DNA from: a virus
Length of the DNA stretch: 51,263 nucleotides
Strand: one strand, 5' to 3'
Virus record (IMG/VR): IMGVR_UViG_3300045988_146822
Coordinates: 1-51,263 of that record
Shown: positions 1 through 51,263 of the stretch, piece after piece
Position numbering within the stretch: the first letter of the stretch is position 1
Layout of the letters: each line of letters opens with the position of its first letter
Translations under genes and position numbers: made by a program
Notes under the pieces: generated by a model
What the model was told of the DNA's origin: nothing
What the model saw: the letters and a program-made list of their open reading frames with translations, nothing else
Database searches by the model: none

Positions 1-38
1 ACCGCCCTCAAACGAGAGCGGTCTGTGCGATTTTTTTA
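1..38 (-). terminator. Hairpin ACCGCCCTC-AAAC-GAGAGCGGT with flanking A/T runs, between the late-regulator gene and the terminase gene
   Basis: 9-bp stem with one mismatch. On the minus strand it is followed by TTTGTGTT, on the plus strand by a T7 run. It lies inside the terminal repeat. Confidence 0.4.
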
Positions 39-55
39 TCTTAGGAGTTCTATAT
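1..55. repeat. 55-bp terminal direct repeat, identical to 51209..51263 (circular closure or terminal redundancy)
   Basis: The first 55 nt (accgccctcaaacgagagcggtctgtgcgatttttttatcttaggagttctatat) recur exactly as the last 55 nt. Unique length is 51,208 bp. Confidence 0.95.
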
Positions 56-132
56 ATGTCCTGTTTGTCAAACTTTCATAATACCATTATACGCAGGATA
101 AGGGTGACATTCAATGACATTTCAAAATAATT

Positions 133-543
133 TTACGAGAAATCGAATTTTTTTCGGAACGCCTGTAACGCTTCGCCGTGCAATCTCAGGGTATGCCTTA
201 CGCTCATTTCCATACTCTCGGCAATATCCTCCCACCTCTGACAATTTATGTAATACTCGGTCAAAATTGCAATGTAACGGTAATCGTCAAGTGCGTTGAT
301 TTTACTGCGGATTTCAGTTTTCAACCGCACAAGATTGTCAATTTCCCGATTGATTTCAGCCTGAAGGTCTGCAATCCTGTCAACAATCCGCATAGGGTCA
401 TTCACTCCTGATGTCTTAACAGGCTCGTTCTGCTTAACTGATACCTGTGCAATATTCAGCCTAAGTTTCGACAGTTCGTGTTCTTTCGTTCTGATCAGCT
501 TATCCGAAACCCTGACCGAATATAAATAATCTTTAACCGTCAA
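133..543 (-). CDS. Late-gene transcriptional regulator, sigma-70 region-4-like (DUF1492/RinA/ArpU-type by position and C-terminal HTH)
   Basis: 136 aa with a coiled-coil N-terminus. C-terminal YRYIAILTEYYINCQRWEDIAESMEMSVRHTLRLHGEALQAF resembles a region-4 HTH. The gene sits immediately upstream of the terminase on the circle. Confidence 0.55.
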   Translation of the reverse strand: MTVKDYLYSVRVSDKLIRTKEHELSKLRLNIAQVSVKQNEPVKTSGVNDPMRIVDRIADLQAEINREIDNLVRLKTEIRSKINALDDYRYIAILTEYYINCQRWEDIAESMEMSVRHTLRLHGEALQAFRKKFDFS

Positions 544-550
544 TCCGTAT

Positions 551-1495
551 CTACCTCGCTTTCAATTCTTCAATCACTCGCTCCAACGCAAATTTTGCGT
601 TATCAGTGAGTTGTCTTTGCCATACGCCATTGGAAGGCGACCACCTGAAACCGTTTTGTTTCAAAACTGTTCTTGTGTCTGCGTCGGGCTTGCCGTCAAA
701 TCTAAGCTGTAAACGCATAATATCAGCATTTTCAATAACCTCAAATAAATCTGTATTATATGTTTCATTCGTCTGTTCTGTAGCCGTTTCTTTCAGTCTT
801 TCAAGTTCGGCAATTCTTTTCCGAGTGTTTTTAATTTTTGCGTTATTATTTGTTAAGGTGTATGAAGCAAAAGGTACGCCGTCAAAACTTTCTTTGATAG
901 CCTTGTCAAGCTCTGTGGCTCTTTCATCTGTATAATCTTTATAGCCTTTCATTGTTTTGTGCTTACGATAATAGGCGTTTGTAGCTTTCATTTCTGTCTG
1001 CAATGCTTCGGCCTTTGCAAGTTTATTCCGCAACTGCTCTATGGCATCCGCGTCACCCGATTTAATGATATTTGTACCTTTTAACAGCCCTTTGATTTTT
1101 TCGGGTATTTTTTGAATTTCATCATATAACTGATAGTGCTTATCTCGTGCGGCATTCTGCTTTTCTTTCTTTCTTACGGGGAAATTACTACCGCCGCTAA
1201 TCATCACGGACGGACACATCATTTCAATTCTGAATTGCTTGTTATACCATTCAGCAAGGCGACGGGCGTATCTGTCTGCCATTGTCGCCCCTTTTTCTTT
1301 CAAGTCGTCGGGTAACTTATCAACAAGGCTGTAACACTCGTCAACTCGTGCTTTATATTCTGCTGTTTTACTGCCGTGCTGATAATCTCTAAAAGACCAA
1401 CATTCACGGGCTTGTCTTGCGGCGGTTTCGTTAATTTCATAGTATTTTATTTTATTAATCTCTTTCATCTGTTTGATTTTTTCAAAGTTTGTCAT
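551..1495 (-). CDS. DUF3560-like protein (family name from memory, not searched)
   Basis: 314 aa. The C-terminal motif LKQNGFRWSPSNGVWQRQ is typical of DUF3560-type proteins of phages and conjugative elements. Confidence 0.45.
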   Translation of the reverse strand: MTNFEKIKQMKEINKIKYYEINETAARQARECWSFRDYQHGSKTAEYKARVDECYSLVDKLPDDLKEKGATMADRYARRLAEWYNKQFRIEMMCPSVMISGGSNFPVRKKEKQNAARDKHYQLYDEIQKIPEKIKGLLKGTNIIKSGDADAIEQLRNKLAKAEALQTEMKATNAYYRKHKTMKGYKDYTDERATELDKAIKESFDGVPFASYTLTNNNAKIKNTRKRIAELERLKETATEQTNETYNTDLFEVIENADIMRLQLRFDGKPDADTRTVLKQNGFRWSPSNGVWQRQLTDNAKFALERVIEELKAR

Positions 1496-1507
1496 TGTGT
1501 TTACCTC

Positions 1508-1698
1508 TCATTTCAATAATTCGTCTGCTGTGACATTGAATAAATCTGACACAGCTATTATGGTTTCGATAGTAGGCTCATTTTTCCAATTTCATAGCTT
1601 GAAATGCTTGACCTACTCAAATAGAGCTTTTCACCCAGTTCATCTTGCGTTAATCCATTTTCAAGCCTTAACGCTTTTAGCTTTTCGGGGAATGCCAT
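1508..1698 (-). pseudogene. XRE-family HTH gene interrupted by a 1-nt frameshift in an A5 run
   Basis: From the ATG at 1698 the reading is MAFPEKLKALRLENGLTQDELGEKLYLSRSSISSYEIGK, then a stop 7 codons later. Shifting -1 at ggaaaaatg restores NEPTIETIIAVSDLFNVTADELLK*, a complete roughly 63-aa HTH_3 protein. Both pieces fall below the ORF-track length cutoff. Confidence 0.7.
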
Positions 1699-1704
1699 TA
1701 TTTT

Positions 1705-2568
1705 TCACCAATCCTCTCCGTCAAAACTTAATTGTCCGGGCAAAACACCATCCTGCATCCACCAATGGAAGACCTCAAGTCCATTAGCGTGTTGTGTAGC
1801 TTTGCCTCTTTGCTTTCTCACTTCAAGCATCTTGTCGAATGCTCTTATATACATTTTTCGGTACTTGGGATATCGTGCAAACTCCGCAAATCTCTTCTTA
1901 CTTGTCATCGGACAGCCAATGCACCCAACACGGTTAAATCCATAACTGTATAACGGATTAAGATTAATGTGTTCTTGGTTGATGTACTCCCAAACATCAC
2001 TATCCGACCAATCACAAATAGGGTTGAAAATTATCTTTCCTTGTAACTGACAATGCTCAACTATCTGCCTTTTATCGTCATTGTCATTGTTAAGGACAAT
2101 TTTATTCGACAGATTAGAAGAATAAGTTTCGATTATTCCCTTCGACCGTCTTTTCGTACTTTCGGCTCTTCGCACTCCTGTGGCAATAGCACGATTCTTA
2201 CCGCCTGTTTCTTTTAGAATTGCACAACAATATCTTACTAACCTTGTAGGAGGAATACCTTTTTGCACTATCAGTGACCACATAGATGTCGGCTTGCCCT
2301 TGTATCTTGGCATATCAATGTTGCATTTTATGCCTTTAGATTCCAACTCCTTAAATTTATTGCGTATGTGGTAAATTGTTTCGGGAGCATCAGCCGTTGT
2401 GTGACTATGTTGAACCTCAAAGTCTATGCCTGATTTAATCGCTAAATTTAAAATAATGTCGCTGTCTTTACCTCCTGAATAACAAAGCATAAGCGGTTTA
2501 TCATAGTAGCGTTTACTTATTTCTGCTCCGTCACGAAGTCGCATTATAGCAACCTTTTCTAAGTCCAT
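1705..2568 (-). CDS. Phosphoadenosine-phosphosulfate reductase family (PP-loop ATP pyrophosphatase) protein
   Basis: PP-loop motif CYSGGKDSD near the N-terminus and C-terminal cysteine cluster VGCIGCP. 287 aa. Confidence 0.75.
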   Translation of the reverse strand: MDLEKVAIMRLRDGAEISKRYYDKPLMLCYSGGKDSDIILNLAIKSGIDFEVQHSHTTADAPETIYHIRNKFKELESKGIKCNIDMPRYKGKPTSMWSLIVQKGIPPTRLVRYCCAILKETGGKNRAIATGVRRAESTKRRSKGIIETYSSNLSNKIVLNNDNDDKRQIVEHCQLQGKIIFNPICDWSDSDVWEYINQEHINLNPLYSYGFNRVGCIGCPMTSKKRFAEFARYPKYRKMYIRAFDKMLEVRKQRGKATQHANGLEVFHWWMQDGVLPGQLSFDGEDW

Positions 2569-2783
2569 TACTTTTCACGCTCCTTTTTTTCGGCAATAAG
2601 ATGTAAGCCTTTGTAACAATCATCACATAGCTGTATTTTAATTTTTCTCTTGCTGTCGATGGGAATCACAATCCCACTACTGCAATCAGTATCCATCATC
2701 CCTACATAAAATTCCTTCATTTTAACTGAGTGCGGATTTGTGATAACTTTGTTACAACTATCACACTGATAGACCCTCATCAC
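2568..2783 (-). CDS. Small zinc-ribbon protein, hypothetical
   Basis: 71 aa with CDSC near the N-terminus and CDDC near the C-terminus. Its start overlaps the upstream stop and its stop codon abuts the start of the downstream gene. Confidence 0.55.
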   Translation of the reverse strand: MMRVYQCDSCNKVITNPHSVKMKEFYVGMMDTDCSSGIVIPIDSKRKIKIQLCDDCYKGLHLIAEKKEREK

Positions 2784-3202
2784 TCTTCACCTCCCTCGGC
2801 AGGCATAGGCTGATTCCAACATTCAACACATTTGTTGGAATCTTTTTTGCAATCCTCTACGCTCATCAACCCTAATTTGCAATTCTCTGCGCTCATCAAC
2901 CCTAAATCATGAGGACACACATAGGAGGGTTTACCGTTATTATCGAGAGGAATATTTGGATATTTCTCTAATAAATCCGTCAGATAAGTTCTCTGTGGAT
3001 TTGCATCGCTCCACTTCTGTATAATTACAATTGCCTTTTCGGGATAGAGCATTTCAAAAGCTGTACATGATTGCCCTTTATTGTTATTTATGCTACATAA
3101 AGGACAGTTAGAGCAGCCAAGTTTACATAGCCCATTCTTTGCTCTTTCCGTCATTCTTCGTTTTTCGGCGAAATAATTCTCTGTTTTTGAGCAGTCAATC
3201 AT
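2780..3202 (-). CDS. Cysteine-rich hypothetical protein
   Basis: Start moved to the ATG at 3202, which has GAAGGAG 9 nt upstream. Many Cys residues. Contains the internal duplication GLMSAENCKL/GLMSVEDCKK. Confidence 0.5.
   Translation of the reverse strand: MIDCSKTENYFAEKRRMTERAKNGLCKLGCSNCPLCSINNNKGQSCTAFEMLYPEKAIVIIQKWSDANPQRTYLTDLLEKYPNIPLDNNGKPSYVCPHDLGLMSAENCKLGLMSVEDCKKDSNKCVECWNQPMPAEGGEE
2848..2907. repeat. 30-bp tandem duplication inside the Cys-rich ORF
   Basis: tgcaatcctctacgctcatcaaccctaatt followed by tgcaattctctgcgctcatcaaccctaaat, with three mismatches. Confidence 0.8.
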
Positions 3203-3545
3203 TTTCTTCATCTCCTTCAAAATTAACAATTTTTCCATTGTCGGTGTAATCTCGTTTGTCAAATTCAAGTTTCAGCTTGTCGATGACAACTCTGTCGATA
3301 TGCTCCCAAAACACTTCGTCAGTGTCGGAGTGTTCAATTATTTCGGTCATAGACTTTAGTGCCTTTGCACATCTGTCACGACCAAATCCGAAATCCTTAT
3401 GCAAAGCATACAGCATTGTTTTAAATACTCTGCGTGTGATGTCCTTGTTTTCTTTTTCTCGGATCTGCTCGTATGCGTTTTTGGCAATCCGTTCAGCTTC
3501 CTGTTTGAGCTGTTTCGGGATTTTAGGCGGTATTCTCGCTTTCAT
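3195..3545 (-). CDS. Hypothetical protein
   Basis: Start chosen at MKARIPPK, which has AAAGGAGAG 6 nt upstream. 116 aa. Confidence 0.5.
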   Translation of the reverse strand: MKARIPPKIPKQLKQEAERIAKNAYEQIREKENKDITRRVFKTMLYALHKDFGFGRDRCAKALKSMTEIIEHSDTDEVFWEHIDRVVIDKLKLEFDKRDYTDNGKIVNFEGDEEND

Positions 3546-3741
3546 CGTTTGCTCTCCTTTCGTCAATCTTATCAAGTGCAGTTACAATCAACGAGCTTTG
3601 GGCTTTGGTGTCCATAAGCTCTGCCTGATAGTAAAACCGACCCGTTGTATTCCGTCTGATGATACAGCCTTTCAAAATGTATTCTGCTCCATTGTACAGC
3701 ACGGTTCTTTCAAGGTTGCGTTTAACTTCCGAGATATTCAC
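3523..3741 (-). CDS. Hypothetical protein
   Basis: GTG start at 3741 overlaps the RusA stop (GTGA) and has AAGGTGGA upstream. 72 aa. Confidence 0.45.
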   Translation of the reverse strand: MNISEVKRNLERTVLYNGAEYILKGCIIRRNTTGRFYYQAELMDTKAQSSLIVTALDKIDERRANDESENTA

Positions 3742-4124
3742 AGCATTTCCACCTTGATGTAAATACCCGAAACCTCTGCCCAAAACTTTTCACATATCTC
3801 ACTTGCGACAAGTGCGTCATCAGACCAAAAGCCGATAGCGGTCATACAATCTTTTAGCATTTTTTGCAGATTGTCTGTATCGGGCTTTGTTATACGATAT
3901 TCGCCGTCCTGATGTTTACCACGAGGGAAGCACCACTTTGTTATCAACCTGACACCCGACTTGTACGGGTCTGACGGTTTAAACTTTGCTAAATGTGACA
4001 TGAGCTTTTCTCTTGCCTGTTTCACCTCGGGCGGATTGTAAAAAACAGGTTTGCCGTTTTTTACCATAACCTTATGTTCCTGTGCAGTTACGGTCGGCGG
4101 TATCATCGCCATAAAAAATTCCAT
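3738..4124 (-). CDS. rusA: RusA-family Holliday junction resolvase
   Basis: 128 aa. TKPDTDNLQKMLKDCM matches the RusA KPD-x-DN-L catalytic motif. Confidence 0.75.
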   Translation of the reverse strand: MEFFMAMIPPTVTAQEHKVMVKNGKPVFYNPPEVKQAREKLMSHLAKFKPSDPYKSGVRLITKWCFPRGKHQDGEYRITKPDTDNLQKMLKDCMTAIGFWSDDALVASEICEKFWAEVSGIYIKVEML

Positions 4125-4185
4125 TTTTAATATTTCACTCCTTTAAAGCATTAAAGCTACTTTTGATTTTTGAATTTTGCTTTTA

Positions 4186-4470
4186 GTCACAGGTCAGGGG
4201 AAGGAGTTGTTGTGCGTAAGCTTCGCACAACTACTTCACCCCTGTGACCTTAGGGAACGGAAACCGTTTATATATACGTAGTATATATACTTTTTCTTTC
4301 CCTCGGAAAATCTCGAGAAAAAAGTCATTTTCCGTCATTTTTAGAAAAGGAAAATCTCGGGAAATTTTCCCTATTTTCCCTCACGAAAAGGGAAATTCTC
4401 GAATAAATTTTCCTTCCAAATTTGACAGAAAGGGAAAATTTATTCGACTTTTTCCTTTTCCCTCAATCCT
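4186..4470. promoter_or_regulatory. Putative phage replication origin: long imperfect hairpin, AT palindrome and GGAAAAT iterons
   Basis: Imperfect inverted repeat at 4188..4250 around an AAGCTT loop. Perfect palindrome TATATATAC-GTA-GTATATATA at about 4270..4290. About ten GGAAAAT/ATTTTCC units in both orientations at 4297..4470, including GGAAAATCTCGAGAAA (4305), GGAAAATCTCGGGAAA (4349) and GGGAAATTCTCGAA (4390). The region abuts the 3' end of the primase-helicase gene. Confidence 0.5.
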
Positions 4471-6650
4471 GTTTTACCGCCGTCAATCCAAAATCCGCCG
4501 TGCTCTTTTAATCGATTTCGGACTGTTTTTTCGGTAACTCCAAGATATGTAGCAATGTCATTTATATCTGCCTGACCGTTATTTTCTTCTGCAGTAAACG
4601 CTGTCATAATAGATTCTGAGCGTTCTTTTTTGCGTTCCGATTCACTCTTTTTCTTACCGAAATTCTTCTTGTAAGGCGGGTTAAAATCGCCCTCAAAATT
4701 ACAGTCTTTCAACACACTTGTTGTATCTGATTTGTGTATCGGATAATCAAACCAAAGATTAAGTGCATCCAATGCCGGAAACTCTCGCAGAGTACCCTCT
4801 ATTCTCCACGCTGACATCCCTTTTACGGTTTTTTCGGCACGGGCAACATCTGACATCATCAGCTTAAAAGACTGTTCAGGAAGCGTTTTGCGTGCGATGT
4901 CAATCATATTATTTGCCATTACCAAATCGTCCTGCGAACACACTTCGCTGATTTTGTTGAAGCGACCTATCCAGTCTTTGCAGATTTTACAGATTCTTTC
5001 ATCCTTTTGCTGTTTCATCAAATCTTCGCTGATTTCAAGCCTTGTAAGGTCAAGGAGTGCATCGGGGTCACGAGCGAAAACACCCGAGCCCGAAACTCTG
5101 TCCATTGACTTTTTACCGCCCTGAGCACCTTTTGAATGGTGATGACAGTAAATTACCGCACAACCGATTTCGGTACACACCTTATCAAACTGGTTGCAAA
5201 AGTGTGCCATTTGGTCTGCGCTGTTCTCATCACCTGTGATAACCTTGTATATCGGGTCAATCACTACGGCTATAAAGTTGCCTTTCAATGCTCTGCGTAT
5301 CAGCATAGGCGCTAACTTATCCATAGGCACGGACTTGCCACGCAAGTTCCAAATATCAATTCTGTTTAAGTTCTTTGGTTCAAGTCCAAGTGCTTCATAT
5401 ACGTCCTTGAATCTGTGAAAACAGGACGCACGGTCAAGCTCAAGATTCACATACAAGACATTGCCCTGCGCACACTTAAAGCCGAACCATTCTGTTCCCT
5501 CTGCAATTGCAATACACAATTCGATAAGACCAAATGACTTACCTGCTTTTGAGGGTCCGCCGAGGAGCATTTTATGCCCCTGTCGCAATACTCCCTCAAT
5601 CAGAGGCGGAGCAAGTTCGGGAGGATTTTCAAAAAAATCTGCGAGGTTGTCAAGATTGGGCAAGTCATCGTTGATACTTTCCACCCAGTCTTTCCACTCG
5701 GCAAAATCGGATTTACCAATATTGGTATCAATGATAAACTGCTTTTTGCCGTTGCGGATAACACCGGGCATACGGCTCAGCCTTGACGGATTGCGGTTCT
5801 GCTTGTCGATTTCAAAGCCGTTTTTATGGCATACATTGTAGAGATAATCAACCCTTTTGCGGTATTCGTCATAGTTTGCGGCATCAATCTTAACAATAGC
5901 GTGGACTGATTTTCCGCCCGAATAAACAAGCACCGCAACAGGCAGCTCAAGCTCTCTGATGATTGCATTTTGTTCTTCAAGAGCCATACAGTCAGATTCC
6001 ACGAGAGCATAACGATAATCGGTTACATTCTCATTTTTTACACCCTTGCCGTCCAATGGGTTGAACCTTATCCACGCTCCTGCTTCAGGCTTGTAATCAC
6101 CGAATACATTTGATATATCACCGTCACAATTGTTGAGGGCGGCAATAAGCTCACCTGCCGTACGGTCACAACTGCCCTTTGTAGGCAGATATTTAACCTT
6201 GCCGTTATCGTTCTTCTCCCAAGTTTCGGTTACATAGCCAACATTTTCGGAGCTGTCAAAGAGGGTTTCAAGGTAGGTTACAATTTCATTCACAGGATTC
6301 CAGTTTGCAGGCTCGTGAAACTTTACACCCTCACAGGCTGTTACTCCGATATCGCCCTGTTCAAAAGCAATTTCATCATTCCAGCCGAGTTCTTTCGATT
6401 CACGAAAAGTCATCCCCCTGTCTTTTGCCATTTGGACTATCGTGCCTGCTGTGACAGGTGAGGCAGAGCCGTTAAAGCTCTGCCATTTCTTTTCACACTC
6501 ACCGTTGTGATATCGGCTGTCTGCTCTGCTCCAATCGTCCCAGTCCTTTACGCTGTATCCCTCTTGTTTGAGTGCCATTCCGACATTTACCCAGTCTTGG
6601 TAGTCAAGCTCTGATGGACTGATGTATTCAAGTGCATTAAGTAAGTCCAA
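4440..6650 (-). CDS. Primase-helicase: PriCT-2 N-terminus, primase-polymerase-like core, RecA-like (AAA_25/RepA-type) ATPase, C-terminal HTH
   Basis: N-terminal DYQDWVNVGMALKQEGYSVKDWDDWSRADSRY...KKWQSF matches PriCT-2. Walker A is GGPSKAGKS. The C-terminal segment IATYLGVTEKTVRNRLK looks like an HTH. 736 aa. Confidence 0.75.
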   Translation of the reverse strand: MDLLNALEYISPSELDYQDWVNVGMALKQEGYSVKDWDDWSRADSRYHNGECEKKWQSFNGSASPVTAGTIVQMAKDRGMTFRESKELGWNDEIAFEQGDIGVTACEGVKFHEPANWNPVNEIVTYLETLFDSSENVGYVTETWEKNDNGKVKYLPTKGSCDRTAGELIAALNNCDGDISNVFGDYKPEAGAWIRFNPLDGKGVKNENVTDYRYALVESDCMALEEQNAIIRELELPVAVLVYSGGKSVHAIVKIDAANYDEYRKRVDYLYNVCHKNGFEIDKQNRNPSRLSRMPGVIRNGKKQFIIDTNIGKSDFAEWKDWVESINDDLPNLDNLADFFENPPELAPPLIEGVLRQGHKMLLGGPSKAGKSFGLIELCIAIAEGTEWFGFKCAQGNVLYVNLELDRASCFHRFKDVYEALGLEPKNLNRIDIWNLRGKSVPMDKLAPMLIRRALKGNFIAVVIDPIYKVITGDENSADQMAHFCNQFDKVCTEIGCAVIYCHHHSKGAQGGKKSMDRVSGSGVFARDPDALLDLTRLEISEDLMKQQKDERICKICKDWIGRFNKISEVCSQDDLVMANNMIDIARKTLPEQSFKLMMSDVARAEKTVKGMSAWRIEGTLREFPALDALNLWFDYPIHKSDTTSVLKDCNFEGDFNPPYKKNFGKKKSESERKKERSESIMTAFTAEENNGQADINDIATYLGVTEKTVRNRLKEHGGFWIDGGKTGLREKEKVE

Positions 6651-8247
6651 CCGTATTCACCTCGCTTTGCGGTACATATGTTTTCGGGTTAATGTTTTTC
6701 GGAGTTCTCCAACCGTTTGCGGCAATCCTTGAAATCAAAGCTGACGCTTCGTCAAACTGCCATTTGCCCACGTGCTGAAAACCTCTGCTTTCAAGCATAC
6801 GGATTTGTTTAGGTGTGGTTAAGCCCTCAATTCTTCGCTTTTCGAGCCTGTCAAGAATAAGTTTTGCTTTGCCGGCGCTCTGGATTTCATCAGGGAATAT
6901 TCCGAGCTTTTCAAGTTTTGCTTTCTGTTTGTCTGTAGGCGGAGAACACTCCCAGCCGAATGCCGGAACATATCCTGCAAGGTCCTGCGCCTGAATTGAC
7001 ATTTCGTACTGCAACGGATCTACAAGTTTGCGTTTGCGTGTTCGCATTTCCGCAAGCTGATTTGCAAGCGCCTCTTCACGCTGAGCAACAACATCTTCAC
7101 TTGCTTTTTCCTCCGCTTCTTCAATGTCAATCGGACAGCCTGCCTGTTCCGATAAGTTTTCGGTCATCTTTTGTGCGACCTCTTCGTTATCGCAAATGAG
7201 ATGTGCAGGTCTGCAAAGTTCGTGCCTTTCTGTGTGCCACAAAAAGTCGAGTAGCAAAAGCTCCGTCTTGTTTGGAGCAAGTCTTGTACCTCTGCCGACC
7301 ATTTGGCAGTAAAGTCCACGCACCTTTGTAGGTCTCAAAACAACAACGCAGTCAACGCTTGGGCAGTCCCAACCCTCGGTTAAAAGCATTGAGTTGCACA
7401 ACACATTGTATTTATCGTTTTCAAAGTCCTGCAATATCTCTGCTCTGTCCTCGCTGTTACCGTTGACTTCTGCCGCCTTAAAACCTTTCTCATTCAAAAT
7501 GTCACGAAATTTTTGTGATGTTTTTACAAGAGGTAAAAACACGACAGTTTTACGGTCTTTACAGTATTTTTTCATTTCCTCGGCAATCTGATAAAGATAC
7601 GGATCAAGTGCCGTGTCAATGTCGCTTGCTTTAAAATCTCCTGCCTGTGTGGCAACTCCCGAAAGGTCAAGTGTAAGCGGTATTGTCACAGCTTTAATTG
7701 GTGTCAAGTATCCCTCTTTAATTGCTTTAGGTAATGTATACTCATATGCAAGACTATCAAATACTTGTCCTAAATTTTTCATATCTCCTCGGTCGGGTGT
7801 TGCTGTAACACCCAACACTTTTGCATTGTCAAAATGCTCAAACACACGCTGATAGCTGTCGCTGATTGAGTGATGTGCTTCATCAATAATGATTGTGTCG
7901 AAATAATCGCTGTCAAAGTTTGACAGCCTTTTCTCACGCATAAGCGTCTGTACAGAGCCTACAACAACCCTGTTCCACGAACCTATGCAACTTTGCTCGG
8001 CTTTTTCAACCGACGAATTAAGTCCTGTTGCCTTTTGGATTTTGTCTGCCGCTTGGTCGAGCAATTCTCCACGGTGGGCAAGTATCAGCACCCTGTCACC
8101 TCGACGGACACATTCTTCGGTGATTTTTGCAAAAACTATCGTCTTGCCACAGCCTGTAGGCAAGACAAGTAATGTTTTTAAATTGCCGCTTTCCCACTCG
8201 GAGAAAACGGCATTCTTTGCTTCATTCTGATACGGTCGTAACTGCAT
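6637..8247 (-). CDS. Superfamily-2 DEAD/DEAH-box helicase
   Basis: Walker A is LPTGCGKT and the DEAH box reads IIIDEAHH. The C-terminal helicase motif is VGRGTR. 536 aa. Confidence 0.85.
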   Translation of the reverse strand: MQLRPYQNEAKNAVFSEWESGNLKTLLVLPTGCGKTIVFAKITEECVRRGDRVLILAHRGELLDQAADKIQKATGLNSSVEKAEQSCIGSWNRVVVGSVQTLMREKRLSNFDSDYFDTIIIDEAHHSISDSYQRVFEHFDNAKVLGVTATPDRGDMKNLGQVFDSLAYEYTLPKAIKEGYLTPIKAVTIPLTLDLSGVATQAGDFKASDIDTALDPYLYQIAEEMKKYCKDRKTVVFLPLVKTSQKFRDILNEKGFKAAEVNGNSEDRAEILQDFENDKYNVLCNSMLLTEGWDCPSVDCVVVLRPTKVRGLYCQMVGRGTRLAPNKTELLLLDFLWHTERHELCRPAHLICDNEEVAQKMTENLSEQAGCPIDIEEAEEKASEDVVAQREEALANQLAEMRTRKRKLVDPLQYEMSIQAQDLAGYVPAFGWECSPPTDKQKAKLEKLGIFPDEIQSAGKAKLILDRLEKRRIEGLTTPKQIRMLESRGFQHVGKWQFDEASALISRIAANGWRTPKNINPKTYVPQSEVNTVGLT

Positions 8248-8798
8248 TAAAAGCTACCCGGTGTCCAGTTATTCGGCATCGCAGTATTTGGCGTTGCAGG
8301 CTGTGTGTTATACTGTGGCGGATATGTAGGCTGTACATACTGCTGAGGTGCAGGCTGTGCTACGGCAGGAGATACAGTTGTCACCTGCTCATCGTAGGCA
8401 TAAAAATACTTGATGTCATTTGTTACGCCCTCTGTACCGTCATTCTTGACATATTTGCGTATGATAACCTGACATTTACCTTTCTTGCCGATAATGCCTG
8501 TCCAGTCCATACGGAGCGGTTCGCCGTGCTTTTTCATTGACACGGACAAAAAGAGCTGTGACAGCTTCCATTCAAGCGAGGAGTGCAGTACGAAATTAAC
8601 TGTAATTTCTCGCTTGTCATCTGCTCCCCACACATCAAAAGTCACCTTTGCCATATTGCACGGCGGCAGTTTGCCTTTACCCTGTGAGCGAGCACGCTCA
8701 ACCTTTGCTACTGTAAAATCATAATCACCCTCGGGGAGCGGTTCATAATTTCCGCCCTCTTCGGTTATTTCGTCGTTCCAACCAAATTCTCTATCCAT
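8247..8798 (-). CDS. DUF669-like protein (SSB-like partner of Sak4-type recombinases)
   Basis: The N-terminus (EPLPEGDYDFTVAKVE) is typical of DUF669. Q/P-rich C-terminal tail. Sits directly downstream of the AAA_24 gene. Confidence 0.6.
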   Translation of the reverse strand: MDREFGWNDEITEEGGNYEPLPEGDYDFTVAKVERARSQGKGKLPPCNMAKVTFDVWGADDKREITVNFVLHSSLEWKLSQLFLSVSMKKHGEPLRMDWTGIIGKKGKCQVIIRKYVKNDGTEGVTNDIKYFYAYDEQVTTVSPAVAQPAPQQYVQPTYPPQYNTQPATPNTAMPNNWTPGSF

Positions 8799-8818
8799 TT
8801 ATACATCTTCCTTTCTTA

Positions 8819-9916
8819 TTAAAACGGTAAGTCACGGTTGCTCTGTATCACTTCAAACACCTTATTCCACGCTCCCACAAGGCAACCGTTAATAAATCGT
8901 GGGTCATAGTTTGTAATCGGTGTATCGTAAGGGTAGTGTCCCTGTGTAAACACCGCCTGTCTGATTTCGCTTTCATCAACACCGTTAGCTCTCATAAGGT
9001 CGGCAAGAGCTTTTGGTATGCCCTCGGGAATATTGACAGATTTATCATTCTGTGGCATAGGTGCAGGTGGTACAGATTCGGGAGTTTTTTCAATTTGCGT
9101 AGGTTGTGGTACAGGCTGTGTCGCAGGCTCTGCCTTAGGCGGCTGAGGTATCGGATTCTGTGGAACAGGAGCGTTATTTACAGGTGCAACATCATTAAAA
9201 ATATGGGCAATGCCTGCATAGCTAAAGTCCATTTCTTCGGGCAGTCCGTGACGGTTCTTTGCGTCCCAACAAGGGTGATGAAGCGTGTACATCACTCTCC
9301 CTCCGCCCTGCGCTTTGTACTTTCTGCCGTCTTTGTCGGTCGCTACCGCTACTGTTTTATAATTTGCGAAAAGCACCATATCTGCCCATTCTTTTACAAG
9401 CGGAGAAATCTGTGAAGCAGTCTTTTTGCCGAGTTTAAGCTCCCAACGGTCATATTCACCGATTTCATCAGGCTGTGAAAACTTGCGGAGCTGTGCGTGT
9501 GCGGTAAGCACAACATTTATACCCCTGTCAATCAAATCTTCAAGGCTGTTCAAGAATCTGCCGAACTCCTCTTTTTCGTAAACATATCCGTTTCCGTAAC
9601 CGAAATCTTCAATACCTTTTTTGCCGTACTTTGAGCAAATATCATCAATACAAAGCTGTTCTGCCCAGTCGATTGTATCAATAACAACCGTCTTGCATAC
9701 AGTCGGATTGCTTTTGATATATTCAAGCTGACTCTTTAGCATGGTCCACGATGTCGGCTTATCCATTCTTGCAACATCAAGGTTTTTTGTGCTGCCCTCC
9801 GTGTCGATAAACAGAGGATTCGGAAACTGTGAAGCAAATGTTGATTTGCCGATACCCTCAGGGCCGTAAATTACAACTTTTTGCGCTGACTTGATTTTAC
9901 CTCTTGTGATGTTCAT
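8819..9916 (-). CDS. AAA_24 / Sak4-like RecA-type ATPase with P-rich linker and C-terminal extension
   Basis: KVVIYGPEGIGKSTFASQFPNPLFIDTEGST is the characteristic AAA_24 N-terminus. 365 aa. Confidence 0.75.
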   Translation of the reverse strand: MNITRGKIKSAQKVVIYGPEGIGKSTFASQFPNPLFIDTEGSTKNLDVARMDKPTSWTMLKSQLEYIKSNPTVCKTVVIDTIDWAEQLCIDDICSKYGKKGIEDFGYGNGYVYEKEEFGRFLNSLEDLIDRGINVVLTAHAQLRKFSQPDEIGEYDRWELKLGKKTASQISPLVKEWADMVLFANYKTVAVATDKDGRKYKAQGGGRVMYTLHHPCWDAKNRHGLPEEMDFSYAGIAHIFNDVAPVNNAPVPQNPIPQPPKAEPATQPVPQPTQIEKTPESVPPAPMPQNDKSVNIPEGIPKALADLMRANGVDESEIRQAVFTQGHYPYDTPITNYDPRFINGCLVGAWNKVFEVIQSNRDLPF

Positions 9917-10171
9917 TTATCTCACCCCCTGTACATCTGAAAAATTGATTTTATTGCCGTCAACATCAATGACAACATAGTCGATTGCGTAGTTGAGCAG
10001 TTCGTTTGTCAAATCCTGTATTGACTTGCCTGTCATACCTGCAATCAAAACAATTCTTGAATAGTTTTCAGGCATAATCTTGACCTTGGTATAACCGCAG
10101 GCAAGCTCTCTGTGCGGATTGCATTTGATTACACATTCATTTGTTTTTGCTGTTGTTTTAGCTGTAGTCAT
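9917..10171 (-). CDS. Hypothetical protein
   Basis: Start set at the ATG at 10171, with GAAGGAGAG 8 nt upstream. 84 aa. Confidence 0.45.
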   Translation of the reverse strand: MTTAKTTAKTNECVIKCNPHRELACGYTKVKIMPENYSRIVLIAGMTGKSIQDLTNELLNYAIDYVVIDVDGNKINFSDVQGVR

Positions 10172-10173
10172 AA

Positions 10174-11463
10174 TTAAAACTCTCCTTCTGTCCAAGTCGG
10201 TGTTGTAACAGGTACGGTTGTTTCGGACTTAATATAACCGTCCTCAATGATGATTGAACATTCATCACCGTTTGAAACTCTTGTTGCAATAGCCTGCAAT
10301 CCCTCTGATTCAAGCCATTTTGCAAAGTCTTTGAGTGTGTCGGTATCCATTTGTTCGAGCTTGTCAAGCAAGACAAATCCGCATTCAGGATTGAGCTTGC
10401 GAACAATTGCCGTAGCGACACGAAGCTGTTCCGAACCGCTCATGTTGTCCCACTTAAAACCGTTATATGTAAGCTCGCCCTTTTCAACCGATAAGCCGTC
10501 AAGAGGCAAATTTGCGTTATTGAGCAAGTCATATTTTGTTTTGCGGATTTCTTCAAGCTGTGCCGTCATATCGGCGTACTTGCCGTAATATTCCTTTGCG
10601 TCCTCATCAGCTTTCGCTTTATCGAGGTTGGCTCTGACTTTGCGGTTAATTTCATCAATCTCGGTAATGTTTCTTTCAAGCTCTGCCGTGCTTTCATCGT
10701 GCAGTTCGGCAACGGTCTTTCTGCTCTGTTCAAGCTGTGCAAGCACTTTTGTAAGTTCGGAATTGTATTTTCTCAAATCCTCGTTAAGCCTGTTGATTTT
10801 GCTCTGCAAATTGTTGGCACGGCTTTCAAGGTTATCTTTTTCTGCTCTCAAGCGGTTATTTTCACCGTTGCGTGCAAGAATTTCCTGCTGTTTATTGATA
10901 AGTTCAGAGGCTGATACAGGTTCGTTCGGCACGCCTTCGTATTCGGGCATTTCGGCGGCAAACTTTTTCTTTTGGTCTGCAATCTGACCGATAGCACGGC
11001 GCTCGTTATACACCTGTGTTTCCTGCGTTTCAAGCTCGTAAACTCTGTTGCCTACACCGATAATCTGCAGGAGCGTGTCAGCCTTTTCCTTGCCGGTTGC
11101 ATTCATAAATTTCGGCAGGTCAAGAGCAAAGTTACTGACAAATGCGTCAAGCAAAGCCTGTCCGCCTTTGTTGCCTGCGGTGTCAATTACTTTAAGACTG
11201 CTGTTCTTACCGCTACGCTCCACAACAATACCGTTTGAGAGCTTGATTTTGAGGTGTGGCGGAATTGTTGAACCCTCACGGTACGGAGCAGACGGAGCGA
11301 AACGATTACCGCCGAGAGCCCACGCAATTGCGTCAAGAACAGATGTCTTGCCCTGTCCGTTTTTACCGCCCAACACGGTAAGTCCGTTTTCGGTCGGTTC
11401 ATAAGCAACCGCCTTTACTCTTTTTACATTTTCGATTTCAAAAGCTGATATTTTTACTGACAT
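10174..11463 (-). CDS. SMC/SbcC/RecN-like ABC-type ATPase with central coiled coil
   Basis: Start at 11463 with AAGGAGG upstream. Walker A is GGKNGQGKTS, followed by a long coiled coil. C-terminal signature/Walker B region reads MSGSEQL...FVLLDKLEQMD. Confidence 0.7.
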   Translation of the reverse strand: MSVKISAFEIENVKRVKAVAYEPTENGLTVLGGKNGQGKTSVLDAIAWALGGNRFAPSAPYREGSTIPPHLKIKLSNGIVVERSGKNSSLKVIDTAGNKGGQALLDAFVSNFALDLPKFMNATGKEKADTLLQIIGVGNRVYELETQETQVYNERRAIGQIADQKKKFAAEMPEYEGVPNEPVSASELINKQQEILARNGENNRLRAEKDNLESRANNLQSKINRLNEDLRKYNSELTKVLAQLEQSRKTVAELHDESTAELERNITEIDEINRKVRANLDKAKADEDAKEYYGKYADMTAQLEEIRKTKYDLLNNANLPLDGLSVEKGELTYNGFKWDNMSGSEQLRVATAIVRKLNPECGFVLLDKLEQMDTDTLKDFAKWLESEGLQAIATRVSNGDECSIIIEDGYIKSETTVPVTTPTWTEGEF

Positions 11464-11549
11464 ATTAAAGTCCTCCTTGACAATTCGCTTAAAATTGTCT
11501 ATCATTTAATTAAGGTATTTTTCTTTGTCCGTTGAGGCTTTGCAGAGCT

Positions 11550-12740
11550 TCAGCGGATTTTTTCTTTTTTTCTTTGAAGTATTGCATATTTTTTTCGTGC
11601 TTGATATAGGCGAGCTGACCTGCAATCGCTACAAAAGTCAGCGCTTTTTCGTTCAAAAAAATCTTTTCCGCAACGCTTACAATGTTGTACGGGTATTCTT
11701 TTAAACGATGTGCAACTGTCGCAATCTTTTTCGCATGCAATACAGCCTTTGATATTGCTCCAATTCAAGCACATATCCTTTTGCCAATATTCACTGTATT
11801 CCTCATCAACATTTGAGTTCGTTTTTGCAACACAAAGTAAATCTCCTGCGATGATTGATAACAATAGATTAGCTTTGTTTTTTTCTTTGTCCGACATAAG
11901 TCGCTTGTATTTTAACGGCTTGTCAGGCGTTCCGTCTCCAAAGTTTCCGTTGCCTATATAATTTCGTACTTTGTCAAGATTTTCCGTGAGATACTTATCA
12001 AATACACGTCCTCTGATAGCTTTAACTGATCGACCGATTCTGTCGGATATTTCTTCATATTTGCTTCCGCATTTAATCATTTCACCAAGTAAAGTGTATT
12101 CAGATTCAGCCCATTTTTGATGGTTATCAGCTTTTACAGGACGGTATTTGATGTTTAGGTCATTAATTCTGCGCTGTATGGCTCCTTCGCTACGGCACAA
12201 TATTTGTGACAGTTCTTTGTAACCATACTTTTGCTTTATAAGCAATTCTTTGAGAAGGTTATCTTCTCTGCTTGTCCATGGAGTTGCTTTGATAAAACTG
12301 TTCCTTAATATGTCTGCCTCTCGTTTTGGATTTACCCAATCGGGTTCAGGGCCCAATTGATATCTTTCAAGTTTCGAAAAATCTAAAAAATATTGATTTT
12401 TCTCTGCCCAAATCCAAAATTCATCTATGTAAACAACAATAAAATTTGTTTTTGAACTTCTTGATATGTTGTGAGTAGGCAGATTCCTATTTTTTACCCA
12501 CGATGTTTTTAAATAAGTGGCAGAAGTGTTTGGACGAATGAGTTTATAAAGATTGCTTATTGTGATGTATCTATAGCCATTACTCAAGAAAGGTCCTAAG
12601 TTTAACTTACCGGCTTTTAGCCTTATTGCACATTCGGATCTATCAAGGTGTTTTGTTATAGTAACCATATTAACGTTGCCCCAAGCAGAAATAAGATAAT
12701 CTATTTCATCGACCGTCCATGTTTTATTTAACCTCGACAT
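11550..12740 (-). CDS. Triple Myb/SANT-like HTH repeat protein with Cys-rich C-terminus
   Basis: Three W-x-E-x-L repeats: WTVDEIDYLISAWG, WTSREDNLLKELL...GAIQRRINDLN and WAESEYTLLGEMI...KAIRGRVF. The C-terminus has CxxC clusters. The start is uncertain (12740 or 12758). Confidence 0.55.
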   Translation of the reverse strand: MSRLNKTWTVDEIDYLISAWGNVNMVTITKHLDRSECAIRLKAGKLNLGPFLSNGYRYITISNLYKLIRPNTSATYLKTSWVKNRNLPTHNISRSSKTNFIVVYIDEFWIWAEKNQYFLDFSKLERYQLGPEPDWVNPKREADILRNSFIKATPWTSREDNLLKELLIKQKYGYKELSQILCRSEGAIQRRINDLNIKYRPVKADNHQKWAESEYTLLGEMIKCGSKYEEISDRIGRSVKAIRGRVFDKYLTENLDKVRNYIGNGNFGDGTPDKPLKYKRLMSDKEKNKANLLLSIIAGDLLCVAKTNSNVDEEYSEYWQKDMCLNWSNIKGCIACEKDCDSCTSFKRIPVQHCKRCGKDFFERKSADFCSDCRSARLYQARKKYAILQRKKEKIR

Positions 12741-12973
12741 TTGCTGACACCCACACATTCAAAACCGAAGGATTCGGATTCAGGCGTTTCAAGGGCTTTG
12801 AGTTTGCGTTTTAGCTCTCTGTTCTCGTGACGAAAACCGCTTGACGCTGTTTTTTCGAGCGCAAGGTCCGTTCTTGCGTTTCTCAGCTCAATGCTGAGAT
12901 GTCTGTTCTCTGCTCTGAGGTTTTCGATATCTTTGAGCAGTTTCCTTTTTGTCGGGTAGTTTCTTAACCACAT
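12728..12973 (-). CDS. Coiled-coil hypothetical protein
   Basis: 81 aa with AAAGGAG 8 nt upstream of the ATG. Confidence 0.5.
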   Translation of the reverse strand: MWLRNYPTKRKLLKDIENLRAENRHLSIELRNARTDLALEKTASSGFRHENRELKRKLKALETPESESFGFECVGVSKCRG

Positions 12974-12975
12974 TG

Positions 12976-13173
12976 TTAATGCTCCTTTATGTATTGTCTG
13001 ATTTCTTCCTTATCAAATCGCCAAAGCTTTCCGATTTTGTGGGCAGGAAGAACGCCCCTTTGTGCAAGCCGTGTTGTGTAATCAACATTAAGTGCAAGCA
13101 ACCGTGCCACATACGGCACATCAATTATCACCGGCACTTCATCCCAATTGATGATAGGTCTTTCTCTCGGCAT
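12976..13173 (-). CDS. Excisionase-family (HTH_17/MerR-like) DNA-binding protein
   Basis: 65 aa. VPYVARLLALNVDYTTRLAQRGVLPAHKIGKLWRFDKEEI is a typical HTH_17. RBS is AGGAGGTG. Confidence 0.65.
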   Translation of the reverse strand: MPRERPIINWDEVPVIIDVPYVARLLALNVDYTTRLAQRGVLPAHKIGKLWRFDKEEIRQYIKEH

Positions 13174-13612
13174 ATGTACACCTCCTATTTTTCGTTGGTA
13201 ATTTTGTCTGAAACGATTTCGACTGATTCAACATCAGCAACGCTTGATTCAGTCTATAAGATTTTTGATTCTTTACCTATAGTAGTAGATTTCAAAAATC
13301 AAATAGAAGCCACAAACAAATCAAATAACGGTAATCAAAAATTTGATTTACAGAAAGGAGTTGCAAAACTTACTCCTGTTGGAAAAGCGTTCATTGATGT
13401 TTGTCTTCGTCCTTTGCCCACTTAATCAGATTCATAATTTGAGCGTCGTGCTTATCAAGGTAGCTGTCTATTGTTTTATACAAATGGGCGGCTACTATTT
13501 TTATTGCTAATACTGCTGAAACAAAAGCTGTGCAAAGCATTAGCAGTCCTAAAATTATTATTACTTCCGTCTTTTCTTCACCTCCTAAGCTGATTTCTGC
13601 TGTTCGGCAAAG

Positions 13613-13846
13613 TTAGTTTCTGATAGTTTCTATGAAACAAGAAGGATTGTTAGTTCTTCCTAATAAGTAATCGGTTGAACAATTAAAAATATCAGCTAAA
13701 CTCAAAAGTATATTAATGGGGATATTACCTTTTGTTTGCCAATTATAATAACTTTTACGTTCAATTTTCAACTTATTAGCAAGGTCTTCTTGTGTCATAT
13801 TAGCTCTTGCTCTTTCGGCTTCAATATTTGGATATAAAAACAGCAC
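13613..13846 (-). CDS. Cro-like XRE-family HTH regulator
   Basis: GTG start at 13846 with AAGGAGGTGA 5 nt upstream. The HTH_3 segment reads MTQEDLANKLKIERKSYYNWQTKGNIPINILLSLADIFNCSTDYLLGRT. Confidence 0.75.
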   Translation of the reverse strand: MLFLYPNIEAERARANMTQEDLANKLKIERKSYYNWQTKGNIPINILLSLADIFNCSTDYLLGRTNNPSCFIETIRN

Positions 13847-13875
13847 CAATCTCACCTCCTTTATCGCATCAAGCA

Positions 13876-13928
13876 AAATACTCTTATTGCGTATTTACAA
13901 GCTAATTATATACGCAATAAGAGTATTT
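13876..13928. promoter_or_regulatory. Operator: perfect 18-bp inverted repeat AAATACTCTTATTGCGTA / TACGCAATAAGAGTATTT separated by 17 bp
   Basis: Arms at 13876..13893 and 13911..13928. Further AGAGTATT half-sites occur at 13961..13968 and 14037..14044. Confidence 0.7.
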
Positions 13929-13933
13929 GTCAA
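13905..13933 (-). promoter_or_regulatory. Leftward early promoter (consensus TTGACA-17-TATAAT) for the cro-like operon
   Basis: The minus strand reads TTGACA aatactcttattgcgta TATAAT. The 17-nt spacer is one operator arm. Confidence 0.7.
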
Positions 13934-14017
13934 TATCTTTTACAAGTAAATTACGCACAAAGAGTATTGCAGATTTTTGTGCAATTACACTAATTGAATA
14001 TTATTTTAATTATTCGC

Positions 14018-14046
14018 TTGACATTTTTACTCATTTAGAGTATTGT
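14018..14046 (+). promoter_or_regulatory. Rightward promoter for the CI-like repressor gene
   Basis: TTGACA-17 nt-TATTGT. The half-site TAGAGTATT overlaps the -10. Confidence 0.55.
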
Positions 14047-14084
14047 ATTTATAACAAATAAATCGTTTTATTGGAGGGAAAAAT

Positions 14085-14774
14085 ATGCTTGGAGAAAAAC
14101 TTAGAGAACTTAGAACAGAACTTAATCTTAATATGAAACAAGCTTCCGAAAAATTAGGGATCTCATACACAACTTACGTTGGCTATGAAAAAAATGAAAG
14201 GGAACCAAACTCTGAAACTTTAATCAAATTAGCTGATTTTTATAAATGTTCTGTCGATTATTTAATAGGAAAAACTATAAGACTAAATTTTATTCCACAT
14301 GAAATCGAAGAAGCTGAAATTAAATGCCCTTTGTGTGATTATGATTATGTCCATTTTATTAGAGTTTTATCGGTAAATTTCTCACAAGAAAAAAGTAGCG
14401 GAATGGCTATGGAATTTTTATGCGAGGATGGGCACAAATTTTATATTGTTGTTGAAACATACAAAGGTAATACATATATGGTAAATGTAGATGACAATAA
14501 CAATATTTTAGGGTACACCTCGTTTATTAATAGTAACTCAGACGACAAAACAAACATTCACAAAGAAAAACTAATTACTAACTATGCGGCATTAAATAAT
14601 TTTGGAAAAAATAAACTTCTCGAATATTCAAATGATTTAATATGTAGTGGTAATTACAATAAAGTTTACAAAATAAAAACTGCCGCCCGAGACGGAAGTT
14701 TTAAGGAAACAACCGTTACAGACGACGATTTTAATAAACTTATGGATTTGCCTGATGTTGATGACTTAAAATAA
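14085..14774 (+). CDS. CI-like repressor: N-terminal XRE HTH plus non-peptidase C-terminal domain with a Zn-ribbon-like motif
   Basis: HTH_3 segment reads LNMKQASEKLGISYTTYVGYEKNEREPNSETLIKLADFYKCSVDYLIGKT, followed by CPLCDYDY...CEDGHKF. Divergent from the cro-like gene. Confidence 0.7.
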   Translation: MLGEKLRELRTELNLNMKQASEKLGISYTTYVGYEKNEREPNSETLIKLADFYKCSVDYLIGKTIRLNFIPHEIEEAEIKCPLCDYDYVHFIRVLSVNFSQEKSSGMAMEFLCEDGHKFYIVVETYKGNTYMVNVDDNNNILGYTSFINSNSDDKTNIHKEKLITNYAALNNFGKNKLLEYSNDLICSGNYNKVYKIKTAARDGSFKETTVTDDDFNKLMDLPDVDDLK

Positions 14775-15309
14775 AGTCTTGAAATTTTTTGTAAACTTCC
14801 CGTTCAAGCGGAGCAATTAAAAACTTGTTCCGCTTGTAGAGCTCCTGCATTCGTTGCCAGCGATATTCCGCTGCAGTTTGACTTATATCACAGAGCTGAG
14901 ATATTTCGTCAGCACTTTTGACCTTTAATCCCCACAACACACAAGCCGGAGCAAGTAGCCTGCTTGCAAATACATTTGCTTCCTGTTCAATGGGATTGTC
15001 ATTTGGCGAGATTTCTCGGTTGATAAGTTCATAGCGGCCAACATGGCCAAGCATAATGTGTCCGAGCTCGTGAGCAACGGTAAAGCGTTTCCGCTGTCGG
15101 TTGCAGTCTTGCCGTACAAGTATGATAGGCTGATTGTTAATGACGGTGCATTTACCGTCATTGCCCTGCTCAAACTTATCATAATACTTTACTGCAATGC
15201 CGAGCTTGTAACACAGTTCAACAATATTAACAGGGAGTTCTCGGACGTTTTCTTTTAACAGGATTTCCCACGACATATTTCGGGACTTCTGATACTTTTT
15301 ATAATCCAT
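14740..15309 (-). CDS. ImmA/IrrE-family zinc metallopeptidase
   Basis: HEXXH motif AHELGHIMLGH. Start at 15309 with GAGGTGA upstream. The 3' end overlaps the CI-like gene convergently by 35 nt. Confidence 0.75.
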   Translation of the reverse strand: MDYKKYQKSRNMSWEILLKENVRELPVNIVELCYKLGIAVKYYDKFEQGNDGKCTVINNQPIILVRQDCNRQRKRFTVAHELGHIMLGHVGRYELINREISPNDNPIEQEANVFASRLLAPACVLWGLKVKSADEISQLCDISQTAAEYRWQRMQELYKRNKFLIAPLEREVYKKFQDFILSHQHQANP

Positions 15310-15543
15310 AAAAATCACCTCGTAACTATTATGGATTACAAAAATAAATTTACAGCAATAAAGCAATAACAAAATAAAAAACCGCCCTGCTCGACTGGTA
15401 CTCGAACAGAGCGGAATCACCTACACAGGGTGCAGATGATACGATTAAAACGCAAAATAATTGTATCACACTCCCCTGAATTTTTCAAGTTTTGAATATC
15501 AGGGGATTTTTGCACCCTTTTTTAAGCAAAAGGAGTGTATAAA

Positions 15544-16713
15544 ATGAAAAAACGCAAAGACGGGCGCTATCAGAAGAACATCTATATCGGACGAGATGAA
15601 AACGGTAAACGAAAGTACAAATCCGTATGTGGCACATCACGAAAAGAGGTTGAAACGCTTGCCGCCGAATTAAAACAAAAACTCGGCAAAGGCATAGATA
15701 TCTCATCAGATGATACATACGGATGTTGGAAAAAACGCTGGCTAACGGTTCAGAGGTCACTGCAAACACCACAGCAATACAAAACGCTTGAACGGTATCT
15801 CAAACATTTTGCAGAGCTTGAACCTTACAAAATCAACAAGCTGACAATTGCCGATTTTCAGGAAATCGTGTTCGACTTAGCCGCTAAGAACCCAACAACA
15901 GGCAAACCCACAGCGAAAAAATCGCTGAAAGAGTTCATCGCAACCGCAAGCCGAGTGTTTGAGTATGCTATTGAAAACCGAGCTATCGACTTCAACCCAC
16001 TGAAATATGTCAAAATATCAAAGAATGCGGCAAAGAAAAAAGAACGCAGAGCCTTGTCACCTGAAGAGCAAAAGCTAATAATCAACACTCCGCACAGAGG
16101 AAGATTGCCGGCAATGATTATGTTGCTTGCAGGACTGCGAAGAGGTGAATGTCTCGGCTTGCAATGGGCGGATATTGACTTGAAACGCAACAAAATAAAT
16201 GTTCATCAGACTTTGGTTCTTGACGGAAACAATTCTTACATAAAAGCAGGAGCGAAAACAGAAGCAGGTGTCCGCAAGGTTGATATTCCGACCGTTCTGT
16301 CAGACTATCTGAAAAGCTTTGCACCCCACTCCCCATTTGATTATGTAGTCACAACCACCAAAGGCAAACTTATGACAAATTCAGCGTGGCGGAGATTGTG
16401 GGAGAGCTACATCAATTGCCTAAACCTCGAAGCATTCAATTCACAGCAAGGCAAAATTGTCGGCATTGCTCCACGCAGTAAATACTGCCCCGACGGTATT
16501 CCGCAGGTCATAGAACCGTTTACAGCTCATTGTCTTAGACACACCCACGCAACAAATCTTTTCTATTCGGGCTATGATATTCTCTACATTCAACACCAGT
16601 TAGGGCATACTAAACCCGAAACCACCTTGAACATTTACACGCATTTAATGCAAGATGATACTGAAGCACCTGCGAAAAAACTTGATGATTTTCTCAATCG
16701 TAAAATAAGCTAA
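15544..16713 (+). CDS. int: Tyrosine recombinase, phage integrase (Int1)
   Basis: C-terminal HCLRHTHATNL...LGHTKPETTLNIYTH carries the R-H-R-Y catalytic signature. ATG at 15544 with GGAG 8 nt upstream. Next to the att core. Confidence 0.9.
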   Translation: MKKRKDGRYQKNIYIGRDENGKRKYKSVCGTSRKEVETLAAELKQKLGKGIDISSDDTYGCWKKRWLTVQRSLQTPQQYKTLERYLKHFAELEPYKINKLTIADFQEIVFDLAAKNPTTGKPTAKKSLKEFIATASRVFEYAIENRAIDFNPLKYVKISKNAAKKKERRALSPEEQKLIINTPHRGRLPAMIMLLAGLRRGECLGLQWADIDLKRNKINVHQTLVLDGNNSYIKAGAKTEAGVRKVDIPTVLSDYLKSFAPHSPFDYVVTTTKGKLMTNSAWRRLWESYINCLNLEAFNSQQGKIVGIAPRSKYCPDGIPQVIEPFTAHCLRHTHATNLFYSGYDILYIQHQLGHTKPETTLNIYTHLMQDDTEAPAKKLDDFLNRKIS

Positions 16714-16718
16714 AAAAT

Positions 16719-16741
16719 AAATGCAAGGCAAATGTTAGGCA
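16719..16741 (+). promoter_or_regulatory. Candidate Int1 arm-type sites AAATGCAAGGCA + AAATGTTAGGCA (left arm of phage attP)
   Basis: The same two 12-mers occur in swapped order at 30495..30517. Confidence 0.6.
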
Positions 16742-16792
16742 ACTGAACTTGAAAAGTCCGATAAACACTAAGTTTTTCACACATTTATTAAG

Positions 16793-16840
16793 TGGTTTGG
16801 GACCAAGATGCCGCAGGTTCAAGTCCTGTCACCTCGACCA
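16793..16840 (+). repeat. att core copy 1: 48-bp exact copy of the 3' part of tRNA-Pro (anticodon stem to CCA)
   Basis: tggtttgggaccaagatgccgcaggttcaagtcctgtcacctcgacca is identical to 30345..30392. No tRNA 5' half lies upstream of it here. Confidence 0.95.
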
Positions 16841-16842
16841 AA

Positions 16843-16876
16843 AAAGGTGGTTTTTTAACCGCCTTTTATTTTTTGC
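16843..16876 (+). terminator. Intrinsic terminator just after att core copy 1
   Basis: AAAGGTGG-ttttttaa-CCGCCTTT followed by a T-rich run. Confidence 0.6.
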
Positions 16877-16980
16877 CAAAATTACTTAAAATGCCTTAAA
16901 AGTGGCTTAAACACTGGGTTTTTGAGATTTCAAAAATTCAGTTGAGTAATTTTGAATTAAGTTAAAACAAGATAAAATGC

Positions 16981-17009
16981 AGTCAAACTTACTGTCAAAC
17001 TTACTGTCA
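16981..17009 (+). promoter_or_regulatory. Tandem ACTGTCAAACTT repeats: candidate Int2 arm-type sites
   Basis: agtcaaactt actgtcaaactt actgtca. Partner set ACTGTCC/ACTGTCA/ACTGTCA at 30066..30100. Confidence 0.55.
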
Positions 17010-17213
17010 TTTTAGTTTGCCTGCCGATTTTCAAAGGAACAAGATAATATATTTTAAAATTTTATTACACCGTAGCACAAAGATTTTTTACTATTAAAAT
17101 GGCAAGATGTTAAGCAATCAGAACGCTTACCCTTTTGGTAATTATTTATTATTGATTTAACTTAAAGCATTATGTATAATAGTTTTATAACAATAGATTT
17201 ACAGGGAGTAGTA

Positions 17214-19124
17214 ATGAATACAGTAAATGAAATTAAATATTTTATAACACAAAAGGAAGATAATGGTGCTCTTCTATTAACAGGAAAATGGGGCTGTGGA
17301 AAAACTTACTTAGCTAATCAAGTAATCAGCGAGCTTAACCAAGGAAACGATTTTATTGCAGTTTCCATATCATTATTTGGCGTTGATTCAATTGAGTTGC
17401 TACATAAAGAAATTAAAAACAAGGTGTTTTTTAGCAGAGGATTTGAAAAGGCACATAAAAAGGGCAAGAATGTATTTTCTAAAATAAAGAATTTTTCAAA
17501 TAACACAACTGCAATTTTAGGTGAAACTTTTCAAATTGCCAAAAGTATTAACAAGGCTCTTAATATTCGTTGGCAAGATTTTTTTAATGTTGAAAAATAC
17601 ATATACTGTTATAAAACTAATTTTGAAACAACCAATTGCCATAATAAAAACACTGAAAAAGGTAAAAAATTCATCAAAAAAAGATTGGTCTTATTCTTCG
17701 ATGATTTTGAACGCTCTAAACTTGATAGAATTGAGTTAATGGGTGTAATCAATGAATATTCTGAAAACAGAGGAATAAAAGTAATTATTATTGCAGACGA
17801 AGAGAAAATAGCAAGTAATAAAGCTGATAAAAATAATTCCGATACTAACCATCAAATAGATAACACTAACAATACAAACCTCAGTACAACCGATAGCAAT
17901 TTTAACTATTCTGATTTTAAAGAAAAACTTATATCTCGAACATTAAAAATTGAACCCGATTATAAAACTGTAATAGATACTATCCTAAGTTCTTACCAAG
18001 AAATAGTTATAGGCTACAAAGATTTTCTTATAGATAACAAGGATATTATTTATCAGATATATATTGAAAGTGATTCAAATAATTTCCGTTCAGTAAAAGC
18101 CTTTATTATAGATTATGAACGATTACATGAAGCTTGGCAAAATTCAAACATTTCCAGTGAAAATGAACCAAGTATGTTTTACAATTTCGGTGCTATGACA
18201 TTTGGAGTTAAAATGGGTTATTATAAAAAAGGAAAACACGGACTGCTATTATCATCCAGTGACTTAATGCAAAAATTTCTAAAATGGAATAATACATATA
18301 ATTTTAAAGCTTGTCAGGATTGGATTTTAAACAATGTATGGAGTAAAGAAAATTTTATATCTGAAATTAACAAAACATTCAAAGTACAATCATATACAGC
18401 AGATGAAAAATTTATGTATTTTAATCTTTGGGATTTGGAACAAAAGGATATAGAAAACGGTTTACCAAAAGTAATAGAAAATGCTTATAATGGAAAATTA
18501 ACAAGAGATCAACTTATTAATTTATTACAAAAAATTCATTATTTAAAAATATCCTCACTTTCTTTACCTTGCGATGTTGACTATTCAAAAATTGAAAGTG
18601 GTTTTGAAATTAGAAAAAAATGGATACTTGACTTTAAAACAATTGAGCCTAAAAGGCAAACTTTTTCTGAAAAATCTCAAATTGACGAAGAAGCATATTC
18701 TTTGTATGAAAACATTGAAAAATTTGATTCAATGATGTATGCTTTAGAACCTAGAATGGAATTTAAAAAATATCTTGAATCAACTGATAGTAAAAACACC
18801 TACGATTTTAGACACAAGCCCATAGGATGTTTTGATAAAAATCTCATGGAAATGTTTTGTCAAAAATATTTACAATCAAACAATGCTAGTAAAAGAGGAA
18901 TGTGTTTTACTTTTCTCGATATAGATTTTCGTGATAATGAATATTCAGATCATGATGTAAAAGAAACAATAGCGAATCTGAGAGAATTACAAAACAGACT
19001 AAATAACTCTGAACAAAACAAAAAAGACTGCATTACTGCTGCAATCAATAAATCGTTTTATGATAAAATTGATTCTAAAATTTCAGAAATTGAACAGTTT
19101 TATAATTCTATTAAAAACAGCTAA
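17214..19124 (+). CDS. KAP-family P-loop NTPase
   Basis: Walker A in the KAP form G-x-W-G-x-GKT (LLLTGKWGCGKTYL). Walker B is LVLFFDDFERS. AGGGAG RBS before the ATG at 17214. Visibly AT-rich. Confidence 0.7.
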   Translation: MNTVNEIKYFITQKEDNGALLLTGKWGCGKTYLANQVISELNQGNDFIAVSISLFGVDSIELLHKEIKNKVFFSRGFEKAHKKGKNVFSKIKNFSNNTTAILGETFQIAKSINKALNIRWQDFFNVEKYIYCYKTNFETTNCHNKNTEKGKKFIKKRLVLFFDDFERSKLDRIELMGVINEYSENRGIKVIIIADEEKIASNKADKNNSDTNHQIDNTNNTNLSTTDSNFNYSDFKEKLISRTLKIEPDYKTVIDTILSSYQEIVIGYKDFLIDNKDIIYQIYIESDSNNFRSVKAFIIDYERLHEAWQNSNISSENEPSMFYNFGAMTFGVKMGYYKKGKHGLLLSSSDLMQKFLKWNNTYNFKACQDWILNNVWSKENFISEINKTFKVQSYTADEKFMYFNLWDLEQKDIENGLPKVIENAYNGKLTRDQLINLLQKIHYLKISSLSLPCDVDYSKIESGFEIRKKWILDFKTIEPKRQTFSEKSQIDEEAYSLYENIEKFDSMMYALEPRMEFKKYLESTDSKNTYDFRHKPIGCFDKNLMEMFCQKYLQSNNASKRGMCFTFLDIDFRDNEYSDHDVKETIANLRELQNRLNNSEQNKKDCITAAINKSFYDKIDSKISEIEQFYNSIKNS

Positions 19125-19335
19125 TATAAAAAGAGGACTCGGTTTTGGAGCAGTCGAAGCAAGATGTTATTACTGATTTTTTAGTGTTATTTAACATATT
19201 ATATTTACTTTATAGAACAATAATTTGTACAAAATAACATTAAACAACACATAGTAACACTAACCGAAAGAAGAAATTTCGGATAATTTTTAGAAAATTT
19301 TTAGAAAGATTTTAGAGAACGCAACATCTATCAAC

Positions 19336-19449
19336 TTATTGCTTGTACAATAAACCTACACTACATCTTAATACATCAGAAGTGTCTTTATCAATACAGT
19401 AAACACTTCTATGTTCAAGTCTTGCCTTTTTAATATCTCTGATTTTCAT
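19336..19449 (-). CDS. Small ORF (37 aa), hypothetical
   Basis: MKIRDIKKARLEHRSVYCIDKDTSDVLRCSVGLLYKQ. Its ATG overlaps the upstream stop (TAATG). Below the ORF-track cutoff. Confidence 0.3.
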   Translation of the reverse strand: MKIRDIKKARLEHRSVYCIDKDTSDVLRCSVGLLYKQ

Positions 19450-19676
19450 TAGAATACCTCCTTTAAGTCCTGTATAATCTTTCTTCTTAGGGTTGGGGTT
19501 ATTGCTATACCTATCAGGTGAGATTCTACTGTCGTTAAAGAAATTTCTTCATCCTTGATTGCTTTTGATAATACCCTTATGTATTTATTATAGTCAGGGT
19601 GCTTTACCGCTTCCTCGGCTGATAGGTGAAAAATATTCTTCAAACTCTCATCACCTACAAAACTACATATTGTCAT
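19449..19676 (-). CDS. Hypothetical protein (75 aa)
   Basis: ORF from the track, in the IME cargo region. Confidence 0.4.
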   Translation of the reverse strand: MTICSFVGDESLKNIFHLSAEEAVKHPDYNKYIRVLSKAIKDEEISLTTVESHLIGIAITPTLRRKIIQDLKEVF

Positions 19677-19717
19677 CTTAATACCTCTTTTCTATTTTAA
19701 ATATGATTGCTTTTCTA

Positions 19718-19798
19718 TTAAAAAGTGTACCACATATAAATCACAACCAGTAAACCTACTACTACTGAACAGATAAATAGTAGTACTCCAATATCCAT
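19718..19798 (-). CDS. 26-aa hydrophobic peptide ORF
   Basis: MDIGVLLFICSVVVGLLVVIYMWYTF is a single predicted TM helix. GGAAAGG lies 11 nt upstream. Confidence 0.25.
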   Translation of the reverse strand: MDIGVLLFICSVVVGLLVVIYMWYTF

Positions 19799-19894
19799 AT
19801 ACTCTACAACCTTTCCTTTTATTTTATTATATTATACCATATATTATAATTAAATTGAATACTTTCTTTAGTATAATATTTATTTTTAACATAG

Positions 19895-19922
19895 AAAAAG
19901 AGGGTTCATAAAGAACCCTCTC
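19895..19922 (-). terminator. Intrinsic terminator after the sigma-factor gene
   Basis: GAGGGTTC-ataaa-GAACCCTC followed by T5 on the minus strand. Confidence 0.7.
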
Positions 19923-19967
19923 TTCCCAATAATTATTTTAAGGATTTACTCTTGCTATCAAATTTAA

Positions 19968-21608
19968 TCATCTGTACTCATAGTGACCGCCGTCTTTGAC
20001 TTTCTCGTCATAGGCTTCTTTCCAATAGCCGTCTTCTACTGTTTTGGTTCCTGTTTTTACATACTCTTTCTCATAATGATATGCCCCTGCTCCATTTTCT
20101 CTTGCTTCCCAAAGAAGATGTTCTCTTCTCAGGTTAGCATCTGTTAACTTCATACCGCAATTATTACATACATTGTATCCTACCCATCCATATACATCTT
20201 CTTCGTGAGTACCTGTTACAATCCACTCTCTTTCGTGGTGTACTGTTTTATAATCATCTACCCATACCTTCTGCTTTGGCTTTTCTGTAGTTGTTACAGT
20301 ACTTGAAGAAGTGCTTGGCTTAGCTGGCTTCTGATTATTACTTGAAGAGTTGCTTGGCTTCGCTGGCTTCTGATTATTACTTGAAGAGTTGCTTGGCTTA
20401 GCTGGCTTCTTGTCGTTATCAGATGTATTTGTCTTTGAAGAGTTGTCTTTCTTTGAAGATGTATTTGACTTTGTATCTTCTTTCTTTTCGGTGTTACCCT
20501 TGTTGCTGTTGTTTTTGTTAGATACTGTAGTTTTTACATCGTCAACCTTAACTGTAACTGTCTTACCGTCATCGGTTTTTACTTCTACCTTGCCGTCTTT
20601 TACTTCGACTTTCTTACCATTCTTATCAGTGATGTTGCCGTCTTTGTCGACTTTGATTTCACCCTTGTCTACCAAATCTTTAACTGCCTTTGGTACTGTT
20701 ACTGCAGGAACTGTAGTTGCCTGTGCAGTGGTCTGAGCAGAAGTTGTTGCGGTCGGAACTTTGTCACTTTTACAACCTGCAAGAAGACTTGTGCCGACTG
20801 TTGTGCCTGCAAAAAGTAAGGTCATACCGCAAGCCATAGCTATGACTTTTGTCTTAACCGCTGTAACTGCACCTGTCTTAACCGCAGTTGCGGTACTCGT
20901 TTTTACCGCTGTTGAAACACCCTTTGAAGCCGCAGTTACAAGGCTTTCTCCGTTTGGAAGTGTGATTTTTATGCTCGGAACGCAAAGGCTCTTTGCCTGC
21001 TCTCTGAAAATTGTTGTAAAGAACGGCACAAATACAACACCGTGAAGCTTGTCACCGCTTTTGTTTTCGTAATCTTCAATTGCAGTTTTCATCTTTGCCC
21101 TTGAATAATTGAGCCTTGAAAGCACAGTACCCCTTGAACATTCAAAGACTTCTGCGATTTCATCAACAGTCATTTCATTAAAATAGTGCATAATCACTGT
21201 CTGATACTGAACATCGGACAGTACTTCCTGCATAATCGAAAGAATAATTTCTCTCTTTGCCTTGTCTGAAATGTATTCTTCGGGAATTGATATACGCTCG
21301 TCAACTATTGCCTGATTTTCAAAAATTTCATCGTCCAGTTGGATTTCACCTTTACCTTTCAAATAATTTTTGCACTTATTAACGGCAATTCTGTTAAGCC
21401 AACTTCTGATTTGTGATGATTTTTCCAAAGATTGGATTTTTAAAAAAGCCGTTATGTAAGTTTCCTGCATAATGTCCTGTGCGGTTGTTTCGTTCTTTAA
21501 AAAGCTGATACAAGTAAACCACACTTCACGCTCTGTAAGCTTGTAGAGCTTTTCAAATGATTTGTTATCTCCCTTCTTAATTTTTTCTACTAAGTGGGAA
21601 ATGTTCAT
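19968..21608 (-). CDS. ECF-type sigma-70 factor fused to a TM segment and a repeat-rich extracytoplasmic domain
   Basis: Region 2 reads DIMQETYITAF...SWLNRIAVNKCKNYLK. Region 4 reads MTVDEIAEVFECSRGTVLSRLNYSRAKMK. A hydrophobic stretch (VIAMACGMTLLFAGTTVGTSLLAGC) follows, then K/T/S-rich repeats and a C-terminal Cys-containing domain. GAGGAGG RBS at start 21608. Confidence 0.75.
   Translation of the reverse strand: MNISHLVEKIKKGDNKSFEKLYKLTEREVWFTCISFLKNETTAQDIMQETYITAFLKIQSLEKSSQIRSWLNRIAVNKCKNYLKGKGEIQLDDEIFENQAIVDERISIPEEYISDKAKREIILSIMQEVLSDVQYQTVIMHYFNEMTVDEIAEVFECSRGTVLSRLNYSRAKMKTAIEDYENKSGDKLHGVVFVPFFTTIFREQAKSLCVPSIKITLPNGESLVTAASKGVSTAVKTSTATAVKTGAVTAVKTKVIAMACGMTLLFAGTTVGTSLLAGCKSDKVPTATTSAQTTAQATTVPAVTVPKAVKDLVDKGEIKVDKDGNITDKNGKKVEVKDGKVEVKTDDGKTVTVKVDDVKTTVSNKNNSNKGNTEKKEDTKSNTSSKKDNSSKTNTSDNDKKPAKPSNSSSNNQKPAKPSNSSSNNQKPAKPSTSSSTVTTTEKPKQKVWVDDYKTVHHEREWIVTGTHEEDVYGWVGYNVCNNCGMKLTDANLRREHLLWEARENGAGAYHYEKEYVKTGTKTVEDGYWKEAYDEKVKDGGHYEYR
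20313..20411. repeat. 39-bp tandem repeat, about 2.5 copies, inside the sigma-fusion gene
   Basis: gcttggcttagctggcttctgattattacttgaagagtt repeated. It encodes NSSSNNQKPAKPS units. Confidence 0.85.
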
Positions 21609-22018
21609 AAAATAACCTCCTCTCATTTCCTTTCATAATATAGACAATTTAAAACGGCTTTTGATTTTATAAAATCGAAAAATTTTTCAAATTTTTTCAA
21701 AAAAGCAAATATTTTTCGCATAAAACAAAAAGTGCGTAGCTGAAGCTACGCACGAAAAATACATAGCTTTGATTGTTGCGACACAATATTTCACTTATAA
21801 GGTGTGAAAAGTAAAGCCTGTATTTTTACCGAAATAAAAATACACACTTAGGTGAACTTAAAATTAAATTTTTGTTTGGCATTTTTATTTTAGCATACAA
21901 TATGTGAAAATTCAATATTTTTGTAAAATAACTTTCAAAAATTATATGAATGAAACTGTAAAATTTGAAGTAATTTCAATTTTAGGGGGAACAACTTTTC
22001 AGCTGTTCCCCTTTTTTG

Positions 22019-22507
22019 TCAACTGTGTAATGTTGGAGTTTTGTTTTCGCTTTGATTATACTTTTCAGAACCGAACATATCACGGATTTCATCAAGCGTT
22101 AATTCTCGTTTGCTTTTCTTGCGGTACGGCTCTGTGTGGTAATACCAAGCCTGTTTTTTGTGAGCGTATCGGAATTTTAATTCTTTCAACACTTCTTTGT
22201 GTGCTTTGGTGTTTCCCGATACCCACAACCAAGTACCGCAAATTTCAACCTCAATGTCCGAAAGACTTGTAAGCACATTGATTATATTTATAAATTCCTG
22301 CGGTGTTTCCGATGTTTCTTTGGTGTAGGTTTCACCCTCTGAATTTGTATGTATATTTTTCAGGCGTTCCCACAAAATCTCATATTCGTTTTGCATTACC
22401 TTAAATTCTTCTGTATCACCGCCTAAATCGGGGTGAAGCTGTTTAGCTAATCTTCTGTATTCCTTTTTGAGGTCTTCTGCTGTGTTACAGTTTGTAAAGT
22501 ATTTCAT
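22019..22507 (-). CDS. J-domain (DnaJ-like) protein
   Basis: LKKEYRRLAKQLHPDLGGD carries the HPD motif. Start at 22507 with AAAGGAGAA upstream. 162 aa. Confidence 0.75.
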   Translation of the reverse strand: MKYFTNCNTAEDLKKEYRRLAKQLHPDLGGDTEEFKVMQNEYEILWERLKNIHTNSEGETYTKETSETPQEFINIINVLTSLSDIEVEICGTWLWVSGNTKAHKEVLKELKFRYAHKKQAWYYHTEPYRKKSKRELTLDEIRDMFGSEKYNQSENKTPTLHS

Positions 22508-22559
22508 AATGGTTTCTCCTTTGAAAGTTAATTTCAATTAAACTTTATATTCGGTAATT

Positions 22560-22940
22560 CTGAATTGGTGGGCTTTTAATAAGTCCGATTTAGATATTCA
22601 CGCTGTATTTTTCACTCCTTTCTGATTTTTTATATTCGTTTAAATCGTCATCGTATGGGCTTTATGAGCATTAAAAGCGTAGCGAAATTTCATAAGTCAA
22701 GAAGCAAGTTTACGATACGCCGTAGGGCAATTCTTTACTTATAAAATAAGCGTAGCAAAATGTGAAATTAAAGCCTACGGTGACGATTTGAATATAGAAA
22801 ACAGTTAAGGCTTGTGAGCATGAATATCGGCAAAAATCGGACAAAAAAATAACGCTATGGCTTTAACCATAGCGAACCTTATAAAAATAAACCGCAGAAA
22901 ATATAAAATTCCCTGCGGTTTCGTTATGATTAGTTACAAA
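22560..22940. other. Highly structured noncoding region (candidate single-strand origin or ncRNA)
   Basis: Long-range imperfect inverted repeat 22641..22663 / 22770..22789. Direct repeat AAGCGTAGC(G/A)AAAT at about 22675 and about 22748. Perfect hairpin CGCTATGG-ctttaa-CCATAGCG (22852..22873). Hairpin AACCGCAG...CTGCGGTT (22890..22920). The last two are followed by T runs on the minus strand. Confidence 0.4.
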
Positions 22941-22991
22941 TATCCCAAAATTCGCAACTCCATGTGTTTTTATATAATCAAGAACTTCAAA
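22941..22991 (+). repeat. 51-bp exact repeat, copy 1, promoter-like (TTCGCA-16-TATAAT)
   Basis: tatcccaaaattcgcaactccatgtgtttttatataatcaagaacttcaaa is identical to 25693..25743. It lies 41 nt upstream of the ATG at 23033. Confidence 0.9.
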
Positions 22992-23032
22992 GATTGCTTT
23001 AGAGGTTCAAAAAATATGAAGGAGGATTTTTT

Positions 23033-23788
23033 ATGAATAAAAAATCTTTTAGGGTGGTACTGCTCACCTATTTTGCAGTAGCTTTTTTCGTAATTATGGC
23101 TTTCGGCTCTGAATATCTTTCAGAGTGCAACAAACTCGGAATACCGTTTTCTTTGTCAGGAGCAGTAAGTTATTTGCTGACAGGGTTTATCTGCCTAATT
23201 GCAATGACTGTTTTGGTTGTGGTTTTCTTGTTGGTATTGGAATTGAGCGACAGAAAATCTATCAAATCCGCTCTTCGCTTAACAGCTAATTTTGCTTCAA
23301 ACAAAGCAAGAATGAAAGTTGTAAACAGCGTTTATCCGAGCTTACTTTACTTTTTGTATGATGTATTACAGAGCAACAACGAGTTTTTAAAACTTCCGCT
23401 TGGTAAAGATTGCAGTTCTCTCTTAAAAGAGGGGTACAATCCACTATGTGTTGACAACTGTATTTTTTACACCTTTCAGATTATTATGCCAAAAAAATCA
23501 TATGACTTTGATGAAGATACATTAAAGCAAATTATCCAATCGTATATTGAAGCTCAATTGCTTAATTACGGCATGGTTAATTTACCCTCATACTACAACA
23601 GCAAATCCTACGGTATGATACCGAGCGTATATATTGAAAAGGTTGTATATAACGAGGAACAGCATTTACTAAAATTTGCCGTGATGTATATTAGCTGTGA
23701 AGATGATGTAAGGCATTATATCAAATCCAAAAAGAGAGATGAACAGCTGAATATAACAACAGATAAGGTGTATGACGATGAGGTTTGA
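23033..23788 (+). CDS. Membrane protein, hypothetical
   Basis: Two N-terminal hydrophobic helices. GAAGGAGG RBS. 251 aa. Confidence 0.6.
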   Translation: MNKKSFRVVLLTYFAVAFFVIMAFGSEYLSECNKLGIPFSLSGAVSYLLTGFICLIAMTVLVVVFLLVLELSDRKSIKSALRLTANFASNKARMKVVNSVYPSLLYFLYDVLQSNNEFLKLPLGKDCSSLLKEGYNPLCVDNCIFYTFQIIMPKKSYDFDEDTLKQIIQSYIEAQLLNYGMVNLPSYYNSKSYGMIPSVYIEKVVYNEEQHLLKFAVMYISCEDDVRHYIKSKKRDEQLNITTDKVYDDEV

Positions 23789-24500
23789 TAGCAGTAAATT
23801 AACTGTCGGTGTAGATTTATCTATTCTTTCACAGGGTGTAAAAGTGCCTGTTACGGTGGACTTTTCCTCTGTACCTCATATGCTGATAGTAGCACCAAGC
23901 GGAAGCGGTAAAACTTATCTTCTAACATACATATTAGGTCAAATAGCAAAGAAGTCTGTCAAATTGATTTTGGCAGACTTTAAAGGCATTGACTTTATTG
24001 AGTTTAATGACTGTCGGAATTACTATAAGCATAATTCTGTCGGTGAAGCTGTTGACTGTGTTTTTGATGAATTACAAAACAGAATGGCAAATGCAAGTGT
24101 AAATTCAGAATATGAACCGATTTATTTATGTATTGATGAGTGGTCAGGTTTCCTCAGTTCTTTAGCCGTAAAGAAAGAGCAGGATCACTACAAGCAAAAA
24201 CTTGCCAACATTCTTATGTTAGGTCGAGGTGCAAATATTTTTATCATTATGTCACTACAAAGAGCCGATTCAACATATATTACAGGACGAGATAACTTTG
24301 GCAATGTGGTAGGTCTTGGTACGCTCAGCAAAGAGAGTATAGCAATGGTATTTAATGATAATAAGGAGATGATAGAACCAAAATCAAGGGGCAAAGGATA
24401 TCTGCAAACTGACGGAAAGCCTTTGAGAGAAATAGTTGTGCCTATGTTACGAAACATAAACGATACAAAAGCCGTTATAAAAACAGCTTTATCCCGATAA
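23772..24500 (+). CDS. FtsK/SpoIIIE-family DNA translocase-like ATPase (coupling-protein type)
   Basis: Walker A is VAPSGSGKTYL and Walker B is IYLCIDEWSG. 242 aa. Confidence 0.7.
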   Translation: MTMRFDSSKLTVGVDLSILSQGVKVPVTVDFSSVPHMLIVAPSGSGKTYLLTYILGQIAKKSVKLILADFKGIDFIEFNDCRNYYKHNSVGEAVDCVFDELQNRMANASVNSEYEPIYLCIDEWSGFLSSLAVKKEQDHYKQKLANILMLGRGANIFIIMSLQRADSTYITGRDNFGNVVGLGTLSKESIAMVFNDNKEMIEPKSRGKGYLQTDGKPLREIVVPMLRNINDTKAVIKTALSR

Positions 24501-24536
24501 TTATTTGTACAGCAAATTGAATATTTATGCACAAGA

Positions 24537-24571
24537 ATAGCTCAATCATTACTCTGATTGGGCTATTTTTT
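24537..24571 (+). terminator. Intrinsic terminator after the FtsK-like gene
   Basis: AATAGCTCAATC...GATTGGGCTATT followed by T6. Confidence 0.65.
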
Positions 24572-24850
24572 ATGCTTTAAAATAAATTGTCGTTGCTTGT
24601 GGTTTATGGCAATGTTTTATGGTCGATAAAATAGCGTTTTTTACTATTAGCCAAAATTGCACTATACCCTATAACACATTTCTTTGTACCCTAACACTTT
24701 CAAAATCTAAAACCATACCTTTTTTGTCGTGGTTGATACATCTGAACCTTGGTTGAGTATCAATTCTTCCCTGCGTTTCTAACATAAGCACTTATAGAGT
24801 GTGTCCTGCACTCTGTGTAAATTTATGGCACAAGAAAGTTGTCAATAATT

Positions 24851-25669
24851 ATGCAAAGAAATGCATACAAGAAGGCTATTGGAGAAAGAATACAGCAGTT
24901 GAGAAAGGGGCTTAGAAAAGAAGGCTTTAACGGTCAGCCTAAGACTGTAAATGAGTTTCTTGAGTTTTTAAACCCGAAAATTGATGATGATTATGATAAT
25001 TACGGTGACTATTCGCTTACTGACATTAAATTTAACTATAAAAAGGATTATGTCAGTAAGGTTGAACACGGAATCGTTTTTCCGTCCACTGATTTTTTAT
25101 TTCTCATTCATCTGCGTTTTAATGTTTCTTTAGATTATTTGGTTTTCGGTCATAATTTACCCGAAATTGAAGAATTAAGGAAAATTTGTAAACATTCAGG
25201 TAAAAGCAAGATTAACGATTTTTGCTTTAATTGCTTTAATTTATTAGAGGGTAATTCAAAATATATCGAAGATTTTGATGATGAAGATGAAGATTTTTTT
25301 CTTGATTATAGAGCTCGATTAGATGAGGTACGCAAGTATTTTTGTAATCATCAACAAAGGAAATTGACACAAAAACAGTTCAGCGAATTGTTAGGTGTAT
25401 CTAAAAACACAATGGACAAGTATCATTCAAAGAAAAGTGATGTTCAGAGCAAAAAGTATGCAGACATAAGAAATACTGCTCTTGAGTATCTGATTAGATT
25501 TTCGCTCACTACAAAATGTTCGTTAGATTACTTATTGTATGGTACATATCTCTTAGAGGGCTTTCCCAGTGAACTTATGGAATTGCTTCGTAATTATGAC
25601 TATGCAAAGCAAACGCAAATCTTGAAGTTGTGGCTTGAAGAAACAAAAAAATTTTTTAAAAATTCTTAA
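24851..25669 (+). CDS. Double XRE-like HTH regulator
   Basis: Two HTH-like segments, each ending in SLDYL(V/L)(F/Y)G. An acidic linker separates them. The start is uncertain (TTG at 24839 or ATG at 24851). Confidence 0.55.
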   Translation: MQRNAYKKAIGERIQQLRKGLRKEGFNGQPKTVNEFLEFLNPKIDDDYDNYGDYSLTDIKFNYKKDYVSKVEHGIVFPSTDFLFLIHLRFNVSLDYLVFGHNLPEIEELRKICKHSGKSKINDFCFNCFNLLEGNSKYIEDFDDEDEDFFLDYRARLDEVRKYFCNHQQRKLTQKQFSELLGVSKNTMDKYHSKKSDVQSKKYADIRNTALEYLIRFSLTTKCSLDYLLYGTYLLEGFPSELMELLRNYDYAKQTQILKLWLEETKKFFKNS

Positions 25670-25692
25670 AAAGGGGTATTTCCTATCCAAAG

Positions 25693-25743
25693 TATCCCAA
25701 AATTCGCAACTCCATGTGTTTTTATATAATCAAGAACTTCAAA
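25693..25743 (+). repeat. 51-bp exact repeat, copy 2 (promoter-like)
   Basis: Identical to 22941..22991. It lies 32 nt upstream of the ATG at 25776. Confidence 0.9.
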
Positions 25744-25775
25744 TGAAGTTCAAAATAAACAGAAAGGAGATAGCT

Positions 25776-26117
25776 ATGGATATTAAAAATGCAAAAATTG
25801 ATGTACTGGGTTCTGTTGGCAGTAAGTTATTGTTGATAGATGTTATACCGTCATATGCCTATGTGGATGGACGCCGAACAAGCACGGTTACAGGATATAA
25901 GTATATCGTTATTCTTGAGGAAAATAAGTTTGATAGGCTTAGCGTTCGTATTGACGGTGATAAACAGATTGACAATCCTATTGACGGCAACAGCCGTATT
26001 TATGTACGCTTTGATAATCTTGAATTATCGCTGTATTGGACAAGTGCAGGACATCAGATTGCGGCAAAGGCAAGTGCTATTCATTTAGTTAATGAGAGTC
26101 TTAAACCGCAAAAGTAA
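25776..26117 (+). CDS. Hypothetical 113-aa protein, possibly DUF961/HelP-like by size and position upstream of the relaxase gene
   Basis: AAAGGAGA RBS 5 nt before the ATG at 25776. The family assignment is a guess from context only. Confidence 0.5.
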   Translation: MDIKNAKIDVLGSVGSKLLLIDVIPSYAYVDGRRTSTVTGYKYIVILEENKFDRLSVRIDGDKQIDNPIDGNSRIYVRFDNLELSLYWTSAGHQIAAKASAIHLVNESLKPQK

Positions 26118-26122
26118 TTGCT

Positions 26123-26229
26123 TTGCCGTGGGCGGTAGCACCGTCAAGGTGCGAACCGCCTGACGGCAAGTCAATCCCCTCACTTTTAATGAAGGGGATA
26201 ATATAATTTTATCGAATATGCGTTCGATA
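26123..26229 (+). promoter_or_regulatory. Three consecutive hairpins upstream of the Rep_trans gene: candidate oriT / double-strand origin
   Basis: Outer stem TTGCCGTGGGCGGT / ACCGCCTGACGGCAA (26123..26169) encloses the inner hairpin GCACC-gtcaa-GGTGC. Then ATCCCCT...AGGGGAT (26173..26199) and TATCGAA-tatgcg-TTCGATA (26210..26229). Confidence 0.45.
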
Positions 26230-26249
26230 TTATAGGAGTGATTATATGA

Positions 26250-27545
26250 ATGGATAAAGAATTGAAAGTCGGTGTAGATGAATTTTCTTTAGTTTTCTTT
26301 TATCCGATTGACGATGTTTGTAACGATTGGCAAAGTACAGCTTATTCAATGATACAGGAATTTATCTATAAGGCAGACATAGAACTGTTGCTCGGTAAAG
26401 TTGTAGAAATGCGTGATAAAAAGCCGCAGGCATATTCACAAGCATTTACTATTGAGAACGCTCCATATTATTTCACTATAGCGTTACACGAAACTTTTGT
26501 GCATATGGGAATATTAGTTCGTTTCTCTGCTCACTCTTGGGCAGTATATCAAAAGCGGTATTTTGATTTCTACGGTGAGAATATAAATATCGGAAAATTT
26601 TTAAGCAACATTGAAAGTCCGTTATACAGATACAGACTGAGCCGTATAGATTTAACTGCTGACTACAAAAATTATGATTTATCACCGCATAGCATATACA
26701 GCAGGTTAAAGGACGAAAGTCTACAGGTGCTTGACTGTAACTACAGACACAGTAAAGGAAAGATTTCTTCTGTTGAAAAAAATTTGGTGACTGAGTCAAT
26801 CTATATCGGTTCAAGGGCTGAAAACGCACAGTCACTACTTCGGGTTTATGATAAAAAATCGGAGCAAATTAGCAACAACGGTTTTCGCCTTGATGAAGCA
26901 TTGCAGTGCGACAGTTGGGTTAGATTTGAGGCTTCATACAGAGGAAACTATGCTCATCAAATAACCGAGCAATTGGAACATATAACAGATGATGTTTCTG
27001 TATCGCAGTTCATTGCAAGCAAAATATGTGACAGATACCGTTTTTATGACCCTCTTAACAGCTGTTTTACTGATTTTACAAACGACCTGCTTAAAATAAT
27101 TGAATGCAGTAATTTTCACGCTTTGCGTTGTGAAAGTCCTGCTAACAATAGTTTGAATAAAAGCATTCAGCATATTATTTACGGTAGCGGTTTGTTCCCT
27201 TTGATATACAAAATCAGCGTTATATGGGGTGAAAAAGCTGTTGCTGAATTTTGGAGTATTCTGTATGAAATATACAAGAAATACCATAAGAAAAAACTTG
27301 AAATTAACCCTCAGATAAGGGCTTGGCTTAGAAAGAATTTTCTTAGCTTATCACAGCAAAGTTTATCAGATTGCTTTGTCAGTGTTGACCTTACAAAGAT
27401 TGATGTTGCCGAGATTGTAAATAAGATCTCCGAAAGTGACAATCCGTTTACACTAACGGCAATAAACACAAGCAGTAACACAGATAATCAGGTAGTATCT
27501 GATGAAGAATTTGAACGCACTTTTTATTCAAAGGATATGGAGTGA
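26250..27545 (+). CDS. Rep_trans-family rolling-circle replication initiator / relaxase
   Basis: LSRIDLTADYKNYD and VRFEASYRGNYAHQ resemble the conserved Rep_trans blocks of the NicK/Orf20/RepC type. 431 aa. Confidence 0.65.
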   Translation: MDKELKVGVDEFSLVFFYPIDDVCNDWQSTAYSMIQEFIYKADIELLLGKVVEMRDKKPQAYSQAFTIENAPYYFTIALHETFVHMGILVRFSAHSWAVYQKRYFDFYGENINIGKFLSNIESPLYRYRLSRIDLTADYKNYDLSPHSIYSRLKDESLQVLDCNYRHSKGKISSVEKNLVTESIYIGSRAENAQSLLRVYDKKSEQISNNGFRLDEALQCDSWVRFEASYRGNYAHQITEQLEHITDDVSVSQFIASKICDRYRFYDPLNSCFTDFTNDLLKIIECSNFHALRCESPANNSLNKSIQHIIYGSGLFPLIYKISVIWGEKAVAEFWSILYEIYKKYHKKKLEINPQIRAWLRKNFLSLSQQSLSDCFVSVDLTKIDVAEIVNKISESDNPFTLTAINTSSNTDNQVVSDEEFERTFYSKDME

Positions 27546-27696
27546 GATATTGAACCCGAAATACATAAATACCGAGAAACTTAATTTCTTATAAACACAC
27601 AAATAAAAACCGAAAAACCTAAAAACTGATTACCATAGAAATATGATTATCTTACTTCATATTTTTATATTATAATTTTCTATAAGGAGAATGATT

Positions 27697-28176
27697 ATGA
27701 GTGATAATTATATGCTTAATGAAGTAGTAAAGTATTGGAAGCTAACAAATGACCTTTTAGTAGCTTTTGAGGACTTTAACGGTCAAATACAAAAGCATAC
27801 GGTTCATTTGCCAAAAGAGGACATTGACACAATTCTTAATATCGGAATCACAACAGGTATTAAAAATTGGTGCGACAGAGTTGATATTTTAGAGGACAAA
27901 CTGCTTGGGACTTATTATAGTGAACAAGTGTCAAGAGGCGGTTCTCTGATATTTCATGACAAAATTTTTGATAGAGTCGGAGTTATGACTCTTTCGAATT
28001 TTCTCCAGTCATATGGCTGTATATACAGTGCGGCAACCTCATACGGTCTTAGTGAGCATTGTATTGACGGTTACTTTTACAATTCACCTCGCATATGTGA
28101 TTACATCATTCAGTTCGCTTTGTTTGAAGATATACCCTATTTTCACGCAGAAGAAACGGAAGGTGGTAGCATATGA
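27697..28176 (+). CDS. Hypothetical protein
   Basis: AAGGAGA RBS before the ATG at 27697. 159 aa. Confidence 0.5.
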   Translation: MSDNYMLNEVVKYWKLTNDLLVAFEDFNGQIQKHTVHLPKEDIDTILNIGITTGIKNWCDRVDILEDKLLGTYYSEQVSRGGSLIFHDKIFDRVGVMTLSNFLQSYGCIYSAATSYGLSEHCIDGYFYNSPRICDYIIQFALFEDIPYFHAEETEGGSI

Positions 28177-28601
28177 ATGATGAGAAAAAGAATATGTGTG
28201 ATGAAGATGATTCCGATGAAATTCTCGAATATACAGGCGGTAGCGAGCTTAGCGATTTAACCTTTCAGACGGGTTATGAGAACTATTCGCAATGGCGAAT
28301 AAAAGAGATTCTAAAAGAAGTTGGTTTTAGATTAGAGCCTCTATATGTAGGATACAAAGCTCTTCGATACCGTCCGTGTCAGAGGTATTGGGTAGTAAAT
28401 ATCCTCACAGGAGAAAGAGTAGGCAATTCATACAACGGTTTTAGTTTTGAGGATTTGAGATATGTACTTGCAAGATGTGGATATTCATTGCATAGTCAAC
28501 ATTATAATCCCACCAGAGATAAGGACGGCAGACGCACTTCTTGTAAGGAGTTTCTTGAGCTTGTAGAAAGCCTTCCTGATGAAAAGGAGGACTTAATATG
28601 A
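28173..28601 (+). CDS. Hypothetical acidic protein
   Basis: ATGA overlap with the upstream ORF. 142 aa. Confidence 0.5.
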   Translation: MNDEKKNMCDEDDSDEILEYTGGSELSDLTFQTGYENYSQWRIKEILKEVGFRLEPLYVGYKALRYRPCQRYWVVNILTGERVGNSYNGFSFEDLRYVLARCGYSLHSQHYNPTRDKDGRRTSCKEFLELVESLPDEKEDLI

Positions 28602-28774
28602 GTGTAGAGATTAAATTCATCGGTACTAAAGAGGTTGCCGAAGCACTCGGTTGTTCCTTGCCTACTGCACGCAATATTATGTTGAGAGCAGATTTCCCTT
28701 TAATACGGGTAGGTAAAAATCTTAAAGTTGAGCTAAATGCTTTTCTTAACTGGTCGCAGAAAAGAAGGGTATGA
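28598..28774 (+). CDS. xis: Excisionase-family HTH protein (Xis of the nested element)
   Basis: 58 aa, below the ORF-track cutoff: MSVEIKFIGTKEVAEALGCSLPTARNIMLRADFPLIRVGKNLKVELNAFLNWSQKRRV. GGAGG RBS. Directly upstream of Int2. Confidence 0.65.
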   Translation: MSVEIKFIGTKEVAEALGCSLPTARNIMLRADFPLIRVGKNLKVELNAFLNWSQKRRV

Positions 28775-28811
28775 GCATTTAAAGCATTTACATAATATTT
28801 AAGCAACCGTA

Positions 28812-28840
28812 TTGACACAAAAGATTTAAGGCTATACAAT
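28812..28840 (+). promoter_or_regulatory. Promoter upstream of Int2 (TTGACA-17-TACAAT)
   Basis: Read directly from the sequence. Confidence 0.5.
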
Positions 28841-28884
28841 ACTGATATAGTAAAAATCTTTTGTGCTTTACGGTTTGGAAAGGA

Positions 28885-30066
28885 ATGGTTTTTATTAACA
28901 CAAAAAGCACAAAACCTAAGTCTAAATGTAATAAACTTGATTACGGTGACGGTTCTGTATACTATGTTAAAAGCAGAAAATGCTTTGCAGGTCAGATAAC
29001 GCTTGAAATTAACGGTGAAAAAAAACGCAAGACGGCTTACGGTAAAACCGAACGCATTGTTAAGAATAAGTTGTTTGAATATCGTATTCAGGCAAAAGCA
29101 GGATTTTTTGACGAACCCGATAACACAACTGTCTATGAGCTTGCCGAAAAGATGATTGAAGAACAATTCTCTCTTAATGAGATTAAGCAAACTTCATATG
29201 ACCGCAAGAATGAAACCTTAAAGTCAATGAGTCCTATTTATGATTTAGCAATGCGTGAGATTACGGAAGATGTAATAAAGCATTTTTTCATTTCTAAAAT
29301 CTCTTATTCGCAGTCATACTTGGATAAAGCATATCAGCTTTTAAAGTCAGTTTTCAATGAAGCTGTAAGGAAGAAAATTGTTACAGAAAACATTATGCTG
29401 AACATCAGAAAGCCAAAGTCAAAGCAGGAGCTTGTAAAAGTAAGAGCATTGACTGTTGATGAACAGAAAAAGCTGATAGATGTTCTCAAAAGCGAGGATA
29501 TACGCTATTCGGAACAAATGCTTTTGTCAATGTTTACAGGCATGCGTATGGGCGAAAGTAACGCCTTAGAGGTAGGAGATATAAACTTTAATGACCGTAC
29601 AATTAGAGTTTGTAAAACTGTCAGCAGAGGTCTTAACGGTAAAACATATATAAGTAATTCCACAAAGACTAAAGCAGGTATGCGTACAATCTATTTTAAT
29701 GATGATATGGCTGATTTTTTAAAACAGTGTATCGGAGATAAAAAAGACGGTCTTATATTTGCTTCAAGTGTGGATAAACTTGTCACAACTAATCAGGTAA
29801 ATTATCAATACGCAAACACGCTGAAAAAGTATGATATACTTGATAAGAGTGTTTACGGAAAGGTTGATTTACATTCACTTCGTCACACATATGCAACAAG
29901 ATGTATTGAATCAGGTATGCCTGCAAAGGTACTGCAAAATCTTCTCGGTCATACTGATATAAGAATTACGCTTGATACATACTGTGATGTTTTCCAAAAA
30001 TACAGTATGGAAAATCTTGCTGTAGCTGACAGCTATATGAAGAGCAATAACATTGCAATAGTATGA
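28885..30066 (+). CDS. int: Tyrosine recombinase (Int2 of the nested element)
   Basis: HSLRHTYATRCIESG...LLGHTDIRITLDTYCDV carries the catalytic signature. The start is uncertain (28861 TTG or 28885 ATG). Confidence 0.85.
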   Translation: MVFINTKSTKPKSKCNKLDYGDGSVYYVKSRKCFAGQITLEINGEKKRKTAYGKTERIVKNKLFEYRIQAKAGFFDEPDNTTVYELAEKMIEEQFSLNEIKQTSYDRKNETLKSMSPIYDLAMREITEDVIKHFFISKISYSQSYLDKAYQLLKSVFNEAVRKKIVTENIMLNIRKPKSKQELVKVRALTVDEQKKLIDVLKSEDIRYSEQMLLSMFTGMRMGESNALEVGDINFNDRTIRVCKTVSRGLNGKTYISNSTKTKAGMRTIYFNDDMADFLKQCIGDKKDGLIFASSVDKLVTTNQVNYQYANTLKKYDILDKSVYGKVDLHSLRHTYATRCIESGMPAKVLQNLLGHTDIRITLDTYCDVFQKYSMENLAVADSYMKSNNIAIV

Positions 30067-30100
30067 CTGTCCGAAAATGCACTGTCAACTTTACTGTCAC
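30066..30100 (+). promoter_or_regulatory. ACTGTCC / ACTGTCA / ACTGTCA repeats: candidate Int2 arm-type sites (int-proximal arm)
   Basis: gactgtccgaaaatgcactgtcaactttactgtcac. Same motif as 16981..17009. Confidence 0.55.
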
Positions 30101-30147
30101 ACCATAAAAAGCCGATAAATAAGCCACTTGTCAGGGTTACCTGCACC

Positions 30148-30183
30148 AACAGCCGTTTCTTATTGTAGGGACGGCTGTTTTGT
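30148..30183 (+). terminator. Intrinsic terminator after Int2
   Basis: AACAGCCGT-ttcttattgtaggg-ACGGCTGTT followed by TTTG. Confidence 0.65.
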
Positions 30184-30257
30184 ATCGCATTGTCGGTCTG
30201 TTTTATGGTGATTTTCAAAATATTTGAATTAATTTTGAATAAAAAGCGAAAATCATG

Positions 30258-30286
30258 TTGACAAATCCGAAAATATGGTATATAAT
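30258..30286 (+). promoter_or_regulatory. Consensus promoter TTGACA-17-TATAAT driving the tRNA gene
   Basis: ttgaca aatccgaaaatatggta tataat, about 30 nt upstream of the tRNA 5' end. Confidence 0.7.
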
Positions 30287-30315
30287 AATCAAGCTGTTGT
30301 TATTAAACAACATTT

Positions 30316-30392
30316 CGAGGTGTAGCTCAGTTTGGTAGAGTGCTTGGTTTGGGACCAAGATGCCGCAGGTTCAAGTCCTGTCACCTCGACCA
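30316..30392 (+). tRNA. tRNA-Pro (anticodon UGG), complete with encoded CCA
   Basis: Manual cloverleaf: acceptor CGAGGTG/CACCTCG, D arm GCTC..GAGT, anticodon arm CTTGG-TTTGGGA-CCAAG, T arm GCAGG-TTCAAGT-CCTGT, then A73 and CCA. 77 nt. Confidence 0.9.
30345..30392 (+). repeat. att core copy 2 (3' 48 nt of the tRNA-Pro gene)
   Basis: Identical to 16793..16840. Confidence 0.95.
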
Positions 30393-30398
30393 TAGAAA

Positions 30399-30448
30399 AA
30401 ACCGCATTAGAAAGCCATTTTTAAGCTTTTTAGTGCGGTTATTTTTTT
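30399..30448 (+). terminator. Intrinsic terminator after the tRNA
   Basis: ACCGCATTAGAAAGC...GCTTTTTAGTGCGGT followed by T7. Confidence 0.6.
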
Positions 30449-30494
30449 GCCTTTTATCTGCTAAAATATGTTAAAATACAAGAAAAACGGTTAA

Positions 30495-30517
30495 AAATGT
30501 TAGGCAAATGCAAGGCA
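30495..30517 (+). promoter_or_regulatory. Candidate Int1 arm-type sites AAATGTTAGGCA + AAATGCAAGGCA (right arm of phage attP)
   Basis: The same two 12-mers as 16719..16741, in swapped order and the same orientation. Confidence 0.6.
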
Positions 30518-30608
30518 GAAAAAGTTGTGATATTCACCTCACCTTTAATTTGTAAACTGTATCCGTGAGCTCAAAAGGATTGCGACAGAAAATAATAAAT
30601 AATAACAA

Positions 30609-30644
30609 ACTCCCCTCACTCGCTTTTTACGGCGGATGAGGGGA
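30609..30644 (-). terminator. Hairpin CTCCCCTCA-18 nt-TGAGGGGAG downstream of the P-loop NTPase gene
   Basis: 9-bp perfect stem, followed by TTTGTT on the minus strand. The stem sequence resembles the hairpin at 32476..32510. Confidence 0.5.
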
Positions 30645-30769
30645 GCAAATCAAAGAAACACAGCAAGTGACAGTAAAACAATCACAATTATTAAAATTAA
30701 AATCAATCTACAAGTAAAATTTCTTTTAAAATTGTTGACAAACCTTACACTAATGGATATACTAAGTAT

Positions 30770-30885
30770 AGAGGATATCCTCTGTGAAATTAATTTTCTA
30801 AATTGATTGGGCTAGATAGTCCGTGAGTTTAATACTCTAAACTAAGGAGCAAAGCATTATCGTTTTGCTCCTTTTTTATTTTTCT
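30770..30885 (+). ncRNA. Candidate roughly 110-nt small RNA convergent with the 3' end of the P-loop NTPase gene
   Basis: Promoter TTGACA (30735..30740), 17 nt, TATACT (30758..30763). No ORF with an ATG start. Internal palindrome AGAGGATATCCTCT. Terminator GGAGCAAA-gcattatcgt-TTTGCTCC plus a T run (30846..30885) overlaps the NTPase stop codon. Confidence 0.3.
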
Positions 30886-32401
30886 TTACAATTAAAGATT
30901 TTTTCGCTCCATAATGTACAATAAATTTAGATAAAAAATTAGGTTTATTTTTACCATCAAATCTATAGCCGAAAGATACCGCACCATCAGTTATGTTGCC
31001 TAACAAACCAATTTTATATAAGTCAGTAATGACTGCCTTTAGATCAGATATTTTATCATACTGTCCTTTGTTTTTTTGGTAGAAATCGTTAATTTCATTA
31101 TACATAAACTGTGGTTTATTAAAATCGGATATCAAATCAAATATCTGTTCAATAGTAGCAGGTTCATAGTATATTTTTAATTCGTTTTTAAATTCTCCGA
31201 TAAAATACTGTGAATAACGAGCCATTGCGTCACGGTAAAATGAAGGCTGAAACGCTAATGAATCAGGATTTTGTTCCTTGATAATATTCAAAAAAGCTAT
31301 TATATCCCTAGGTCTACCTAAACTTCTACTTATAAGATAATCCATATGATATAAATTATCAATTTTATTTGAGAAGAATTTCATATAAATATCCTTATCT
31401 GAAATACTTTCATCAATTTTTGCAGAAACTCTAATTTTATTTAAAATCATTTTTGAAATATCATAATCCCACTGATTATGCCGCGTTTTTTCACACCAAT
31501 CTATGTGTATTGAAGAATCAGTAATTAACTTATTTATATTAGAAGAATGCGCATTTAGCTTATCTAATAAATCATCTCTTATAACTACAATAAGTTTTGA
31601 TTTATATTTTCTTAATTTTCCATTAAGGCTATTTGTAGAATTTAGATAATTGATTAAAAATTGTTTAAAATTTTCGCTGGACAAGTCATCTTTTTTCTGT
31701 TCGTCTAAGTCATCACTAATCAGAATAATTGATGTATATTTTAAACATTTGTAAATCATTTTTTCTAATTCAGGTACCACCTCATAGGCATTTTTCTTCT
31801 TATATTCTTTTTCATTTTCCTTTTTATTTTCAAAAATGCGTTTTCCTATAAAACCCCTGAAAGACGATTCCACATCAAAACGTTCTGCTTCAGAACTTTT
31901 AGATTTTATTGCGTCAAAAGAATAATTTCCATCTGGGTATCTTTCCTTATAGAACTTAAGAAGTTTTTTTCTTGCTAGCGTAAAAAGAATTGCTTTTAAT
32001 GGATTTTTACAAAATAAATCTTTAGCAGATATTTCAAATATCAGTCTTGCTATTTCAATAAGTATTATATATGTGTAAAAAGGTTCAGGTTCATTTCCAG
32101 AAGTTGTTTTACCTACCTCAACTAATGAATTTAAGTTAATCTGATTACATTTTATTGTTTTTGCAAATTTTCCTTCTTTTTTTGCTTGATTTTCTAAATA
32201 TTTTACCAAGTAGGTTTTCCCTGAACCTTTTTTTCCTTTTACTATAAATTTATCATCATTATTTTTCAAAAGAGAATAATCACAGTGCCTATCATAAAAA
32301 TAATTTTGAAAATTTTCGTTTGCAGATTCCTTTTCTCCATCAACATTACCTAAATCTATATCTCCTAGTTTAATATCTTTCAAACCATCAATTCCGCCCA
32401 T
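30857..32401 (-). CDS. Stand-alone P-loop NTPase (STAND/KAP-like), candidate phage-borne defence or exclusion gene
   Basis: Walker A is KGKKGSGKTYL and Walker B is SIILISDDLDE. Also carries an LGRPRDII motif. 514 aa. Strikingly AT-rich relative to the flanking phage genes. Confidence 0.65.
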   Translation of the reverse strand: MGGIDGLKDIKLGDIDLGNVDGEKESANENFQNYFYDRHCDYSLLKNNDDKFIVKGKKGSGKTYLVKYLENQAKKEGKFAKTIKCNQINLNSLVEVGKTTSGNEPEPFYTYIILIEIARLIFEISAKDLFCKNPLKAILFTLARKKLLKFYKERYPDGNYSFDAIKSKSSEAERFDVESSFRGFIGKRIFENKKENEKEYKKKNAYEVVPELEKMIYKCLKYTSIILISDDLDEQKKDDLSSENFKQFLINYLNSTNSLNGKLRKYKSKLIVVIRDDLLDKLNAHSSNINKLITDSSIHIDWCEKTRHNQWDYDISKMILNKIRVSAKIDESISDKDIYMKFFSNKIDNLYHMDYLISRSLGRPRDIIAFLNIIKEQNPDSLAFQPSFYRDAMARYSQYFIGEFKNELKIYYEPATIEQIFDLISDFNKPQFMYNEINDFYQKNKGQYDKISDLKAVITDLYKIGLLGNITDGAVSFGYRFDGKNKPNFLSKFIVHYGAKKSLIVKKNKKGAKR

Positions 32402-32475
32402 AATTATTCCTCATTTTACAAATTTTTTATTATTTACAATTATATAATATATGTGATAATAAATCAAGTGAAAAC

Positions 32476-32510
32476 TCCCCTCACCTATCTTCAATGACAG
32501 TGTGAGGGGA
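32476..32510 (-). terminator. Hairpin TCCCCTCAC-17 nt-GTGAGGGGA after the endolysin gene
   Basis: 9-bp stem, followed by GTTTT on the minus strand and by a T run on the plus strand. Confidence 0.6.
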
Positions 32511-32547
32511 ATATTTTTGCAATTATGTGTTTGGTTTTGTTATGTAT

Positions 32548-33360
32548 TTATTTGATTTTCGCAGTGTAATCAAGGGCAATCCAGCCGGCACCGCTTTTGA
32601 GCTTGCCCCACTTTTTTGCGCCTGTGCCTGATTTTTCGGCTACGATTGTGTACGCTCCGCCTTTGGCAATTGAACCGCATACGGGATAGTTTGTGCCTGC
32701 ACCTTTACGGATATTCACACCGTCATTTGCGGTAATCCTGACAATGTACGGTTTAAACGCTTTTGATGTGCTCGGCTTTGATGTTGTCGGCTTCGATGTC
32801 TGCGTAGGCTTTGTTGTGCCTGATGAGCTTGCCGACTTATACTTATAGCCGAAGTATTTACACATACCCTTGCAGATTGCCTCAGCGATTGCGTTTGTGT
32901 TGTTCCTGATCCAGTTCGAGCCTGTCACGGTGTCGTGAAATTCACACTCAACATACACGGTTAATGCCTTCGGCACATTGATTTCGTAGAGGTCGGTTTT
33001 GTAGCTGACTGAATCGTCCTTGCCGGGCGAGATTGCTCCGAGGGCAGACTTTACCGCCTCGGCAGCCTTTCTGCCGTTTGAGTTCAGGCAAAACACTCTT
33101 GTACCGCCCGTATATTTGCCGTTAAAAGCGTTGGTGTGAATCGGCATATGAATGTCTGCACCGAACTTGTCCGATTCGGGACAGCGTGTCTGCATAAGCG
33201 TTCCCGACTTTGCAACCATAACCTCAAAACCGCAGCGCTTGAGAGCTTTGGCTGTTGCGGCGGCAATTTTGTCGCACTGAGCCATTTCATTTGTACCGCC
33301 CGTTGCATAGGTGTTCCTATTCTGATTTGACGGGCTGAGATAGATTCTTTTTACTGACAT
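32548..33360 (-). CDS. Endolysin: N-acetylmuramoyl-L-alanine amidase (Amidase_3-like) with C-terminal SH3b domain
   Basis: YLSPSNQ..N, IHTNAFNG and ECEFHD are metal/catalytic-type blocks. T/S/K-rich linker. The SH3b-like C-terminus reads GVNIRKGAGTNYPV...GWIALDY. Confidence 0.75.
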   Translation of the reverse strand: MSVKRIYLSPSNQNRNTYATGGTNEMAQCDKIAAATAKALKRCGFEVMVAKSGTLMQTRCPESDKFGADIHMPIHTNAFNGKYTGGTRVFCLNSNGRKAAEAVKSALGAISPGKDDSVSYKTDLYEINVPKALTVYVECEFHDTVTGSNWIRNNTNAIAEAICKGMCKYFGYKYKSASSSGTTKPTQTSKPTTSKPSTSKAFKPYIVRITANDGVNIRKGAGTNYPVCGSIAKGGAYTIVAEKSGTGAKKWGKLKSGAGWIALDYTAKIK

Positions 33361-33364
33361 AATA

Positions 33365-33814
33365 TTATTCCTCGCTTTCGTCTGTTTTTACTTCGACTGT
33401 TGTCTTTAATCTCTTGACGATTGATACCAAAAATTTTGGCAATGGGATTCCGATTTCCGAAAGGTTTTCAAGGATTGAAATTAATTCGTTGATGATAAAC
33501 CAAATCGTAACAATCATACCGATACAGTAGTTAATCCGCAGGTCGATTCCGCAGTTGACAAGTGCCGAGCTGATGAGATAGTCGGCAACAATACCGACCG
33601 CTACGGCTACGATATAACCTACCTTTTTGATAATACCTGTTACACCGACACGGCTGTTCAGCGTGTGACTGATGTATGCCTGTGCCATTCCTGTGATGTA
33701 GTCGATAATCATTACCGCAATCATCACCGCAAACGGCACAAGCAAGATGTTGAGATATGCAACGATTGCACCGCATACCGTTGCAAATAACGCCTGTAAA
33801 ATGTTTTCTTTCAT
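33365..33814 (-). CDS. Holin (Phage_holin_4_1 / LL-H-like)
   Basis: 149 aa with several TM helices. IDYITGM and GIIKKVGY blocks. Immediately upstream of the endolysin. Confidence 0.75.
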   Translation of the reverse strand: MKENILQALFATVCGAIVAYLNILLVPFAVMIAVMIIDYITGMAQAYISHTLNSRVGVTGIIKKVGYIVAVAVGIVADYLISSALVNCGIDLRINYCIGMIVTIWFIINELISILENLSEIGIPLPKFLVSIVKRLKTTVEVKTDESEE

Positions 33815-33817
33815 TGT

Positions 33818-34066
33818 TTACACCTCGCTTTCTGTCGGCTCGTCAACGGTTGGGTCTGTTCCCCATACCGTCATAACTGCATTGTAATATTCGTCAGACA
33901 GCACCGCTCTGAGCTGTTCTCTGCCCGATTTGCTGTTCATGTATGCGTTTCGGATGTTTCCGCCTACCTGCATTTCTTCACCGTTAAAGGTCAAAAACTG
34001 CTGTCTGAGTACCGACACGCTGTCCTTTGTGAGCATATCGAGTGTGATTTTTTCTTTAAGTTCCAT
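33818..34066 (-). CDS. Hypothetical protein between the tail fibre and the holin
   Basis: 82-aa ORF. Confidence 0.5.
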   Translation of the reverse strand: MELKEKITLDMLTKDSVSVLRQQFLTFNGEEMQVGGNIRNAYMNSKSGREQLRAVLSDEYYNAVMTVWGTDPTVDEPTESEV

Positions 34067-34086
34067 TTTTCATACCTCCGTTATTT

Positions 34087-34944
34087 TTATATTTTGTAAA
34101 TCAAAGAAAAGTTTACCTGCTCATCAGCGACGAAATTATAAGCCTGTTTATTGAGCGGAGTAAACTGCAGCCAAGCCGATTTGGTTACACTTCCCCTGAA
34201 CATTCCGCCGTTTTTGCTTATGCCGATATCGTGAACAATCACATCCGATTTGTTTGAAAACGGCATATTGAGCAAAGATATTGCAGATGTTCCGCCTAAA
34301 GATGTTGCGTTCATAATGACGGTGACATTTACAATAACGATATCGCCAATTTTTTCATAAAGGCAAGTTGCAGATTTTATTTTATCAATCTGAGTAGAGT
34401 ACGGAGTAAGAGTAGCTGTACCAAGTTCGATATTTGACGAATCGTATTTTGAGCCGATGCTTATATCCATACGGGTTAATCTTTCATTAAGGGGTTTGTT
34501 GTCAGCTTTTGCGTTAAGTAGAGTGTCAACCTCATCCGACGAGTAGCTGTCGGCACTATCCCAGTAGTTGTCGGTAAGATACTTGATACTCGGATAATTT
34601 TGAGTATAGTCGGTAATCTGAGAGGAATCACTTACCTTGTTTGAGTTGTCTTCTTTTTTTGCCAACAAATTTAGCATTTCGGTTTTTGTATAAGCGTTTA
34701 CAATGCCATAGCCAGCAAGAGTGCTGGTTTTATCGGCTTTTTTTGCAAGATTTGTGTCAACCGTATCAAGCCTTGCTCCGAGTGAATTATGATTACCTCT
34801 TGCCGTGGTTATTTCGGTTTCAAGTGCAATTGCTCCGTCTGTTGCCCGTTCGATTCCATCATCCATATGATTGAGGTTGTCGGCAGTCAGTGGAGTTGCT
34901 GTTGAGGGAGTATTTTCCCAGTTCATTCGTGTGTATTTGTTCAA
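34087..34944 (-). CDS. Tail fibre / receptor-binding protein
   Basis: The N-terminus (WENTPSTATPLTADNLNHMDDGIE) is typical of Firmicute phage fibre proteins. Lies after the tail tip genes. Confidence 0.6.
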   Translation of the reverse strand: MNKYTRMNWENTPSTATPLTADNLNHMDDGIERATDGAIALETEITTARGNHNSLGARLDTVDTNLAKKADKTSTLAGYGIVNAYTKTEMLNLLAKKEDNSNKVSDSSQITDYTQNYPSIKYLTDNYWDSADSYSSDEVDTLLNAKADNKPLNERLTRMDISIGSKYDSSNIELGTATLTPYSTQIDKIKSATCLYEKIGDIVIVNVTVIMNATSLGGTSAISLLNMPFSNKSDVIVHDIGISKNGGMFRGSVTKSAWLQFTPLNKQAYNFVADEQVNFSLIYKI

Positions 34945-34947
34945 TTT

Positions 34948-36240
34948 CTATTCTCCTTTCGCTGTAATTTTGTCTGTGAGTGCCTGTATGCCTGTAAGCT
35001 CTCTCGATAACACATATGATGTCACGGTTGCGGTTTGCGGAGTGCCGTCAGCGTTATATGCATAGTTGCCGTCAGCGTCGGTTACATAATATTTAATCTG
35101 TATCATATCGCCCGGTTCAACCCACAGTCTGCCGTCAAGGGTTGCCTCGATAGGCTTATAAATTTTATGGTGTATTCGCTTGCCTGTATCGCCTGAAAAC
35201 AAATTTTCAAACTTATGTATCCACGCACCGCCTGCGTTATCGTTTTCCTGCCATACAAGAATGTTATCTGTCATATCATAGGTTTTACCGCTTAAAAACT
35301 TGTAGCTACGCACCTTTGCGGTTCGTGTAGAACCTCCGATTGCAAAGTCAACAGTCCCGTATGTACCGCTTGATTTTTCGTCAGCGTTGAATGCCTCGTA
35401 AAAGTCATATTTTTCTGCTTTTGTTGTATCGGTTTCAAGGTTGATAAAAACAATGTTGCCGCCTTTTCGGTTATCGGGTTTAACAAAAGCAAACACACCG
35501 AGCATTTCCGCTGTATAATTAAGCAATTGACCGTAATTAACCTTTTCGGAATCATTAAGCCATACTTTGTTAAAAATTTTCATATTCTTAACAGTCAGAT
35601 TCTCAACCTTGTTGATAACCTCGTTAAGTAAACGGTCGGATAAAAAATGGGCGTCAGGTTGACCGCATAGGTTAGTGAATTTTTCAGAAACCATTGCCAA
35701 CAGATTATAGACCGAAATGCCGTCAGAATTGTTATTCCAGAGCTTTTGCAGAGCGTTCGTACAATCGGTTTCATAAAGTTGTGAAGTCACATCATAGGCG
35801 GTTATGCTGATTTTGTTCTGATCCGTTTTATTGACCTCGGCTTTGTCAATCATACCGTTAAAAATGCACCACGACTTTGTTGTCACGGCTTCGCCCGGAT
35901 AGAGTGTGTCGCTTGGATATAATGAACTGCTCGGCAGTATCGGAGAACCTGACGGAAAAGTTTGTGTCAGCTTAACTAAAATCCAACAACCGACAAGTTT
36001 TGAAACATCAAAGGTTCTGTCAACGGTGTTCAGCAGTCCAATCTTGAACTCAGAGGCAATGCAACCGCCAAACTTCAACTTATTTTCGTCACAAATCGAC
36101 TGTTTAAGGCTCATACTTTCGCTTTCAATGTTGGTTTCGGTGATGACATCAAACTTGCTGTCAGATGAAAAGATTTCGAGCTTGTTTGAAATCAGCTCGT
36201 TAATAATTTTCTGCTTATGCGTACTTGAAACGGATAGCAA
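34948..36240 (-). CDS. Tail-tip / baseplate hub (Tal-like) protein, by position
   Basis: 430 aa. Second gene after the tape measure. Confidence 0.5.
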   Translation of the reverse strand: MLSVSSTHKQKIINELISNKLEIFSSDSKFDVITETNIESESMSLKQSICDENKLKFGGCIASEFKIGLLNTVDRTFDVSKLVGCWILVKLTQTFPSGSPILPSSSLYPSDTLYPGEAVTTKSWCIFNGMIDKAEVNKTDQNKISITAYDVTSQLYETDCTNALQKLWNNNSDGISVYNLLAMVSEKFTNLCGQPDAHFLSDRLLNEVINKVENLTVKNMKIFNKVWLNDSEKVNYGQLLNYTAEMLGVFAFVKPDNRKGGNIVFINLETDTTKAEKYDFYEAFNADEKSSGTYGTVDFAIGGSTRTAKVRSYKFLSGKTYDMTDNILVWQENDNAGGAWIHKFENLFSGDTGKRIHHKIYKPIEATLDGRLWVEPGDMIQIKYYVTDADGNYAYNADGTPQTATVTSYVLSRELTGIQALTDKITAKGE

Positions 36241-36252
36241 TCTGTCACCCCC

Positions 36253-36669
36253 TTAATACTCAATAAAAGTGAAAGTCACGGCATTGTATATGATGTTGTT
36301 TTTGGTGATTTTCTTGACCTGATAGGTGATGTCGGGCATATAGGCGGTCATTGTGCGATATGCAAGAAGTTCATCGTCCCAATACTCGACACGGATTTTA
36401 CGCTGTTGAGAGTTGTCCCACGAACTATTCAAAGCACTTCTAATCGACTGCATTTGTGCAAGGGTGAGTTCGTCAACGGTTGTAAACTCAATTCTCGACT
36501 TGTAATTTGGCGAAGTTGTTCGGTGCAGAAGATTGTTGCTGTCACGGTATGCCTTGATTTCGGTTCTCTGGAGCGGAGTGCCGTTGTAGTTATCCTTTGC
36601 AATAAGCTCGTGCGGAAACAGCTTACCGCTCTTAGGGAACCTTATTAAATAACCTTTAAAATTTGCCAC
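36253..36669 (-). CDS. Distal tail protein (Dit-like), by position
   Basis: 138 aa. Immediately downstream of the tape measure. Confidence 0.45.
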   Translation of the reverse strand: MANFKGYLIRFPKSGKLFPHELIAKDNYNGTPLQRTEIKAYRDSNNLLHRTTSPNYKSRIEFTTVDELTLAQMQSIRSALNSSWDNSQQRKIRVEYWDDELLAYRTMTAYMPDITYQVKKITKNNIIYNAVTFTFIEY

Positions 36670-36680
36670 ATCATCATCTC

Positions 36681-39600
36681 CTAACCTAACGCACCGACAC
36701 CGTGACGCTTTTTGACTGCGTTGTTGCGTTTTACAATGTTGTTAAAAATCACTTCGCCGTCAAGATTTACAGTAAGGTTAATGTCACCGCTGTCACCTGT
36801 TGAGCCTATCTCTGCCATAGCCTCAATAAGTGCCTGTTTGATAGTTGAAATCGGCGAAACAACCTCAGCCTCACGCTTGTTATCACCGAGTACGGCAAGA
36901 AATTCACCGTAATTTGCCGGAACAACCGTGCCTGTGGCAAGTCGGGGAACCGTAATGTTAGGCAGTCCGACATTGCCGTTTACACTTCCTAACGCTTCAT
37001 AAGCAATCTTTGCCGCTGTACTCATTCCGCCTGAAATAGCACTGCCGAGACTGTTGAACGGACTAACAAAATTGTTGATAAAGCCTTCCGTTTTGCCCAA
37101 AATCGAATTAAAAGAATTTGTAAACACATTTCCCAAGCTGTCCATACATATCATAAGGTGAAGTTTCATGGAATTAATACCATTAATCAATCCTTGCATA
37201 ACATATACACCTGTTTTGTATGTTTTCTTTGACGGTGAATGACAGTCCACACCGTCTTTGCCGTTAAGAGCGTCAAGATATGTAGAGGCTGTTTCAAGAC
37301 CTTTTTTTCTAACATCTCCGATATATTCCTTGACACCTGTAGACATGCCAAAAACCATATTTTTGCCTGAATCCTTGGCAGCTTGTGTAAGATTATCCAA
37401 AGACTTCCATTGAGATTTTTGAACCTGTTCGGTGCTGATAAGACCTGCATTATATGCCATAAGGACCGCAGAGGCATCACTGTAATTACCGTTTACAACT
37501 GCCTGCATTCGCGCAAGGTCTGAACTGTTAAGCTCGAGCTGTGCCGCCTTTTCACAGGTTTCATCGTAACCTAAACTTGCTTCGTCAAGTTTGCTTTTCA
37601 GTTCTTCGTATTCATCTTTCAACTTTCCGTAAGAGGTGTTTGCTTTTCGGTCAACACTCTGTAATGTCCAAAAATCAGGAACATCTAAATTGAGATTATC
37701 ATAGTTCCATTTTTTCTTAAATTCATCAAGAGCCTGTTGCGCTTGTTTGTACTTAACAGCCGCATCACTCACGCTCTTGTTTGATTTAATCATCGCCTTT
37801 GAATTTTCTTCCATAAGGTCAGAAATTGCACTTGAACTTGCAACCTGCTTGTACTTCAAAATAAGTTTGTCAAGTTTTGTTATGATTTCATCGGTATTAC
37901 CGTTTATACGAATTTTGCCTTTATCATCTTTTGATATGTACTTATCCCAAGCTTTTTCAAATTCAGGGTACTTGTCAGAAAAATACTCGCCGATAGTTTC
38001 AAGCTCTGCCTGTTCCTCAGGGGTAAGATTAGCCTTCTTCAGCAAATCATCAAGTCGCTTTTTGTAGTTATCAATAACTCCCATATCCGCGGAAGTATTA
38101 TCAAGCGATTCTTTGATTTCGTCGCATAAAGTGCTGACATCTTCTTTACACTGATTAACTGCATCAACATAACCCTGCATTTCTTCTGTTGCCTGTTTAA
38201 ATCCGAGCTTTTCAAGTTCTTCGTCATTAGCAAGTTTAATAGCAGTCACAAGACCTGTCAGCGCACTTGCAACACCGCCTACAACAGCAAGGACAGGGTG
38301 CGTGCTAAAAACAGTAACCATACCGTCTATTGCGTTTTTTATCCTGTCTATGCCTTTTGCAATAGCTTGTGCAGTTTTAAAAATCACAAGAGCTGTGCCG
38401 AAACTGACTAATGCTCCTGCAAGCGCCTGCAAAGCGTCTGCGCTTATTGAACCTACCATTTTACCCAAAAGCTCTAACGCTCCTGCAAGGGCTTCTACAA
38501 GTTTCGGAACTGCTTCTTCAATTGTCCATTTTGCAAGTGGGAGAAGAATATTCTTGTATGCCTGTTTCAGCTTATCTCCGCAGGCTTTGAGCAAATCCCT
38601 GAACGCCTGTCCGAGGTCGGCAACAGCTGATACAAGCGGTGACAAATCAAGACTTTCAAGCCATTCAAGGCGAATCTCTGACATATCGCTCAAAAAGCCT
38701 GTGATATCTTCAACAATGCCAAGGATTGCTTCCCAAATCTTTTTGCCCGATTCATTTTTGTCCCAAGCCTGTTTGATTTTAGTCCGCAGAGTTTTGGTGT
38801 AGTTGTTGCAGTTTTTGATAATATTCAGAATATTAGTCCAAATTCTCTCACCGGTGCCGTTATTCCAAACTTTGCGAAAATCCTCTGCAATCGTATTTAC
38901 AAGTTCAAGCAAGCTGTTCCATTTGTCGATAATGGATTGCACAACCTCGTCACCAAGTCTTGCCTTATTCCAAGCCTTTGTAAACGCTCCCGAAATATCA
39001 CCGATGATATCAAAAACATTTTTCAAAAGCTGTTTGATGTTTCCGATAATCTTTTCGCCTGTGCCGTTTTTCCACACTCTCTTCCACGATTCACCGATTG
39101 AAACAAAAGCATTTTTCAGATTATTCAAGGCTCTTTTAATGCTGTCAAAAACCTTGTTTGTACGCTTTTCAATCGCTGTTGCGGCAGTATCAAGTGCGTT
39201 AACTGCGGCTTTAGAGGATTTCTTTGTGGGGCTGTTTACTGCTGTGCTGTCATCTGATGAACTGTTTTCAAGGCTCATCACATTGAGCCTGTCAAATCCT
39301 TGAAGATTGTCTTTAATTTCCTTTGTCTTTTTCGATGTTGTGGCAAGTGCAGAGTTTGCACTCTTTGTTTCATCGGTGAGGTCTGTCATTTCAGAGCTTG
39401 CGGAATTTGCGGAATTGTCGGTTGCAGATGAATAGCCGAAAACCTGTTCCGTAAAGCTTTTGAATTTTTCCGTTGCAACATCTAATTTTTCGATAAAGGA
39501 ATTAAGATTTTTTAACAGCGGAGAAAACACATTGATAAGACCTTGACCGAGTGTAGCTTTCAGGCTGTCAAGTCGGAGCTGTAAAATTCTTGTCTGATTC

Positions 39601-40298
39601 GCCCAACTGTCCTGCGTTCGGGCAAAGTCACCCGTCGCATTGGCGAGCTGGTCTTGAACAAACTTGTAACGCAATGTTACTTTTTCGGCTTCGGTCATTT
39701 TAGCTGTGGTCTTACCGTAACCGTTTGCAAGGGCATAGCTGTCAAGCGCAGTCTGTGTCATTACGATGCCTAAATCTTTTAAAGTTTCGGTTTCGCCCGA
39801 AAATACTGATTTAAGTTTTGTATAGGCTTCGTCCTGTCTGATGTTGTAGAATGAAGCAACATCGCCTGCAAGTCCTGTCAGCGTGGTTGACATATCATAG
39901 GCTTCTTTCTCTGTAAAACCGAAAGCCTCAGCCATTGAGCCGAAAGTACCGACATACCGCTTTGCCATTGTTTCGGACAAACCAAAAGAATTAGCTGCAC
40001 TTTTTGCCCACTTGTCAACCTGTTTTGTCATTGCCGGAAAAGTAACATCAACAACATTCTGCACCTCCGCAAGGTCAGAACCAAGCTCAATGCACTCTTT
40101 GCCGAAATTTGTAATTGCATAAGTGCTGAAAGCAACAGCGGCAGTCTTTGCAAAGGTCTTAAGCTGATTTTTTACCCTTTCGATTGATTTGGTAACAGTA
40201 GTATTAACCTGTGCCAAACCGCCGTTAAAATCCGATGTATCAAGTTTCGTGTCAAAATTCAGATAACCGTCAACCGCCAAATTTTCACATCCTTTCAT
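36681..40298 (-). CDS. Tail tape measure protein
   Basis: 1205 aa, alpha-helical and repetitive with hydrophobic segments. Canonical position. Confidence 0.9.
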   Translation of the reverse strand: MKGCENLAVDGYLNFDTKLDTSDFNGGLAQVNTTVTKSIERVKNQLKTFAKTAAVAFSTYAITNFGKECIELGSDLAEVQNVVDVTFPAMTKQVDKWAKSAANSFGLSETMAKRYVGTFGSMAEAFGFTEKEAYDMSTTLTGLAGDVASFYNIRQDEAYTKLKSVFSGETETLKDLGIVMTQTALDSYALANGYGKTTAKMTEAEKVTLRYKFVQDQLANATGDFARTQDSWANQTRILQLRLDSLKATLGQGLINVFSPLLKNLNSFIEKLDVATEKFKSFTEQVFGYSSATDNSANSASSEMTDLTDETKSANSALATTSKKTKEIKDNLQGFDRLNVMSLENSSSDDSTAVNSPTKKSSKAAVNALDTAATAIEKRTNKVFDSIKRALNNLKNAFVSIGESWKRVWKNGTGEKIIGNIKQLLKNVFDIIGDISGAFTKAWNKARLGDEVVQSIIDKWNSLLELVNTIAEDFRKVWNNGTGERIWTNILNIIKNCNNYTKTLRTKIKQAWDKNESGKKIWEAILGIVEDITGFLSDMSEIRLEWLESLDLSPLVSAVADLGQAFRDLLKACGDKLKQAYKNILLPLAKWTIEEAVPKLVEALAGALELLGKMVGSISADALQALAGALVSFGTALVIFKTAQAIAKGIDRIKNAIDGMVTVFSTHPVLAVVGGVASALTGLVTAIKLANDEELEKLGFKQATEEMQGYVDAVNQCKEDVSTLCDEIKESLDNTSADMGVIDNYKKRLDDLLKKANLTPEEQAELETIGEYFSDKYPEFEKAWDKYISKDDKGKIRINGNTDEIITKLDKLILKYKQVASSSAISDLMEENSKAMIKSNKSVSDAAVKYKQAQQALDEFKKKWNYDNLNLDVPDFWTLQSVDRKANTSYGKLKDEYEELKSKLDEASLGYDETCEKAAQLELNSSDLARMQAVVNGNYSDASAVLMAYNAGLISTEQVQKSQWKSLDNLTQAAKDSGKNMVFGMSTGVKEYIGDVRKKGLETASTYLDALNGKDGVDCHSPSKKTYKTGVYVMQGLINGINSMKLHLMICMDSLGNVFTNSFNSILGKTEGFINNFVSPFNSLGSAISGGMSTAAKIAYEALGSVNGNVGLPNITVPRLATGTVVPANYGEFLAVLGDNKREAEVVSPISTIKQALIEAMAEIGSTGDSGDINLTVNLDGEVIFNNIVKRNNAVKKRHGVGALG

Positions 40299-40349
40299 TT
40301 AAAAATGGGCATAAAAACAGCGCACACCGTTATGATGTACGCTAATAAA

Positions 40350-40388
40350 ATTTTGCAAAAGAACAGCCACCCCGTTTGGAGTGGCTGT
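40350..40388 (-). terminator. Intrinsic terminator after the lipoprotein gene
   Basis: ACAGCCAC-tccaaacggg-GTGGCTGT followed by TCTTTTG on the minus strand. Confidence 0.65.
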
Positions 40389-40394
40389 TTCGTT

Positions 40395-40808
40395 TTATTC
40401 AATCATTGATTTCAGCTCATCCATATGCTCTGTAACACTTGCGACTTTATCAGTGCCAAGAGAATATTTAGCCAAATCTATCTCACCGCTAATCCAACGG
40501 TCATTATCAGTTGTCGGAAGATTTTCATTCTTCAGAATATAATCACCGAGGTCATTTTCAATCTCATCGAGCTTTGCTTCTGCTTCTTCGGCAGTAAGTG
40601 TTCCGTCAACATAACTCTGCATATATTGAATGGCTTTTTTTGCTGAATTGATTGCAACATTACTGTACTTAGCCACCTCAGTTGTTACCATTTCGGAAGT
40701 TTCAGCCTTTATATCGGTGTTTGAACTGCTTTCCGCTGTTGTACCGCAGCCAACAAGCGATACTGCAAAAACTGCGGTTAATGCTAACGCTATGAGTTTT
40801 TTCATCAT
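40395..40808 (-). CDS. Secreted lipoprotein (moron inside the tail module)
   Basis: Signal peptide plus lipobox: MMKKLIALALTAVFAVSLVGC|GT. 137 aa. Confidence 0.75.
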   Translation of the reverse strand: MMKKLIALALTAVFAVSLVGCGTTAESSSNTDIKAETSEMVTTEVAKYSNVAINSAKKAIQYMQSYVDGTLTAEEAEAKLDEIENDLGDYILKNENLPTTDNDRWISGEIDLAKYSLGTDKVASVTEHMDELKSMIE

Positions 40809-40847
40809 TCATCCTCCTAAATGTTAAAACAATATAATTTTTACTTA

Positions 40848-40876
40848 ATCATACACTAACATTTAGAGAATGTCAA
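40848..40876 (-). promoter_or_regulatory. Promoter TTGACA-17-TATGAT for the lipoprotein gene
   Basis: The minus strand reads ttgaca ttctctaaatgttagtg tatgat. Confidence 0.6.
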
Positions 40877-40898
40877 CAATATGTGATAAGATACTACA

Positions 40899-41444
40899 CT
40901 ACACAAGCGAATTTATGAAGTCAAGTTCTTCTTTATCTTCTGCTGTGAGTTTGGGCTTTAGGTCGATAAGTTCTTTATGTTCGCTGTAAAAATCCCGTTC
41001 GGTTTTGTCGAGCTTTTTATGCTTTGCCTTTTTGGTGCGTATTGAAATCACCTGTGTAAACAAGCCGTCGCCCACTTCATTGAACAAGCCGAGAAAAGTC
41101 CACCAGTGCATATAACCGACTGTGCGTGTTTCCGCTCCTGCAACCTTATTGAGAGCAGGGAAGATTATATGTCCGTCCTGTTCCCAATCAAGCACACGGA
41201 CGGGGAGCTGTTTGCCCTGCGGAATATCTCCGCCGTCAAGATACCAAGTTGCCCTGTCAAGTGCCTTTTGGTAATTTTCGGGAATCTCCTTGTAAAGGCA
41301 CTCGACACACACTCGGCATTTTTCAAAATCGTTCAGATCATCGTCTGCATAGGCTTTGAAAATCAGCAGAGCAACACGGAAGTCGGAATTGATTTCGTAG
41401 TTTCTGCCGTCAACCTCAAGGCTTTTCGGCAGTAATTCAATCAC
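40899..41444 (-). CDS. Gp15-like tail assembly protein (possible T part of a G/GT chaperone pair)
   Basis: 181 aa. GTG start overlaps the upstream stop. Position between the chaperone and the tape measure. Confidence 0.55.
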   Translation of the reverse strand: MIELLPKSLEVDGRNYEINSDFRVALLIFKAYADDDLNDFEKCRVCVECLYKEIPENYQKALDRATWYLDGGDIPQGKQLPVRVLDWEQDGHIIFPALNKVAGAETRTVGYMHWWTFLGLFNEVGDGLFTQVISIRTKKAKHKKLDKTERDFYSEHKELIDLKPKLTAEDKEELDFINSLV

Positions 41445-41860
41445 TTTTTCACCTGTGAAGTGTATTTGCCGACTTTCTTATTGGAAATTTTCTGTGCCGA
41501 TTCAAAATCAGCCTGCATAACAGGAATAAGCACTTCAAGGAAGTTTTCAAAAATCGGCTTACCGCCCGCAAGTGAAAGACAGTTAATTTCACCAAAGGCA
41601 ACCGTGCAGACATCCGAACCGAAAATGTAGTTAATCTGTTCTCTGATGTCCTTGTCACACTCGGTGATAAGCTGAATTGCGTCTGTGTTTTCAGCTTTTT
41701 CAGCGTTTTCATACTTCTTCTGAATCTGCTCAATATTCTTGACTGCCTCGTTGAGCCTTGCAAGAATGCCAACATCCGCGGTATTGATACGGATTACTGC
41801 GTTTTCGTCATCGCCAATCTGATACTCCTTGTAACCTCTGTCAAAAACAAGTTTCTGCAT
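41441..41860 (-). CDS. Tail assembly chaperone (G-like)
   Basis: 139 aa, acidic. Directly downstream of the major tail protein gene. Confidence 0.6.
   Translation of the reverse strand: MQKLVFDRGYKEYQIGDDENAVIRINTADVGILARLNEAVKNIEQIQKKYENAEKAENTDAIQLITECDKDIREQINYIFGSDVCTVAFGEINCLSLAGGKPIFENFLEVLIPVMQADFESAQKISNKKVGKYTSQVKK
41444..41450 (-). other. Candidate -1 programmed frameshift site G_AAA_AAG at the end of the chaperone ORF
   Basis: The minus strand reads cag gtg aaa aag tga. A -1 slip after AAG reads gtg att gaa..., exactly the frame of 40899..41444. An AGGTGA element lies 1 nt upstream. Confidence 0.4.
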
Positions 41861-41881
41861 AAATCAATCCCTCCCCAAAGA

Positions 41882-42385
41882 TTAAACCGTTGCGGTAAAG
41901 GTCGGCACTTTCTTCTCAATTGTAGCCGTACCCTGCTGTCTGTCGCCGTTAAATGCGATGTTGAACGGAATGTTCACACCGCCCTGAGCACCGCCGTAGG
42001 ACTGTGGCTTTACGATACAGGTTTCAGTCCAAGCGTCATACGGACCTGTCTTTTTGTCTACTAAAACTTCAAGAATTGCAGTCTTGCAGTCATCACCTGT
42101 AAGGCGGTTCATTGCAATATCCTTAATCTTTTCATAGATTGCATCGCCTGTGTTTGCGTAATAAGTGTCTGCGTCAATTGACGGTTCATAGCCGTTATCG
42201 TTTACAACGGTTTCATCAAGAATGTTCTTGAGTGTTTCTGTGTCGGGGTTGAGTTCAACGGACATATCTTCAATATCTCTGCCAATCAAAAACCACTTAG
42301 GGGTTTCGCCTGTGCCGAACGAAGCGTCAATGTAGTGCATAAGATAACTTCTTTTGAGTTTACCGATATCGGGTGTTGTTGCCAT
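41882..42385 (-). CDS. Major tail protein
   Basis: 167 aa. Position between the head-tail joining genes and the chaperones. Confidence 0.65.
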   Translation of the reverse strand: MATTPDIGKLKRSYLMHYIDASFGTGETPKWFLIGRDIEDMSVELNPDTETLKNILDETVVNDNGYEPSIDADTYYANTGDAIYEKIKDIAMNRLTGDDCKTAILEVLVDKKTGPYDAWTETCIVKPQSYGGAQGGVNIPFNIAFNGDRQQGTATIEKKVPTFTATV

Positions 42386-42387
42386 AA

Positions 42388-42828
42388 TTAAAATTCCTCA
42401 CTTTCGATTTTGTAATCTGCGGTAATTTGTAACTGATGCATCACATTACCAATTAAATTGCTGTCGGGTATGTCATAAAGCATACCGTTTGAACAGGTTA
42501 TTTTTGTGAGCGTACCTGCAAGCTCATTGTTGCCAACCGTTACGGTCAGCGTTTGCCCCTTTGCCTGTTTTTCAAGCCACAGCTGTAACTCGTTAATAAG
42601 TCCGCTGTTGGCAAGGCGGTCATAGTCATTAACCGACTGATAAACAGCGTACAAGATGAATGTGTGCTGTCGCTCCTGATTGCCGAGAACATCGGATTTA
42701 ATCAGTGTGTCGCCTGTCGGAGATAAGCCGTAGCTGTCGGTGTCAGGGGTTGTGTAGTCAATGTGCAGGACATCGTTCAGCTTTGGAAAGCTCATCACAA
42801 TGCTCTGCATAAGTTCAATTATGTTCAT
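42388..42828 (-). CDS. Head-tail joining / tail terminator-like protein (Minor_capsid_3-like by position)
   Basis: 146-aa ORF in the connector block. Confidence 0.45.
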   Translation of the reverse strand: MNIIELMQSIVMSFPKLNDVLHIDYTTPDTDSYGLSPTGDTLIKSDVLGNQERQHTFILYAVYQSVNDYDRLANSGLINELQLWLEKQAKGQTLTVTVGNNELAGTLTKITCSNGMLYDIPDSNLIGNVMHQLQITADYKIESEEF

Positions 42829-43307
42829 TCTGCCGTACCTCCTGCCACTTTAGCAGCACCCTGTAAAATCTCTTTTTTACGGTCAGCTTTCATTCGTTCA
42901 AACCACATCTTGCCGGCAAGAGGGTGCTTTGCCCGAGAATAAACAAGCATTTTACCTGTGGGGTGTTTCTTCTGTCCTTTAGGGCTGAAATAGCCCACAA
43001 TAACACCGTTTTCCTTAATCGGGATATTAGGACCGTAAACCTTGCCGTAGTAGAGATACCTCGCATACGGTGTGTTCTGATGAATTTCACCCGAGCCTAT
43101 AACCGTTGAGAGGGTTGCCGACTTTTCAAGCACACCGTTTCTGAACGGTGTATAGGGTTTCATCAATCGTAAAACCGTGCTGTCAACATACTTTTGCACC
43201 TTTAACACATCGGCATTTTTGCGGACTGCAAACTTTTTATCCCAGAGGAAACCTGCCGTACCGTTTTTCGATTTGATGACAAAATCGGGCGGTTGAACAA
43301 TCTTCAT
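42825..43307 (-). CDS. Head-tail joining protein (Minor_capsid_2-like)
   Basis: 160 aa. NTPYARYLYYG block. Sits in the connector block. Confidence 0.5.
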   Translation of the reverse strand: MKIVQPPDFVIKSKNGTAGFLWDKKFAVRKNADVLKVQKYVDSTVLRLMKPYTPFRNGVLEKSATLSTVIGSGEIHQNTPYARYLYYGKVYGPNIPIKENGVIVGYFSPKGQKKHPTGKMLVYSRAKHPLAGKMWFERMKADRKKEILQGAAKVAGGTAE

Positions 43308-43311
43308 GCAA

Positions 43312-43734
43312 TCACCTCGCCGAAATTTTGATGTGCTGTAAATCGGTTACGCCGTAGAGCTTTTCATCAATCGACATAACCGCATAGCACCTCTGTTTTT
43401 GCTTTAGCGTTTTAAGGCTCTGTGACACGCTCTGAGGGTTTGAATTATCAAAGGTAAAATTACTCTCGCCCTTAATAATAATGTCCTGTGTGCTGTTCTG
43501 AGGAGTGCATAGCTGACCTGCAAAAAGGTTTTCGCTCGGCTCTAAAAAGTCGGGCAAAAGCCCTGCGGATTCAATCGGAATATACACCGTCACGCTGTCA
43601 GCGTTCTGCATTCCGCTTTTAAGCACATTGCGAGCCTTATTCTCCTGCCAATGACATTCGGGAATGAAATATCGGTCATAGCCTGAGCCGTTGAATCTGT
43701 AGATTGTGCAGGAGCTTTCAGGGGTAATAATCAT
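43312..43734 (-). CDS. Head closure / head-tail adaptor protein
   Basis: 140 aa. Sits in the connector block. Confidence 0.45.
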   Translation of the reverse strand: MIITPESSCTIYRFNGSGYDRYFIPECHWQENKARNVLKSGMQNADSVTVYIPIESAGLLPDFLEPSENLFAGQLCTPQNSTQDIIIKGESNFTFDNSNPQSVSQSLKTLKQKQRCYAVMSIDEKLYGVTDLQHIKISAR

Positions 43735-44102
43735 CTGCGACCACCTCTGTACAGCAAATCGGTGTCGGCAAGATACTTGTAAATTGTGTGTCTGACAGCC
43801 TTTTTATGGGCGGTTTTACGCTCTTCTTCGGACACATAGCTTACGGATTCATCACCGACGCTTGCAGATGAAATTCCTGAATTTGCGGACTGTTTTTCAT
43901 CGTTATATACAAGCTCTGCAAGCTCACAACAGCAGAGTTTTACGCTTTCGGGAATATTGTTCCCGTCAACATTTTCGCCTGTGTATGCCTTAATGAGCAG
44001 GGTCGCAGAGCGCGCATAATAATCAAAGGCGGAGACAATGACCGCCTTTCTGCCACAGAGATATTCAGAGATGTAATAGCCTTCATCGGCATAAGCGGTC
44101 AT
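43731..44102 (-). CDS. gp6-like head-tail connector protein
   Basis: 123 aa. First gene after the major capsid gene. Confidence 0.5.
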   Translation of the reverse strand: MTAYADEGYYISEYLCGRKAVIVSAFDYYARSATLLIKAYTGENVDGNNIPESVKLCCCELAELVYNDEKQSANSGISSASVGDESVSYVSEEERKTAHKKAVRHTIYKYLADTDLLYRGGRR

Positions 44103-44114
44103 AGTAACACTCCT

Positions 44115-44990
44115 TTAAGCCTCTACGGCTGAATGGCAGTAGATACCTGCCTTTTTATTCTCGTAAACATCGGCAATACCGACCATACGATAACCAAACT
44201 TCCAACCGTCAGAACTCTGATTAACTGACGGCTCAATAACCTTTGTGTCAAGGTGCTTTGTGAACTGAATCGGAGCAGAGCCGTGAATAATCATAAAGTT
44301 GATATTCTTGCCCGAAGTCGCCTTTTTGTAACCGCCCTTTTCCTTGCTTGAGGATGTGCCGTCAAGCTGTTCAATTGCTGTATAGAATCTTGACTGCGGC
44401 ACAAGTGTGGTATCTGCAAAACGGCTGAGAACCTCCCTTGACTTTGTTGTGTCAAGGTCCTGCACAAGACCGTAAAGCGGTGATGTGATGAAAAGGTGTC
44501 TGTTCTCGAAAGGAACTTCGTCCTCGTCCATTTTTGTTGAGGCTGTGCGGAGAGCCCTTACAACCTCTTCGCCTGTTGTGAGAGTTGCACTCACGGAAGA
44601 AATACCGCTTGTACCGGCATACTTTGCAAAGCGGAAAGCGTCAAGCTCGGGAACAACCTTTGTGCGGATAAACTCGCCCGAAAGTCTGCCGAATGCAATG
44701 CCTGCCGTTTCTGCGTTGTCCATTGTGTCAACCGTGAACATTCTGCCACGGTCAAAGTTACATTTCACGGTTTCGTTTGTAAGCTCAACATCGCCGTCAA
44801 CATAACCGCTGTTGCGTGAGTAGTCTGCAAGACCGTCCATTGTGAGCATCGGAATGATAAGCTCGTTTGCGTTAGCGCCCTGTGTTGCAAGGTCTGACGC
44901 ACCGTCAATTTTGCTTGTGAGTGCAGACTGCTTATAGACCTCATCAAGCAACGCTGTGTACTGTTTAAAAAGTGCAATTGTGTTTGCCAT
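44115..44990 (-). CDS. Major capsid protein
   Basis: 291 aa. Follows the scaffolding gene. Confidence 0.7.
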   Translation of the reverse strand: MANTIALFKQYTALLDEVYKQSALTSKIDGASDLATQGANANELIIPMLTMDGLADYSRNSGYVDGDVELTNETVKCNFDRGRMFTVDTMDNAETAGIAFGRLSGEFIRTKVVPELDAFRFAKYAGTSGISSVSATLTTGEEVVRALRTASTKMDEDEVPFENRHLFITSPLYGLVQDLDTTKSREVLSRFADTTLVPQSRFYTAIEQLDGTSSSKEKGGYKKATSGKNINFMIIHGSAPIQFTKHLDTKVIEPSVNQSSDGWKFGYRMVGIADVYENKKAGIYCHSAVEA

Positions 44991-45019
44991 AATAAAATCA
45001 CCTCATAGATTTAATAAAA

Positions 45020-45586
45020 TTATTTCTTTTCGGCAGAAAGTCCCATAGCCGCACGCATTGACGCAAGCGGATTTGAGCCTGTACCGCCGTTACCTGTATC
45101 GGTTGCACCGACAGGATTCTGAAAAGGCTCATCAGAACCGAACATATAGCCGTTTTCGGACTTAACCTGTTCGAGAGCCTTTTTGATGTCATCTGCCTGA
45201 TTTTTAGATGTTTTCAGGTTTTCAAGGTCAAGCAGAGCCTTGACAGCCTTTGAGTTTCTTGCACCGCTTTCCGAAATTGCACCGTCAAGCACTGAGTTAA
45301 ATTCCATATCCGCAATCCTTGTCTGATACTCATTTTCCTTTGTTTCAAGTTCGCCGTTGAGCTTTTTGATTTCGCCCTTGAGCTCGTCCACATTGACACC
45401 CTCAAACTTTTTGAGTGCAGTCTGTGCAGTTTCAAGCTGTGACTTGTAGTTGTCCCTTGAGGTGCGGAGCTTTTCAACCTCCGACACGGTTTTGTAATTA
45501 TCCGCAAAGGCTTTTTCAAAGTCTACCTTTTTATCTTCGGGAACTGTAAAGCCGATTTCGGAGAGAAGTGTGTGTATATTCTTCAT
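45020..45586 (-). CDS. Capsid scaffolding protein (DUF4355-like)
   Basis: Coiled-coil, acidic/K-rich. Start at MKNIHTLL (45586) with AAAGGA upstream. Confidence 0.65.
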   Translation of the reverse strand: MKNIHTLLSEIGFTVPEDKKVDFEKAFADNYKTVSEVEKLRTSRDNYKSQLETAQTALKKFEGVNVDELKGEIKKLNGELETKENEYQTRIADMEFNSVLDGAISESGARNSKAVKALLDLENLKTSKNQADDIKKALEQVKSENGYMFGSDEPFQNPVGATDTGNGGTGSNPLASMRAAMGLSAEKK

Positions 45587-45699
45587 AGTAAATCCTTTCT
45601 GCATAGCTTGTATTCCGCTTTGCCTGCGGTAGAAATTCAGCCGTTATAACCTACGACAGGGTAAAATAAAAGCACCTATGCAATCAAATGCAAGGGCGC

Positions 45700-45891
45700 T
45701 TAATCTGCTTTTTCTGTTTTAACTGCTTTGGTTCTCGGCTTTTTGGGAGCGTCAGACTTGACCTCTTCTGCAAAACCGCCGTCAATGAGTTCCTTTGCTC
45801 TCTGCTCGGAGCATTCAAAAACTTCATTCACAGGTCGGGTTACATAGCCGTTCTGCCTGTCGTTAAATGCTGTTGTTACTCTGATTTTCAT
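45700..45891 (-). CDS. Hypothetical 63-aa protein
   Basis: ORF with a basic C-terminal tail. Confidence 0.4.
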   Translation of the reverse strand: MKIRVTTAFNDRQNGYVTRPVNEVFECSEQRAKELIDGGFAEEVKSDAPKKPRTKAVKTEKAD

Positions 45892-46020
45892 TCTGTCACC
45901 ACCTTTCTAAACCGGTCGAAATCGACGGGTTTAAATGCAAAAAGCACCCTATAATCAACATTGCTGTCGATTATAAAATGCTCAATTCGTAATTTTATGC
46001 TGTTTTTGTGAATTGCATAT

Positions 46021-46050
46021 AACAAAACCGCCCTTTTTACGGAGCGGTTA
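46021..46050 (-). terminator. Intrinsic terminator overlapping the stop codon of the 62-aa ORF
   Basis: On the minus strand AACCGCTC-cgtaaaaa-GGGCGGTT followed by TTG. Same ACCGCCCT...GAGCGGT family as 1..22 and 15381..15414. Confidence 0.55.
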
Positions 46051-46236
46051 GATTATGCCACTATCTTTTAGATATTGCATTTTTTGTTTCTCTCTAAGCT
46101 TACTGTAAAGTGCTTCAGCATCTTTAGCTTCTTGTGGAGCATCTTCACGCAAAGTGACATTTAAACCATTTGTTACAAGGTACGGCTTAAACGCATTCCA
46201 TAGAGATTTTTGTTCTTCAGTTTGTATCAATCTCAT
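46048..46236 (-). CDS. 62-aa protein, candidate immunity/partner of the MuF C-terminal domain
   Basis: Begins 8 nt after the MuF-fusion stop and is followed by a terminator. Confidence 0.4.
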   Translation of the reverse strand: MRLIQTEEQKSLWNAFKPYLVTNGLNVTLREDAPQEAKDAEALYSKLREKQKMQYLKDSGII

Positions 46237-46243
46237 ACTATCA

Positions 46244-48190
46244 TCACCCTAAAAGTTTGCTGACTCTGTACTCATTATACACTTCATCCATAGCTTTATC
46301 TTTTAAGCATTCAAAAGCATACTCACTTATATCCTCTATATTATAACCGTTATTTATCAATTTTTCAACCTTTGGAGCATAAATTTTATTAAGGTAATCG
46401 CAATATTCAAAATAATCGTTAATACCTCCGAATTTTGCTCTGTAATTTTTAGCGTCTTGCCAATGAATCAGTTCGTGAAGAATTGTACTCAATCTGTCTT
46501 GCGGACAAGCCAAGTTTTCTTGTAAGCCTGACAAATCACTTGTTGAAAAGTATGCTGAATTGACATTTAGAACATTTTGCATTGGCATATATGAAGCAAT
46601 AGCATTTACTCGCATTTCTTCGGGAGTGACAATACAAATTTCAGGCTTTCCGCTTGTTTCAACCTCTCCGAGCATATCAAACGCTTTTCTCACTTGCATA
46701 TCAAAATTATGAAGTTCTTTTCGTTTTAGCTTTACCTTATCTGAAATATAAACATTATCACACAATGTATTTGCCTTGTGGGTATCAATTGTAATTGTTT
46801 CGCCCTCAATTTTGCGTTCAAAAGTTTTTGATATATCTTCTTCAAAAACAGGTCTGTAATATTTTTGTTCATCAGTCTTCAAAGAAAATTGTTTTGCCTT
46901 TTCTTCAAGCGTATTCGCCCTATCGTGCCACTCATCGGCTCGGGTTTGGGCAATGCGTTTATTGTCCTCGTCAAGACTGTATTCGGCACGGCGGTCAAAG
47001 CGTTCTGCCTTTTTCGGGAGTTTTGAGCCTAAAGCATTTTTGCCGTCAACGGTTATTCTTTCCCATTGCTGAGGGAGGTTCATTGCTTTGGAAAACTTTA
47101 CATATTCGTCCTGCCTTTGAAAATATCTGACCTTTGCGCCTGTGATTGTATCGTCATCTGCACCGCCCTGTGTGAGCAGTTCAATCTTCTGTCGGTCGGC
47201 ACGCATTGCGGTTTCAAGCTGTCTTTGCCTTTGCCGTGCTTCATATGCCGTGTACTCTTTGCCGTTATACTCTTTCGGCGTGTTCTCTTCCTCGTTCATA
47301 CGGTCAAGTTCTTCATCACTGTATGTCGGCTTGTCAACACCCTTGATAAACGGCGAATAGCTGTGATAGCAATTCGCACCGCAAAGTCCTGTGACCGTAC
47401 CCAATCCGCAGACGGTTTCAAGCTCCTTTTTGCTGTACACTCTGCCCTGCCACACCTGATGTGTCGGTCTTGCACCACGGTGATAGCTGACCTCGAAATA
47501 TTCCGTGCCGAGCTGTTCGGCGTTGTCCTCGTTGACCTTTGCGACAACCTGATTAAAGCCTGTCATCAACGCCCTGCGAACCGCCACATCAACACGATTG
47601 CTCCAACCGCTTGCATAATCAACGGTACGCAATCCGCTGTCGGTCATAGCTTTAACCGCTTTTTTAAGGACTGTGTTATAATCAACCGCACCGCTTGCAA
47701 TCTGCATAAGTCCGTTGTCAAGAGAGCGTTGGTAAAAGTCCGCAAGCGGAGTAAATGACAGCGTATTGTCGGCATTTCTCATGGCGAATCCGAGTGAACC
47801 TGTAATGTTCCTGTACTCCGATTTTGTCTGATTTTTAACCGCCTTTACAAGTTGTTGCAACTGTTTATTTTCTGCATAAGGAATATACTCTTTGCCCTTG
47901 CCTGTATAAAGCTCCTCATTTCTTGCATATCCAGATTTCACGACTTCGTCATAGATTCTGTCGATTTCATCGTCAGACACATCGAGCGTGCTTTGAATAA
48001 GGCTGTCTATTTCATCCTTACTCACGCCCAATTCATACAAGCGGTTTATCTGCCAATCGGCAGCAGAGGTTATCTCCTCACCGTTAGCTTTCAAACGCTC
48101 CGTAAGGTCGGACATAATATTTAACTGTAAACTGCGGTACAACTGTTCCATAGCCGAGGGCAAAGCCTCAATTTCAGTCGGAGTGAACAT
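46244..48190 (-). CDS. Minor head protein (SPP1 gp7 / Mu F-like) fused to a C-terminal HExxH metallopeptidase-like domain
   Basis: The MuF-like core reads YHRGARPTHQVWQGRVYS...GANCYHSYSPF. A charged linker follows. The C-terminal domain has ILHELIHW. 648 aa. Directly downstream of the portal gene. Confidence 0.7.
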   Translation of the reverse strand: MFTPTEIEALPSAMEQLYRSLQLNIMSDLTERLKANGEEITSAADWQINRLYELGVSKDEIDSLIQSTLDVSDDEIDRIYDEVVKSGYARNEELYTGKGKEYIPYAENKQLQQLVKAVKNQTKSEYRNITGSLGFAMRNADNTLSFTPLADFYQRSLDNGLMQIASGAVDYNTVLKKAVKAMTDSGLRTVDYASGWSNRVDVAVRRALMTGFNQVVAKVNEDNAEQLGTEYFEVSYHRGARPTHQVWQGRVYSKKELETVCGLGTVTGLCGANCYHSYSPFIKGVDKPTYSDEELDRMNEEENTPKEYNGKEYTAYEARQRQRQLETAMRADRQKIELLTQGGADDDTITGAKVRYFQRQDEYVKFSKAMNLPQQWERITVDGKNALGSKLPKKAERFDRRAEYSLDEDNKRIAQTRADEWHDRANTLEEKAKQFSLKTDEQKYYRPVFEEDISKTFERKIEGETITIDTHKANTLCDNVYISDKVKLKRKELHNFDMQVRKAFDMLGEVETSGKPEICIVTPEEMRVNAIASYMPMQNVLNVNSAYFSTSDLSGLQENLACPQDRLSTILHELIHWQDAKNYRAKFGGINDYFEYCDYLNKIYAPKVEKLINNGYNIEDISEYAFECLKDKAMDEVYNEYRVSKLLG

Positions 48191-49515
48191 TATTCGATAA
48201 CCTCAGAGGACTGCGGAAGATTCTTTTTTGCTGTCTTTTCGTCCTCTCCATACCATTTCATTCTGTATTCCCACGCTTGAAGGATGCCGAGGTTTAAGTC
48301 CTGAATATCCTGCTTGCGTTCGGTTTCTTCATCGGTCAGAATACTGTCCTTGAAATCGCATACAAACGAATAACCGCTTGTTGTCAGCGAATTGTAAAAG
48401 GCAAGAGCATACACCAAGTCATCAAGGCAATAGCGAAGCTGTTTCTGAATTGCGGACACTGTGTTATATTTTCGGATTTTGGCTGACAAAACTTCCGTGG
48501 CAGTCTTTGCGACTGTTTCAGGGTTTGAAAGGTCACCGTATGCAAGACCGACCGCAAATTCAATCATACGCAAATATGTATTCAAGCCGTCCGTAATGTC
48601 GGACTGTCTGAATGCAGGCGAAAAGTCCTTGAACAGTTCTTCGTCACCCAAATCCACATCAACGGCACGGTACAAACGCCTGTTAAGTCTGTCGGCTTTG
48701 CCGTCCTTTAATGCGGCAGAATCAACATGAATCGCACGCTCTCCGCTTTCAAATTCCCAGTCAAGCCGTCCGAACTGCATGTCGGCTTTCTGAATGATTT
48801 CAAGTCCGCTGTCAAAAATCGACATACCGCATGATGAGCCGTCAACCGTGTTTTTAATCGGCACTCTGAAATAACCGAACGCAGGTCTTTTCATATCGGG
48901 GTATGTGACCGCAGGCGGTAAGTCTGCCCACTCGTCAATGACAGCGAGAGGAATTTCAGTACCGAGAACCTCGGATGATGACGAACGGTAAGCCGTGTTA
49001 GTAACAGTCAAGCCCTTGTCCTTATCAAGGCTGTGATATTCAAGCCTTGTGTAGTAGTTGTCACCGATTTTCTTGAATTCGGGGAAGATGACCTTTACAA
49101 GCCTGTGCTTTGTGTCAAACTCAATCGGCACAAAAGCATTTGCCGAGATATATTGCACCCTGTCACCGCCCAAAGGCTTGATGACCATTGCGCCTGTTGC
49201 AAGACCTGACTGTAACTCCGAATTAAGCTCCTCGGTTGCCGTTTCAAACAATTTTGACAGCGTTTCATTTGAGATGTTCACCGTCATTTCGTTAAGCGTA
49301 ATGTTAGCAAACTCCCTTGTGATTGACTGCTCAAGCCTCAAACTGATGACATTTTCATCAAGCCACGGAGCTTTGCCGACATAGCAGTTTTGCCATATGC
49401 CGATAGCCTTTTGCATTTCTGCTGTAATCGCAAGCCGTAAATTAAGCGCCTGCCGAATATTTTCAAGCGGAAACATTCGCCTCCACACTCCTTTTAAAAA
49501 ATCTATAAGTCCCAT
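48190..49515 (-). CDS. Portal protein (SPP1 gp6-like)
   Basis: 441 aa, between the terminase and the MuF-like gene. Confidence 0.8.
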   Translation of the reverse strand: MGLIDFLKGVWRRMFPLENIRQALNLRLAITAEMQKAIGIWQNCYVGKAPWLDENVISLRLEQSITREFANITLNEMTVNISNETLSKLFETATEELNSELQSGLATGAMVIKPLGGDRVQYISANAFVPIEFDTKHRLVKVIFPEFKKIGDNYYTRLEYHSLDKDKGLTVTNTAYRSSSSEVLGTEIPLAVIDEWADLPPAVTYPDMKRPAFGYFRVPIKNTVDGSSCGMSIFDSGLEIIQKADMQFGRLDWEFESGERAIHVDSAALKDGKADRLNRRLYRAVDVDLGDEELFKDFSPAFRQSDITDGLNTYLRMIEFAVGLAYGDLSNPETVAKTATEVLSAKIRKYNTVSAIQKQLRYCLDDLVYALAFYNSLTTSGYSFVCDFKDSILTDEETERKQDIQDLNLGILQAWEYRMKWYGEDEKTAKKNLPQSSEVIE

Positions 49516-51167
49516 TATTCACCTCTGCGTTTCCATACTCTGTTCATTGCATATCTGACAGCGTCAATATGGTGGTTGTCCTTATCGGGATAACCGCTGA
49601 TAACATTGCCGTCCTTATCACGCTCGTATTCATAGTCGAGAAACTCCTGTGCAGTATGCGGACAGCGTGTGTTATCAATCACAATCTCCCGTAAAGACTG
49701 CAACCACTTCATCGAGTAAACAACCGAACCCGGTCCTTTTTCTGCCGAACGAGCCATTAAACCGTCAGCCCTGTAATCGCCGACTGACTTCTGTTCTGCA
49801 CTGTCGCAGGTAATCAAATCATTACTTGTAACTCCGTGCTTAGTTCTGAGCAATTCGGCTGTTTTTTTGTTGCTTGTCTTGTTGCAATGTTCCTCGTCAA
49901 AAATAATGAGCTTGTGTTGACTTGGAATATAAGTCATACAATCATAGGCAAACGGATCAGGATACCAGCCCCAGTCAACTCCTCTGTAAAATCTGTCAAA
50001 GGTTTGAATTTCGTCATCTGTAACCTCACGAATAACAACATTATCAAATACATTGCCGCCTGTGCCGTTAGCAATGCCCATATACTCGTTTTCATAGGCG
50101 GTAGGGTTTGTTTCTTTCAGGAACTCTGCGTCATCTATAAACGGCTTTCCGAGCCATTTTGACGGTACTGTAAGGTATGTACTCTCAATAACGAGCCTGT
50201 CTTGACGGGGAATTTTAATATACTTGTTCGCCCAGTTCTGTGCAGATTTCGGAGGGTTGAACGATTTAAATTTAAAAGCCGTGTCACCGCCGCGAATCAC
50301 CGACTGTTCAATCTTTCTGACAGCTTCCTCGCCCGTGAACTGGTCAAGTTCTTCAAACCACACAACGCCGATATAGCCGAACGGTACTTTGATTGATTTA
50401 ATCTTGCCCGGATCATCTGCTCCACGGAAGTATATTTTCTGCCCTGTGCTTACCCTCGTGATTTCGAGAGGTGACACGGTGCAGTTAAACTCGCTTTCAA
50501 GACCGAGAGCAGAGATTGACCACAAAATCTGCTGATACACCGAACTGCGCAGAGTGTCGGCTACCTGACGAAAAATACAGGCGTGCATATCCTCGTTCTT
50601 CATAAGCAAATCAATAACATTCAGACTGACGAAAGACGATTTTGTTGAACCTCTTCCGCCGGGGAAAACATATTCCGAATGTTCTTTACCCTCAATGTCA
50701 AAAAGCACCGACGAAAACGACGGTGCAACCATATTAGCCGGTATTCCTTTGTACTCTGAACCGTCACTTTTTGGCGGTTCAGCCTTTTTGCGTTCAATGT
50801 CGAGATAGGCATTGTCGAGCTTGATTTTATGATTTTCAAAAACATTGTCACGGATAATATTTCTTAATTCCTTAATAGACTTAACATCACCTGTTTTAGC
50901 CTTTTTGAGAAGTGCCGCATTTACAACGAGCAAATTATTGACCAAATCTTCGCCAATCTCATCAACATTAATTCCCATATCAATAAGCATTTCCCAGTCG
51001 GCAGGAGTGTTGGCAGGCAAGGAAAGTAACATATCCATAACCTGTTTCATACTCTTTTTACGGCGGCGTGACTTGCCCGAAGCCTTACCGCCCTTTGCTC
51101 CGTTTTTCACGGCTTCATCACGGCTTTGGTCAGATGTAAACGGTATTAAATTTTTCTCATTGGGCAA
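49515..51167 (-). CDS. terL: Terminase large subunit (PBSX/XtmB-type) with a TerS-like N-terminal extension
   Basis: Walker A is FPGGRGSTKSS, followed by C-terminal nuclease-type acidic blocks. The first roughly 120 aa (NLIPFTSDQSRDEAVKNGAKGGKASGKSRRRKKS) resemble small-terminase N-termini. 550 aa. Confidence 0.85.
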   Translation of the reverse strand: MPNEKNLIPFTSDQSRDEAVKNGAKGGKASGKSRRRKKSMKQVMDMLLSLPANTPADWEMLIDMGINVDEIGEDLVNNLLVVNAALLKKAKTGDVKSIKELRNIIRDNVFENHKIKLDNAYLDIERKKAEPPKSDGSEYKGIPANMVAPSFSSVLFDIEGKEHSEYVFPGGRGSTKSSFVSLNVIDLLMKNEDMHACIFRQVADTLRSSVYQQILWSISALGLESEFNCTVSPLEITRVSTGQKIYFRGADDPGKIKSIKVPFGYIGVVWFEELDQFTGEEAVRKIEQSVIRGGDTAFKFKSFNPPKSAQNWANKYIKIPRQDRLVIESTYLTVPSKWLGKPFIDDAEFLKETNPTAYENEYMGIANGTGGNVFDNVVIREVTDDEIQTFDRFYRGVDWGWYPDPFAYDCMTYIPSQHKLIIFDEEHCNKTSNKKTAELLRTKHGVTSNDLITCDSAEQKSVGDYRADGLMARSAEKGPGSVVYSMKWLQSLREIVIDNTRCPHTAQEFLDYEYERDKDGNVISGYPDKDNHHIDAVRYAMNRVWKRRGE

Positions 51168-51208
51168 TCACCTCACCTCTTTTATCTGATTTTCCCCCAC
51201 AACACAAA

Positions 51209-51263
51209 ACCGCCCTCAAACGAGAGCGGTCTGTGCGATTTTTTTATCTTAGGAGTTCTATAT
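51209..51263. repeat. Second copy of the 55-bp terminal direct repeat
   Basis: Exact match to 1..55. Confidence 0.95.

What the first reader, a model, noticed from the sequence alone, without database searches (positions are those of the whole stretch)
16719..16741. Phage-specific arm-type repeats flank the att core only when the nested element is removed
The 12-mers AAATGCAAGGCA and AAATGTTAGGCA occur back to back at 16719..16741, just after the int1 stop and 51 nt before core copy 1. They occur again in swapped order at 30495..30517, 102 nt after core copy 2.

In the window the two clusters are 13.7 kb apart. After recombination between the cores they would form a compact roughly 300-bp attP with sites on both arms. 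That is the classic arrangement for tyrosine-integrase arm binding. It independently identifies 16714..16792 plus 30393..30520 as the phage attP arms.
Basis: seen in the sequence. Interest (0 to 1): 0.7.

Follow-up and report, generated by a model that had tools for sequence, protein, structure and literature searches.

The report
Prophage attachment-site arm repeats, no nesting
The two repeat pairs are very likely the integrase-binding "arm" sites of an ordinary gut-bacterium prophage sitting in a proline tRNA gene, and the DNA between them is host chromosome joined into a ring by the assembler, not an element nested in the phage.

Summary
AAATGYWAGGCA occurs exactly four times in the window, as two back-to-back pairs with an 11-bp period. 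One pair lies 5 nt after the int1 stop and 51 nt before the 48-bp tRNA-Pro core copy. The other lies 102 nt after the tRNA-Pro 3' end. About 0.08 copies are expected by chance.

The arm-site reading is well supported. A related phage contig (L078) has pair-core-pair contiguous at identical spacings, which is attP. Phage-free contigs 100% identical to the window have one intact tRNA-Pro and no motif, which is attB. Integrase homologues at 79-55% identity carry tandem repeats at the same positions. Their sequence changes with the integrase (AGGCA, then AGTCA, then CACCT units), and in one lineage it changes on both arms together.

The "nested element" reading is not supported. The window is a circular assembly path with a 55-bp terminal overlap. 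It closes through a 59-bp repeat (21861-21919) that occurs twice on the Ruminococcus bromii chromosome. Chromosomal contigs of 40-177 kb show the linear order Int2 element, tRNA-Pro::prophage, KAP, sigma-like gene, housekeeping genes.

This is a new member of a known kind. The architecture matches phage mv4 and mycobacteriophage attP sites. Integrase binding to the repeats was not tested.

The parts
15535..16713 (+). int1, a tyrosine integrase. The likely start is the ATG at 15544, giving 389 aa. The N-terminal ~58 aa are a probable arm-binding domain.
   Evidence: PF00589 E=1.9e-20. PF14657 Arm-DNA-bind_4 scores only 10.4 bits in Int1 itself but is above its cut-off in aligned homologues P0040, P0092, P0097 and P0098. 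The AF2 model has strands 9-17 and 23-30 and a helix at 33-46, pLDDT 81.
16719..16741 (+). P-arm pair of 11-bp arm-type repeats (AAATGCAAGGC, AAATGTTAGGC, then A), lying in attR of the prophage
   Evidence: Both units are present in 63 of 66 Int1-retrieved loci, and the other 3 have one point-mutated unit. Co-varying tandem repeats sit at the same place in 7 divergent Int homologues.
16760..16769 (+). GATAAACACT, a second conserved P-arm element at a fixed position. Its orientation is flipped in some lineages. It may be an accessory-factor site (inferred).
   Evidence: the same 10-mer, with at most 1 mismatch, or its reverse complement starts 36 nt 5' of TTTGGGACC in window, L078 and L162 (forward) and in L160, L161 and L331 (reverse). 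It is absent in L159.
16793..16840 (+). Core copy 1: 48 bp identical to tRNA-Pro positions 30-77 (anticodon stem to 3' end). This is the displaced tRNA fragment in attR.
16841..21860 (.). Host chromosome downstream of attB: a terminator, the KAP NTPase gene 17172-19124 (+), and sigma-like gene B 19968-21626 (-)
   Evidence: L325, a 141.5-kb scaffold, matches window 5544-21919 without a mismatch and continues into HAD, Wzy_C, FUR and rubrerythrin genes. L146 joins 16841.. directly to an intact tRNA-Pro.
21861..21919 (.). 59-bp repeat through which the circular contig closes. Two direct copies lie on the chromosome, upstream of sigma-like genes A and B.
   Evidence: B-side contigs match the window exactly up to 21919 and A-side contigs exactly from 21861. 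L152 carries both copies, at 2987 and 16538.
21920..30315 (.). Host DNA upstream of attB: an integrative element with DnaJ-like, FtsK/HerA-like, HTH and Rep_trans genes and Int2 (28861/28885-30066, +). Its right end is near 30148. The tRNA-Pro promoter region follows.
   Evidence: Pfam. 98% identical in R. bromii ATCC 27255, where it ends at 30152. L150 matches 21861-30470 exactly.
30316..30392 (+). Intact tRNA-Pro (UGG). Core copy 2 is 30345-30392. Together with the P' arm this is attL.
   Evidence: ARAGORN.
30393..30453 (+). Terminator hairpin directly after the tRNA, carried on the phage P' arm
   Evidence: Inverted repeat 30391-30415 / 30425-30449. It is present in the intact attP of L073/L078.
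30495..30517 (+). P'-arm pair of 11-bp arm-type repeats (AAATGTTAGGC, AAATGCAAGGC, then A)
   Evidence: It is contiguous with core and P arm in L078. P'-side pairs start 102-104 nt after the tRNA end in four different unit classes.
12976..13173 (-). 65-aa HTH_17 protein, a candidate excisionase (recombination directionality factor)
   Evidence: PF12728 E=9.6e-10, 39 bits. The function is inferred from family membership only.
1..55 (.). 55-bp direct terminal repeat, identical to 51209-51263, marking the window as a circular assembly path. The phage ArpU-like regulator (133-543, -) and terminase large subunit (49515-51167, -) are adjacent across it.

Best explanation
The window is a circularised metagenomic assembly. 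It holds a 37.7-kb temperate siphovirus-like prophage, probably of Ruminococcus bromii, integrated in tRNA-Pro(UGG), plus 13.5 kb of flanking chromosome.

The two repeat pairs are the arm-type sites of the phage attP. Here they are split between attR (int1, then the P-arm pair, 51 nt, then the 48-bp core) and attL (tRNA-Pro, a phage-borne terminator, then the P'-arm pair 102 nt after the tRNA end).

Proposed mechanism: Int1 is a heterobivalent tyrosine integrase. Its N-terminal domain binds the two adjacent 11-bp direct repeats on each arm. Its core-binding and catalytic domains bind the core at the anticodon stem-loop. This bridging folds a roughly 250-bp attP into an intasome that recombines with the bare tRNA-Pro attB. 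The phage copy of tRNA positions 30-77 plus its own terminator regenerates the gene. Excision reverses the reaction, probably with the 65-aa HTH_17 protein as directionality factor.

Shown by sequence: all four att site types, the repeat geometry, and its conservation and covariation across integrase lineages. Inferred: physical binding of the N-domain to the repeats, the crossover inside the anticodon loop, and the role of the HTH_17 protein and of the GATAAACACT element.
For: (1) The motif is restricted to the two clusters: 4 copies against 0.08 expected.

(2) attP: L073/L078 has pair-core-pair contiguous. Units end 63 and 52 nt before the core and start 102 and 113 nt after it, identical to the window.

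(3) attB: L146 is 100% identical to the window on both sides. It joins 25900-30392 directly to 16841-19589 through one tRNA-Pro and has no motif. The same holds in L140-L142, L145, L147, L148, L152, L155 and L157.

(4) About 60 prophage contigs have attL with pair 2 and attR with pair 1.

(5) Unbiased test on Int homologues. Tandem repeats begin 0-10 nt after the int stop in every lineage examined: AAATGTTAGGC/AGATGTTAGGC at 79% identity, AAATGCAAGGC x2 at 71%, GATATTAGTCA/TATGTTAGTCA at 64%, three TTAGTCA units at 63%, TTTGACACACCT x2 at 59%, TTGAGCCACCTG/TTGAACCACCTA at 56%, and TTGAGCCACCTG x2 at 55%.

(6) L331 (Int 55% identical) is an intact attP lying between int and the lysis genes. It carries its own unit on both arms. 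In tRNA orientation those units end 59 and 47 nt before a 49-bp core and start 103 and 115 nt after it.

(7) N-domain residue 31 is C, F or Y according to unit class. The N-domain of the CACCT class has diverged more than the rest of the protein (48-50% against 56-62% identity).

(8) PF14657 arm-binding domain is above its cut-off in aligned homologues, and the Int1 model has a beta-beta-alpha N-domain.

(9) The architecture equals that shown experimentally for mv4: two pairs of adjacent 11-bp direct repeats at the ends of a 215-bp attP (bioRxiv 10.1101/2023.11.06.565760).
Against: No binding or recombination data exist for this phage. Int1 itself scores below the Pfam cut-off for the arm-binding domain (10.4 bits against 22.3). 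The N-domain model found no significant structural neighbour in the PDB (best E 0.46), and no PDB chain matched residues 1-58 by profile.

The close relatives (98-99% Int identity) add little independent weight, and most P' arms (L074-L138) were retrieved using the motif itself. Covariation of both arms together is shown in only one divergent lineage (L331/L332). The P' arm of the AGTCA class could not be found. No P-arm copy of the GGTGGCTCA unit was retrieved for the L170-type phage.
Confidence: 0.85

Rival explanations
1. One reading: the 51-kb ring is a real phage genome, or a physical cointegrate, in which a 13.5-kb integrative element carrying Int2 has inserted into the phage attP core and split the arms.
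For: The window is a closed path with phage genes contiguous across its ends. The arc contains a genuine mobile-element gene set: Rep_trans, an FtsK-like protein and Int2. Two phage-free contigs (L142, L143) show the same KAP/sigma-like to Int2-element connectivity. Recombination between the two 59-bp direct repeats could in principle release exactly this circle.
Against: Half of the arc (16793-21919) is identical to chromosome that runs on into HAD, Wzy, FUR and rubrerythrin genes in contigs of 41-177 kb. The ring closes through a 59-bp repeat only 4 bp longer than the 55-bp overlap. L152 shows both repeat copies on one linear contig with the Int2 element, tRNA-Pro and KAP between them. The Int2 element ends at about 30148, not in the tRNA core, in ATCC 27255 and in the class B contigs. 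The junctions are exactly the attL and attR expected from Int1 acting on the attB seen in L146. From general knowledge of headful and cos packaging limits, a 51.2-kb genome is 136% of the 37.7-kb phage.
Confidence: 0.08
2. The repeats are real protein-binding sites, but for an excisionase, repressor or host factor and not for the integrase N-domain.
For: Excisionases also bind tandem direct repeats in att arms and co-evolve with their integrases (general knowledge of lambda Xis). An HTH_17 gene is present. Int1's arm-binding domain is below the Pfam threshold.
Against: The pairs are on both arms, in equal number, at the outer ends of attP. That is the pattern of Int arm sites in mv4 and in Cluster J phages; lambda-type Xis sites lie on one arm only. 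The repeats begin right after the int stop codon in eight lineages whichever side of the core int lies on. The unit class tracks an N-domain residue.
Confidence: 0.06
3. The repeats are chance matches, or a relic of a local duplication, with no function.
For: The sequence is AT-rich. The close relatives are nearly identical by descent, so conservation among them proves little.
Against: 4 copies are found against 0.08 expected. The flanks of the two clusters share no similarity and the unit order differs, which argues against a simple duplication. The same geometry, with different unit sequences, is seen in lineages down to 55% Int identity.
Confidence: 0.01

Closest known systems
Phage mv4 Int/attP (Lactobacillus delbrueckii; Tn916-Int subgroup of heterobivalent tyrosine recombinases)
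   Same: Both integrate at a tRNA gene in a Bacillota host. The mv4 attP is about 215 bp, with two pairs of adjacent 11-bp arm-binding sites in direct repeat, one pair at the outer end of each arm, and binding needs two 11-bp sites. Here the attP is 247 bp with two pairs of adjacent 11-bp direct repeats at the outer ends.
   Different: The tRNA differs (Pro, not Ser), and the identity block is longer (48 bp against a 17-21-bp core). Binding has not been shown here. The sequence relationship of Int1 to mv4 Int was not tested.
Mycobacteriophage L5 and Cluster J integration cassettes
   Same: int is followed by attP. A 44-bp common core overlaps a tRNA gene, with its left end in the anticodon loop. 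The core is flanked by pairs of imperfect direct-repeat arm-type sites (P1/P2 and P3/P4) (PMC3706429).
   Different: The host is an actinobacterium, the units are 10 bp, and the integrase lineage differs. In Cluster J no correspondence between N-domain variants and site sequence was seen, whereas here the unit class tracks the integrase.
Phage lambda Int/attP (P1, P2, P'1-P'3)
   Same: The principle is the same: an N-terminal arm-binding domain plus core-binding and catalytic domains, a roughly 240-bp attP and a simple attB (general knowledge). The profile of Int1 homologues matches the lambda Int core-binding region (1z1b).
   Different: Lambda has five arm sites arranged unevenly, depends on IHF, Xis and Fis, and does not target a tRNA. 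Its arm-domain sequence is not detectably related.
tRNA-gene integration, anticodon-loop class (Williams 2002 classification, from my own knowledge; Islander database, PMC4383910, abstract as listed)
   Same: The identity block runs from the anticodon stem (tRNA positions 29-33) to the 3' end. The element regenerates the tRNA and leaves a displaced 3' fragment at its far end.
   Different: Nothing notable. The phage also brings its own terminator for the regenerated tRNA.

Membership tests
Heterobivalent tyrosine integrase with arm-type sites (lambda / Tn916-Int / mv4 type) | C-terminal tyrosine-recombinase catalytic domain | tested here: met
   PF00589 E=1.9e-20 at residues 187-371. PDB hits include Tn1549 Int 6emy, XerA and IntI4.
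Heterobivalent tyrosine integrase with arm-type sites (lambda / Tn916-Int / mv4 type) | Separate N-terminal arm-binding domain | tested here: inconclusive
   PF14657 scores 10.4 bits in Int1 (cut-off 22.3) but 25-33 bits in homologues P0040, P0092, P0097 and P0098 at the aligned residues. D6, G7, R8 and G16 are invariant. The AF2 model is beta-beta-alpha with pLDDT 81. There is no significant Foldseek hit and no PDB profile hit for residues 1-58.
Heterobivalent tyrosine integrase with arm-type sites (lambda / Tn916-Int / mv4 type) | Repeated sites on both attP arms whose sequence differs from the core | tested here: met
   Two 11-bp units on each arm, found nowhere else in the window. They are contiguous with the core in L078.
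Heterobivalent tyrosine integrase with arm-type sites (lambda / Tn916-Int / mv4 type) | attP x attB gives attL + attR, with a simple attB lacking arm sites | tested here: met
   attP is in L073/L078, attB is in L146 and nine other contigs without the motif, and attL and attR are in the window and in about 60 contigs.
Heterobivalent tyrosine integrase with arm-type sites (lambda / Tn916-Int / mv4 type) | Arm-site sequence co-varies with the integrase | tested here: met
   Eight lineages fall into three unit classes (AGGCA, AGTCA, CACCT). Both arms change together in L331.
Heterobivalent tyrosine integrase with arm-type sites (lambda / Tn916-Int / mv4 type) | Core with inverted core-type sites around a 6-8-bp overlap | tested here: inconclusive
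   The identity block starts at tRNA positions 29-33 in all lineages, so the anticodon stem-loop (CTTGG TTTGGGA CCAAG) could supply it. The phage copy keeps only 3 of the 5 left-stem bases. The crossover point was not mapped.
Heterobivalent tyrosine integrase with arm-type sites (lambda / Tn916-Int / mv4 type) | Physical binding of Int to the arm sites, and their requirement for recombination | not testable with these tools
   Needs EMSA or footprinting and recombination assays.
tRNA-integrating element, anticodon-loop class | The element carries the tRNA segment from the anticodon region to the 3' end and regenerates an intact gene | tested here: met
   The 48-bp block equals tRNA positions 30-77. 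ARAGORN calls an intact tRNA-Pro at attL.
   The arc is a mosaic of two chromosomal regions joined at a 59-bp repeat. The Int2 element ends near 30148 in ATCC 27255 and in the class B contigs, not in the core.
   Only an assembly ring with a 55-bp overlap is available. Contigs of 41-177 kb show the linear chromosomal order instead. The reads of the source sample are not available.

The most novel reading that the evidence does not exclude
The 51.2-kb ring is a physical molecule. Recombination between the two 59-bp direct repeats, or an equivalent event, releases a circle carrying the prophage together with the Int2/Rep_trans element, the tRNA-Pro gene and the KAP NTPase island. Prophage induction could then move a neighbouring mobile element and a candidate defence gene. 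Separately, the position-fixed GATAARCACT element, whose orientation flips between lineages, could be a previously undescribed accessory-factor site of this integrase family.
Probability: 0.07. Interest if true: 0.55.

Novelty: new member of a known kind. Interest (0 to 1): 0.22.

Why it matters
The result gives a well-supported, experimentally testable attP/attB pair: a 247-bp attP and tRNA-Pro(UGG), with a predicted 11-bp arm-site consensus AAATGYWAGGC. It belongs to a widespread family of prophages of Ruminococcus bromii, a keystone starch-degrading gut bacterium with few genetic tools. Such a cassette could serve as an integration vector.

The comparative series has three unit classes, one conserved geometry and an N-domain residue that tracks the class. 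It is a small natural experiment on how arm-site specificity evolves.

It is also a warning for virome catalogues. A contig flagged as a complete circular phage genome here holds 13.5 kb of host chromosome, because a 59-bp repeat exceeded the 55-bp overlap length (presumably the assembler's k).

Tried and rejected
- Megablast of 14000-17200 against GenBank phages found no match.
- A direct repeat of GTTACCTGCACCA, which might be the Int2 element's att core, has no second copy in the window or within 10 kb upstream in L150-L158. The Int2 element's left boundary therefore stays unresolved.
- I tested the idea that the 13.5-kb arc is a free circular element carrying its own tRNA-Pro. I rejected it because L140 and L152 have two different sigma-like paralogues at the two ends (73% identity) and run on into the chromosome.
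- Conservation of cluster 2 in L074-L138 was discounted, because those loci were fetched with the motif itself.
- Foldseek of the N-domain model against the PDB found nothing significant. Neither phmmer nor a profile search reached a solved arm-binding domain.
- One search used the wrong spacing (the GGTGGCTC units are 12 nt apart, not 11) and returned only unrelated hits.
- With the corrected, flexible spacing I still retrieved no P-arm copy of the GGTGGCTCA unit for the L170-type phage, so that two-arm prediction is untested.
- Searches for a P' arm of the AGTCA-class phages found nothing (in viral contigs, in metagenomes).
- A literature search for R. bromii prophage integration found nothing relevant.
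- My first by-eye spacing for L331 (54 and 96 nt) was wrong. One search gives 47 and 103 nt.

Full report
**1. Observation**

Adjacent units share one base, so each pair is two 11-bp units in direct repeat. The degenerate pattern AAATGYWAGGCA has 4 exact matches against 0.08 expected, and no shuffle gave more than 1. Allowing two mismatches shows no excess anywhere else (17 found, 25 expected). The first pair starts 5 nt after the int1 ORF ends (16713) and ends 51 nt before a 48-bp block (16793-16840). That block is identical to positions 30-77 of the only tRNA gene in the window, tRNA-Pro(UGG) at 30316-30392. The second pair starts 102 nt after the tRNA 3' end.

**2. What surrounds it**

- Left of 16713 are phage early genes on the minus strand: a primase-like protein, helicases, a repressor/M78-peptidase pair and an ArpU-like regulator.
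- Right of 30517 are late genes on the minus strand: endolysin, holin, the 1205-aa ORF 36681-40298, portal and terminase large subunit.
- The first 55 nt of the window equal the last 55 nt. The window is therefore a circular assembly path of 51,208 bp, and the terminase and ArpU-like genes are neighbours across the junction.
- Between the two core copies lie a KAP-family NTPase, a 552-aa sigma-70-like protein, and a gene set typical of a small integrative element: DnaJ-like, FtsK/HerA-like, HTH, Rep_trans and a second tyrosine integrase, Int2.

**3. All four att site types are found in public data**

- attR: a search with Int1 returned 73 viral-contig loci at 98-99% identity. 63 of the 66 that extend past the int stop have both P-arm units followed by the core, and the other three have one point-mutated unit.
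- attP: in one contig (IMGVR_UViG_3300045988_088843, 31.3 kb) int is split across the contig ends, and pair 1, core and pair 2 are contiguous. Units end 63 and 52 nt before the core and start 102 and 113 nt after it, exactly as in the window (L073/L078).
- attB: an exact-protein lookup with the KAP NTPase and with Int2 found phage-free contigs in which window 25900-30392 is joined directly to 16841-19589 through a single intact tRNA-Pro. L146 is 100% identical on both sides, and none of these contigs carries the motif.
- attL: about 60 contigs have the intact tRNA-Pro followed by pair 2 at a constant distance. Most of these were fetched with the motif itself, so their conservation is not independent evidence.

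**4. An unbiased test using divergent integrases**

Homologues of Int1 at 79-55% identity were taken from the protein database and their contigs fetched without reference to the motif. In every lineage examined, tandem repeats begin 0-10 nt after the int stop codon.

| Int identity | Locus | Repeat units |
|---|---|---|
| 79% | L159 | AAATGTTAGGC / AGATGTTAGGC |
| 71% | L162 | AAATGCAAGGC x2 |
| 64% | L160 | GATATTAGTCA / TATGTTAGTCA |
| 63% | L161 | three units ending in TTAGTCA |
| 59% | L333 | TTTGACACACCT x2 |
| 56% | L330 | TTGAGCCACCTG / TTGAACCACCTA |
| 55% | L331/L332 | TTGAGCCACCTG x2 |

All target the same tRNA-Pro, with the identity block starting at tRNA positions 29-33.

L331 is an intact attP lying between int and the lysis genes. 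Its own unit occurs as a pair on both arms. In tRNA orientation the units end 59 and 47 nt before a 49-bp core and start 103 and 115 nt after it. Another phage type at the same tRNA (L170 and others) and L333 also start their P'-side pairs 103-104 nt after the tRNA end. So the geometry is held while the unit sequence changes with the integrase.

In the aligned N-terminal 58 residues, position 31 is C in the three AGGCA-class proteins, F in the two AGTCA-class and Y in the three CACCT-class. The N-domain of the CACCT class has diverged more than the rest of the protein (48-50% against 56-62% identity). With eight sequences this is a correlation, not a proof.

**5. The integrase**

Int1 has a clear catalytic domain. 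Its N-terminus (KRKDGRYQKNIYIGRDENGKRKYKSVCG...) matches Pfam Arm-DNA-bind_4 only weakly: 10.4 bits against a cut-off of 22.3. Homologues that align over the same residues score 25-33 bits, and D6, G7, R8 and G16 are invariant in the alignment. An AlphaFold model of residues 1-80 (pLDDT 81) has two long strands and a helix. That is compatible with the sheet-plus-helix arm-binding fold, but Foldseek found no significant PDB neighbour, and a profile search reached only the core-binding and catalytic domains of solved integrases. The arm-binding domain is therefore probable, not demonstrated.

**6. The 'nested element'**

- Chromosomal contigs of 40-118 kb carrying the window's exact Int2 read: sigma-like A, DnaJ, FtsK-like, HTH, Rep_trans, Int2, tRNA-Pro. 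After that comes either a prophage or, in L152 and L155, KAP, sigma-like B, HAD hydrolase, Wzy_C, deacetylase, FUR and rubrerythrin.
- Contigs of 141.5 and 176.7 kb carrying the window's exact Int1 read: phage early genes, Int1, attR, (KAP), sigma-like B, HAD, Wzy_C and so on.
- Base-by-base comparison shows that the 'B-side' contigs match the window without a mismatch up to 21919. L325 matches from 5544 to 21919.
- The 'A-side' contigs match without a mismatch from 21861. L150 matches from 21861 to 30470.
- To the left of 21861 the A-side contigs fall to 64-88% identity. To the right of 21919 the B-side contigs run into unrelated chromosomal genes.
- The shared segment is 59 bp, four more than the 55-bp terminal overlap. 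L152 carries both copies in direct orientation on one contig.

The ring is therefore the path phage, attR, KAP, sigma-like B, 59-bp repeat, Int2 element, tRNA-Pro, attL, phage. This is most simply an assembly cycle. A real circle made by recombination between the repeats is not excluded but has no support.

The Int2 element is 98% identical in R. bromii ATCC 27255, which identifies the likely host. There it ends at window coordinate about 30150, some 2 kb from an unoccupied, inverted tRNA-Pro. So Int2 does not appear to use the tRNA core.

**7. Comparison with known systems**

The arrangement is the classical one for heterobivalent tyrosine integrases. The closest described case is phage mv4. 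Its attP is about 215 bp, with two pairs of adjacent 11-bp arm-binding sites in direct repeat at the ends of the two arms. It integrates at a tRNA 3' end in a Bacillota host, and its integrase belongs to the Tn916-Int subgroup (bioRxiv 10.1101/2023.11.06.565760). [quoted passage not shown] I found nothing here that departs from this kind.

**8. Verdict**

The arm-site and attP reading is right with high confidence, although binding is untested. The nesting is an artefact of a circularised contig. This is a new member of a known kind, of modest interest.

The most useful by-products are:
- a defined attP/attB pair for R. bromii phages;
- a natural covariation series for arm-site specificity;
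- a position-fixed second P-arm element (GATAARCACT);
- a concrete example of host DNA inside a 'complete circular' viral contig.

Noticed in passing
window 16760-16769; L162, L160, L161, L331, L078: GATAARCACT or its exact reverse complement starts 36 nt 5' of the anticodon-loop sequence TTTGGGACC, at the same position, in five integrase lineages. It is forward in window, L078 and L162 and reversed in L160, L161 and L331, and it is absent in L159. In L331 it is part of a TTTATCGGATAAA palindrome. It may be a site for an accessory protein.
   Followed up: partly
window 1-55 / 51209-51263 and 21861-21919: The contig would pass as a complete circular viral genome because of its 55-bp terminal repeat. 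In fact it contains 13.5 kb of host chromosome, because a 59-bp chromosomal repeat closes the assembly path.
   Followed up: yes
window 16982-17005 and 30084-30100; L150-L158 positions ~30-65: The tandem GTCAAACTTACT x2 lies 141 nt after core copy 1, and GTCAACTTTACTGTCAC lies 17 nt after the int2 stop. In the phage-free state both flank the tRNA-Pro. The tandem also recurs left of sigma-like gene A. These are candidate arm sites for Int2, but the Int2 element's att core and left end were not found.
   Followed up: partly
window 30128-30152; L139 9718-9734; L079, L091, L128: The Int2 element and a different integrase-bearing element (the class B contigs) share the same right junction, GTTACCTGCACCA followed by a terminator, about 170 nt upstream of tRNA-Pro. 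This suggests a second attachment hot spot beside the tRNA.
   Followed up: partly
window 17172-19124: The KAP-family P-loop NTPase gene is present in some strains and absent in others between the tRNA-Pro flank and sigma-like gene B. L324 and most IMG/VR attR flanks lack it. It is variable cargo, possibly defence-related.
   Followed up: no
window 19968-21626 versus L152 1032-2714: The two 550-aa sigma-70-like paralogues A and B show mosaic identity, alternating between 64% and 100% in 150-nt bins. This suggests repeated gene conversion between the two loci.
   Followed up: no
L139 11845-11913 (R. bromii ATCC 27255) versus window 30393-30453: The unoccupied tRNA-Pro of the type strain is followed by the same terminator that the phage carries on its P' arm, and diverges just before the arm repeats. 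It is either a scar of a lost prophage or the source of the phage's copy.
   Followed up: no
L287, L293, L304 versus L170, L331: The same AGGTGGCTCA x2 pair lies about 100 nt after the 3' end of a different tRNA gene in other viral contigs. Arm-site specificity and core (tRNA) specificity therefore seem to reassort.
   Followed up: no
L160 ~3860-3890; L238: Yet another tandem unit, TGACCAC at an 11-bp period, lies beside tRNA-Pro-type cores next to other integrases. Tandem arrays of elements at this tRNA each seem to bring their own repeat type.
   Followed up: no
window 23033-23788 and 23772-24500: The FtsK/HerA-like region is split into two overlapping ORFs of 251 and 242 aa. The same split is called in all related contigs, so it is not a sequencing error in this window.
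   Followed up: no

What the first reader, a model, noticed from the sequence alone, without database searches (positions are those of the whole stretch)
16884..17009. A second, different repeat set marks the att arms of the nested element
ACTGTCA-type repeats occur at 16981..17009 (agtcaaactt actgtcaaactt actgtca) and at 30066..30100 (ACTGTCC, ACTGTCA, ACTGTCA).

Both sides also share two further modules:
- GATTTCAAAAAT-like: 16925..16937 versus 30211..30225.
- TTTGAATTA: 16951..16959 versus 30223..30231.

Three CTTAAA(A)-type units lie in tandem at about 16884..16915.

These motifs sit on the element side of each core copy. In the predicted 13.55-kb circle they would surround the tRNA-Pro gene. 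That fits Int2/Xis binding sites and a large attP that contains a whole tRNA gene.
Basis: seen in the sequence. Interest (0 to 1): 0.65.

Follow-up and report, generated by a model that had tools for sequence, protein, structure and literature searches.

The report
Integrase arm sites, wrongly assigned core
The ACTGTCA repeats are real and are most likely docking sites for the integrase of a small mobilizable island of Ruminococcus bromii, but that island recombines at the tip of a tRNA-Leu gene, does not carry the tRNA-Pro gene, and the "nested 13.55-kb element" is a join of two different island copies.

Summary
Observation confirmed; interpretation only partly.

**What holds**
- The 19-nt unit ACTGTCAAACTTACTGTCA occurs only at 16979-17009 and 30081-30099 (3 hits, 0.03 expected).
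- Relatives of Int2 share one att layout, each with its own repeat, which tracks the integrase N-terminal domain.
- The repeats are therefore very probably Int2 arm-type sites.

**What fails**
- TTTGAATTA and GATTTCAAAAAT-like matches are at chance level. Their right-hand copies lie in chromosomal spacer DNA.
- Int2's core is the 13-nt GTTACCTGCACCA at 30136-30148, the 3' end of tRNA-Leu(CAG).
- Intact copies in long chromosomal contigs are bounded by tRNA-Leu(CAG) and this repeat, with tRNA-Pro outside.
- The 48-nt tRNA-Pro repeats are the att core of the 37.7-kb prophage (Int1).

**What the window is**
- 16841 to about 21919 is 100% identical to a truncated island remnant fixed downstream of tRNA-Pro.
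- About 21861 to 30148 is the intact island at tRNA-Leu.
- They join in a 59-nt shared block, just above the 55-nt end overlap. The "circle" is probably an assembly join or a homologous-recombination product.

This is a new member of a known kind: an MobT/TcpA mobilizable element in tandem accretion.

The parts
16979..17009 (+). P'-arm arm-type repeats: GCAGTCAAACTT, ACTGTCAAACTT, ACTGTCA (2.5 units of 12 nt), 141-169 nt right of the core end. They belong to the truncated island remnant (b) downstream of tRNA-Pro.
   Evidence: The same repeats lie at +141..+169 next to tRNA-Leu(CAG) in intact islands. Copy number is 1.5 or 2.5 units among relatives.
30066..30099 (+). P-arm arm-type repeats ACTGTCC (overlapping the int2 stop codon), ACTGTCA and ACTGTCA. 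They lie 82 to 49 nt left of the core end.
   Evidence: They are identical in 26 viral-contig loci and 36 metagenome loci. L035, with a 77% identical integrase, keeps ACTTACTGTCAAACTTACTGTCA but has a different core.
30136..30148 (+). Int2 core GTTACCTGCACCA, a 13-nt copy of the 3' end of tRNA-Leu(CAG). It is the right boundary (attR) of the intact island.
   Evidence: Homology breaks here in L003, L006, L009, L011, L021 and L033. The core aligns with the tRNA 3'-end copies of 10 relatives. It forms the direct repeat with tRNA-Leu(CAG) in L283, L284 and L287.
16900..16909 (+). AAGTGGCTTA module in the P' arm. It is an inverted copy of 30120-30129 and includes the third CTTAAA unit.
   Evidence: only 2 hits in the window, 0.07 expected. 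It lies in the family-conserved module CCAGTRTTYAAGCC.
30120..30129 (-). AAGTGGCTTA module (read as TAAGCCACTT on the + strand) in the P arm, 28-19 nt left of the core end.
16841..16915 (+). Proximal P' arm: a terminator hairpin directly after the tRNA end, then the CTTAAA(A) units at 16885, 16895 and 16906.
   Evidence: The hairpin and the first CTYAAA unit are invariant in six P' arms of different elements.
28861..30066 (+). int2, a tyrosine integrase. The likely start is the ATG at 28885.
   Evidence: PF00589, E=2e-26. The 393-aa product is identical in long R. bromii-type contigs. The model shows a three-strand sheet plus helix at residues 25-71. The best fold matches are Tn1549 Int and full-length lambda Int.
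28598..28774 (+). Candidate excisionase (58 aa, helix-turn-helix) directly upstream of int2.
   Evidence: PF12728 HTH_17, E=5e-4, below Pfam's cut-off. phrog_668, E=5e-4. Its position is as in IME class 1 (PMC5357655).
26250..27545 (+). MobT-type relaxase (Rep_trans).
   Evidence: PF02486, 52.7 bits against a cut-off of 29.6.
23772..24500 (+). FtsK/TcpA-like coupling protein.
   Evidence: PF01580, 26.5 bits against a cut-off of 24; phrog_1358.
21861..21919 (.). The join between remnant (b) on the left and intact island (a) on the right: a 59-nt block identical in both.
   Evidence: The window has 0 mismatches to (b) up to 21919 and 0 mismatches to (a) from 21861.
16841..21919 (.). Truncated island remnant (b): P' arm, KAP NTPase, a 75-aa ORF and a sigma factor. 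In chromosomes it lies directly downstream of tRNA-Pro and is followed by housekeeping genes.
   Evidence: L276, L279 and L281 match window 16793-21954 at 99.8-100%; HAD hydrolase, Wzy, Fur and rubrerythrin genes follow.
30149..30315 (+). Chromosomal spacer between tRNA-Leu(CAG) and tRNA-Pro. It holds a terminator hairpin and a TTGACA-17-TATAAT promoter (30258-30286).
   Evidence: It follows an intact tRNA-Leu(CAG) directly in L245, L259, L270, L271 and L273, with no island. The upstream chromosomal DNA is the same in all.
30316..30392 (+). tRNA-Pro(TGG), a chromosomal gene. It is attL of the prophage.
16793..16840 (+). 48-nt copy of the tRNA-Pro 3' half: the prophage attR core, not Int2's.
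   Evidence: It is preceded by Int1 and its arm in 50 loci.
15535..16713 (+). int1, the integrase of the 37.7-kb prophage. Candidate arm repeats ATGCAAGGCA and ATGTTAGGCA lie at 16721-16741 and 30487-30507.
   Evidence: Int1 is 26% identical to Int2. Phage genes are shown.

Best explanation
The ACTGTCA(A)ACTT direct repeats are arm-type binding sites for the N-terminal domain of Int2.

**The element**
- Int2 is the tyrosine integrase of an 11.4-13.8-kb integrative mobilizable element (IME) of Ruminococcus bromii.
- The IME carries a TcpA-like coupling protein, an MobT relaxase, a small Xis-like protein and Int.

**The predicted attP**
- In the excised circle, three repeats sit just after the int2 stop codon (P arm).
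- Two to three repeats sit 141-169 nt beyond the core (P' arm).
- Together they would flank a 13-nt core, GTTACCTGCACCA.
- Int2 would bridge arms and core, as lambda Int and Tn916-family integrases do.
- It would recombine the core with the identical 3' end of tRNA-Leu(CAG).

**What the window holds**
- The P arm and core (30066-30148) belong to an intact IME at tRNA-Leu.
- The P' arm (16841-17009) belongs to a truncated sister IME that sits downstream of the neighbouring tRNA-Pro.
- A 37.7-kb prophage (Int1, with a 48-nt tRNA-Pro core) is inserted between them.
- The contig closes into a circle through a 59-nt block that the two IME copies share.

**Shown and inferred**
- Shown: motif statistics, element boundaries, the family layout, covariation, the chimera.
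- Inferred: binding of Int2 to the repeats, excision activity, and how the circle arose.
For: 1. **Enrichment.** The 19-nt unit occurs only in the two clusters: 3 hits against 0.03 expected.
2. **Boundaries.**
   - In L283, L284 and L287, which lie in 48-104-kb contigs with the identical Int2, the IME is bounded on the left by a full tRNA-Leu(CAG) ending GTTACCTGCACCA|gtaaaggtgg.
   - It is bounded on the right by GGTTACCTGCACCA|acagccg.
   - ACTGTCA repeats lie at both ends.
   - The empty site, tRNA-Leu|acagccg...tRNA-Pro, exists in 5 loci with the same upstream chromosome.
3. **Family layout.** Ten or more relatives (38-84% N-domain identity) share this order:
   - two direct repeats 10-12 bp apart, 0-65 nt after the stop codon;
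   - a conserved spacer module;
   - a 12-18-nt copy of a tRNA 3' end, ending 80-126 nt after the stop;
   - on the other side, where the left end is in hand (L027, L049, L060, L076), a terminator, a conserved spacer and the same repeat at +118 to +205.
4. **Covariation.**
   - The repeat differs by element: GGTTGCACAC, GGTAGCACAC, GTGGCAACC, AATTACCAC, TACGACC.
   - L035 has the same repeat: its N-domain is 84% identical and the rest 77%.
   - Int3 has a different repeat: its N-domain is 34% identical and the rest 59%.
5. **Integrase build.** The Int2 model has a three-strand sheet plus helix at residues 25-71. It aligns over 356-375 columns with full-length lambda Int, and best with Tn1549 Int.
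6. **Chimera.**
   - The window is 100% identical to the remnant up to 21919.
   - It is 100% identical to the intact IME from 21861.
   - The other copy is only 51-94% identical, or unrelated, on each side.
Against: - No binding or recombination experiment exists.
- No excised attP junction (P2-core-P'2) was found. The one candidate, L208, is a tandem with an Int3-type IME.
- No Pfam arm-binding family matches the Int2 N-terminus.
- The Xis assignment is below Pfam's threshold.
- The P' arm in the window abuts a tRNA-Pro-type end (TCACCTCGACCA, 10 of 13 identical to the core). How that sister IME got there is unexplained.
- The close relatives are too similar for their conservation to say much by itself.
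- The circle could be a real molecule, since the contig's end overlap lies in phage DNA and not at the 59-nt block.
Confidence: 0.78

Rival explanations
1. A discrete 13.55-kb element is nested in the prophage. Int2 recombines the two 48-nt tRNA-Pro copies. Its large attP contains the whole tRNA-Pro gene, flanked by the repeats.
For: - The 48-nt repeats bracket the segment, and Int2 lies just upstream of tRNA-Pro.
- Junctions reading Int2-P2-core-spacer-tRNA-Pro|P'2 are frequent in metagenome contigs (9 of 19). One 13.4-kb contig, L235, nearly cycles.
Against: - The 48-nt copy at 16793 is contiguous with Int1 and its arm in 50 loci.
- Intact Int2 elements are bounded by tRNA-Leu(CAG) and a 13-nt repeat, with tRNA-Pro outside.
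- The spacer plus tRNA-Pro exists without the element.
- No relative among 44 genome loci has a tRNA directly after int.
- The frequent junction is explained by an intact IME at tRNA-Leu followed by a remnant at tRNA-Pro, as seen in single long contigs.
- The window's segment is a chimera of the two.
Confidence: 0.04
2. The ACTGTCA repeats are real, conserved protein-binding sites, but not for the integrase. Candidates are the Xis-like protein, the island's HTH regulator, or the relaxase (oriT or iterons).
For: - Nothing here shows which protein binds.
- Other conserved modules in the arms (AAGTGGCTTA, CTYAAA) must also bind something.
Against: - The repeat type tracks the integrase N-terminal domain, not the rest of the element. 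L035 has the same repeat with a different core and host. Int3 has 59% identity in the catalytic part but 34% in the N-domain, and a different repeat.
- The repeats sit on both sides of the core, in direct orientation, 10-12 bp apart, as arm-type sites do.
- The oriT of MobT elements is normally next to the relaxase gene (own knowledge).
Confidence: 0.1
3. The repeats are chance matches in AT-rich, low-complexity intergenic DNA.
For: - The arms are AT-rich: 27% and 35% G+C against 39% for the window.
- Loose 7-mer cluster tests find 20 other 7-mers with two clusters.
- TTTGAATTA and GATTTCAAAAAT-like matches are at chance level.
Against: - The 19-nt unit gives 3 hits against 0.03 expected, and 0 of 100 shuffles reach this.
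- The same layout recurs with other motifs in more than 10 relatives.
Confidence: 0.02
4. The 51.2-kb circle is a real molecule holding the prophage, IME parts, the chromosomal spacer and tRNA-Pro. It could form by homologous recombination between the two IME copies, or by Int2 acting on non-cognate sites. It would then carry IME genes and a tRNA gene along with the phage.
For: - The 55-nt end overlap lies in phage DNA, not at the repeat.
- A second contig, 127542 (48.3 kb), closes the same way with a 99-nt overlap.
- Other IME-plus-phage cycles are seen (contig 164796).
Against: - The join lies in a 59-nt shared block only 4 nt longer than the apparent k-mer of 55.
- The 99-nt overlap of contig 127542 lies in the sigma-factor gene, a gene family present in both the intact island and the remnant.
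- Long contigs show the linear chromosomal order.
- 51 kb is 36% more than the phage genome.
Confidence: 0.15

Closest known systems
Arm-type sites of heterobivalent tyrosine integrases (lambda Int P1/P2/P'1-3; Tn916/Tn1549 Int)
   Same: - Short direct repeats lie on both sides of a separate core and differ from the core sequence.
- The integrase has an N-terminal three-strand-sheet domain plus core-binding and catalytic domains.
- A small helix-turn-helix protein is encoded next to int.
   Different: - Binding was not tested.
- The P arm starts inside the stop codon of int.
- The P' arm begins with a terminator hairpin that replaces the tRNA's own terminator.
- The repeats are 12-nt tandem units whose copy number varies.
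IME class 1 of Firmicutes (tyrosine integrase + MobT/PF02486 relaxase + TcpA coupling protein; Coluzzi et al. 2017, PMC5357655)
   Same: - The gene set and order are coupling protein, relaxase, excisionase, integrase.
- Integration is at the 3' end of a conserved gene.
- It is found in tandem accretion with other elements and with decayed copies.
   Different: - The host is a gut Clostridia species (R. bromii), not a streptococcus.
- The target is tRNA-Leu(CAG).
- The cargo is a KAP NTPase and an ECF-type sigma factor.
- Mobilization was not tested.
Tandem accretion and cis-mobilizable remnants at one att site (ICESt1/ICESt3 and CIMEs of Streptococcus thermophilus; cited in PMC5357655 as Pavlovic 2004 and Bellanger 2011)
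   Same: Several elements with related or unrelated integrases are stacked at one hot spot. A truncated element keeps an att arm but has no integrase.
   Different: - Here two adjacent tRNA genes, whose 3' ends are 25 of 28 identical, form a double hot spot 244 nt apart.
- Temperate phages take part in it.
Temperate phages integrating into the 3' half of a tRNA gene
   Same: The window's prophage has Int1, a 48-nt copy of the tRNA-Pro 3' half and its own arm repeats.
   Different: This describes the other integrase of the window, not the finding's repeats.

Membership tests
Heterobivalent (arm-binding) tyrosine integrase system | Tyrosine recombinase catalytic domain | tested here: met
   PF00589, E=2e-26, 93 bits against a cut-off of 27. 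Invariant R221, H330, R333, H356 and Y366 in 51 homologues.
Heterobivalent (arm-binding) tyrosine integrase system | Separate N-terminal arm-binding domain | tested here: met
   The AlphaFold model (pLDDT 70-85 in this region) has strands 25-28, 33-42 and 45-53 and helix 56-71. It aligns over 356-375 columns with full-length lambda Int 1z1b. No Pfam arm-domain family matches, so the evidence is fold only.
Heterobivalent (arm-binding) tyrosine integrase system | Repeated arm sites on both sides of the core, unlike the core sequence | tested here: met
   three sites 82-49 nt left of the core end, and 2.5 sites 141-169 nt right of it.
Heterobivalent (arm-binding) tyrosine integrase system | Arm motif changes with the integrase N-domain across relatives | tested here: met
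Heterobivalent (arm-binding) tyrosine integrase system | Integrase binds the arm sites; the sites are needed for recombination | not testable with these tools
   This needs band-shift or footprinting assays and mutant att sites.
Heterobivalent (arm-binding) tyrosine integrase system | Excisionase (recombination directionality factor) | tested here: inconclusive
   The 58-aa ORF at 28598-28774 matches PF12728 HTH_17 with E=5e-4 and 20.6 bits, below the cut-off of 27.
IME class 1 (MobT + TcpA + tyrosine Int) | PF02486 relaxase | tested here: met
   52.7 bits against a cut-off of 29.6.
IME class 1 (MobT + TcpA + tyrosine Int) | FtsK-like (TcpA) coupling protein upstream of the relaxase | tested here: met
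   PF01580, 26.5 bits against a cut-off of 24; the gene order is 23772-24500 and then 26250-27545.
IME class 1 (MobT + TcpA + tyrosine Int) | No conjugation pore genes of its own | tested here: met
   All ORFs of the 11-14-kb element are listed. None has a VirB4 or T4SS family hit.
IME class 1 (MobT + TcpA + tyrosine Int) | Bounded by att direct repeats, with occupied and empty sites in a population | tested here: met
   Occupied sites are L283, L284 and L287. Empty sites are L245, L259, L270, L271 and L273.
IME class 1 (MobT + TcpA + tyrosine Int) | Excises and is mobilized by a conjugative element | not testable with these tools
   No attP junction was found. Mating experiments are needed.
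   tRNA-Pro lies outside the 13-nt repeats of intact copies. It is present with its spacer where the element is absent.

The most novel reading that the evidence does not exclude
The att regions of this integrase family may be a conserved scaffold into which two cassettes are swapped independently: the arm repeat, together with the integrase N-domain, and the 12-18-nt tRNA-end core.

At the tRNA-Leu(CAG)/tRNA-Pro double hot spot, the 3' ends are 25 of 28 identical. There, a remnant P' arm next to tRNA-Pro could let Int2 (or homologous recombination) excise composite circles that carry tRNA-Pro, a whole prophage and IME genes.

On this reading the 51-kb circle is real, and phage replication or packaging would spread IME parts.
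Probability: 0.12. Interest if true: 0.55.

Novelty: new member of a known kind. Interest (0 to 1): 0.3.

Why it matters
- It corrects the map of this window. The integrase, core, target tRNA and element limits all differ from what the raw sequence suggests. The apparent circular phage with a nested island is probably a chromosomal array joined at a short repeat.
- That is a caution for viral-contig catalogues that call such contigs complete circular genomes.
- It gives a testable set of arm sites, a core and a target gene for an abundant mobilizable element of R. bromii, a keystone starch degrader of the human gut.
- It shows a family-wide att layout in which arm motif and integrase N-domain change together. 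That layout could be used to predict att sites of uncharacterized integrases.

Tried and rejected
- **Public phage records.** A reconstructed empty prophage attP matched only tRNA-Pro genes.
- **Loose cluster test.** A test for any 7-mer with two clusters is not specific: 20 such 7-mers occur in the real window against 3 in shuffles. I replaced it with the 19-nt unit test.
- **IME carrying the spacer and tRNA-Pro in its P' arm.** I considered this at length. I rejected it after long contigs showed the intact IME at tRNA-Leu and a separate remnant at tRNA-Pro.
- **L208 as an excised attP.** The junction Int2-core|gtaaaggtgg looked like one, but it continues into an Int3-type arm with AATTACCAC repeats.
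- **L186 and L187 as intact prophage attP.** L187 is only a contig that starts inside the repeat. L186 extends just 29 nt beyond the core.
- **Int3 element.** I first took it for a phage. It is an IME of about 11 kb of the same family.
- **Exact-protein look-up with the TTG start of int2.** It found nothing. The ATG start at 28885 worked.
- **Conservation among close relatives.** It is uninformative because they are more than 90% identical.
- **How the sister IME reached tRNA-Pro.** I could not explain this. Its junction reads ACCA|aa, against ACCA|gt at tRNA-Leu.
- **R. bromii ATCC 27255.** Its arrangement, with tRNA-Pro inverted 2.2 kb away, also remains unexplained.
Full report
**1. Observation**

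| Motif | Positions |
|---|---|
| ACTGTCA (with the variant GCAGTCA at 16979) | 16991, 17003 |
| ACTGTCC, then ACTGTCA twice | 30066; 30081, 30093 |
| GATTTCAAAAAT and GATTTTCAAAAT | 16926; 30210 |
| TTTGAATTA | 16951, 30223 |
| CTTAAA(A) | 16885, 16895, 16906 |

They are not equally meaningful.

| Pattern | Hits | Expected | Shuffles reaching this |
|---|---|---|---|
| ACTGTCAAACTTACTGTCA, up to 3 mismatches | 3, all in the two clusters | 0.03 | 0 of 100 |
| TTTGAATTA | 4 | 2.46 | 23 of 100 |
| GATTTCAAAAAT, up to 2 mismatches | 35 | 23 | 1 of 100 |
| CTTAAAANNNCTTAAA, up to 1 mismatch | 2 | 0.52 | 11 of 100 |

**2. What the window is**

- The first and last 55 nt are identical, so the contig is a 51,208-nt circle as assembled.
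- Positions 30393-51208 plus 1-16792 hold a complete temperate siphovirus-type phage. It encodes terminase, portal, major head protein, tape measure, primase, helicase and repressor, and the integrase Int1 at 15535-16713.
- One tRNA-Pro(TGG) lies at 30316-30392. Its 3' 48 nt recur at 16793-16840.
- The 13.55 kb between the two copies encodes these proteins:
  - a KAP NTPase;
  - an ECF-type sigma factor with a long tail;
  - a DnaJ-domain protein;
  - an FtsK/TcpA-like ATPase;
  - an HTH regulator;
  - a Rep_trans (MobT) relaxase;
  - a 58-aa HTH protein;
  - Int2.
- That is the gene set and order of class-1 integrative mobilizable elements, or IMEs (PMC5357655).
- The host is Ruminococcus bromii. 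Strain ATCC 27255 carries Int2 at 99% identity.

**3. Where Int2's core really is**

Three lines of evidence agree.

(a) Homology breaks at one exact point.
- In 5 of the viral-contig loci that carry Int2, and in R. bromii ATCC 27255, homology to the window stops exactly at 30148 (...GGTTACCTGCACCA|). Other DNA follows.
- In an unbiased metagenome scan, 36 loci show at least six different right flanks after that point.

(b) The sequence is a tRNA end.
- GTTACCTGCACCA is the 3' end of a tRNA-Leu(CAG).
- That gene is followed in the chromosome by window 30149-30315 and then tRNA-Pro. Five loci have this arrangement with no IME, and the same upstream chromosomal DNA.
- So 30149-30392 is native chromosome, not part of any attP.

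(c) Intact copies are bounded by it.
- The loci are L283, L284 and L287, from 48-104-kb contigs that encode the identical Int2.
- There the IME (11,376 or 13,804 nt) lies between a full tRNA-Leu(CAG) ending ...GTTACCTGCACCA|gtaaaggtgg and ...GGTTACCTGCACCA|acagccg.
- Chromosomal genes lie on the left. The spacer and tRNA-Pro lie on the right.
- ACTGTCA repeats sit at both ends. AGTCAAACTTACTGTCAAACTTACTGTCA lies at +141..+169 from the left core. ACTGTCC, ACTGTCA and ACTGTCA lie 82-49 nt before the right core end.

**4. The 48-nt repeats belong to the phage**

- The copy at 16793-16840 is contiguous with Int1 and its arm in 50 loci.
- The prophage has its own repeat set. ATGCAAGGCA and ATGTTAGGCA lie at 16721-16741 and, in swapped order, at 30487-30507.
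- Int1 and Int2 are only 26% identical.

**5. Are the ACTGTCA repeats arm-type sites?**

Comparison with distant relatives says yes.

- *Shared layout.* In L049 (tRNA-Pro GGG) and in L060 and L076 (tRNA-Leu TAG) the layout is the same.
  - On the left: the tRNA, a terminator hairpin, a spacer of about 100 nt, then 2-3 direct repeats at +118 to +205.
  - On the right: the int stop codon, two copies of the same repeat, a spacer with a conserved module, and a 14-18-nt copy of the tRNA end.
- *Different repeats.* The repeat is GGTTGCACAC, GTGGCAACC or GGTAGCACAC in these three. Further relatives show stop-proximal tandem pairs 10-12 bp apart with other sequences still.
- *Int3 element.* Int3 is 55% identical to Int2. 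Its element has AATTACCAC on both arms and a tRNA-Pro-type core.
- *Alignments.* Alignments of six P' arms and eleven P arms place the repeats, the modules and the tRNA-end cores in the same columns. Int2's GGTTACCTGCACCA aligns with the tRNA-end copies of the others.
- *Motif tracks the N-domain.*
  - L035 keeps ACTTACTGTCAAACTTACTGTCA with a different core. Its N-domain is 84% identical to Int2's, and the rest 77%.
  - Int3 has a different repeat. Its N-domain is 34% identical, and the rest 59%.
- *Integrase build.* The AlphaFold model of Int2 (51-sequence alignment, mean pLDDT 81) has a three-strand sheet plus helix at residues 25-71. Core-binding and catalytic domains follow. The best structural matches are Tn1549 integrase and full-length lambda integrase, the latter over 356-375 aligned columns.

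I therefore take the repeats to be Int2 arm-type sites. This is an inference; binding was not tested.

**6. The other modules**

- The right-hand copies of GATTTTCAAAAT and TTTGAATTA (30210-30231) lie in the chromosomal tRNA-Leu/tRNA-Pro spacer, just upstream of the tRNA-Pro promoter (TTGACA 30258-30263, TATAAT 30281-30286). They are at chance level, so they are not att modules of Int2.
- The left-hand stretch 16921-16975 is homologous among P' arms of the family. It may bind an accessory factor.
- The first CTTAAA unit corresponds to an invariant CTYAAA after the terminator in six P' arms.
- The third unit is part of AAGTGGCTTA. Its inverted partner in the P arm sits in the family module CCAGTRTTYAAGCC.
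- These are candidate sites for the Xis-like protein or a host bending protein. This is inference.

**7. The "nested element" is a chimera**

- In L276, L279 and L281 the order on one contig is as follows:
  - a P' arm (93% identical to the window's);
  - a KAP-less IME matching window 20010-30392 at 94.6%;
  - Int2, its core, the spacer and tRNA-Pro;
  - window 16793-21954 at 99.8-100%;
  - housekeeping genes (HAD hydrolase, Wzy, deacetylase, Fur, rubrerythrin).
- So window 16841 to about 21919 is a truncated IME remnant fixed downstream of tRNA-Pro. It holds a P' arm, the KAP NTPase, a 75-aa ORF and a sigma factor, with no integrase and no right core.
- The identity profile confirms the switch.
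  - The window equals the remnant with no mismatch up to 21919. It is only 51-94% identical to the intact IME there.
  - From 21861 it equals the intact IME with no mismatch. The remnant's flank is unrelated there.
- The shared exact block is 59 nt, four more than the 55-nt end overlap that suggests k=55.
- The chromosomal order is therefore: tRNA-Leu | intact IME | spacer and tRNA-Pro | prophage | IME remnant | chromosome.
- The phage lies between two IME-family pieces rather than hosting a nested element.
- The circle is most simply an assembly join or a homologous-recombination product.
- A second "circular" contig, 127542, closes with a 99-nt overlap inside the sigma-factor gene, a gene present in diverged form in both the intact island and the remnant.
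- I cannot exclude that the circle is real (about 15%).

**8. Context: a double hot spot**

- tRNA-Leu(CAG) and tRNA-Pro(TGG) lie 167 nt apart. Their 3' ends are 25 of 28 identical.
- At least five kinds of element stack there:
  - the Int1 phage;
  - a second phage with GTAGCTAACA arms and the same 13-nt core as Int2;
  - the Int2 IME;
  - the Int3 IME;
  - other islands carrying defence genes.
- Such tandem accretion with decayed copies is described for streptococcal IMEs (PMC5357655).

**9. Limits**

- No excised attP junction was found. L208 is a tandem.
- It is unexplained how an element with a tRNA-Leu-type core left a remnant at tRNA-Pro. The junction reads ACCA|aa there, against ACCA|gt at tRNA-Leu.
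- The few bases right after ACCA vary among junctions. This may mark the crossover region and tolerance of mismatches, as in Tn916-family integrases (own knowledge). I did not test this.

**10. Verdict**

- The arm-site reading is supported.
- The core, the attP content and the "nested element" are not supported.
- This is a new member of a known kind, of modest interest.

Noticed in passing
window 1-55 and 51209-51263; 21861-21919: The contig is circular by a 55-nt end overlap. It contains a join between two diverged island copies inside a 59-nt shared block. It is thus a likely false 'complete circular viral genome'.
   Followed up: yes
window 16721-16741 and 30487-30507: ATGCAAGGCA and ATGTTAGGCA occur as adjacent pairs, in swapped order, after the int1 stop codon and about 95 nt beyond tRNA-Pro. 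They are candidate arm-type sites of the prophage integrase Int1.
   Followed up: partly
window 22938-22991 and 25690-25743: A 54-nt direct repeat (98% identical, with a TATATAAT box) brackets the segment encoding the 251-aa membrane protein, the FtsK-like protein and the HTH regulator. In many related loci homology to the window breaks near 22900-22933 and resumes at 26121. This looks like a swappable cassette.
   Followed up: no
window 20300-20416: Three tandem 39-nt repeats lie inside the sigma-factor gene. They encode a repeated Ser/Asn/Lys/Pro-rich stretch in its long C-terminal tail. The two sigma copies (intact island and remnant) are only about 65% identical.
   Followed up: no
window 17119-19808: The KAP NTPase module is present or absent among otherwise similar islands. 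Most relatives jump from 17118 to 19349 or 19809. L287 has an intact island with the module.
   Followed up: partly
L137 and 26 other loci; window 30136-30392: tRNA-Leu(CAG) and tRNA-Pro(TGG) lie 167 nt apart, and their 3' ends are 25 of 28 identical. Together they form a double integration hot spot used by at least two phages and two IME types.
   Followed up: yes
junctions in L014, L033, L206-L241: The 1-6 bases right after ...ACCA vary between junctions that are otherwise identical (aa, gt, ac, cc, an extra t, or a short deletion). This may mark the strand-exchange region and tolerance of heterology.
   Followed up: no
L033 9735-12100 (R. bromii ATCC 27255): The island's right flank is a different terminator followed by TTTGTGCGCTAT twice. 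tRNA-Pro lies 2.2 kb away on the opposite strand with its native terminator and a surface-protein gene. TGTGTCAGTTA occurs twice upstream of its promoter. The strain has a rearranged locus.
   Followed up: partly
L286 15115-18923; L285 and L288: Further islands stacked at tRNA-Leu, left of the IME, carry another integrase (345 aa) and defence-type genes (ThsB-TIR, SLATT, Abi_alpha).
   Followed up: no
window 30393-30462: The first 70 nt after tRNA-Pro, which look like the phage's left arm, are also the native chromosomal terminator of tRNA-Pro in loci without this phage (L033, L027). Phage-chromosome identity therefore spans about 118 nt, and the exact phage boundary is uncertain.
   Followed up: partly

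What the first reader, a model, noticed from the sequence alone, without database searches (positions are those of the whole stretch)
30609..32510. AT-rich stand-alone P-loop NTPase cassette between attP and the lysis genes, bracketed by look-alike hairpins
The 514-aa ORF at 30857..32401 carries Walker A (GKKGSGKT), Walker B (ILISDDLDE) and a GRPRD motif, followed by a long helical C-terminal region. I could assign it no virion, lysis or replication role.

Its composition is visibly far more AT-rich than the neighbouring endolysin gene. It occupies the classic moron/defence slot next to attP.

The cassette is bracketed by hairpins with nearly the same stem: CTCCCCTCA/TGAGGGGAG at 30609..30644 and TCCCCTCAC/GTGAGGGGA at 32476..32510. 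A third TCCCCTCAC-containing hairpin lies at 26173..26199 in the nested element. This pattern suggests acquisition as a discrete module.

Single-gene STAND/KAP-like NTPases are recurrent anti-phage or abortive-infection effectors, so this is a candidate prophage-encoded defence or superinfection-exclusion gene.
Basis: partly seen in the sequence, partly recalled or inferred. Interest (0 to 1): 0.75.

Follow-up and report, generated by a model that had tools for sequence, protein, structure and literature searches.

The report
Fun(Z)-like phage-exclusion ATPase cassette with antisense RNA
The AT-rich gene next to the prophage attachment site is a distant relative of coliphage P2's Fun(Z), a classic gene that makes lysogens resistant to phage T5; it sits in a swappable cassette in a defence-gene hotspot and is paired with a previously undescribed conserved antisense small RNA.

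Summary
The 514-aa ORF (30857..32401, minus strand) has the stated Walker A, Walker B and GRPRD motifs. It is 26.8% GC against 49% for the endolysin gene. Two strong look-alike hairpins bracket it, each 1 nt off the stated coordinates.

The protein is a full-length member of NCBIfam NF047389 (Sll1717-family P-loop ATPase). Coliphage P2 Fun(Z) belongs to the same family; it is a lysogenic-conversion gene that blocks T5. The fold is AAA+ of the Orc1/Cdc6 type with no effector domain, so it is neither KAP nor canonical STAND.

Sixteen close relatives have an empty lysin-to-tRNA-Pro junction with a single hairpin. Other relatives carry AbiL, a Panacea antitoxin-domain gene pair, a methyltransferase or an M78 peptidase there. 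The same cassette, 96-99% identical, sits behind different lysin genes in other phages.

One new feature emerged. A convergent ~110-nt structured small RNA (30769..30883, plus strand) lies in the ATPase 3'UTR. It is conserved in every sampled locus of the clade of ATPases at least 51% identical.

The defence reading is supported by homology and location only; no experiment exists. I classify it as a new variant of a known kind, with moderate interest.

The parts
32476..32510 (-). Lysin-side hairpin ('type B' loop). It is an intrinsic terminator of the holin-endolysin operon and the 5' boundary of the cassette.
   Evidence: Sequence. It folds at -25.6 kcal/mol (z -5.3) and is followed by UUUU. 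The same stem and downstream TTTTCAC precede the 58%-identical homolog in L007. The type B loop also occurs alone or with other cargo in relatives L016, L012 and L021.
32439..32467 (-). Sigma-70-type promoter of the ATPase gene (TTGATT-17-TATAAT).
   Evidence: 10 of 12 matches. The same TTGATT-17-TATAAT sits at the same place upstream of the L007 homolog. This is a prediction only.
30857..32401 (-). Fun(Z)/Sll1717-family P-loop (AAA+-like) ATPase, 514 aa.
   Evidence: NF047389: 249 bits against a cut-off of 75, full length. phrog_13260: E 7e-79. hhalign to P2 Fun(Z): probability 99.4%, E 4e-21, 482 columns. The Walker A, Walker B and RPRD residues are invariant in the family alignment. AF2 model: pLDDT 80, pTM 0.79, Orc1/Cdc6-like.
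30735..30763 (+). Convergent promoter of the small RNA (TTGACA-17-TATACT).
   Evidence: 11 of 12 matches. Near-consensus promoters sit at the same relative position in L007, L202 and L360, and a weaker one (TTGTAT -35) in L006.
30769..30883 (+). Roughly 110-nt structured small RNA, antisense to the 3' end and 3'UTR of the ATPase mRNA. It has four hairpins and the conserved core AGUCCGUGAGUUU(U/A)AUACUCUAAA.
   Evidence: MFE -36.1 kcal/mol, z -4.7. It is conserved in all six independent loci with ATPases at least 51% identical, and the helices are kept through compensatory changes. There is no Rfam family. The ends are predicted, not mapped.
30844..30873 (+). Intrinsic terminator of the small RNA. 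It overlaps the ATPase stop codon (30857-30859).
   Evidence: 12-bp stem, 6-nt loop, then TTTTTATTTTT. There is no U-tract on the minus strand, so it is unidirectional.
30610..30645 (-). att-side hairpin ('type A' loop). It is the ancestral endolysin terminator and now the likely terminator of the ATPase transcript; it marks the 3' boundary of the cassette.
   Evidence: It is identical, loop included, to the single hairpin of empty-site relatives L011, L035 and L029, with the same right flank. It folds at -25.0 kcal/mol (z -6.3) and is followed by a U-rich tract.
30316..30397 (+). tRNA-Pro(TGG) gene. Its 3' 53 nt (30345-30397) form the att core, which is repeated at 16793-16845.
   Evidence: Relatives show lysin followed by tRNA-Pro (prophage form) or lysin, core, integrase (attP form, L030).
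32548..33360 (-). Endolysin (Amidase_3 plus SH3_3). It is the last late gene and the upstream neighbour of the cassette.

Best explanation
The region 30646-32510 is a self-contained, horizontally exchanged moron. It was inserted at the endolysin-att hotspot of a temperate phage whose closest relatives come from human-gut-type metagenomes.

Cargo (shown). The cargo is a distant homolog of coliphage P2 Fun(Z), in NCBIfam NF047389, the Sll1717-family P-loop ATPases. P2 Fun(Z) is a lysogenic-conversion protein that excludes phage T5.

Cassette layout (sequence-based prediction).
- An upstream terminator hairpin insulates the cassette from the lysis operon.
- It has its own sigma-70-type promoter.
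- The 514-aa ATPase gene follows.
- A convergent ~110-nt structured small RNA gene is nested in the ATPase 3'UTR.
- The ancestral lysin terminator closes the unit.

Mechanism (inferred).
- The ATPase is expressed from the prophage independently of the late genes.
- The antisense RNA, fully complementary to the mRNA 3' end, keeps expression low. The layout resembles the 3'-overlapping type I toxin-antitoxin loci of Firmicutes.
- On superinfection, the Orc1/Cdc6-like AAA+ module with its winged-helix tail binds a phage nucleic acid or protein.
- Through ATP-dependent assembly it then blocks phage development or aborts the infection.

What is shown and what is not. Family membership, cassette mobility, hotspot location and conservation of the small RNA are shown. 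Expression, RNA-mediated control, the anti-phage phenotype and the molecular target are not.
For: Family membership:
- The window protein scores 249 bits on NF047389 against a cut-off of 75. P2 Fun(Z) scores 209 bits on the same model.
- The profile comparison gives probability 99.4%, E 4e-21 over 482 columns. Pairwise BLASTP gives E 3e-8.
- The P2 record annotates fun(Z) as 'cloned gene blocks growth of T5; nonessential; lysogenic conversion'. Papers treat Z/fun as a phage-exclusion or defence locus (PMC3091744; PMC9519451; PMC13586616).
- A homolog on Bacillus anthracis pXO2 is annotated FunZ and sits near a SIR2 gene and an integrase.
- An E. coli member sits in the S-V (orf30) variable slot of a P2-like prophage.

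Accessory status:
- Sixteen relatives have empty sites.
- The same slot holds AbiL, a Panacea-domain gene pair, a methyltransferase or an M78 peptidase in other relatives.
- The cassette is 96-99% identical behind different lysin genes.
- GC is 26.8% against 43-49% for the neighbours.
- Homologs sit after holin-lysin in Lactococcus phage CAP, after a holin and before host genes in L007, and next to tRNA-Leu in L202.
- Homologs are enriched at viral contig ends: 16% lie within 100 nt against 1% expected.

Own signals and small RNA.
Against: - There is no experimental evidence for any Firmicute member of the family.
- Identity to P2 Fun(Z) is only about 20%, so function may have diverged.
- The mechanism of Fun(Z) itself is, to my knowledge, unknown, so homology does not supply a mechanism.
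- No effector domain is present.
- Defence-system libraries give no support. PADLOC returns only a faint P-loop hit. This is uninformative, because PADLOC also lacks a model for P2 Fun(Z).
- In 37 bacterial genome loci the immediate neighbours are heterogeneous. Restriction-modification, holin/lysin or recombinase genes appear in only a minority of loci, and one Clostridium group has housekeeping neighbours.
- The small RNA is restricted to one clade.
- The small RNA pairs with the ATPase 5'UTR no better than shuffled sequences do.
Confidence: 0.68

Rival explanations
1. The cassette is primarily an addiction (toxin-antitoxin-like) module. The ATPase is growth-inhibitory and the convergent antisense RNA is its labile antitoxin. 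The pair stabilises the prophage or cassette rather than excluding other phages.
For: - A convergent, 3'-overlapping, conserved small RNA with its own near-consensus promoter and terminator occurs in 6 of 6 loci of the clade.
- The same slot holds a gene pair with a Panacea antitoxin domain in relative L021.
- L360 keeps the small RNA although its ATPase gene is split.
Against: - No toxicity data exist.
- Known type I toxins are small membrane peptides, not 500-aa ATPases.
- Most of the family, including P2 Fun(Z), has no such RNA.
- Addiction and abortive-infection roles are not mutually exclusive.
Confidence: 0.15
2. The ATPase serves the element itself, as an Orc1/Cdc6/DnaA-like initiator or loader, or as a TnsC/IstB-like helper of a hairpin-flanked mobile cassette. 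It would not be a defence protein.
For: - The best fold matches are archaeal Orc1/Cdc6, ORC, DnaA and TnsC.
- The cassette is bracketed by look-alike hairpins.
- A weak Rfam hit to IS605-orfB-I RNA coincides with the small RNA coordinates (16.6 bits, E 0.48).
Against: - TM-scores are low (0.35-0.51) and the matches cover the generic AAA+ core.
- No transposase or recombinase travels with the gene.
- Empty sites retain one hairpin, unlike IS200/IS605 excision.
- The gene is absent from most close relatives, which replicate without it.
- Family membership with Fun(Z) points elsewhere.
- The Rfam hit is far below the gathering score of 94.
Confidence: 0.07
3. It is a lysogenic-conversion gene that changes host physiology, such as nucleotide metabolism, redox state or stress response, with no direct anti-phage role.
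For: - P2 fun(Z) also 'confers sensitivity to FUdR', which is a host nucleotide-metabolism phenotype.
- From memory, and not verifiable here, the family's name-giver Sll1717 of Synechocystis was reported to affect the redox state of the plastoquinone pool.
- Some genome loci have housekeeping neighbours.
Against: - The slot is occupied by defence or toxin-antitoxin-type cargo in relatives.
- The only tested family member excludes a phage.
- The gene has a patchy, mobile-element-linked distribution.
Confidence: 0.08

Closest known systems
Coliphage P2 Fun(Z) (Z/fun lysogenic-conversion gene; AAD03288.1)
   Same: - Same curated family (NF047389), with full-length collinear similarity.
- Walker A (GxKGxGKT), Walker B (D..D) and RPRD are conserved.
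- Similar size: 528 against 514 aa.
- Single stand-alone gene in a variable, terminator-flanked slot of a temperate phage, transcribed apart from the late operons.
- From memory (Calendar et al. 1998), the P2 conversion genes are also unusually AT-rich.
   Different: - Only about 20% identity.
- Different host phylum and phage type: a myovirus of E. coli against a gut-metagenome phage with Firmicute-type neighbours and hits.
- Different slot: between tail genes G and FI in P2, against lysin-att here.
- No convergent small RNA is annotated in P2.
- The phenotype is known only for P2.
NCBIfam NF047389 'P-loop ATPase, Sll1717 family' / phrog_13260
   Same: Full-length match well above the curated cut-off. 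The family is large: 3676 clusters at 50% identity with E<=1e-3. The top 150 hits are about 500 aa when full-length (shorter entries are fragments) and each matches as a single full-length stretch, with no extra-length proteins that would suggest fusions.
   Different: The family name carries no function, and PHROGs lists it as unknown. This member belongs to a sub-clade (at least 51% identity) that has the antisense RNA.
Orc1/Cdc6-type AAA+ ATPases, and the defence ATPases BrxC (BREX) and RdrA (RADAR)
   Same: The predicted architecture is an AAA+ base, a helical lid carrying an arginine motif, and a C-terminal winged-helix-like domain. These are the best Foldseek PDB matches.
   Different: Similarity is at fold level only (TM 0.3-0.5, 10-13% identity). 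There are no partner genes such as BREX or RADAR components, and there is no sequence-family membership.
3'-overlapping type I toxin-antitoxin loci of Firmicutes (e.g. txpA/RatA and bsrG/SR4 of Bacillus subtilis prophages, par of Enterococcus); recalled from memory
   Same: A convergent small RNA gene whose transcript overlaps the 3' end of the protein-coding mRNA. Located in a prophage.
   Different: The protein here is a 514-aa ATPase, not a small hydrophobic peptide. There is no evidence of toxicity or RNA-mediated decay, and no sequence similarity (Rfam negative).
Defence hotspots and morons of temperate phages (P2 Z/fun and old/tin loci; lambdoid morons)
   Same: Own promoter and terminators, deviant base composition, presence/absence polymorphism among close relatives, and alternative defence cargo at the same junction (PMC9519451, PMC13586616).
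   Different: The hotspot here is the endolysin-att(tRNA-Pro) junction of a different phage lineage. Its boundaries are terminator hairpins that share one conserved stem.

Membership tests
Fun(Z) / NF047389 Sll1717-family P-loop ATPase | Full-length match to the curated family model above its cut-off | tested here: met
   249.2 bits against a cut-off of 75, E 8.8e-74. Residues 17-503 of the protein match model positions 1-454 of 454. P2 Fun(Z) scores 209.3 bits on the same model.
Fun(Z) / NF047389 Sll1717-family P-loop ATPase | Collinear homology to P2 Fun(Z) itself, including the catalytic motifs | tested here: met
   hhalign gives probability 99.4%, E 4.3e-21 over 482 columns. GxKGTGKT, the D..D Walker B and RPRD are aligned. 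BLASTP gives E 3e-8.
Fun(Z) / NF047389 Sll1717-family P-loop ATPase | Stand-alone protein of about 500 aa with no fused effector and no conserved partner gene | tested here: met
   The top 150 representatives are about 500 aa when full-length, each with a single full-length match. Neighbours are heterogeneous.
Fun(Z) / NF047389 Sll1717-family P-loop ATPase | Exclusion of a superinfecting phage (T5 for P2) | not testable with these tools
   Only the annotation of the P2 record is available.
STAND NTPases (NACHT / NB-ARC; Avs-like defence) | NACHT or NB-ARC type NTPase domain above the family threshold | tested here: not met
   NACHT scores 15.8 bits (cut-off 26.7), NB-ARC 14.6 (23.5) and nSTAND3 13.2 (27.2). 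All hits cover only the P-loop.
STAND NTPases (NACHT / NB-ARC; Avs-like defence) | C-terminal repeat sensor (TPR/WD40/LRR) and N-terminal effector domain | tested here: not met
   No repeat or effector domain appears in Pfam. The AF2 model shows only a helical lid and a small winged-helix-like C-terminus, and the N-terminal extension is about 50 aa.
KAP P-loop NTPases | Match to PF07693 (KAP_NTPase) | tested here: not met
   No PF07693 hit at E<=1. The other AT-rich gene, 17172..19124, does match (63.7 bits).
AAA+ Orc1/Cdc6-like ATPases | AAA+ base plus lid plus winged-helix architecture | tested here: inconclusive
   The best Foldseek PDB hits are 2qby_A and 1w5s_B (E 1e-4 and 3e-4), but TM is only 0.35-0.51. 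PF24389 (ORC-CDC6-like) gives only weak hits, and on homolog fragments.
Moron (autonomous accessory transcription unit in a prophage) | Own promoter and terminator, deviant composition, presence/absence among close relatives | tested here: met
   Promoter and terminators are predicted. GC is 26.8% against 43-49%. Sixteen empty sites exist, and the cassette occurs in other backgrounds.
Type I toxin-antitoxin (3'-overlapping class) | Convergent antisense RNA overlapping the 3' end of the toxin mRNA | tested here: inconclusive
   The gene layout, promoter and terminator are predicted and conserved. No transcript data exist.
Type I toxin-antitoxin (3'-overlapping class) | Small hydrophobic toxic peptide | tested here: not met
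   The partner is a 514-aa soluble ATPase.

The most novel reading that the evidence does not exclude
In this clade, the Fun(Z)-like ATPase and its conserved convergent small RNA form a two-component, RNA-controlled abortive-infection module. A large AAA+ ATPase would be held in check by a cis-antisense RNA and released when infection perturbs transcription or RNA turnover. That would be a new toxin-antitoxin-like architecture. It would also give an experimental handle on the unknown mechanism of the Fun(Z) family.
Probability: 0.25. Interest if true: 0.7.

Novelty: new variant of a known kind. Interest (0 to 1): 0.55.

Why it matters
- P2's fun(Z) has long been annotated as a lysogenic-conversion gene, yet to my knowledge it has no known mechanism. 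It also has no model in PADLOC.
- The analysis ties fun(Z) to a very large, phylogenetically broad family of stand-alone ATPases: more than 3,600 clusters at 50% identity, in Bacillota, Bacteroidota, Proteobacteria and Actinobacteria, and on pXO2.
- Members of this family repeatedly sit in prophage accessory slots.
- The family would be a reasonable addition to defence-annotation tools.
- The endolysin-tRNA-Pro junction of this gut phage lineage is a compact natural hotspot. Its known cargo (AbiL) sits beside unknown cargo, such as the three ORFs of L013, which could be mined.
- The conserved antisense RNA offers a concrete, testable regulatory partner.

Tried and rejected
- **Pfam.** Only sub-threshold P-loop hits.
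- **PADLOC.** Only a faint BrxD P-loop hit. This is uninformative because P2 Fun(Z) has no PADLOC model either.
- **PDB by sequence.** Nothing beyond P-loops.
- **BFVD fold search.** No match with E below 1e-3.
- **Rfam for the small RNA.** No family. The weak IS605-orfB-I hit (16.6 bits against a gathering score of 94) was rejected.
- **Trans pairing of the small RNA with the ATPase 5'UTR or Shine-Dalgarno sequence.** Duplex energies are no better than for shuffled sequences in 5 of 5 loci.
- **A hidden peptide.** I read a possible hydrophobic peptide after the AAGGAG inside the small-RNA terminator. I rejected it because it needs an ATT start and the AAGGAG is a terminator arm.
- **IS200/IS605-like or PATE-like transposition of a hairpin-flanked cassette.** Rejected because empty sites keep one hairpin and no transposase is associated.
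- **Pattern scans for more copies of the small RNA.** The strict pattern found only the two known contigs. The relaxed pattern was unspecific; after nhmmer filtering, only L278 and L355, with the L079 version, were real.
- **An analogous convergent promoter and terminator downstream of distant homologs.** Checked in pXO2, P0011 (L003), Clostridium and phage CAP. None was convincing.
- **blastn of the small RNA against GenBank phages.** No match.
- **Literature.** Nothing for 'Sll1717' or WP_001247533. Nothing mechanistic was found on FunZ.
- **DS-41 of DefensePredictor.** It is only faintly similar to the E. coli homolog (NF053860, E 3e-6, far below the cut-off) and was not detected for the window protein.
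Full report

Yes. The ORF at 30857..32401 lies on the minus strand and encodes 514 aa. It contains GKKGSGKT, ILISDDLDE and GRPRD.

Its composition is clearly deviant. The ORF is 26.8% GC (GC3 18.4%). The adjacent endolysin gene is 49.0% GC (GC3 54.6%), and the late region is 43%.

The two bracketing hairpins exist, each shifted by 1 nt from the stated coordinates.
- att side: CTCCCCTCA 30610-30618 / TGAGGGGAG 30637-30645.
- lysin side: TCCCCTCAC 32476-32484 / GTGAGGGGA 32502-32510.

As minus-strand RNA they fold at -25.0 and -25.6 kcal/mol (z -6.3 and -5.3). Each is followed by a U-rich tract, so they look like intrinsic terminators of minus-strand transcripts. The octamer TCCCCTCA occurs 5 times in the window against 0.76 expected.

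The 'third hairpin' at about 26175-26199 is imperfect and weak: -10.8 kcal/mol, z -2.4, no T-run. I do not count it as part of the pattern.

**2. Where does the cassette sit?**

A tRNA-Pro(TGG) gene lies at 30316..30392 on the plus strand. Its 3' 53 nt (30345-30397) are repeated at 16793-16845, directly after a tyrosine integrase gene at 15535..16713.

Close relatives of the phage were fetched through the endolysin, which is 87-95% identical at the nucleotide level. They show two arrangements.
- Lysin followed by tRNA-Pro and then flanking DNA, which is the prophage form.
- In L030, lysin, then the 53-nt core, then the integrase, which is the attP form.

**3. Is it a discrete, mobile module?**

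Yes, on three lines of evidence.

*Empty sites.* In 16 relatives the distance from the lysin stop to the att core is 275-290 nt, against 2156 nt in the window. An alignment of the empty sites shows a single hairpin. Its left flank matches the window's lysin-side hairpin. Its loop and right flank match the window's att-side hairpin. The insertion thus lies between two copies of the stem: a cassette-borne hairpin (loop type B) and the ancestral lysin terminator (loop type A).

*Recurring bracket.* Relative L012 has the same B...A bracket around different cargo. The 58%-identical homolog in an unrelated phage (L007) is again preceded by TCCCCTCAC...GTGAGGAGA-TTTTTCAC and the same TTGATT-17-TATAAT promoter.

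*Same cassette elsewhere.* Window 30561-32533 is 99.2% identical in L078, and window 30136-32558 is 96.1% identical in L079. Both contigs carry different lysin genes, and L078 has a different downstream module.

**4. Is the slot a defence hotspot?**

Yes. In other close relatives the same junction carries the following cargo.
- AbiLi (PADLOC E 8e-83) plus a RiboL-PSP HEPN protein, in L023 and L042-L046.
- A SocA/Panacea antitoxin-domain protein with a partner ORF, in L021.
- An N6/N4 DNA methyltransferase, in L027.
- An M78 (ImmA/IrrE-like) peptidase with a small ORF, in L012.
- Three AT-rich ORFs with no family hits in the two libraries searched (Pfam, PADLOC), in L013.

**5. What is the protein?**

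*Library results.*
- Pfam gives only sub-threshold P-loop hits.
- PADLOC gives only a faint BrxD P-loop hit.
- NCBIfam gives a full-length match to NF047389, 'P-loop ATPase, Sll1717 family' (249 bits, cut-off 75).
- PHROGs gives phrog_13260, function unknown.

*Family size and shape.* An exhaustive profile search finds 3676 clusters at 50% identity with E<=1e-3, of which 648 have E<=1e-30. The top 150 hits are about 500 aa when full-length (shorter entries are fragments), and each matches as one full-length stretch. Invariant positions include the following.
- An N-terminal G..DG..E...FY motif.
- Walker A.
- The D..D of Walker B.
- R275.
- N288 and K291.
- R363-P364-R365.

*Link to P2 Fun(Z).* A tblastn search of plasmids showed that the pXO2 homolog (32% identity) is annotated 'FunZ' in one record. 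This led to coliphage P2.
- The P2 fun(Z) product (528 aa) is itself a member of NF047389 (209 bits).
- It aligns with the family profile over 482 columns (hhalign probability 99.4%, E 4e-21). GEKGTGKT, the Walker B aspartates and RPRD are in register.
- The P2 record describes fun(Z) as 'cloned gene blocks growth of T5; nonessential; lysogenic conversion; confers sensitivity to FUdR'.
- Papers list Z/fun as a phage-exclusion or defence locus and as a hotspot of P2-like phages (PMC3091744; PMC9519451; PMC13586616).
- PADLOC has no model for P2 Fun(Z) either, which explains the negative defence-library result.

**6. What is the fold?**

The AlphaFold2 model has pLDDT 80 and pTM 0.79. A disordered insert spans residues 161-202.

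The best Foldseek matches in the PDB are archaeal Orc1/Cdc6 (2qby_A, 1w5s_B). Next come ORC subunits, BrxC, RdrA, TnsC and DnaA. TM-scores are only 0.3-0.5, so this supports a generic description. That description is an AAA+ base, a lid carrying an arginine motif, and a winged-helix-like tail. It does not support membership of any of those families.

No effector domain is present. The protein is not KAP and not a canonical STAND (see the membership table).

**7. Where do other family members sit?**

- Directly after holin-lysin at the genome end of Lactococcus phage CAP.
- After a holin and before host sporulation genes in L007.
- About 300 nt from a tRNA-Leu, then host genes, in L202.
- Between early genes and the small terminase subunit in L003.
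- In the S-V (orf30) variable slot of a P2-like prophage of E. coli ATCC 8739.
- On pXO2, near an integrase and a SIR2 gene.

In IMG/VR contigs, 9 of 55 full-length homologs lie within 100 nt of a contig end against 1% expected. Twenty-four of 55 lie within 2 kb against 17% expected.

In 37 bacterial genome loci from many phyla there is no conserved partner gene. Lysis genes, type I restriction-modification genes and recombinases occur in a minority of loci. One Clostridium group has housekeeping neighbours.

The picture is of a solitary, mobile accessory gene.

**8. A new feature: a convergent small RNA**

*In the window.* Downstream of the ATPase stop codon, on the plus strand, the following elements appear in order.
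- A near-consensus promoter, TTGACA-17-TATACT, at 30735-30763.
- About 110 nt of sequence.
- A strong unidirectional terminator at 30844-30873, with a 12-bp stem followed by a T-run. It overlaps the ATPase stop codon.

The predicted RNA (30769-30883) folds into four hairpins at -36.1 kcal/mol (z -4.7).

*In the clade.* The same unit is present downstream of every sampled homolog that is at least 51% identical. These are L007, L202-204, L006, L205 and L360, plus the near-identical L078 and L079. L205 is truncated at the 5' end, and in L360 the ATPase gene is split.
- The promoter sits at the same relative place.
- The single-stranded motifs GUGAA, UUCUAAA and AGUCCGUGAGUUU(U/A)AUACUCUAAA are conserved.

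The helices are maintained through compensatory changes.
- H1: GAGG/CCUC, GGAG/CUCC or GGG/CCC.
- H2, inner pair: U-A, A-U or C-G.
- The terminator stem is fully re-written between loci but remains perfect.

*Is the conservation due to coding?* No. The conserved core is non-coding in the window, yet in L007 its antisense strand encodes the C-terminal extension. The conservation is therefore not a coding constraint.

*Relation to the ATPase mRNA.* In the window and in L007 the next terminator on the ATPase strand lies beyond the small-RNA gene. This is hairpin A in the window and 2252-2283 in L007. The small RNA would therefore be fully complementary to the ATPase 3'UTR.

*Limits.*
- nhmmer finds the RNA in none of the other ~340 loci held when it was run (359 loci in all), which include about 120 loci that carry 21-36% homologs.
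- Rfam has no matching family.
- No convincing analogous unit was seen downstream of four distant homologs.
- Pairing with the 5'UTR is no better than chance.
- No transcript data exist.

**9. Explanation and comparison with known systems**

The best-supported reading is a Fun(Z)-family lysogenic-conversion (phage-exclusion) moron. It is expressed from its own promoter in the lysogen. In this clade it is probably kept at a low level by a cis-antisense small RNA.

*How it compares.* It works like P2 Fun(Z) and similar single-gene exclusion ATPases, and it meets the sequence-defined membership criteria of that family. The regulatory layout resembles 3'-overlapping type I toxin-antitoxin loci, a comparison recalled from memory. 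It fails the defining feature of those loci, which is a small peptide toxin.

*What remains inferred.* The molecular mechanism is inferred only. My proposal is ATP-dependent assembly of an Orc1/Cdc6-like AAA+ protein on a phage nucleic acid or protein, which blocks phage development or aborts infection.

*Rival readings.* The rivals are an addiction module, a replication or transposition helper, and host-physiology conversion. Each is listed with its tests in the rival-explanations section.

**10. Verdict**

The protein family and its exclusion role are already known from P2. This is therefore not a new kind of system.

Three things are new:
- the link of this gut-phage cassette to Fun(Z);
- the documented hotspot with shared-stem terminator boundaries;
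- the conserved antisense RNA.

I rate it a new variant of a known kind, with moderate interest (0.55).

Noticed in passing
window 17172..19124 (+): A second AT-rich (26.9% GC) stand-alone NTPase. It is a true KAP-family P-loop protein (PF07693, 63.7 bits) and matches the PADLOC single-gene defence candidate PDC-S49 (E 3e-39). It sits just beyond the other att copy and is absent from relative L051, so it is probably another swappable defence cargo.
   Followed up: partly
window 1..55 and 51209..51263; 16793-16845 and 30345-30397: The window has a 55-nt terminal direct repeat, which indicates a circular assembly. Yet it contains both an attL-like junction (full tRNA-Pro followed by the phage arm) and an attR-like junction (integrase followed by the partial tRNA copy). 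These are separated by 13.5 kb of non-phage-looking DNA. It is either a real circle of phage plus a captured island, or an assembly cycle through two tRNA-Pro copies.
   Followed up: partly
window ~23033..30135 (+): A small integrative element carries a Rep_trans initiator (26250..27545) and its own tyrosine integrase (28861..30066). It ends about 180 nt upstream of tRNA-Pro. It is present in relatives L011, L019, L032, L036, L042 and L044 and absent from the others, which keep only window 30136-30315 upstream of the tRNA.
   Followed up: partly
window 22938-22991 and 25690-25743: A 54-nt direct repeat, 98% identical and 2752 nt apart, lies at and inside the left part of the nested element. 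It may mark element ends or a further nested insertion.
   Followed up: no
window 19968..21626 (-), repeats at 20300-20416: A 552-aa protein has an ECF-type sigma-70 region 2/4 N-terminus and a long C-terminal extension. The extension contains three tandem 39-nt (13-aa) repeats.
   Followed up: no
window 13876-13928: A near-perfect 22-nt inverted repeat (95% complementary, 9-nt spacer) lies in the region between the leftward early genes and the HTH repressor gene (14085..14774). It looks like an operator.
   Followed up: no
loci L008-L056, downstream of the endolysin: The lysin terminator keeps the stem CCCCTCA/TGAGGGG but occurs with three different loops (A, B, C). Loop B is present in inverted orientation in L026. 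The stem recurs 5' of the diverged ATPase cassette of L007. It may act as a recombination linker for cargo exchange.
   Followed up: partly
L013:2413-4441 (minus strand): Three co-oriented AT-rich ORFs (302, 219 and 163 aa; cargo 29% GC) occupy the same lysin-att slot. They have no Pfam hit, and PADLOC gives only a chance-level Cas8a match (E 0.0045) for the 163-aa ORF. They are candidates for an uncharacterised defence system.
   Followed up: partly
L360:222-1880: A 64%-identical copy of the ATPase gene is split into two ORFs and is probably a pseudogene. Its convergent small RNA gene, with a consensus promoter, is intact.
   Followed up: partly
window 30256-30288 and 30733-30765: The promoter-like sequence in front of tRNA-Pro (12 of 12 consensus matches) and the promoter of the small RNA share TGTTGACAAA and 73% identity over 33 nt.
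   Followed up: no
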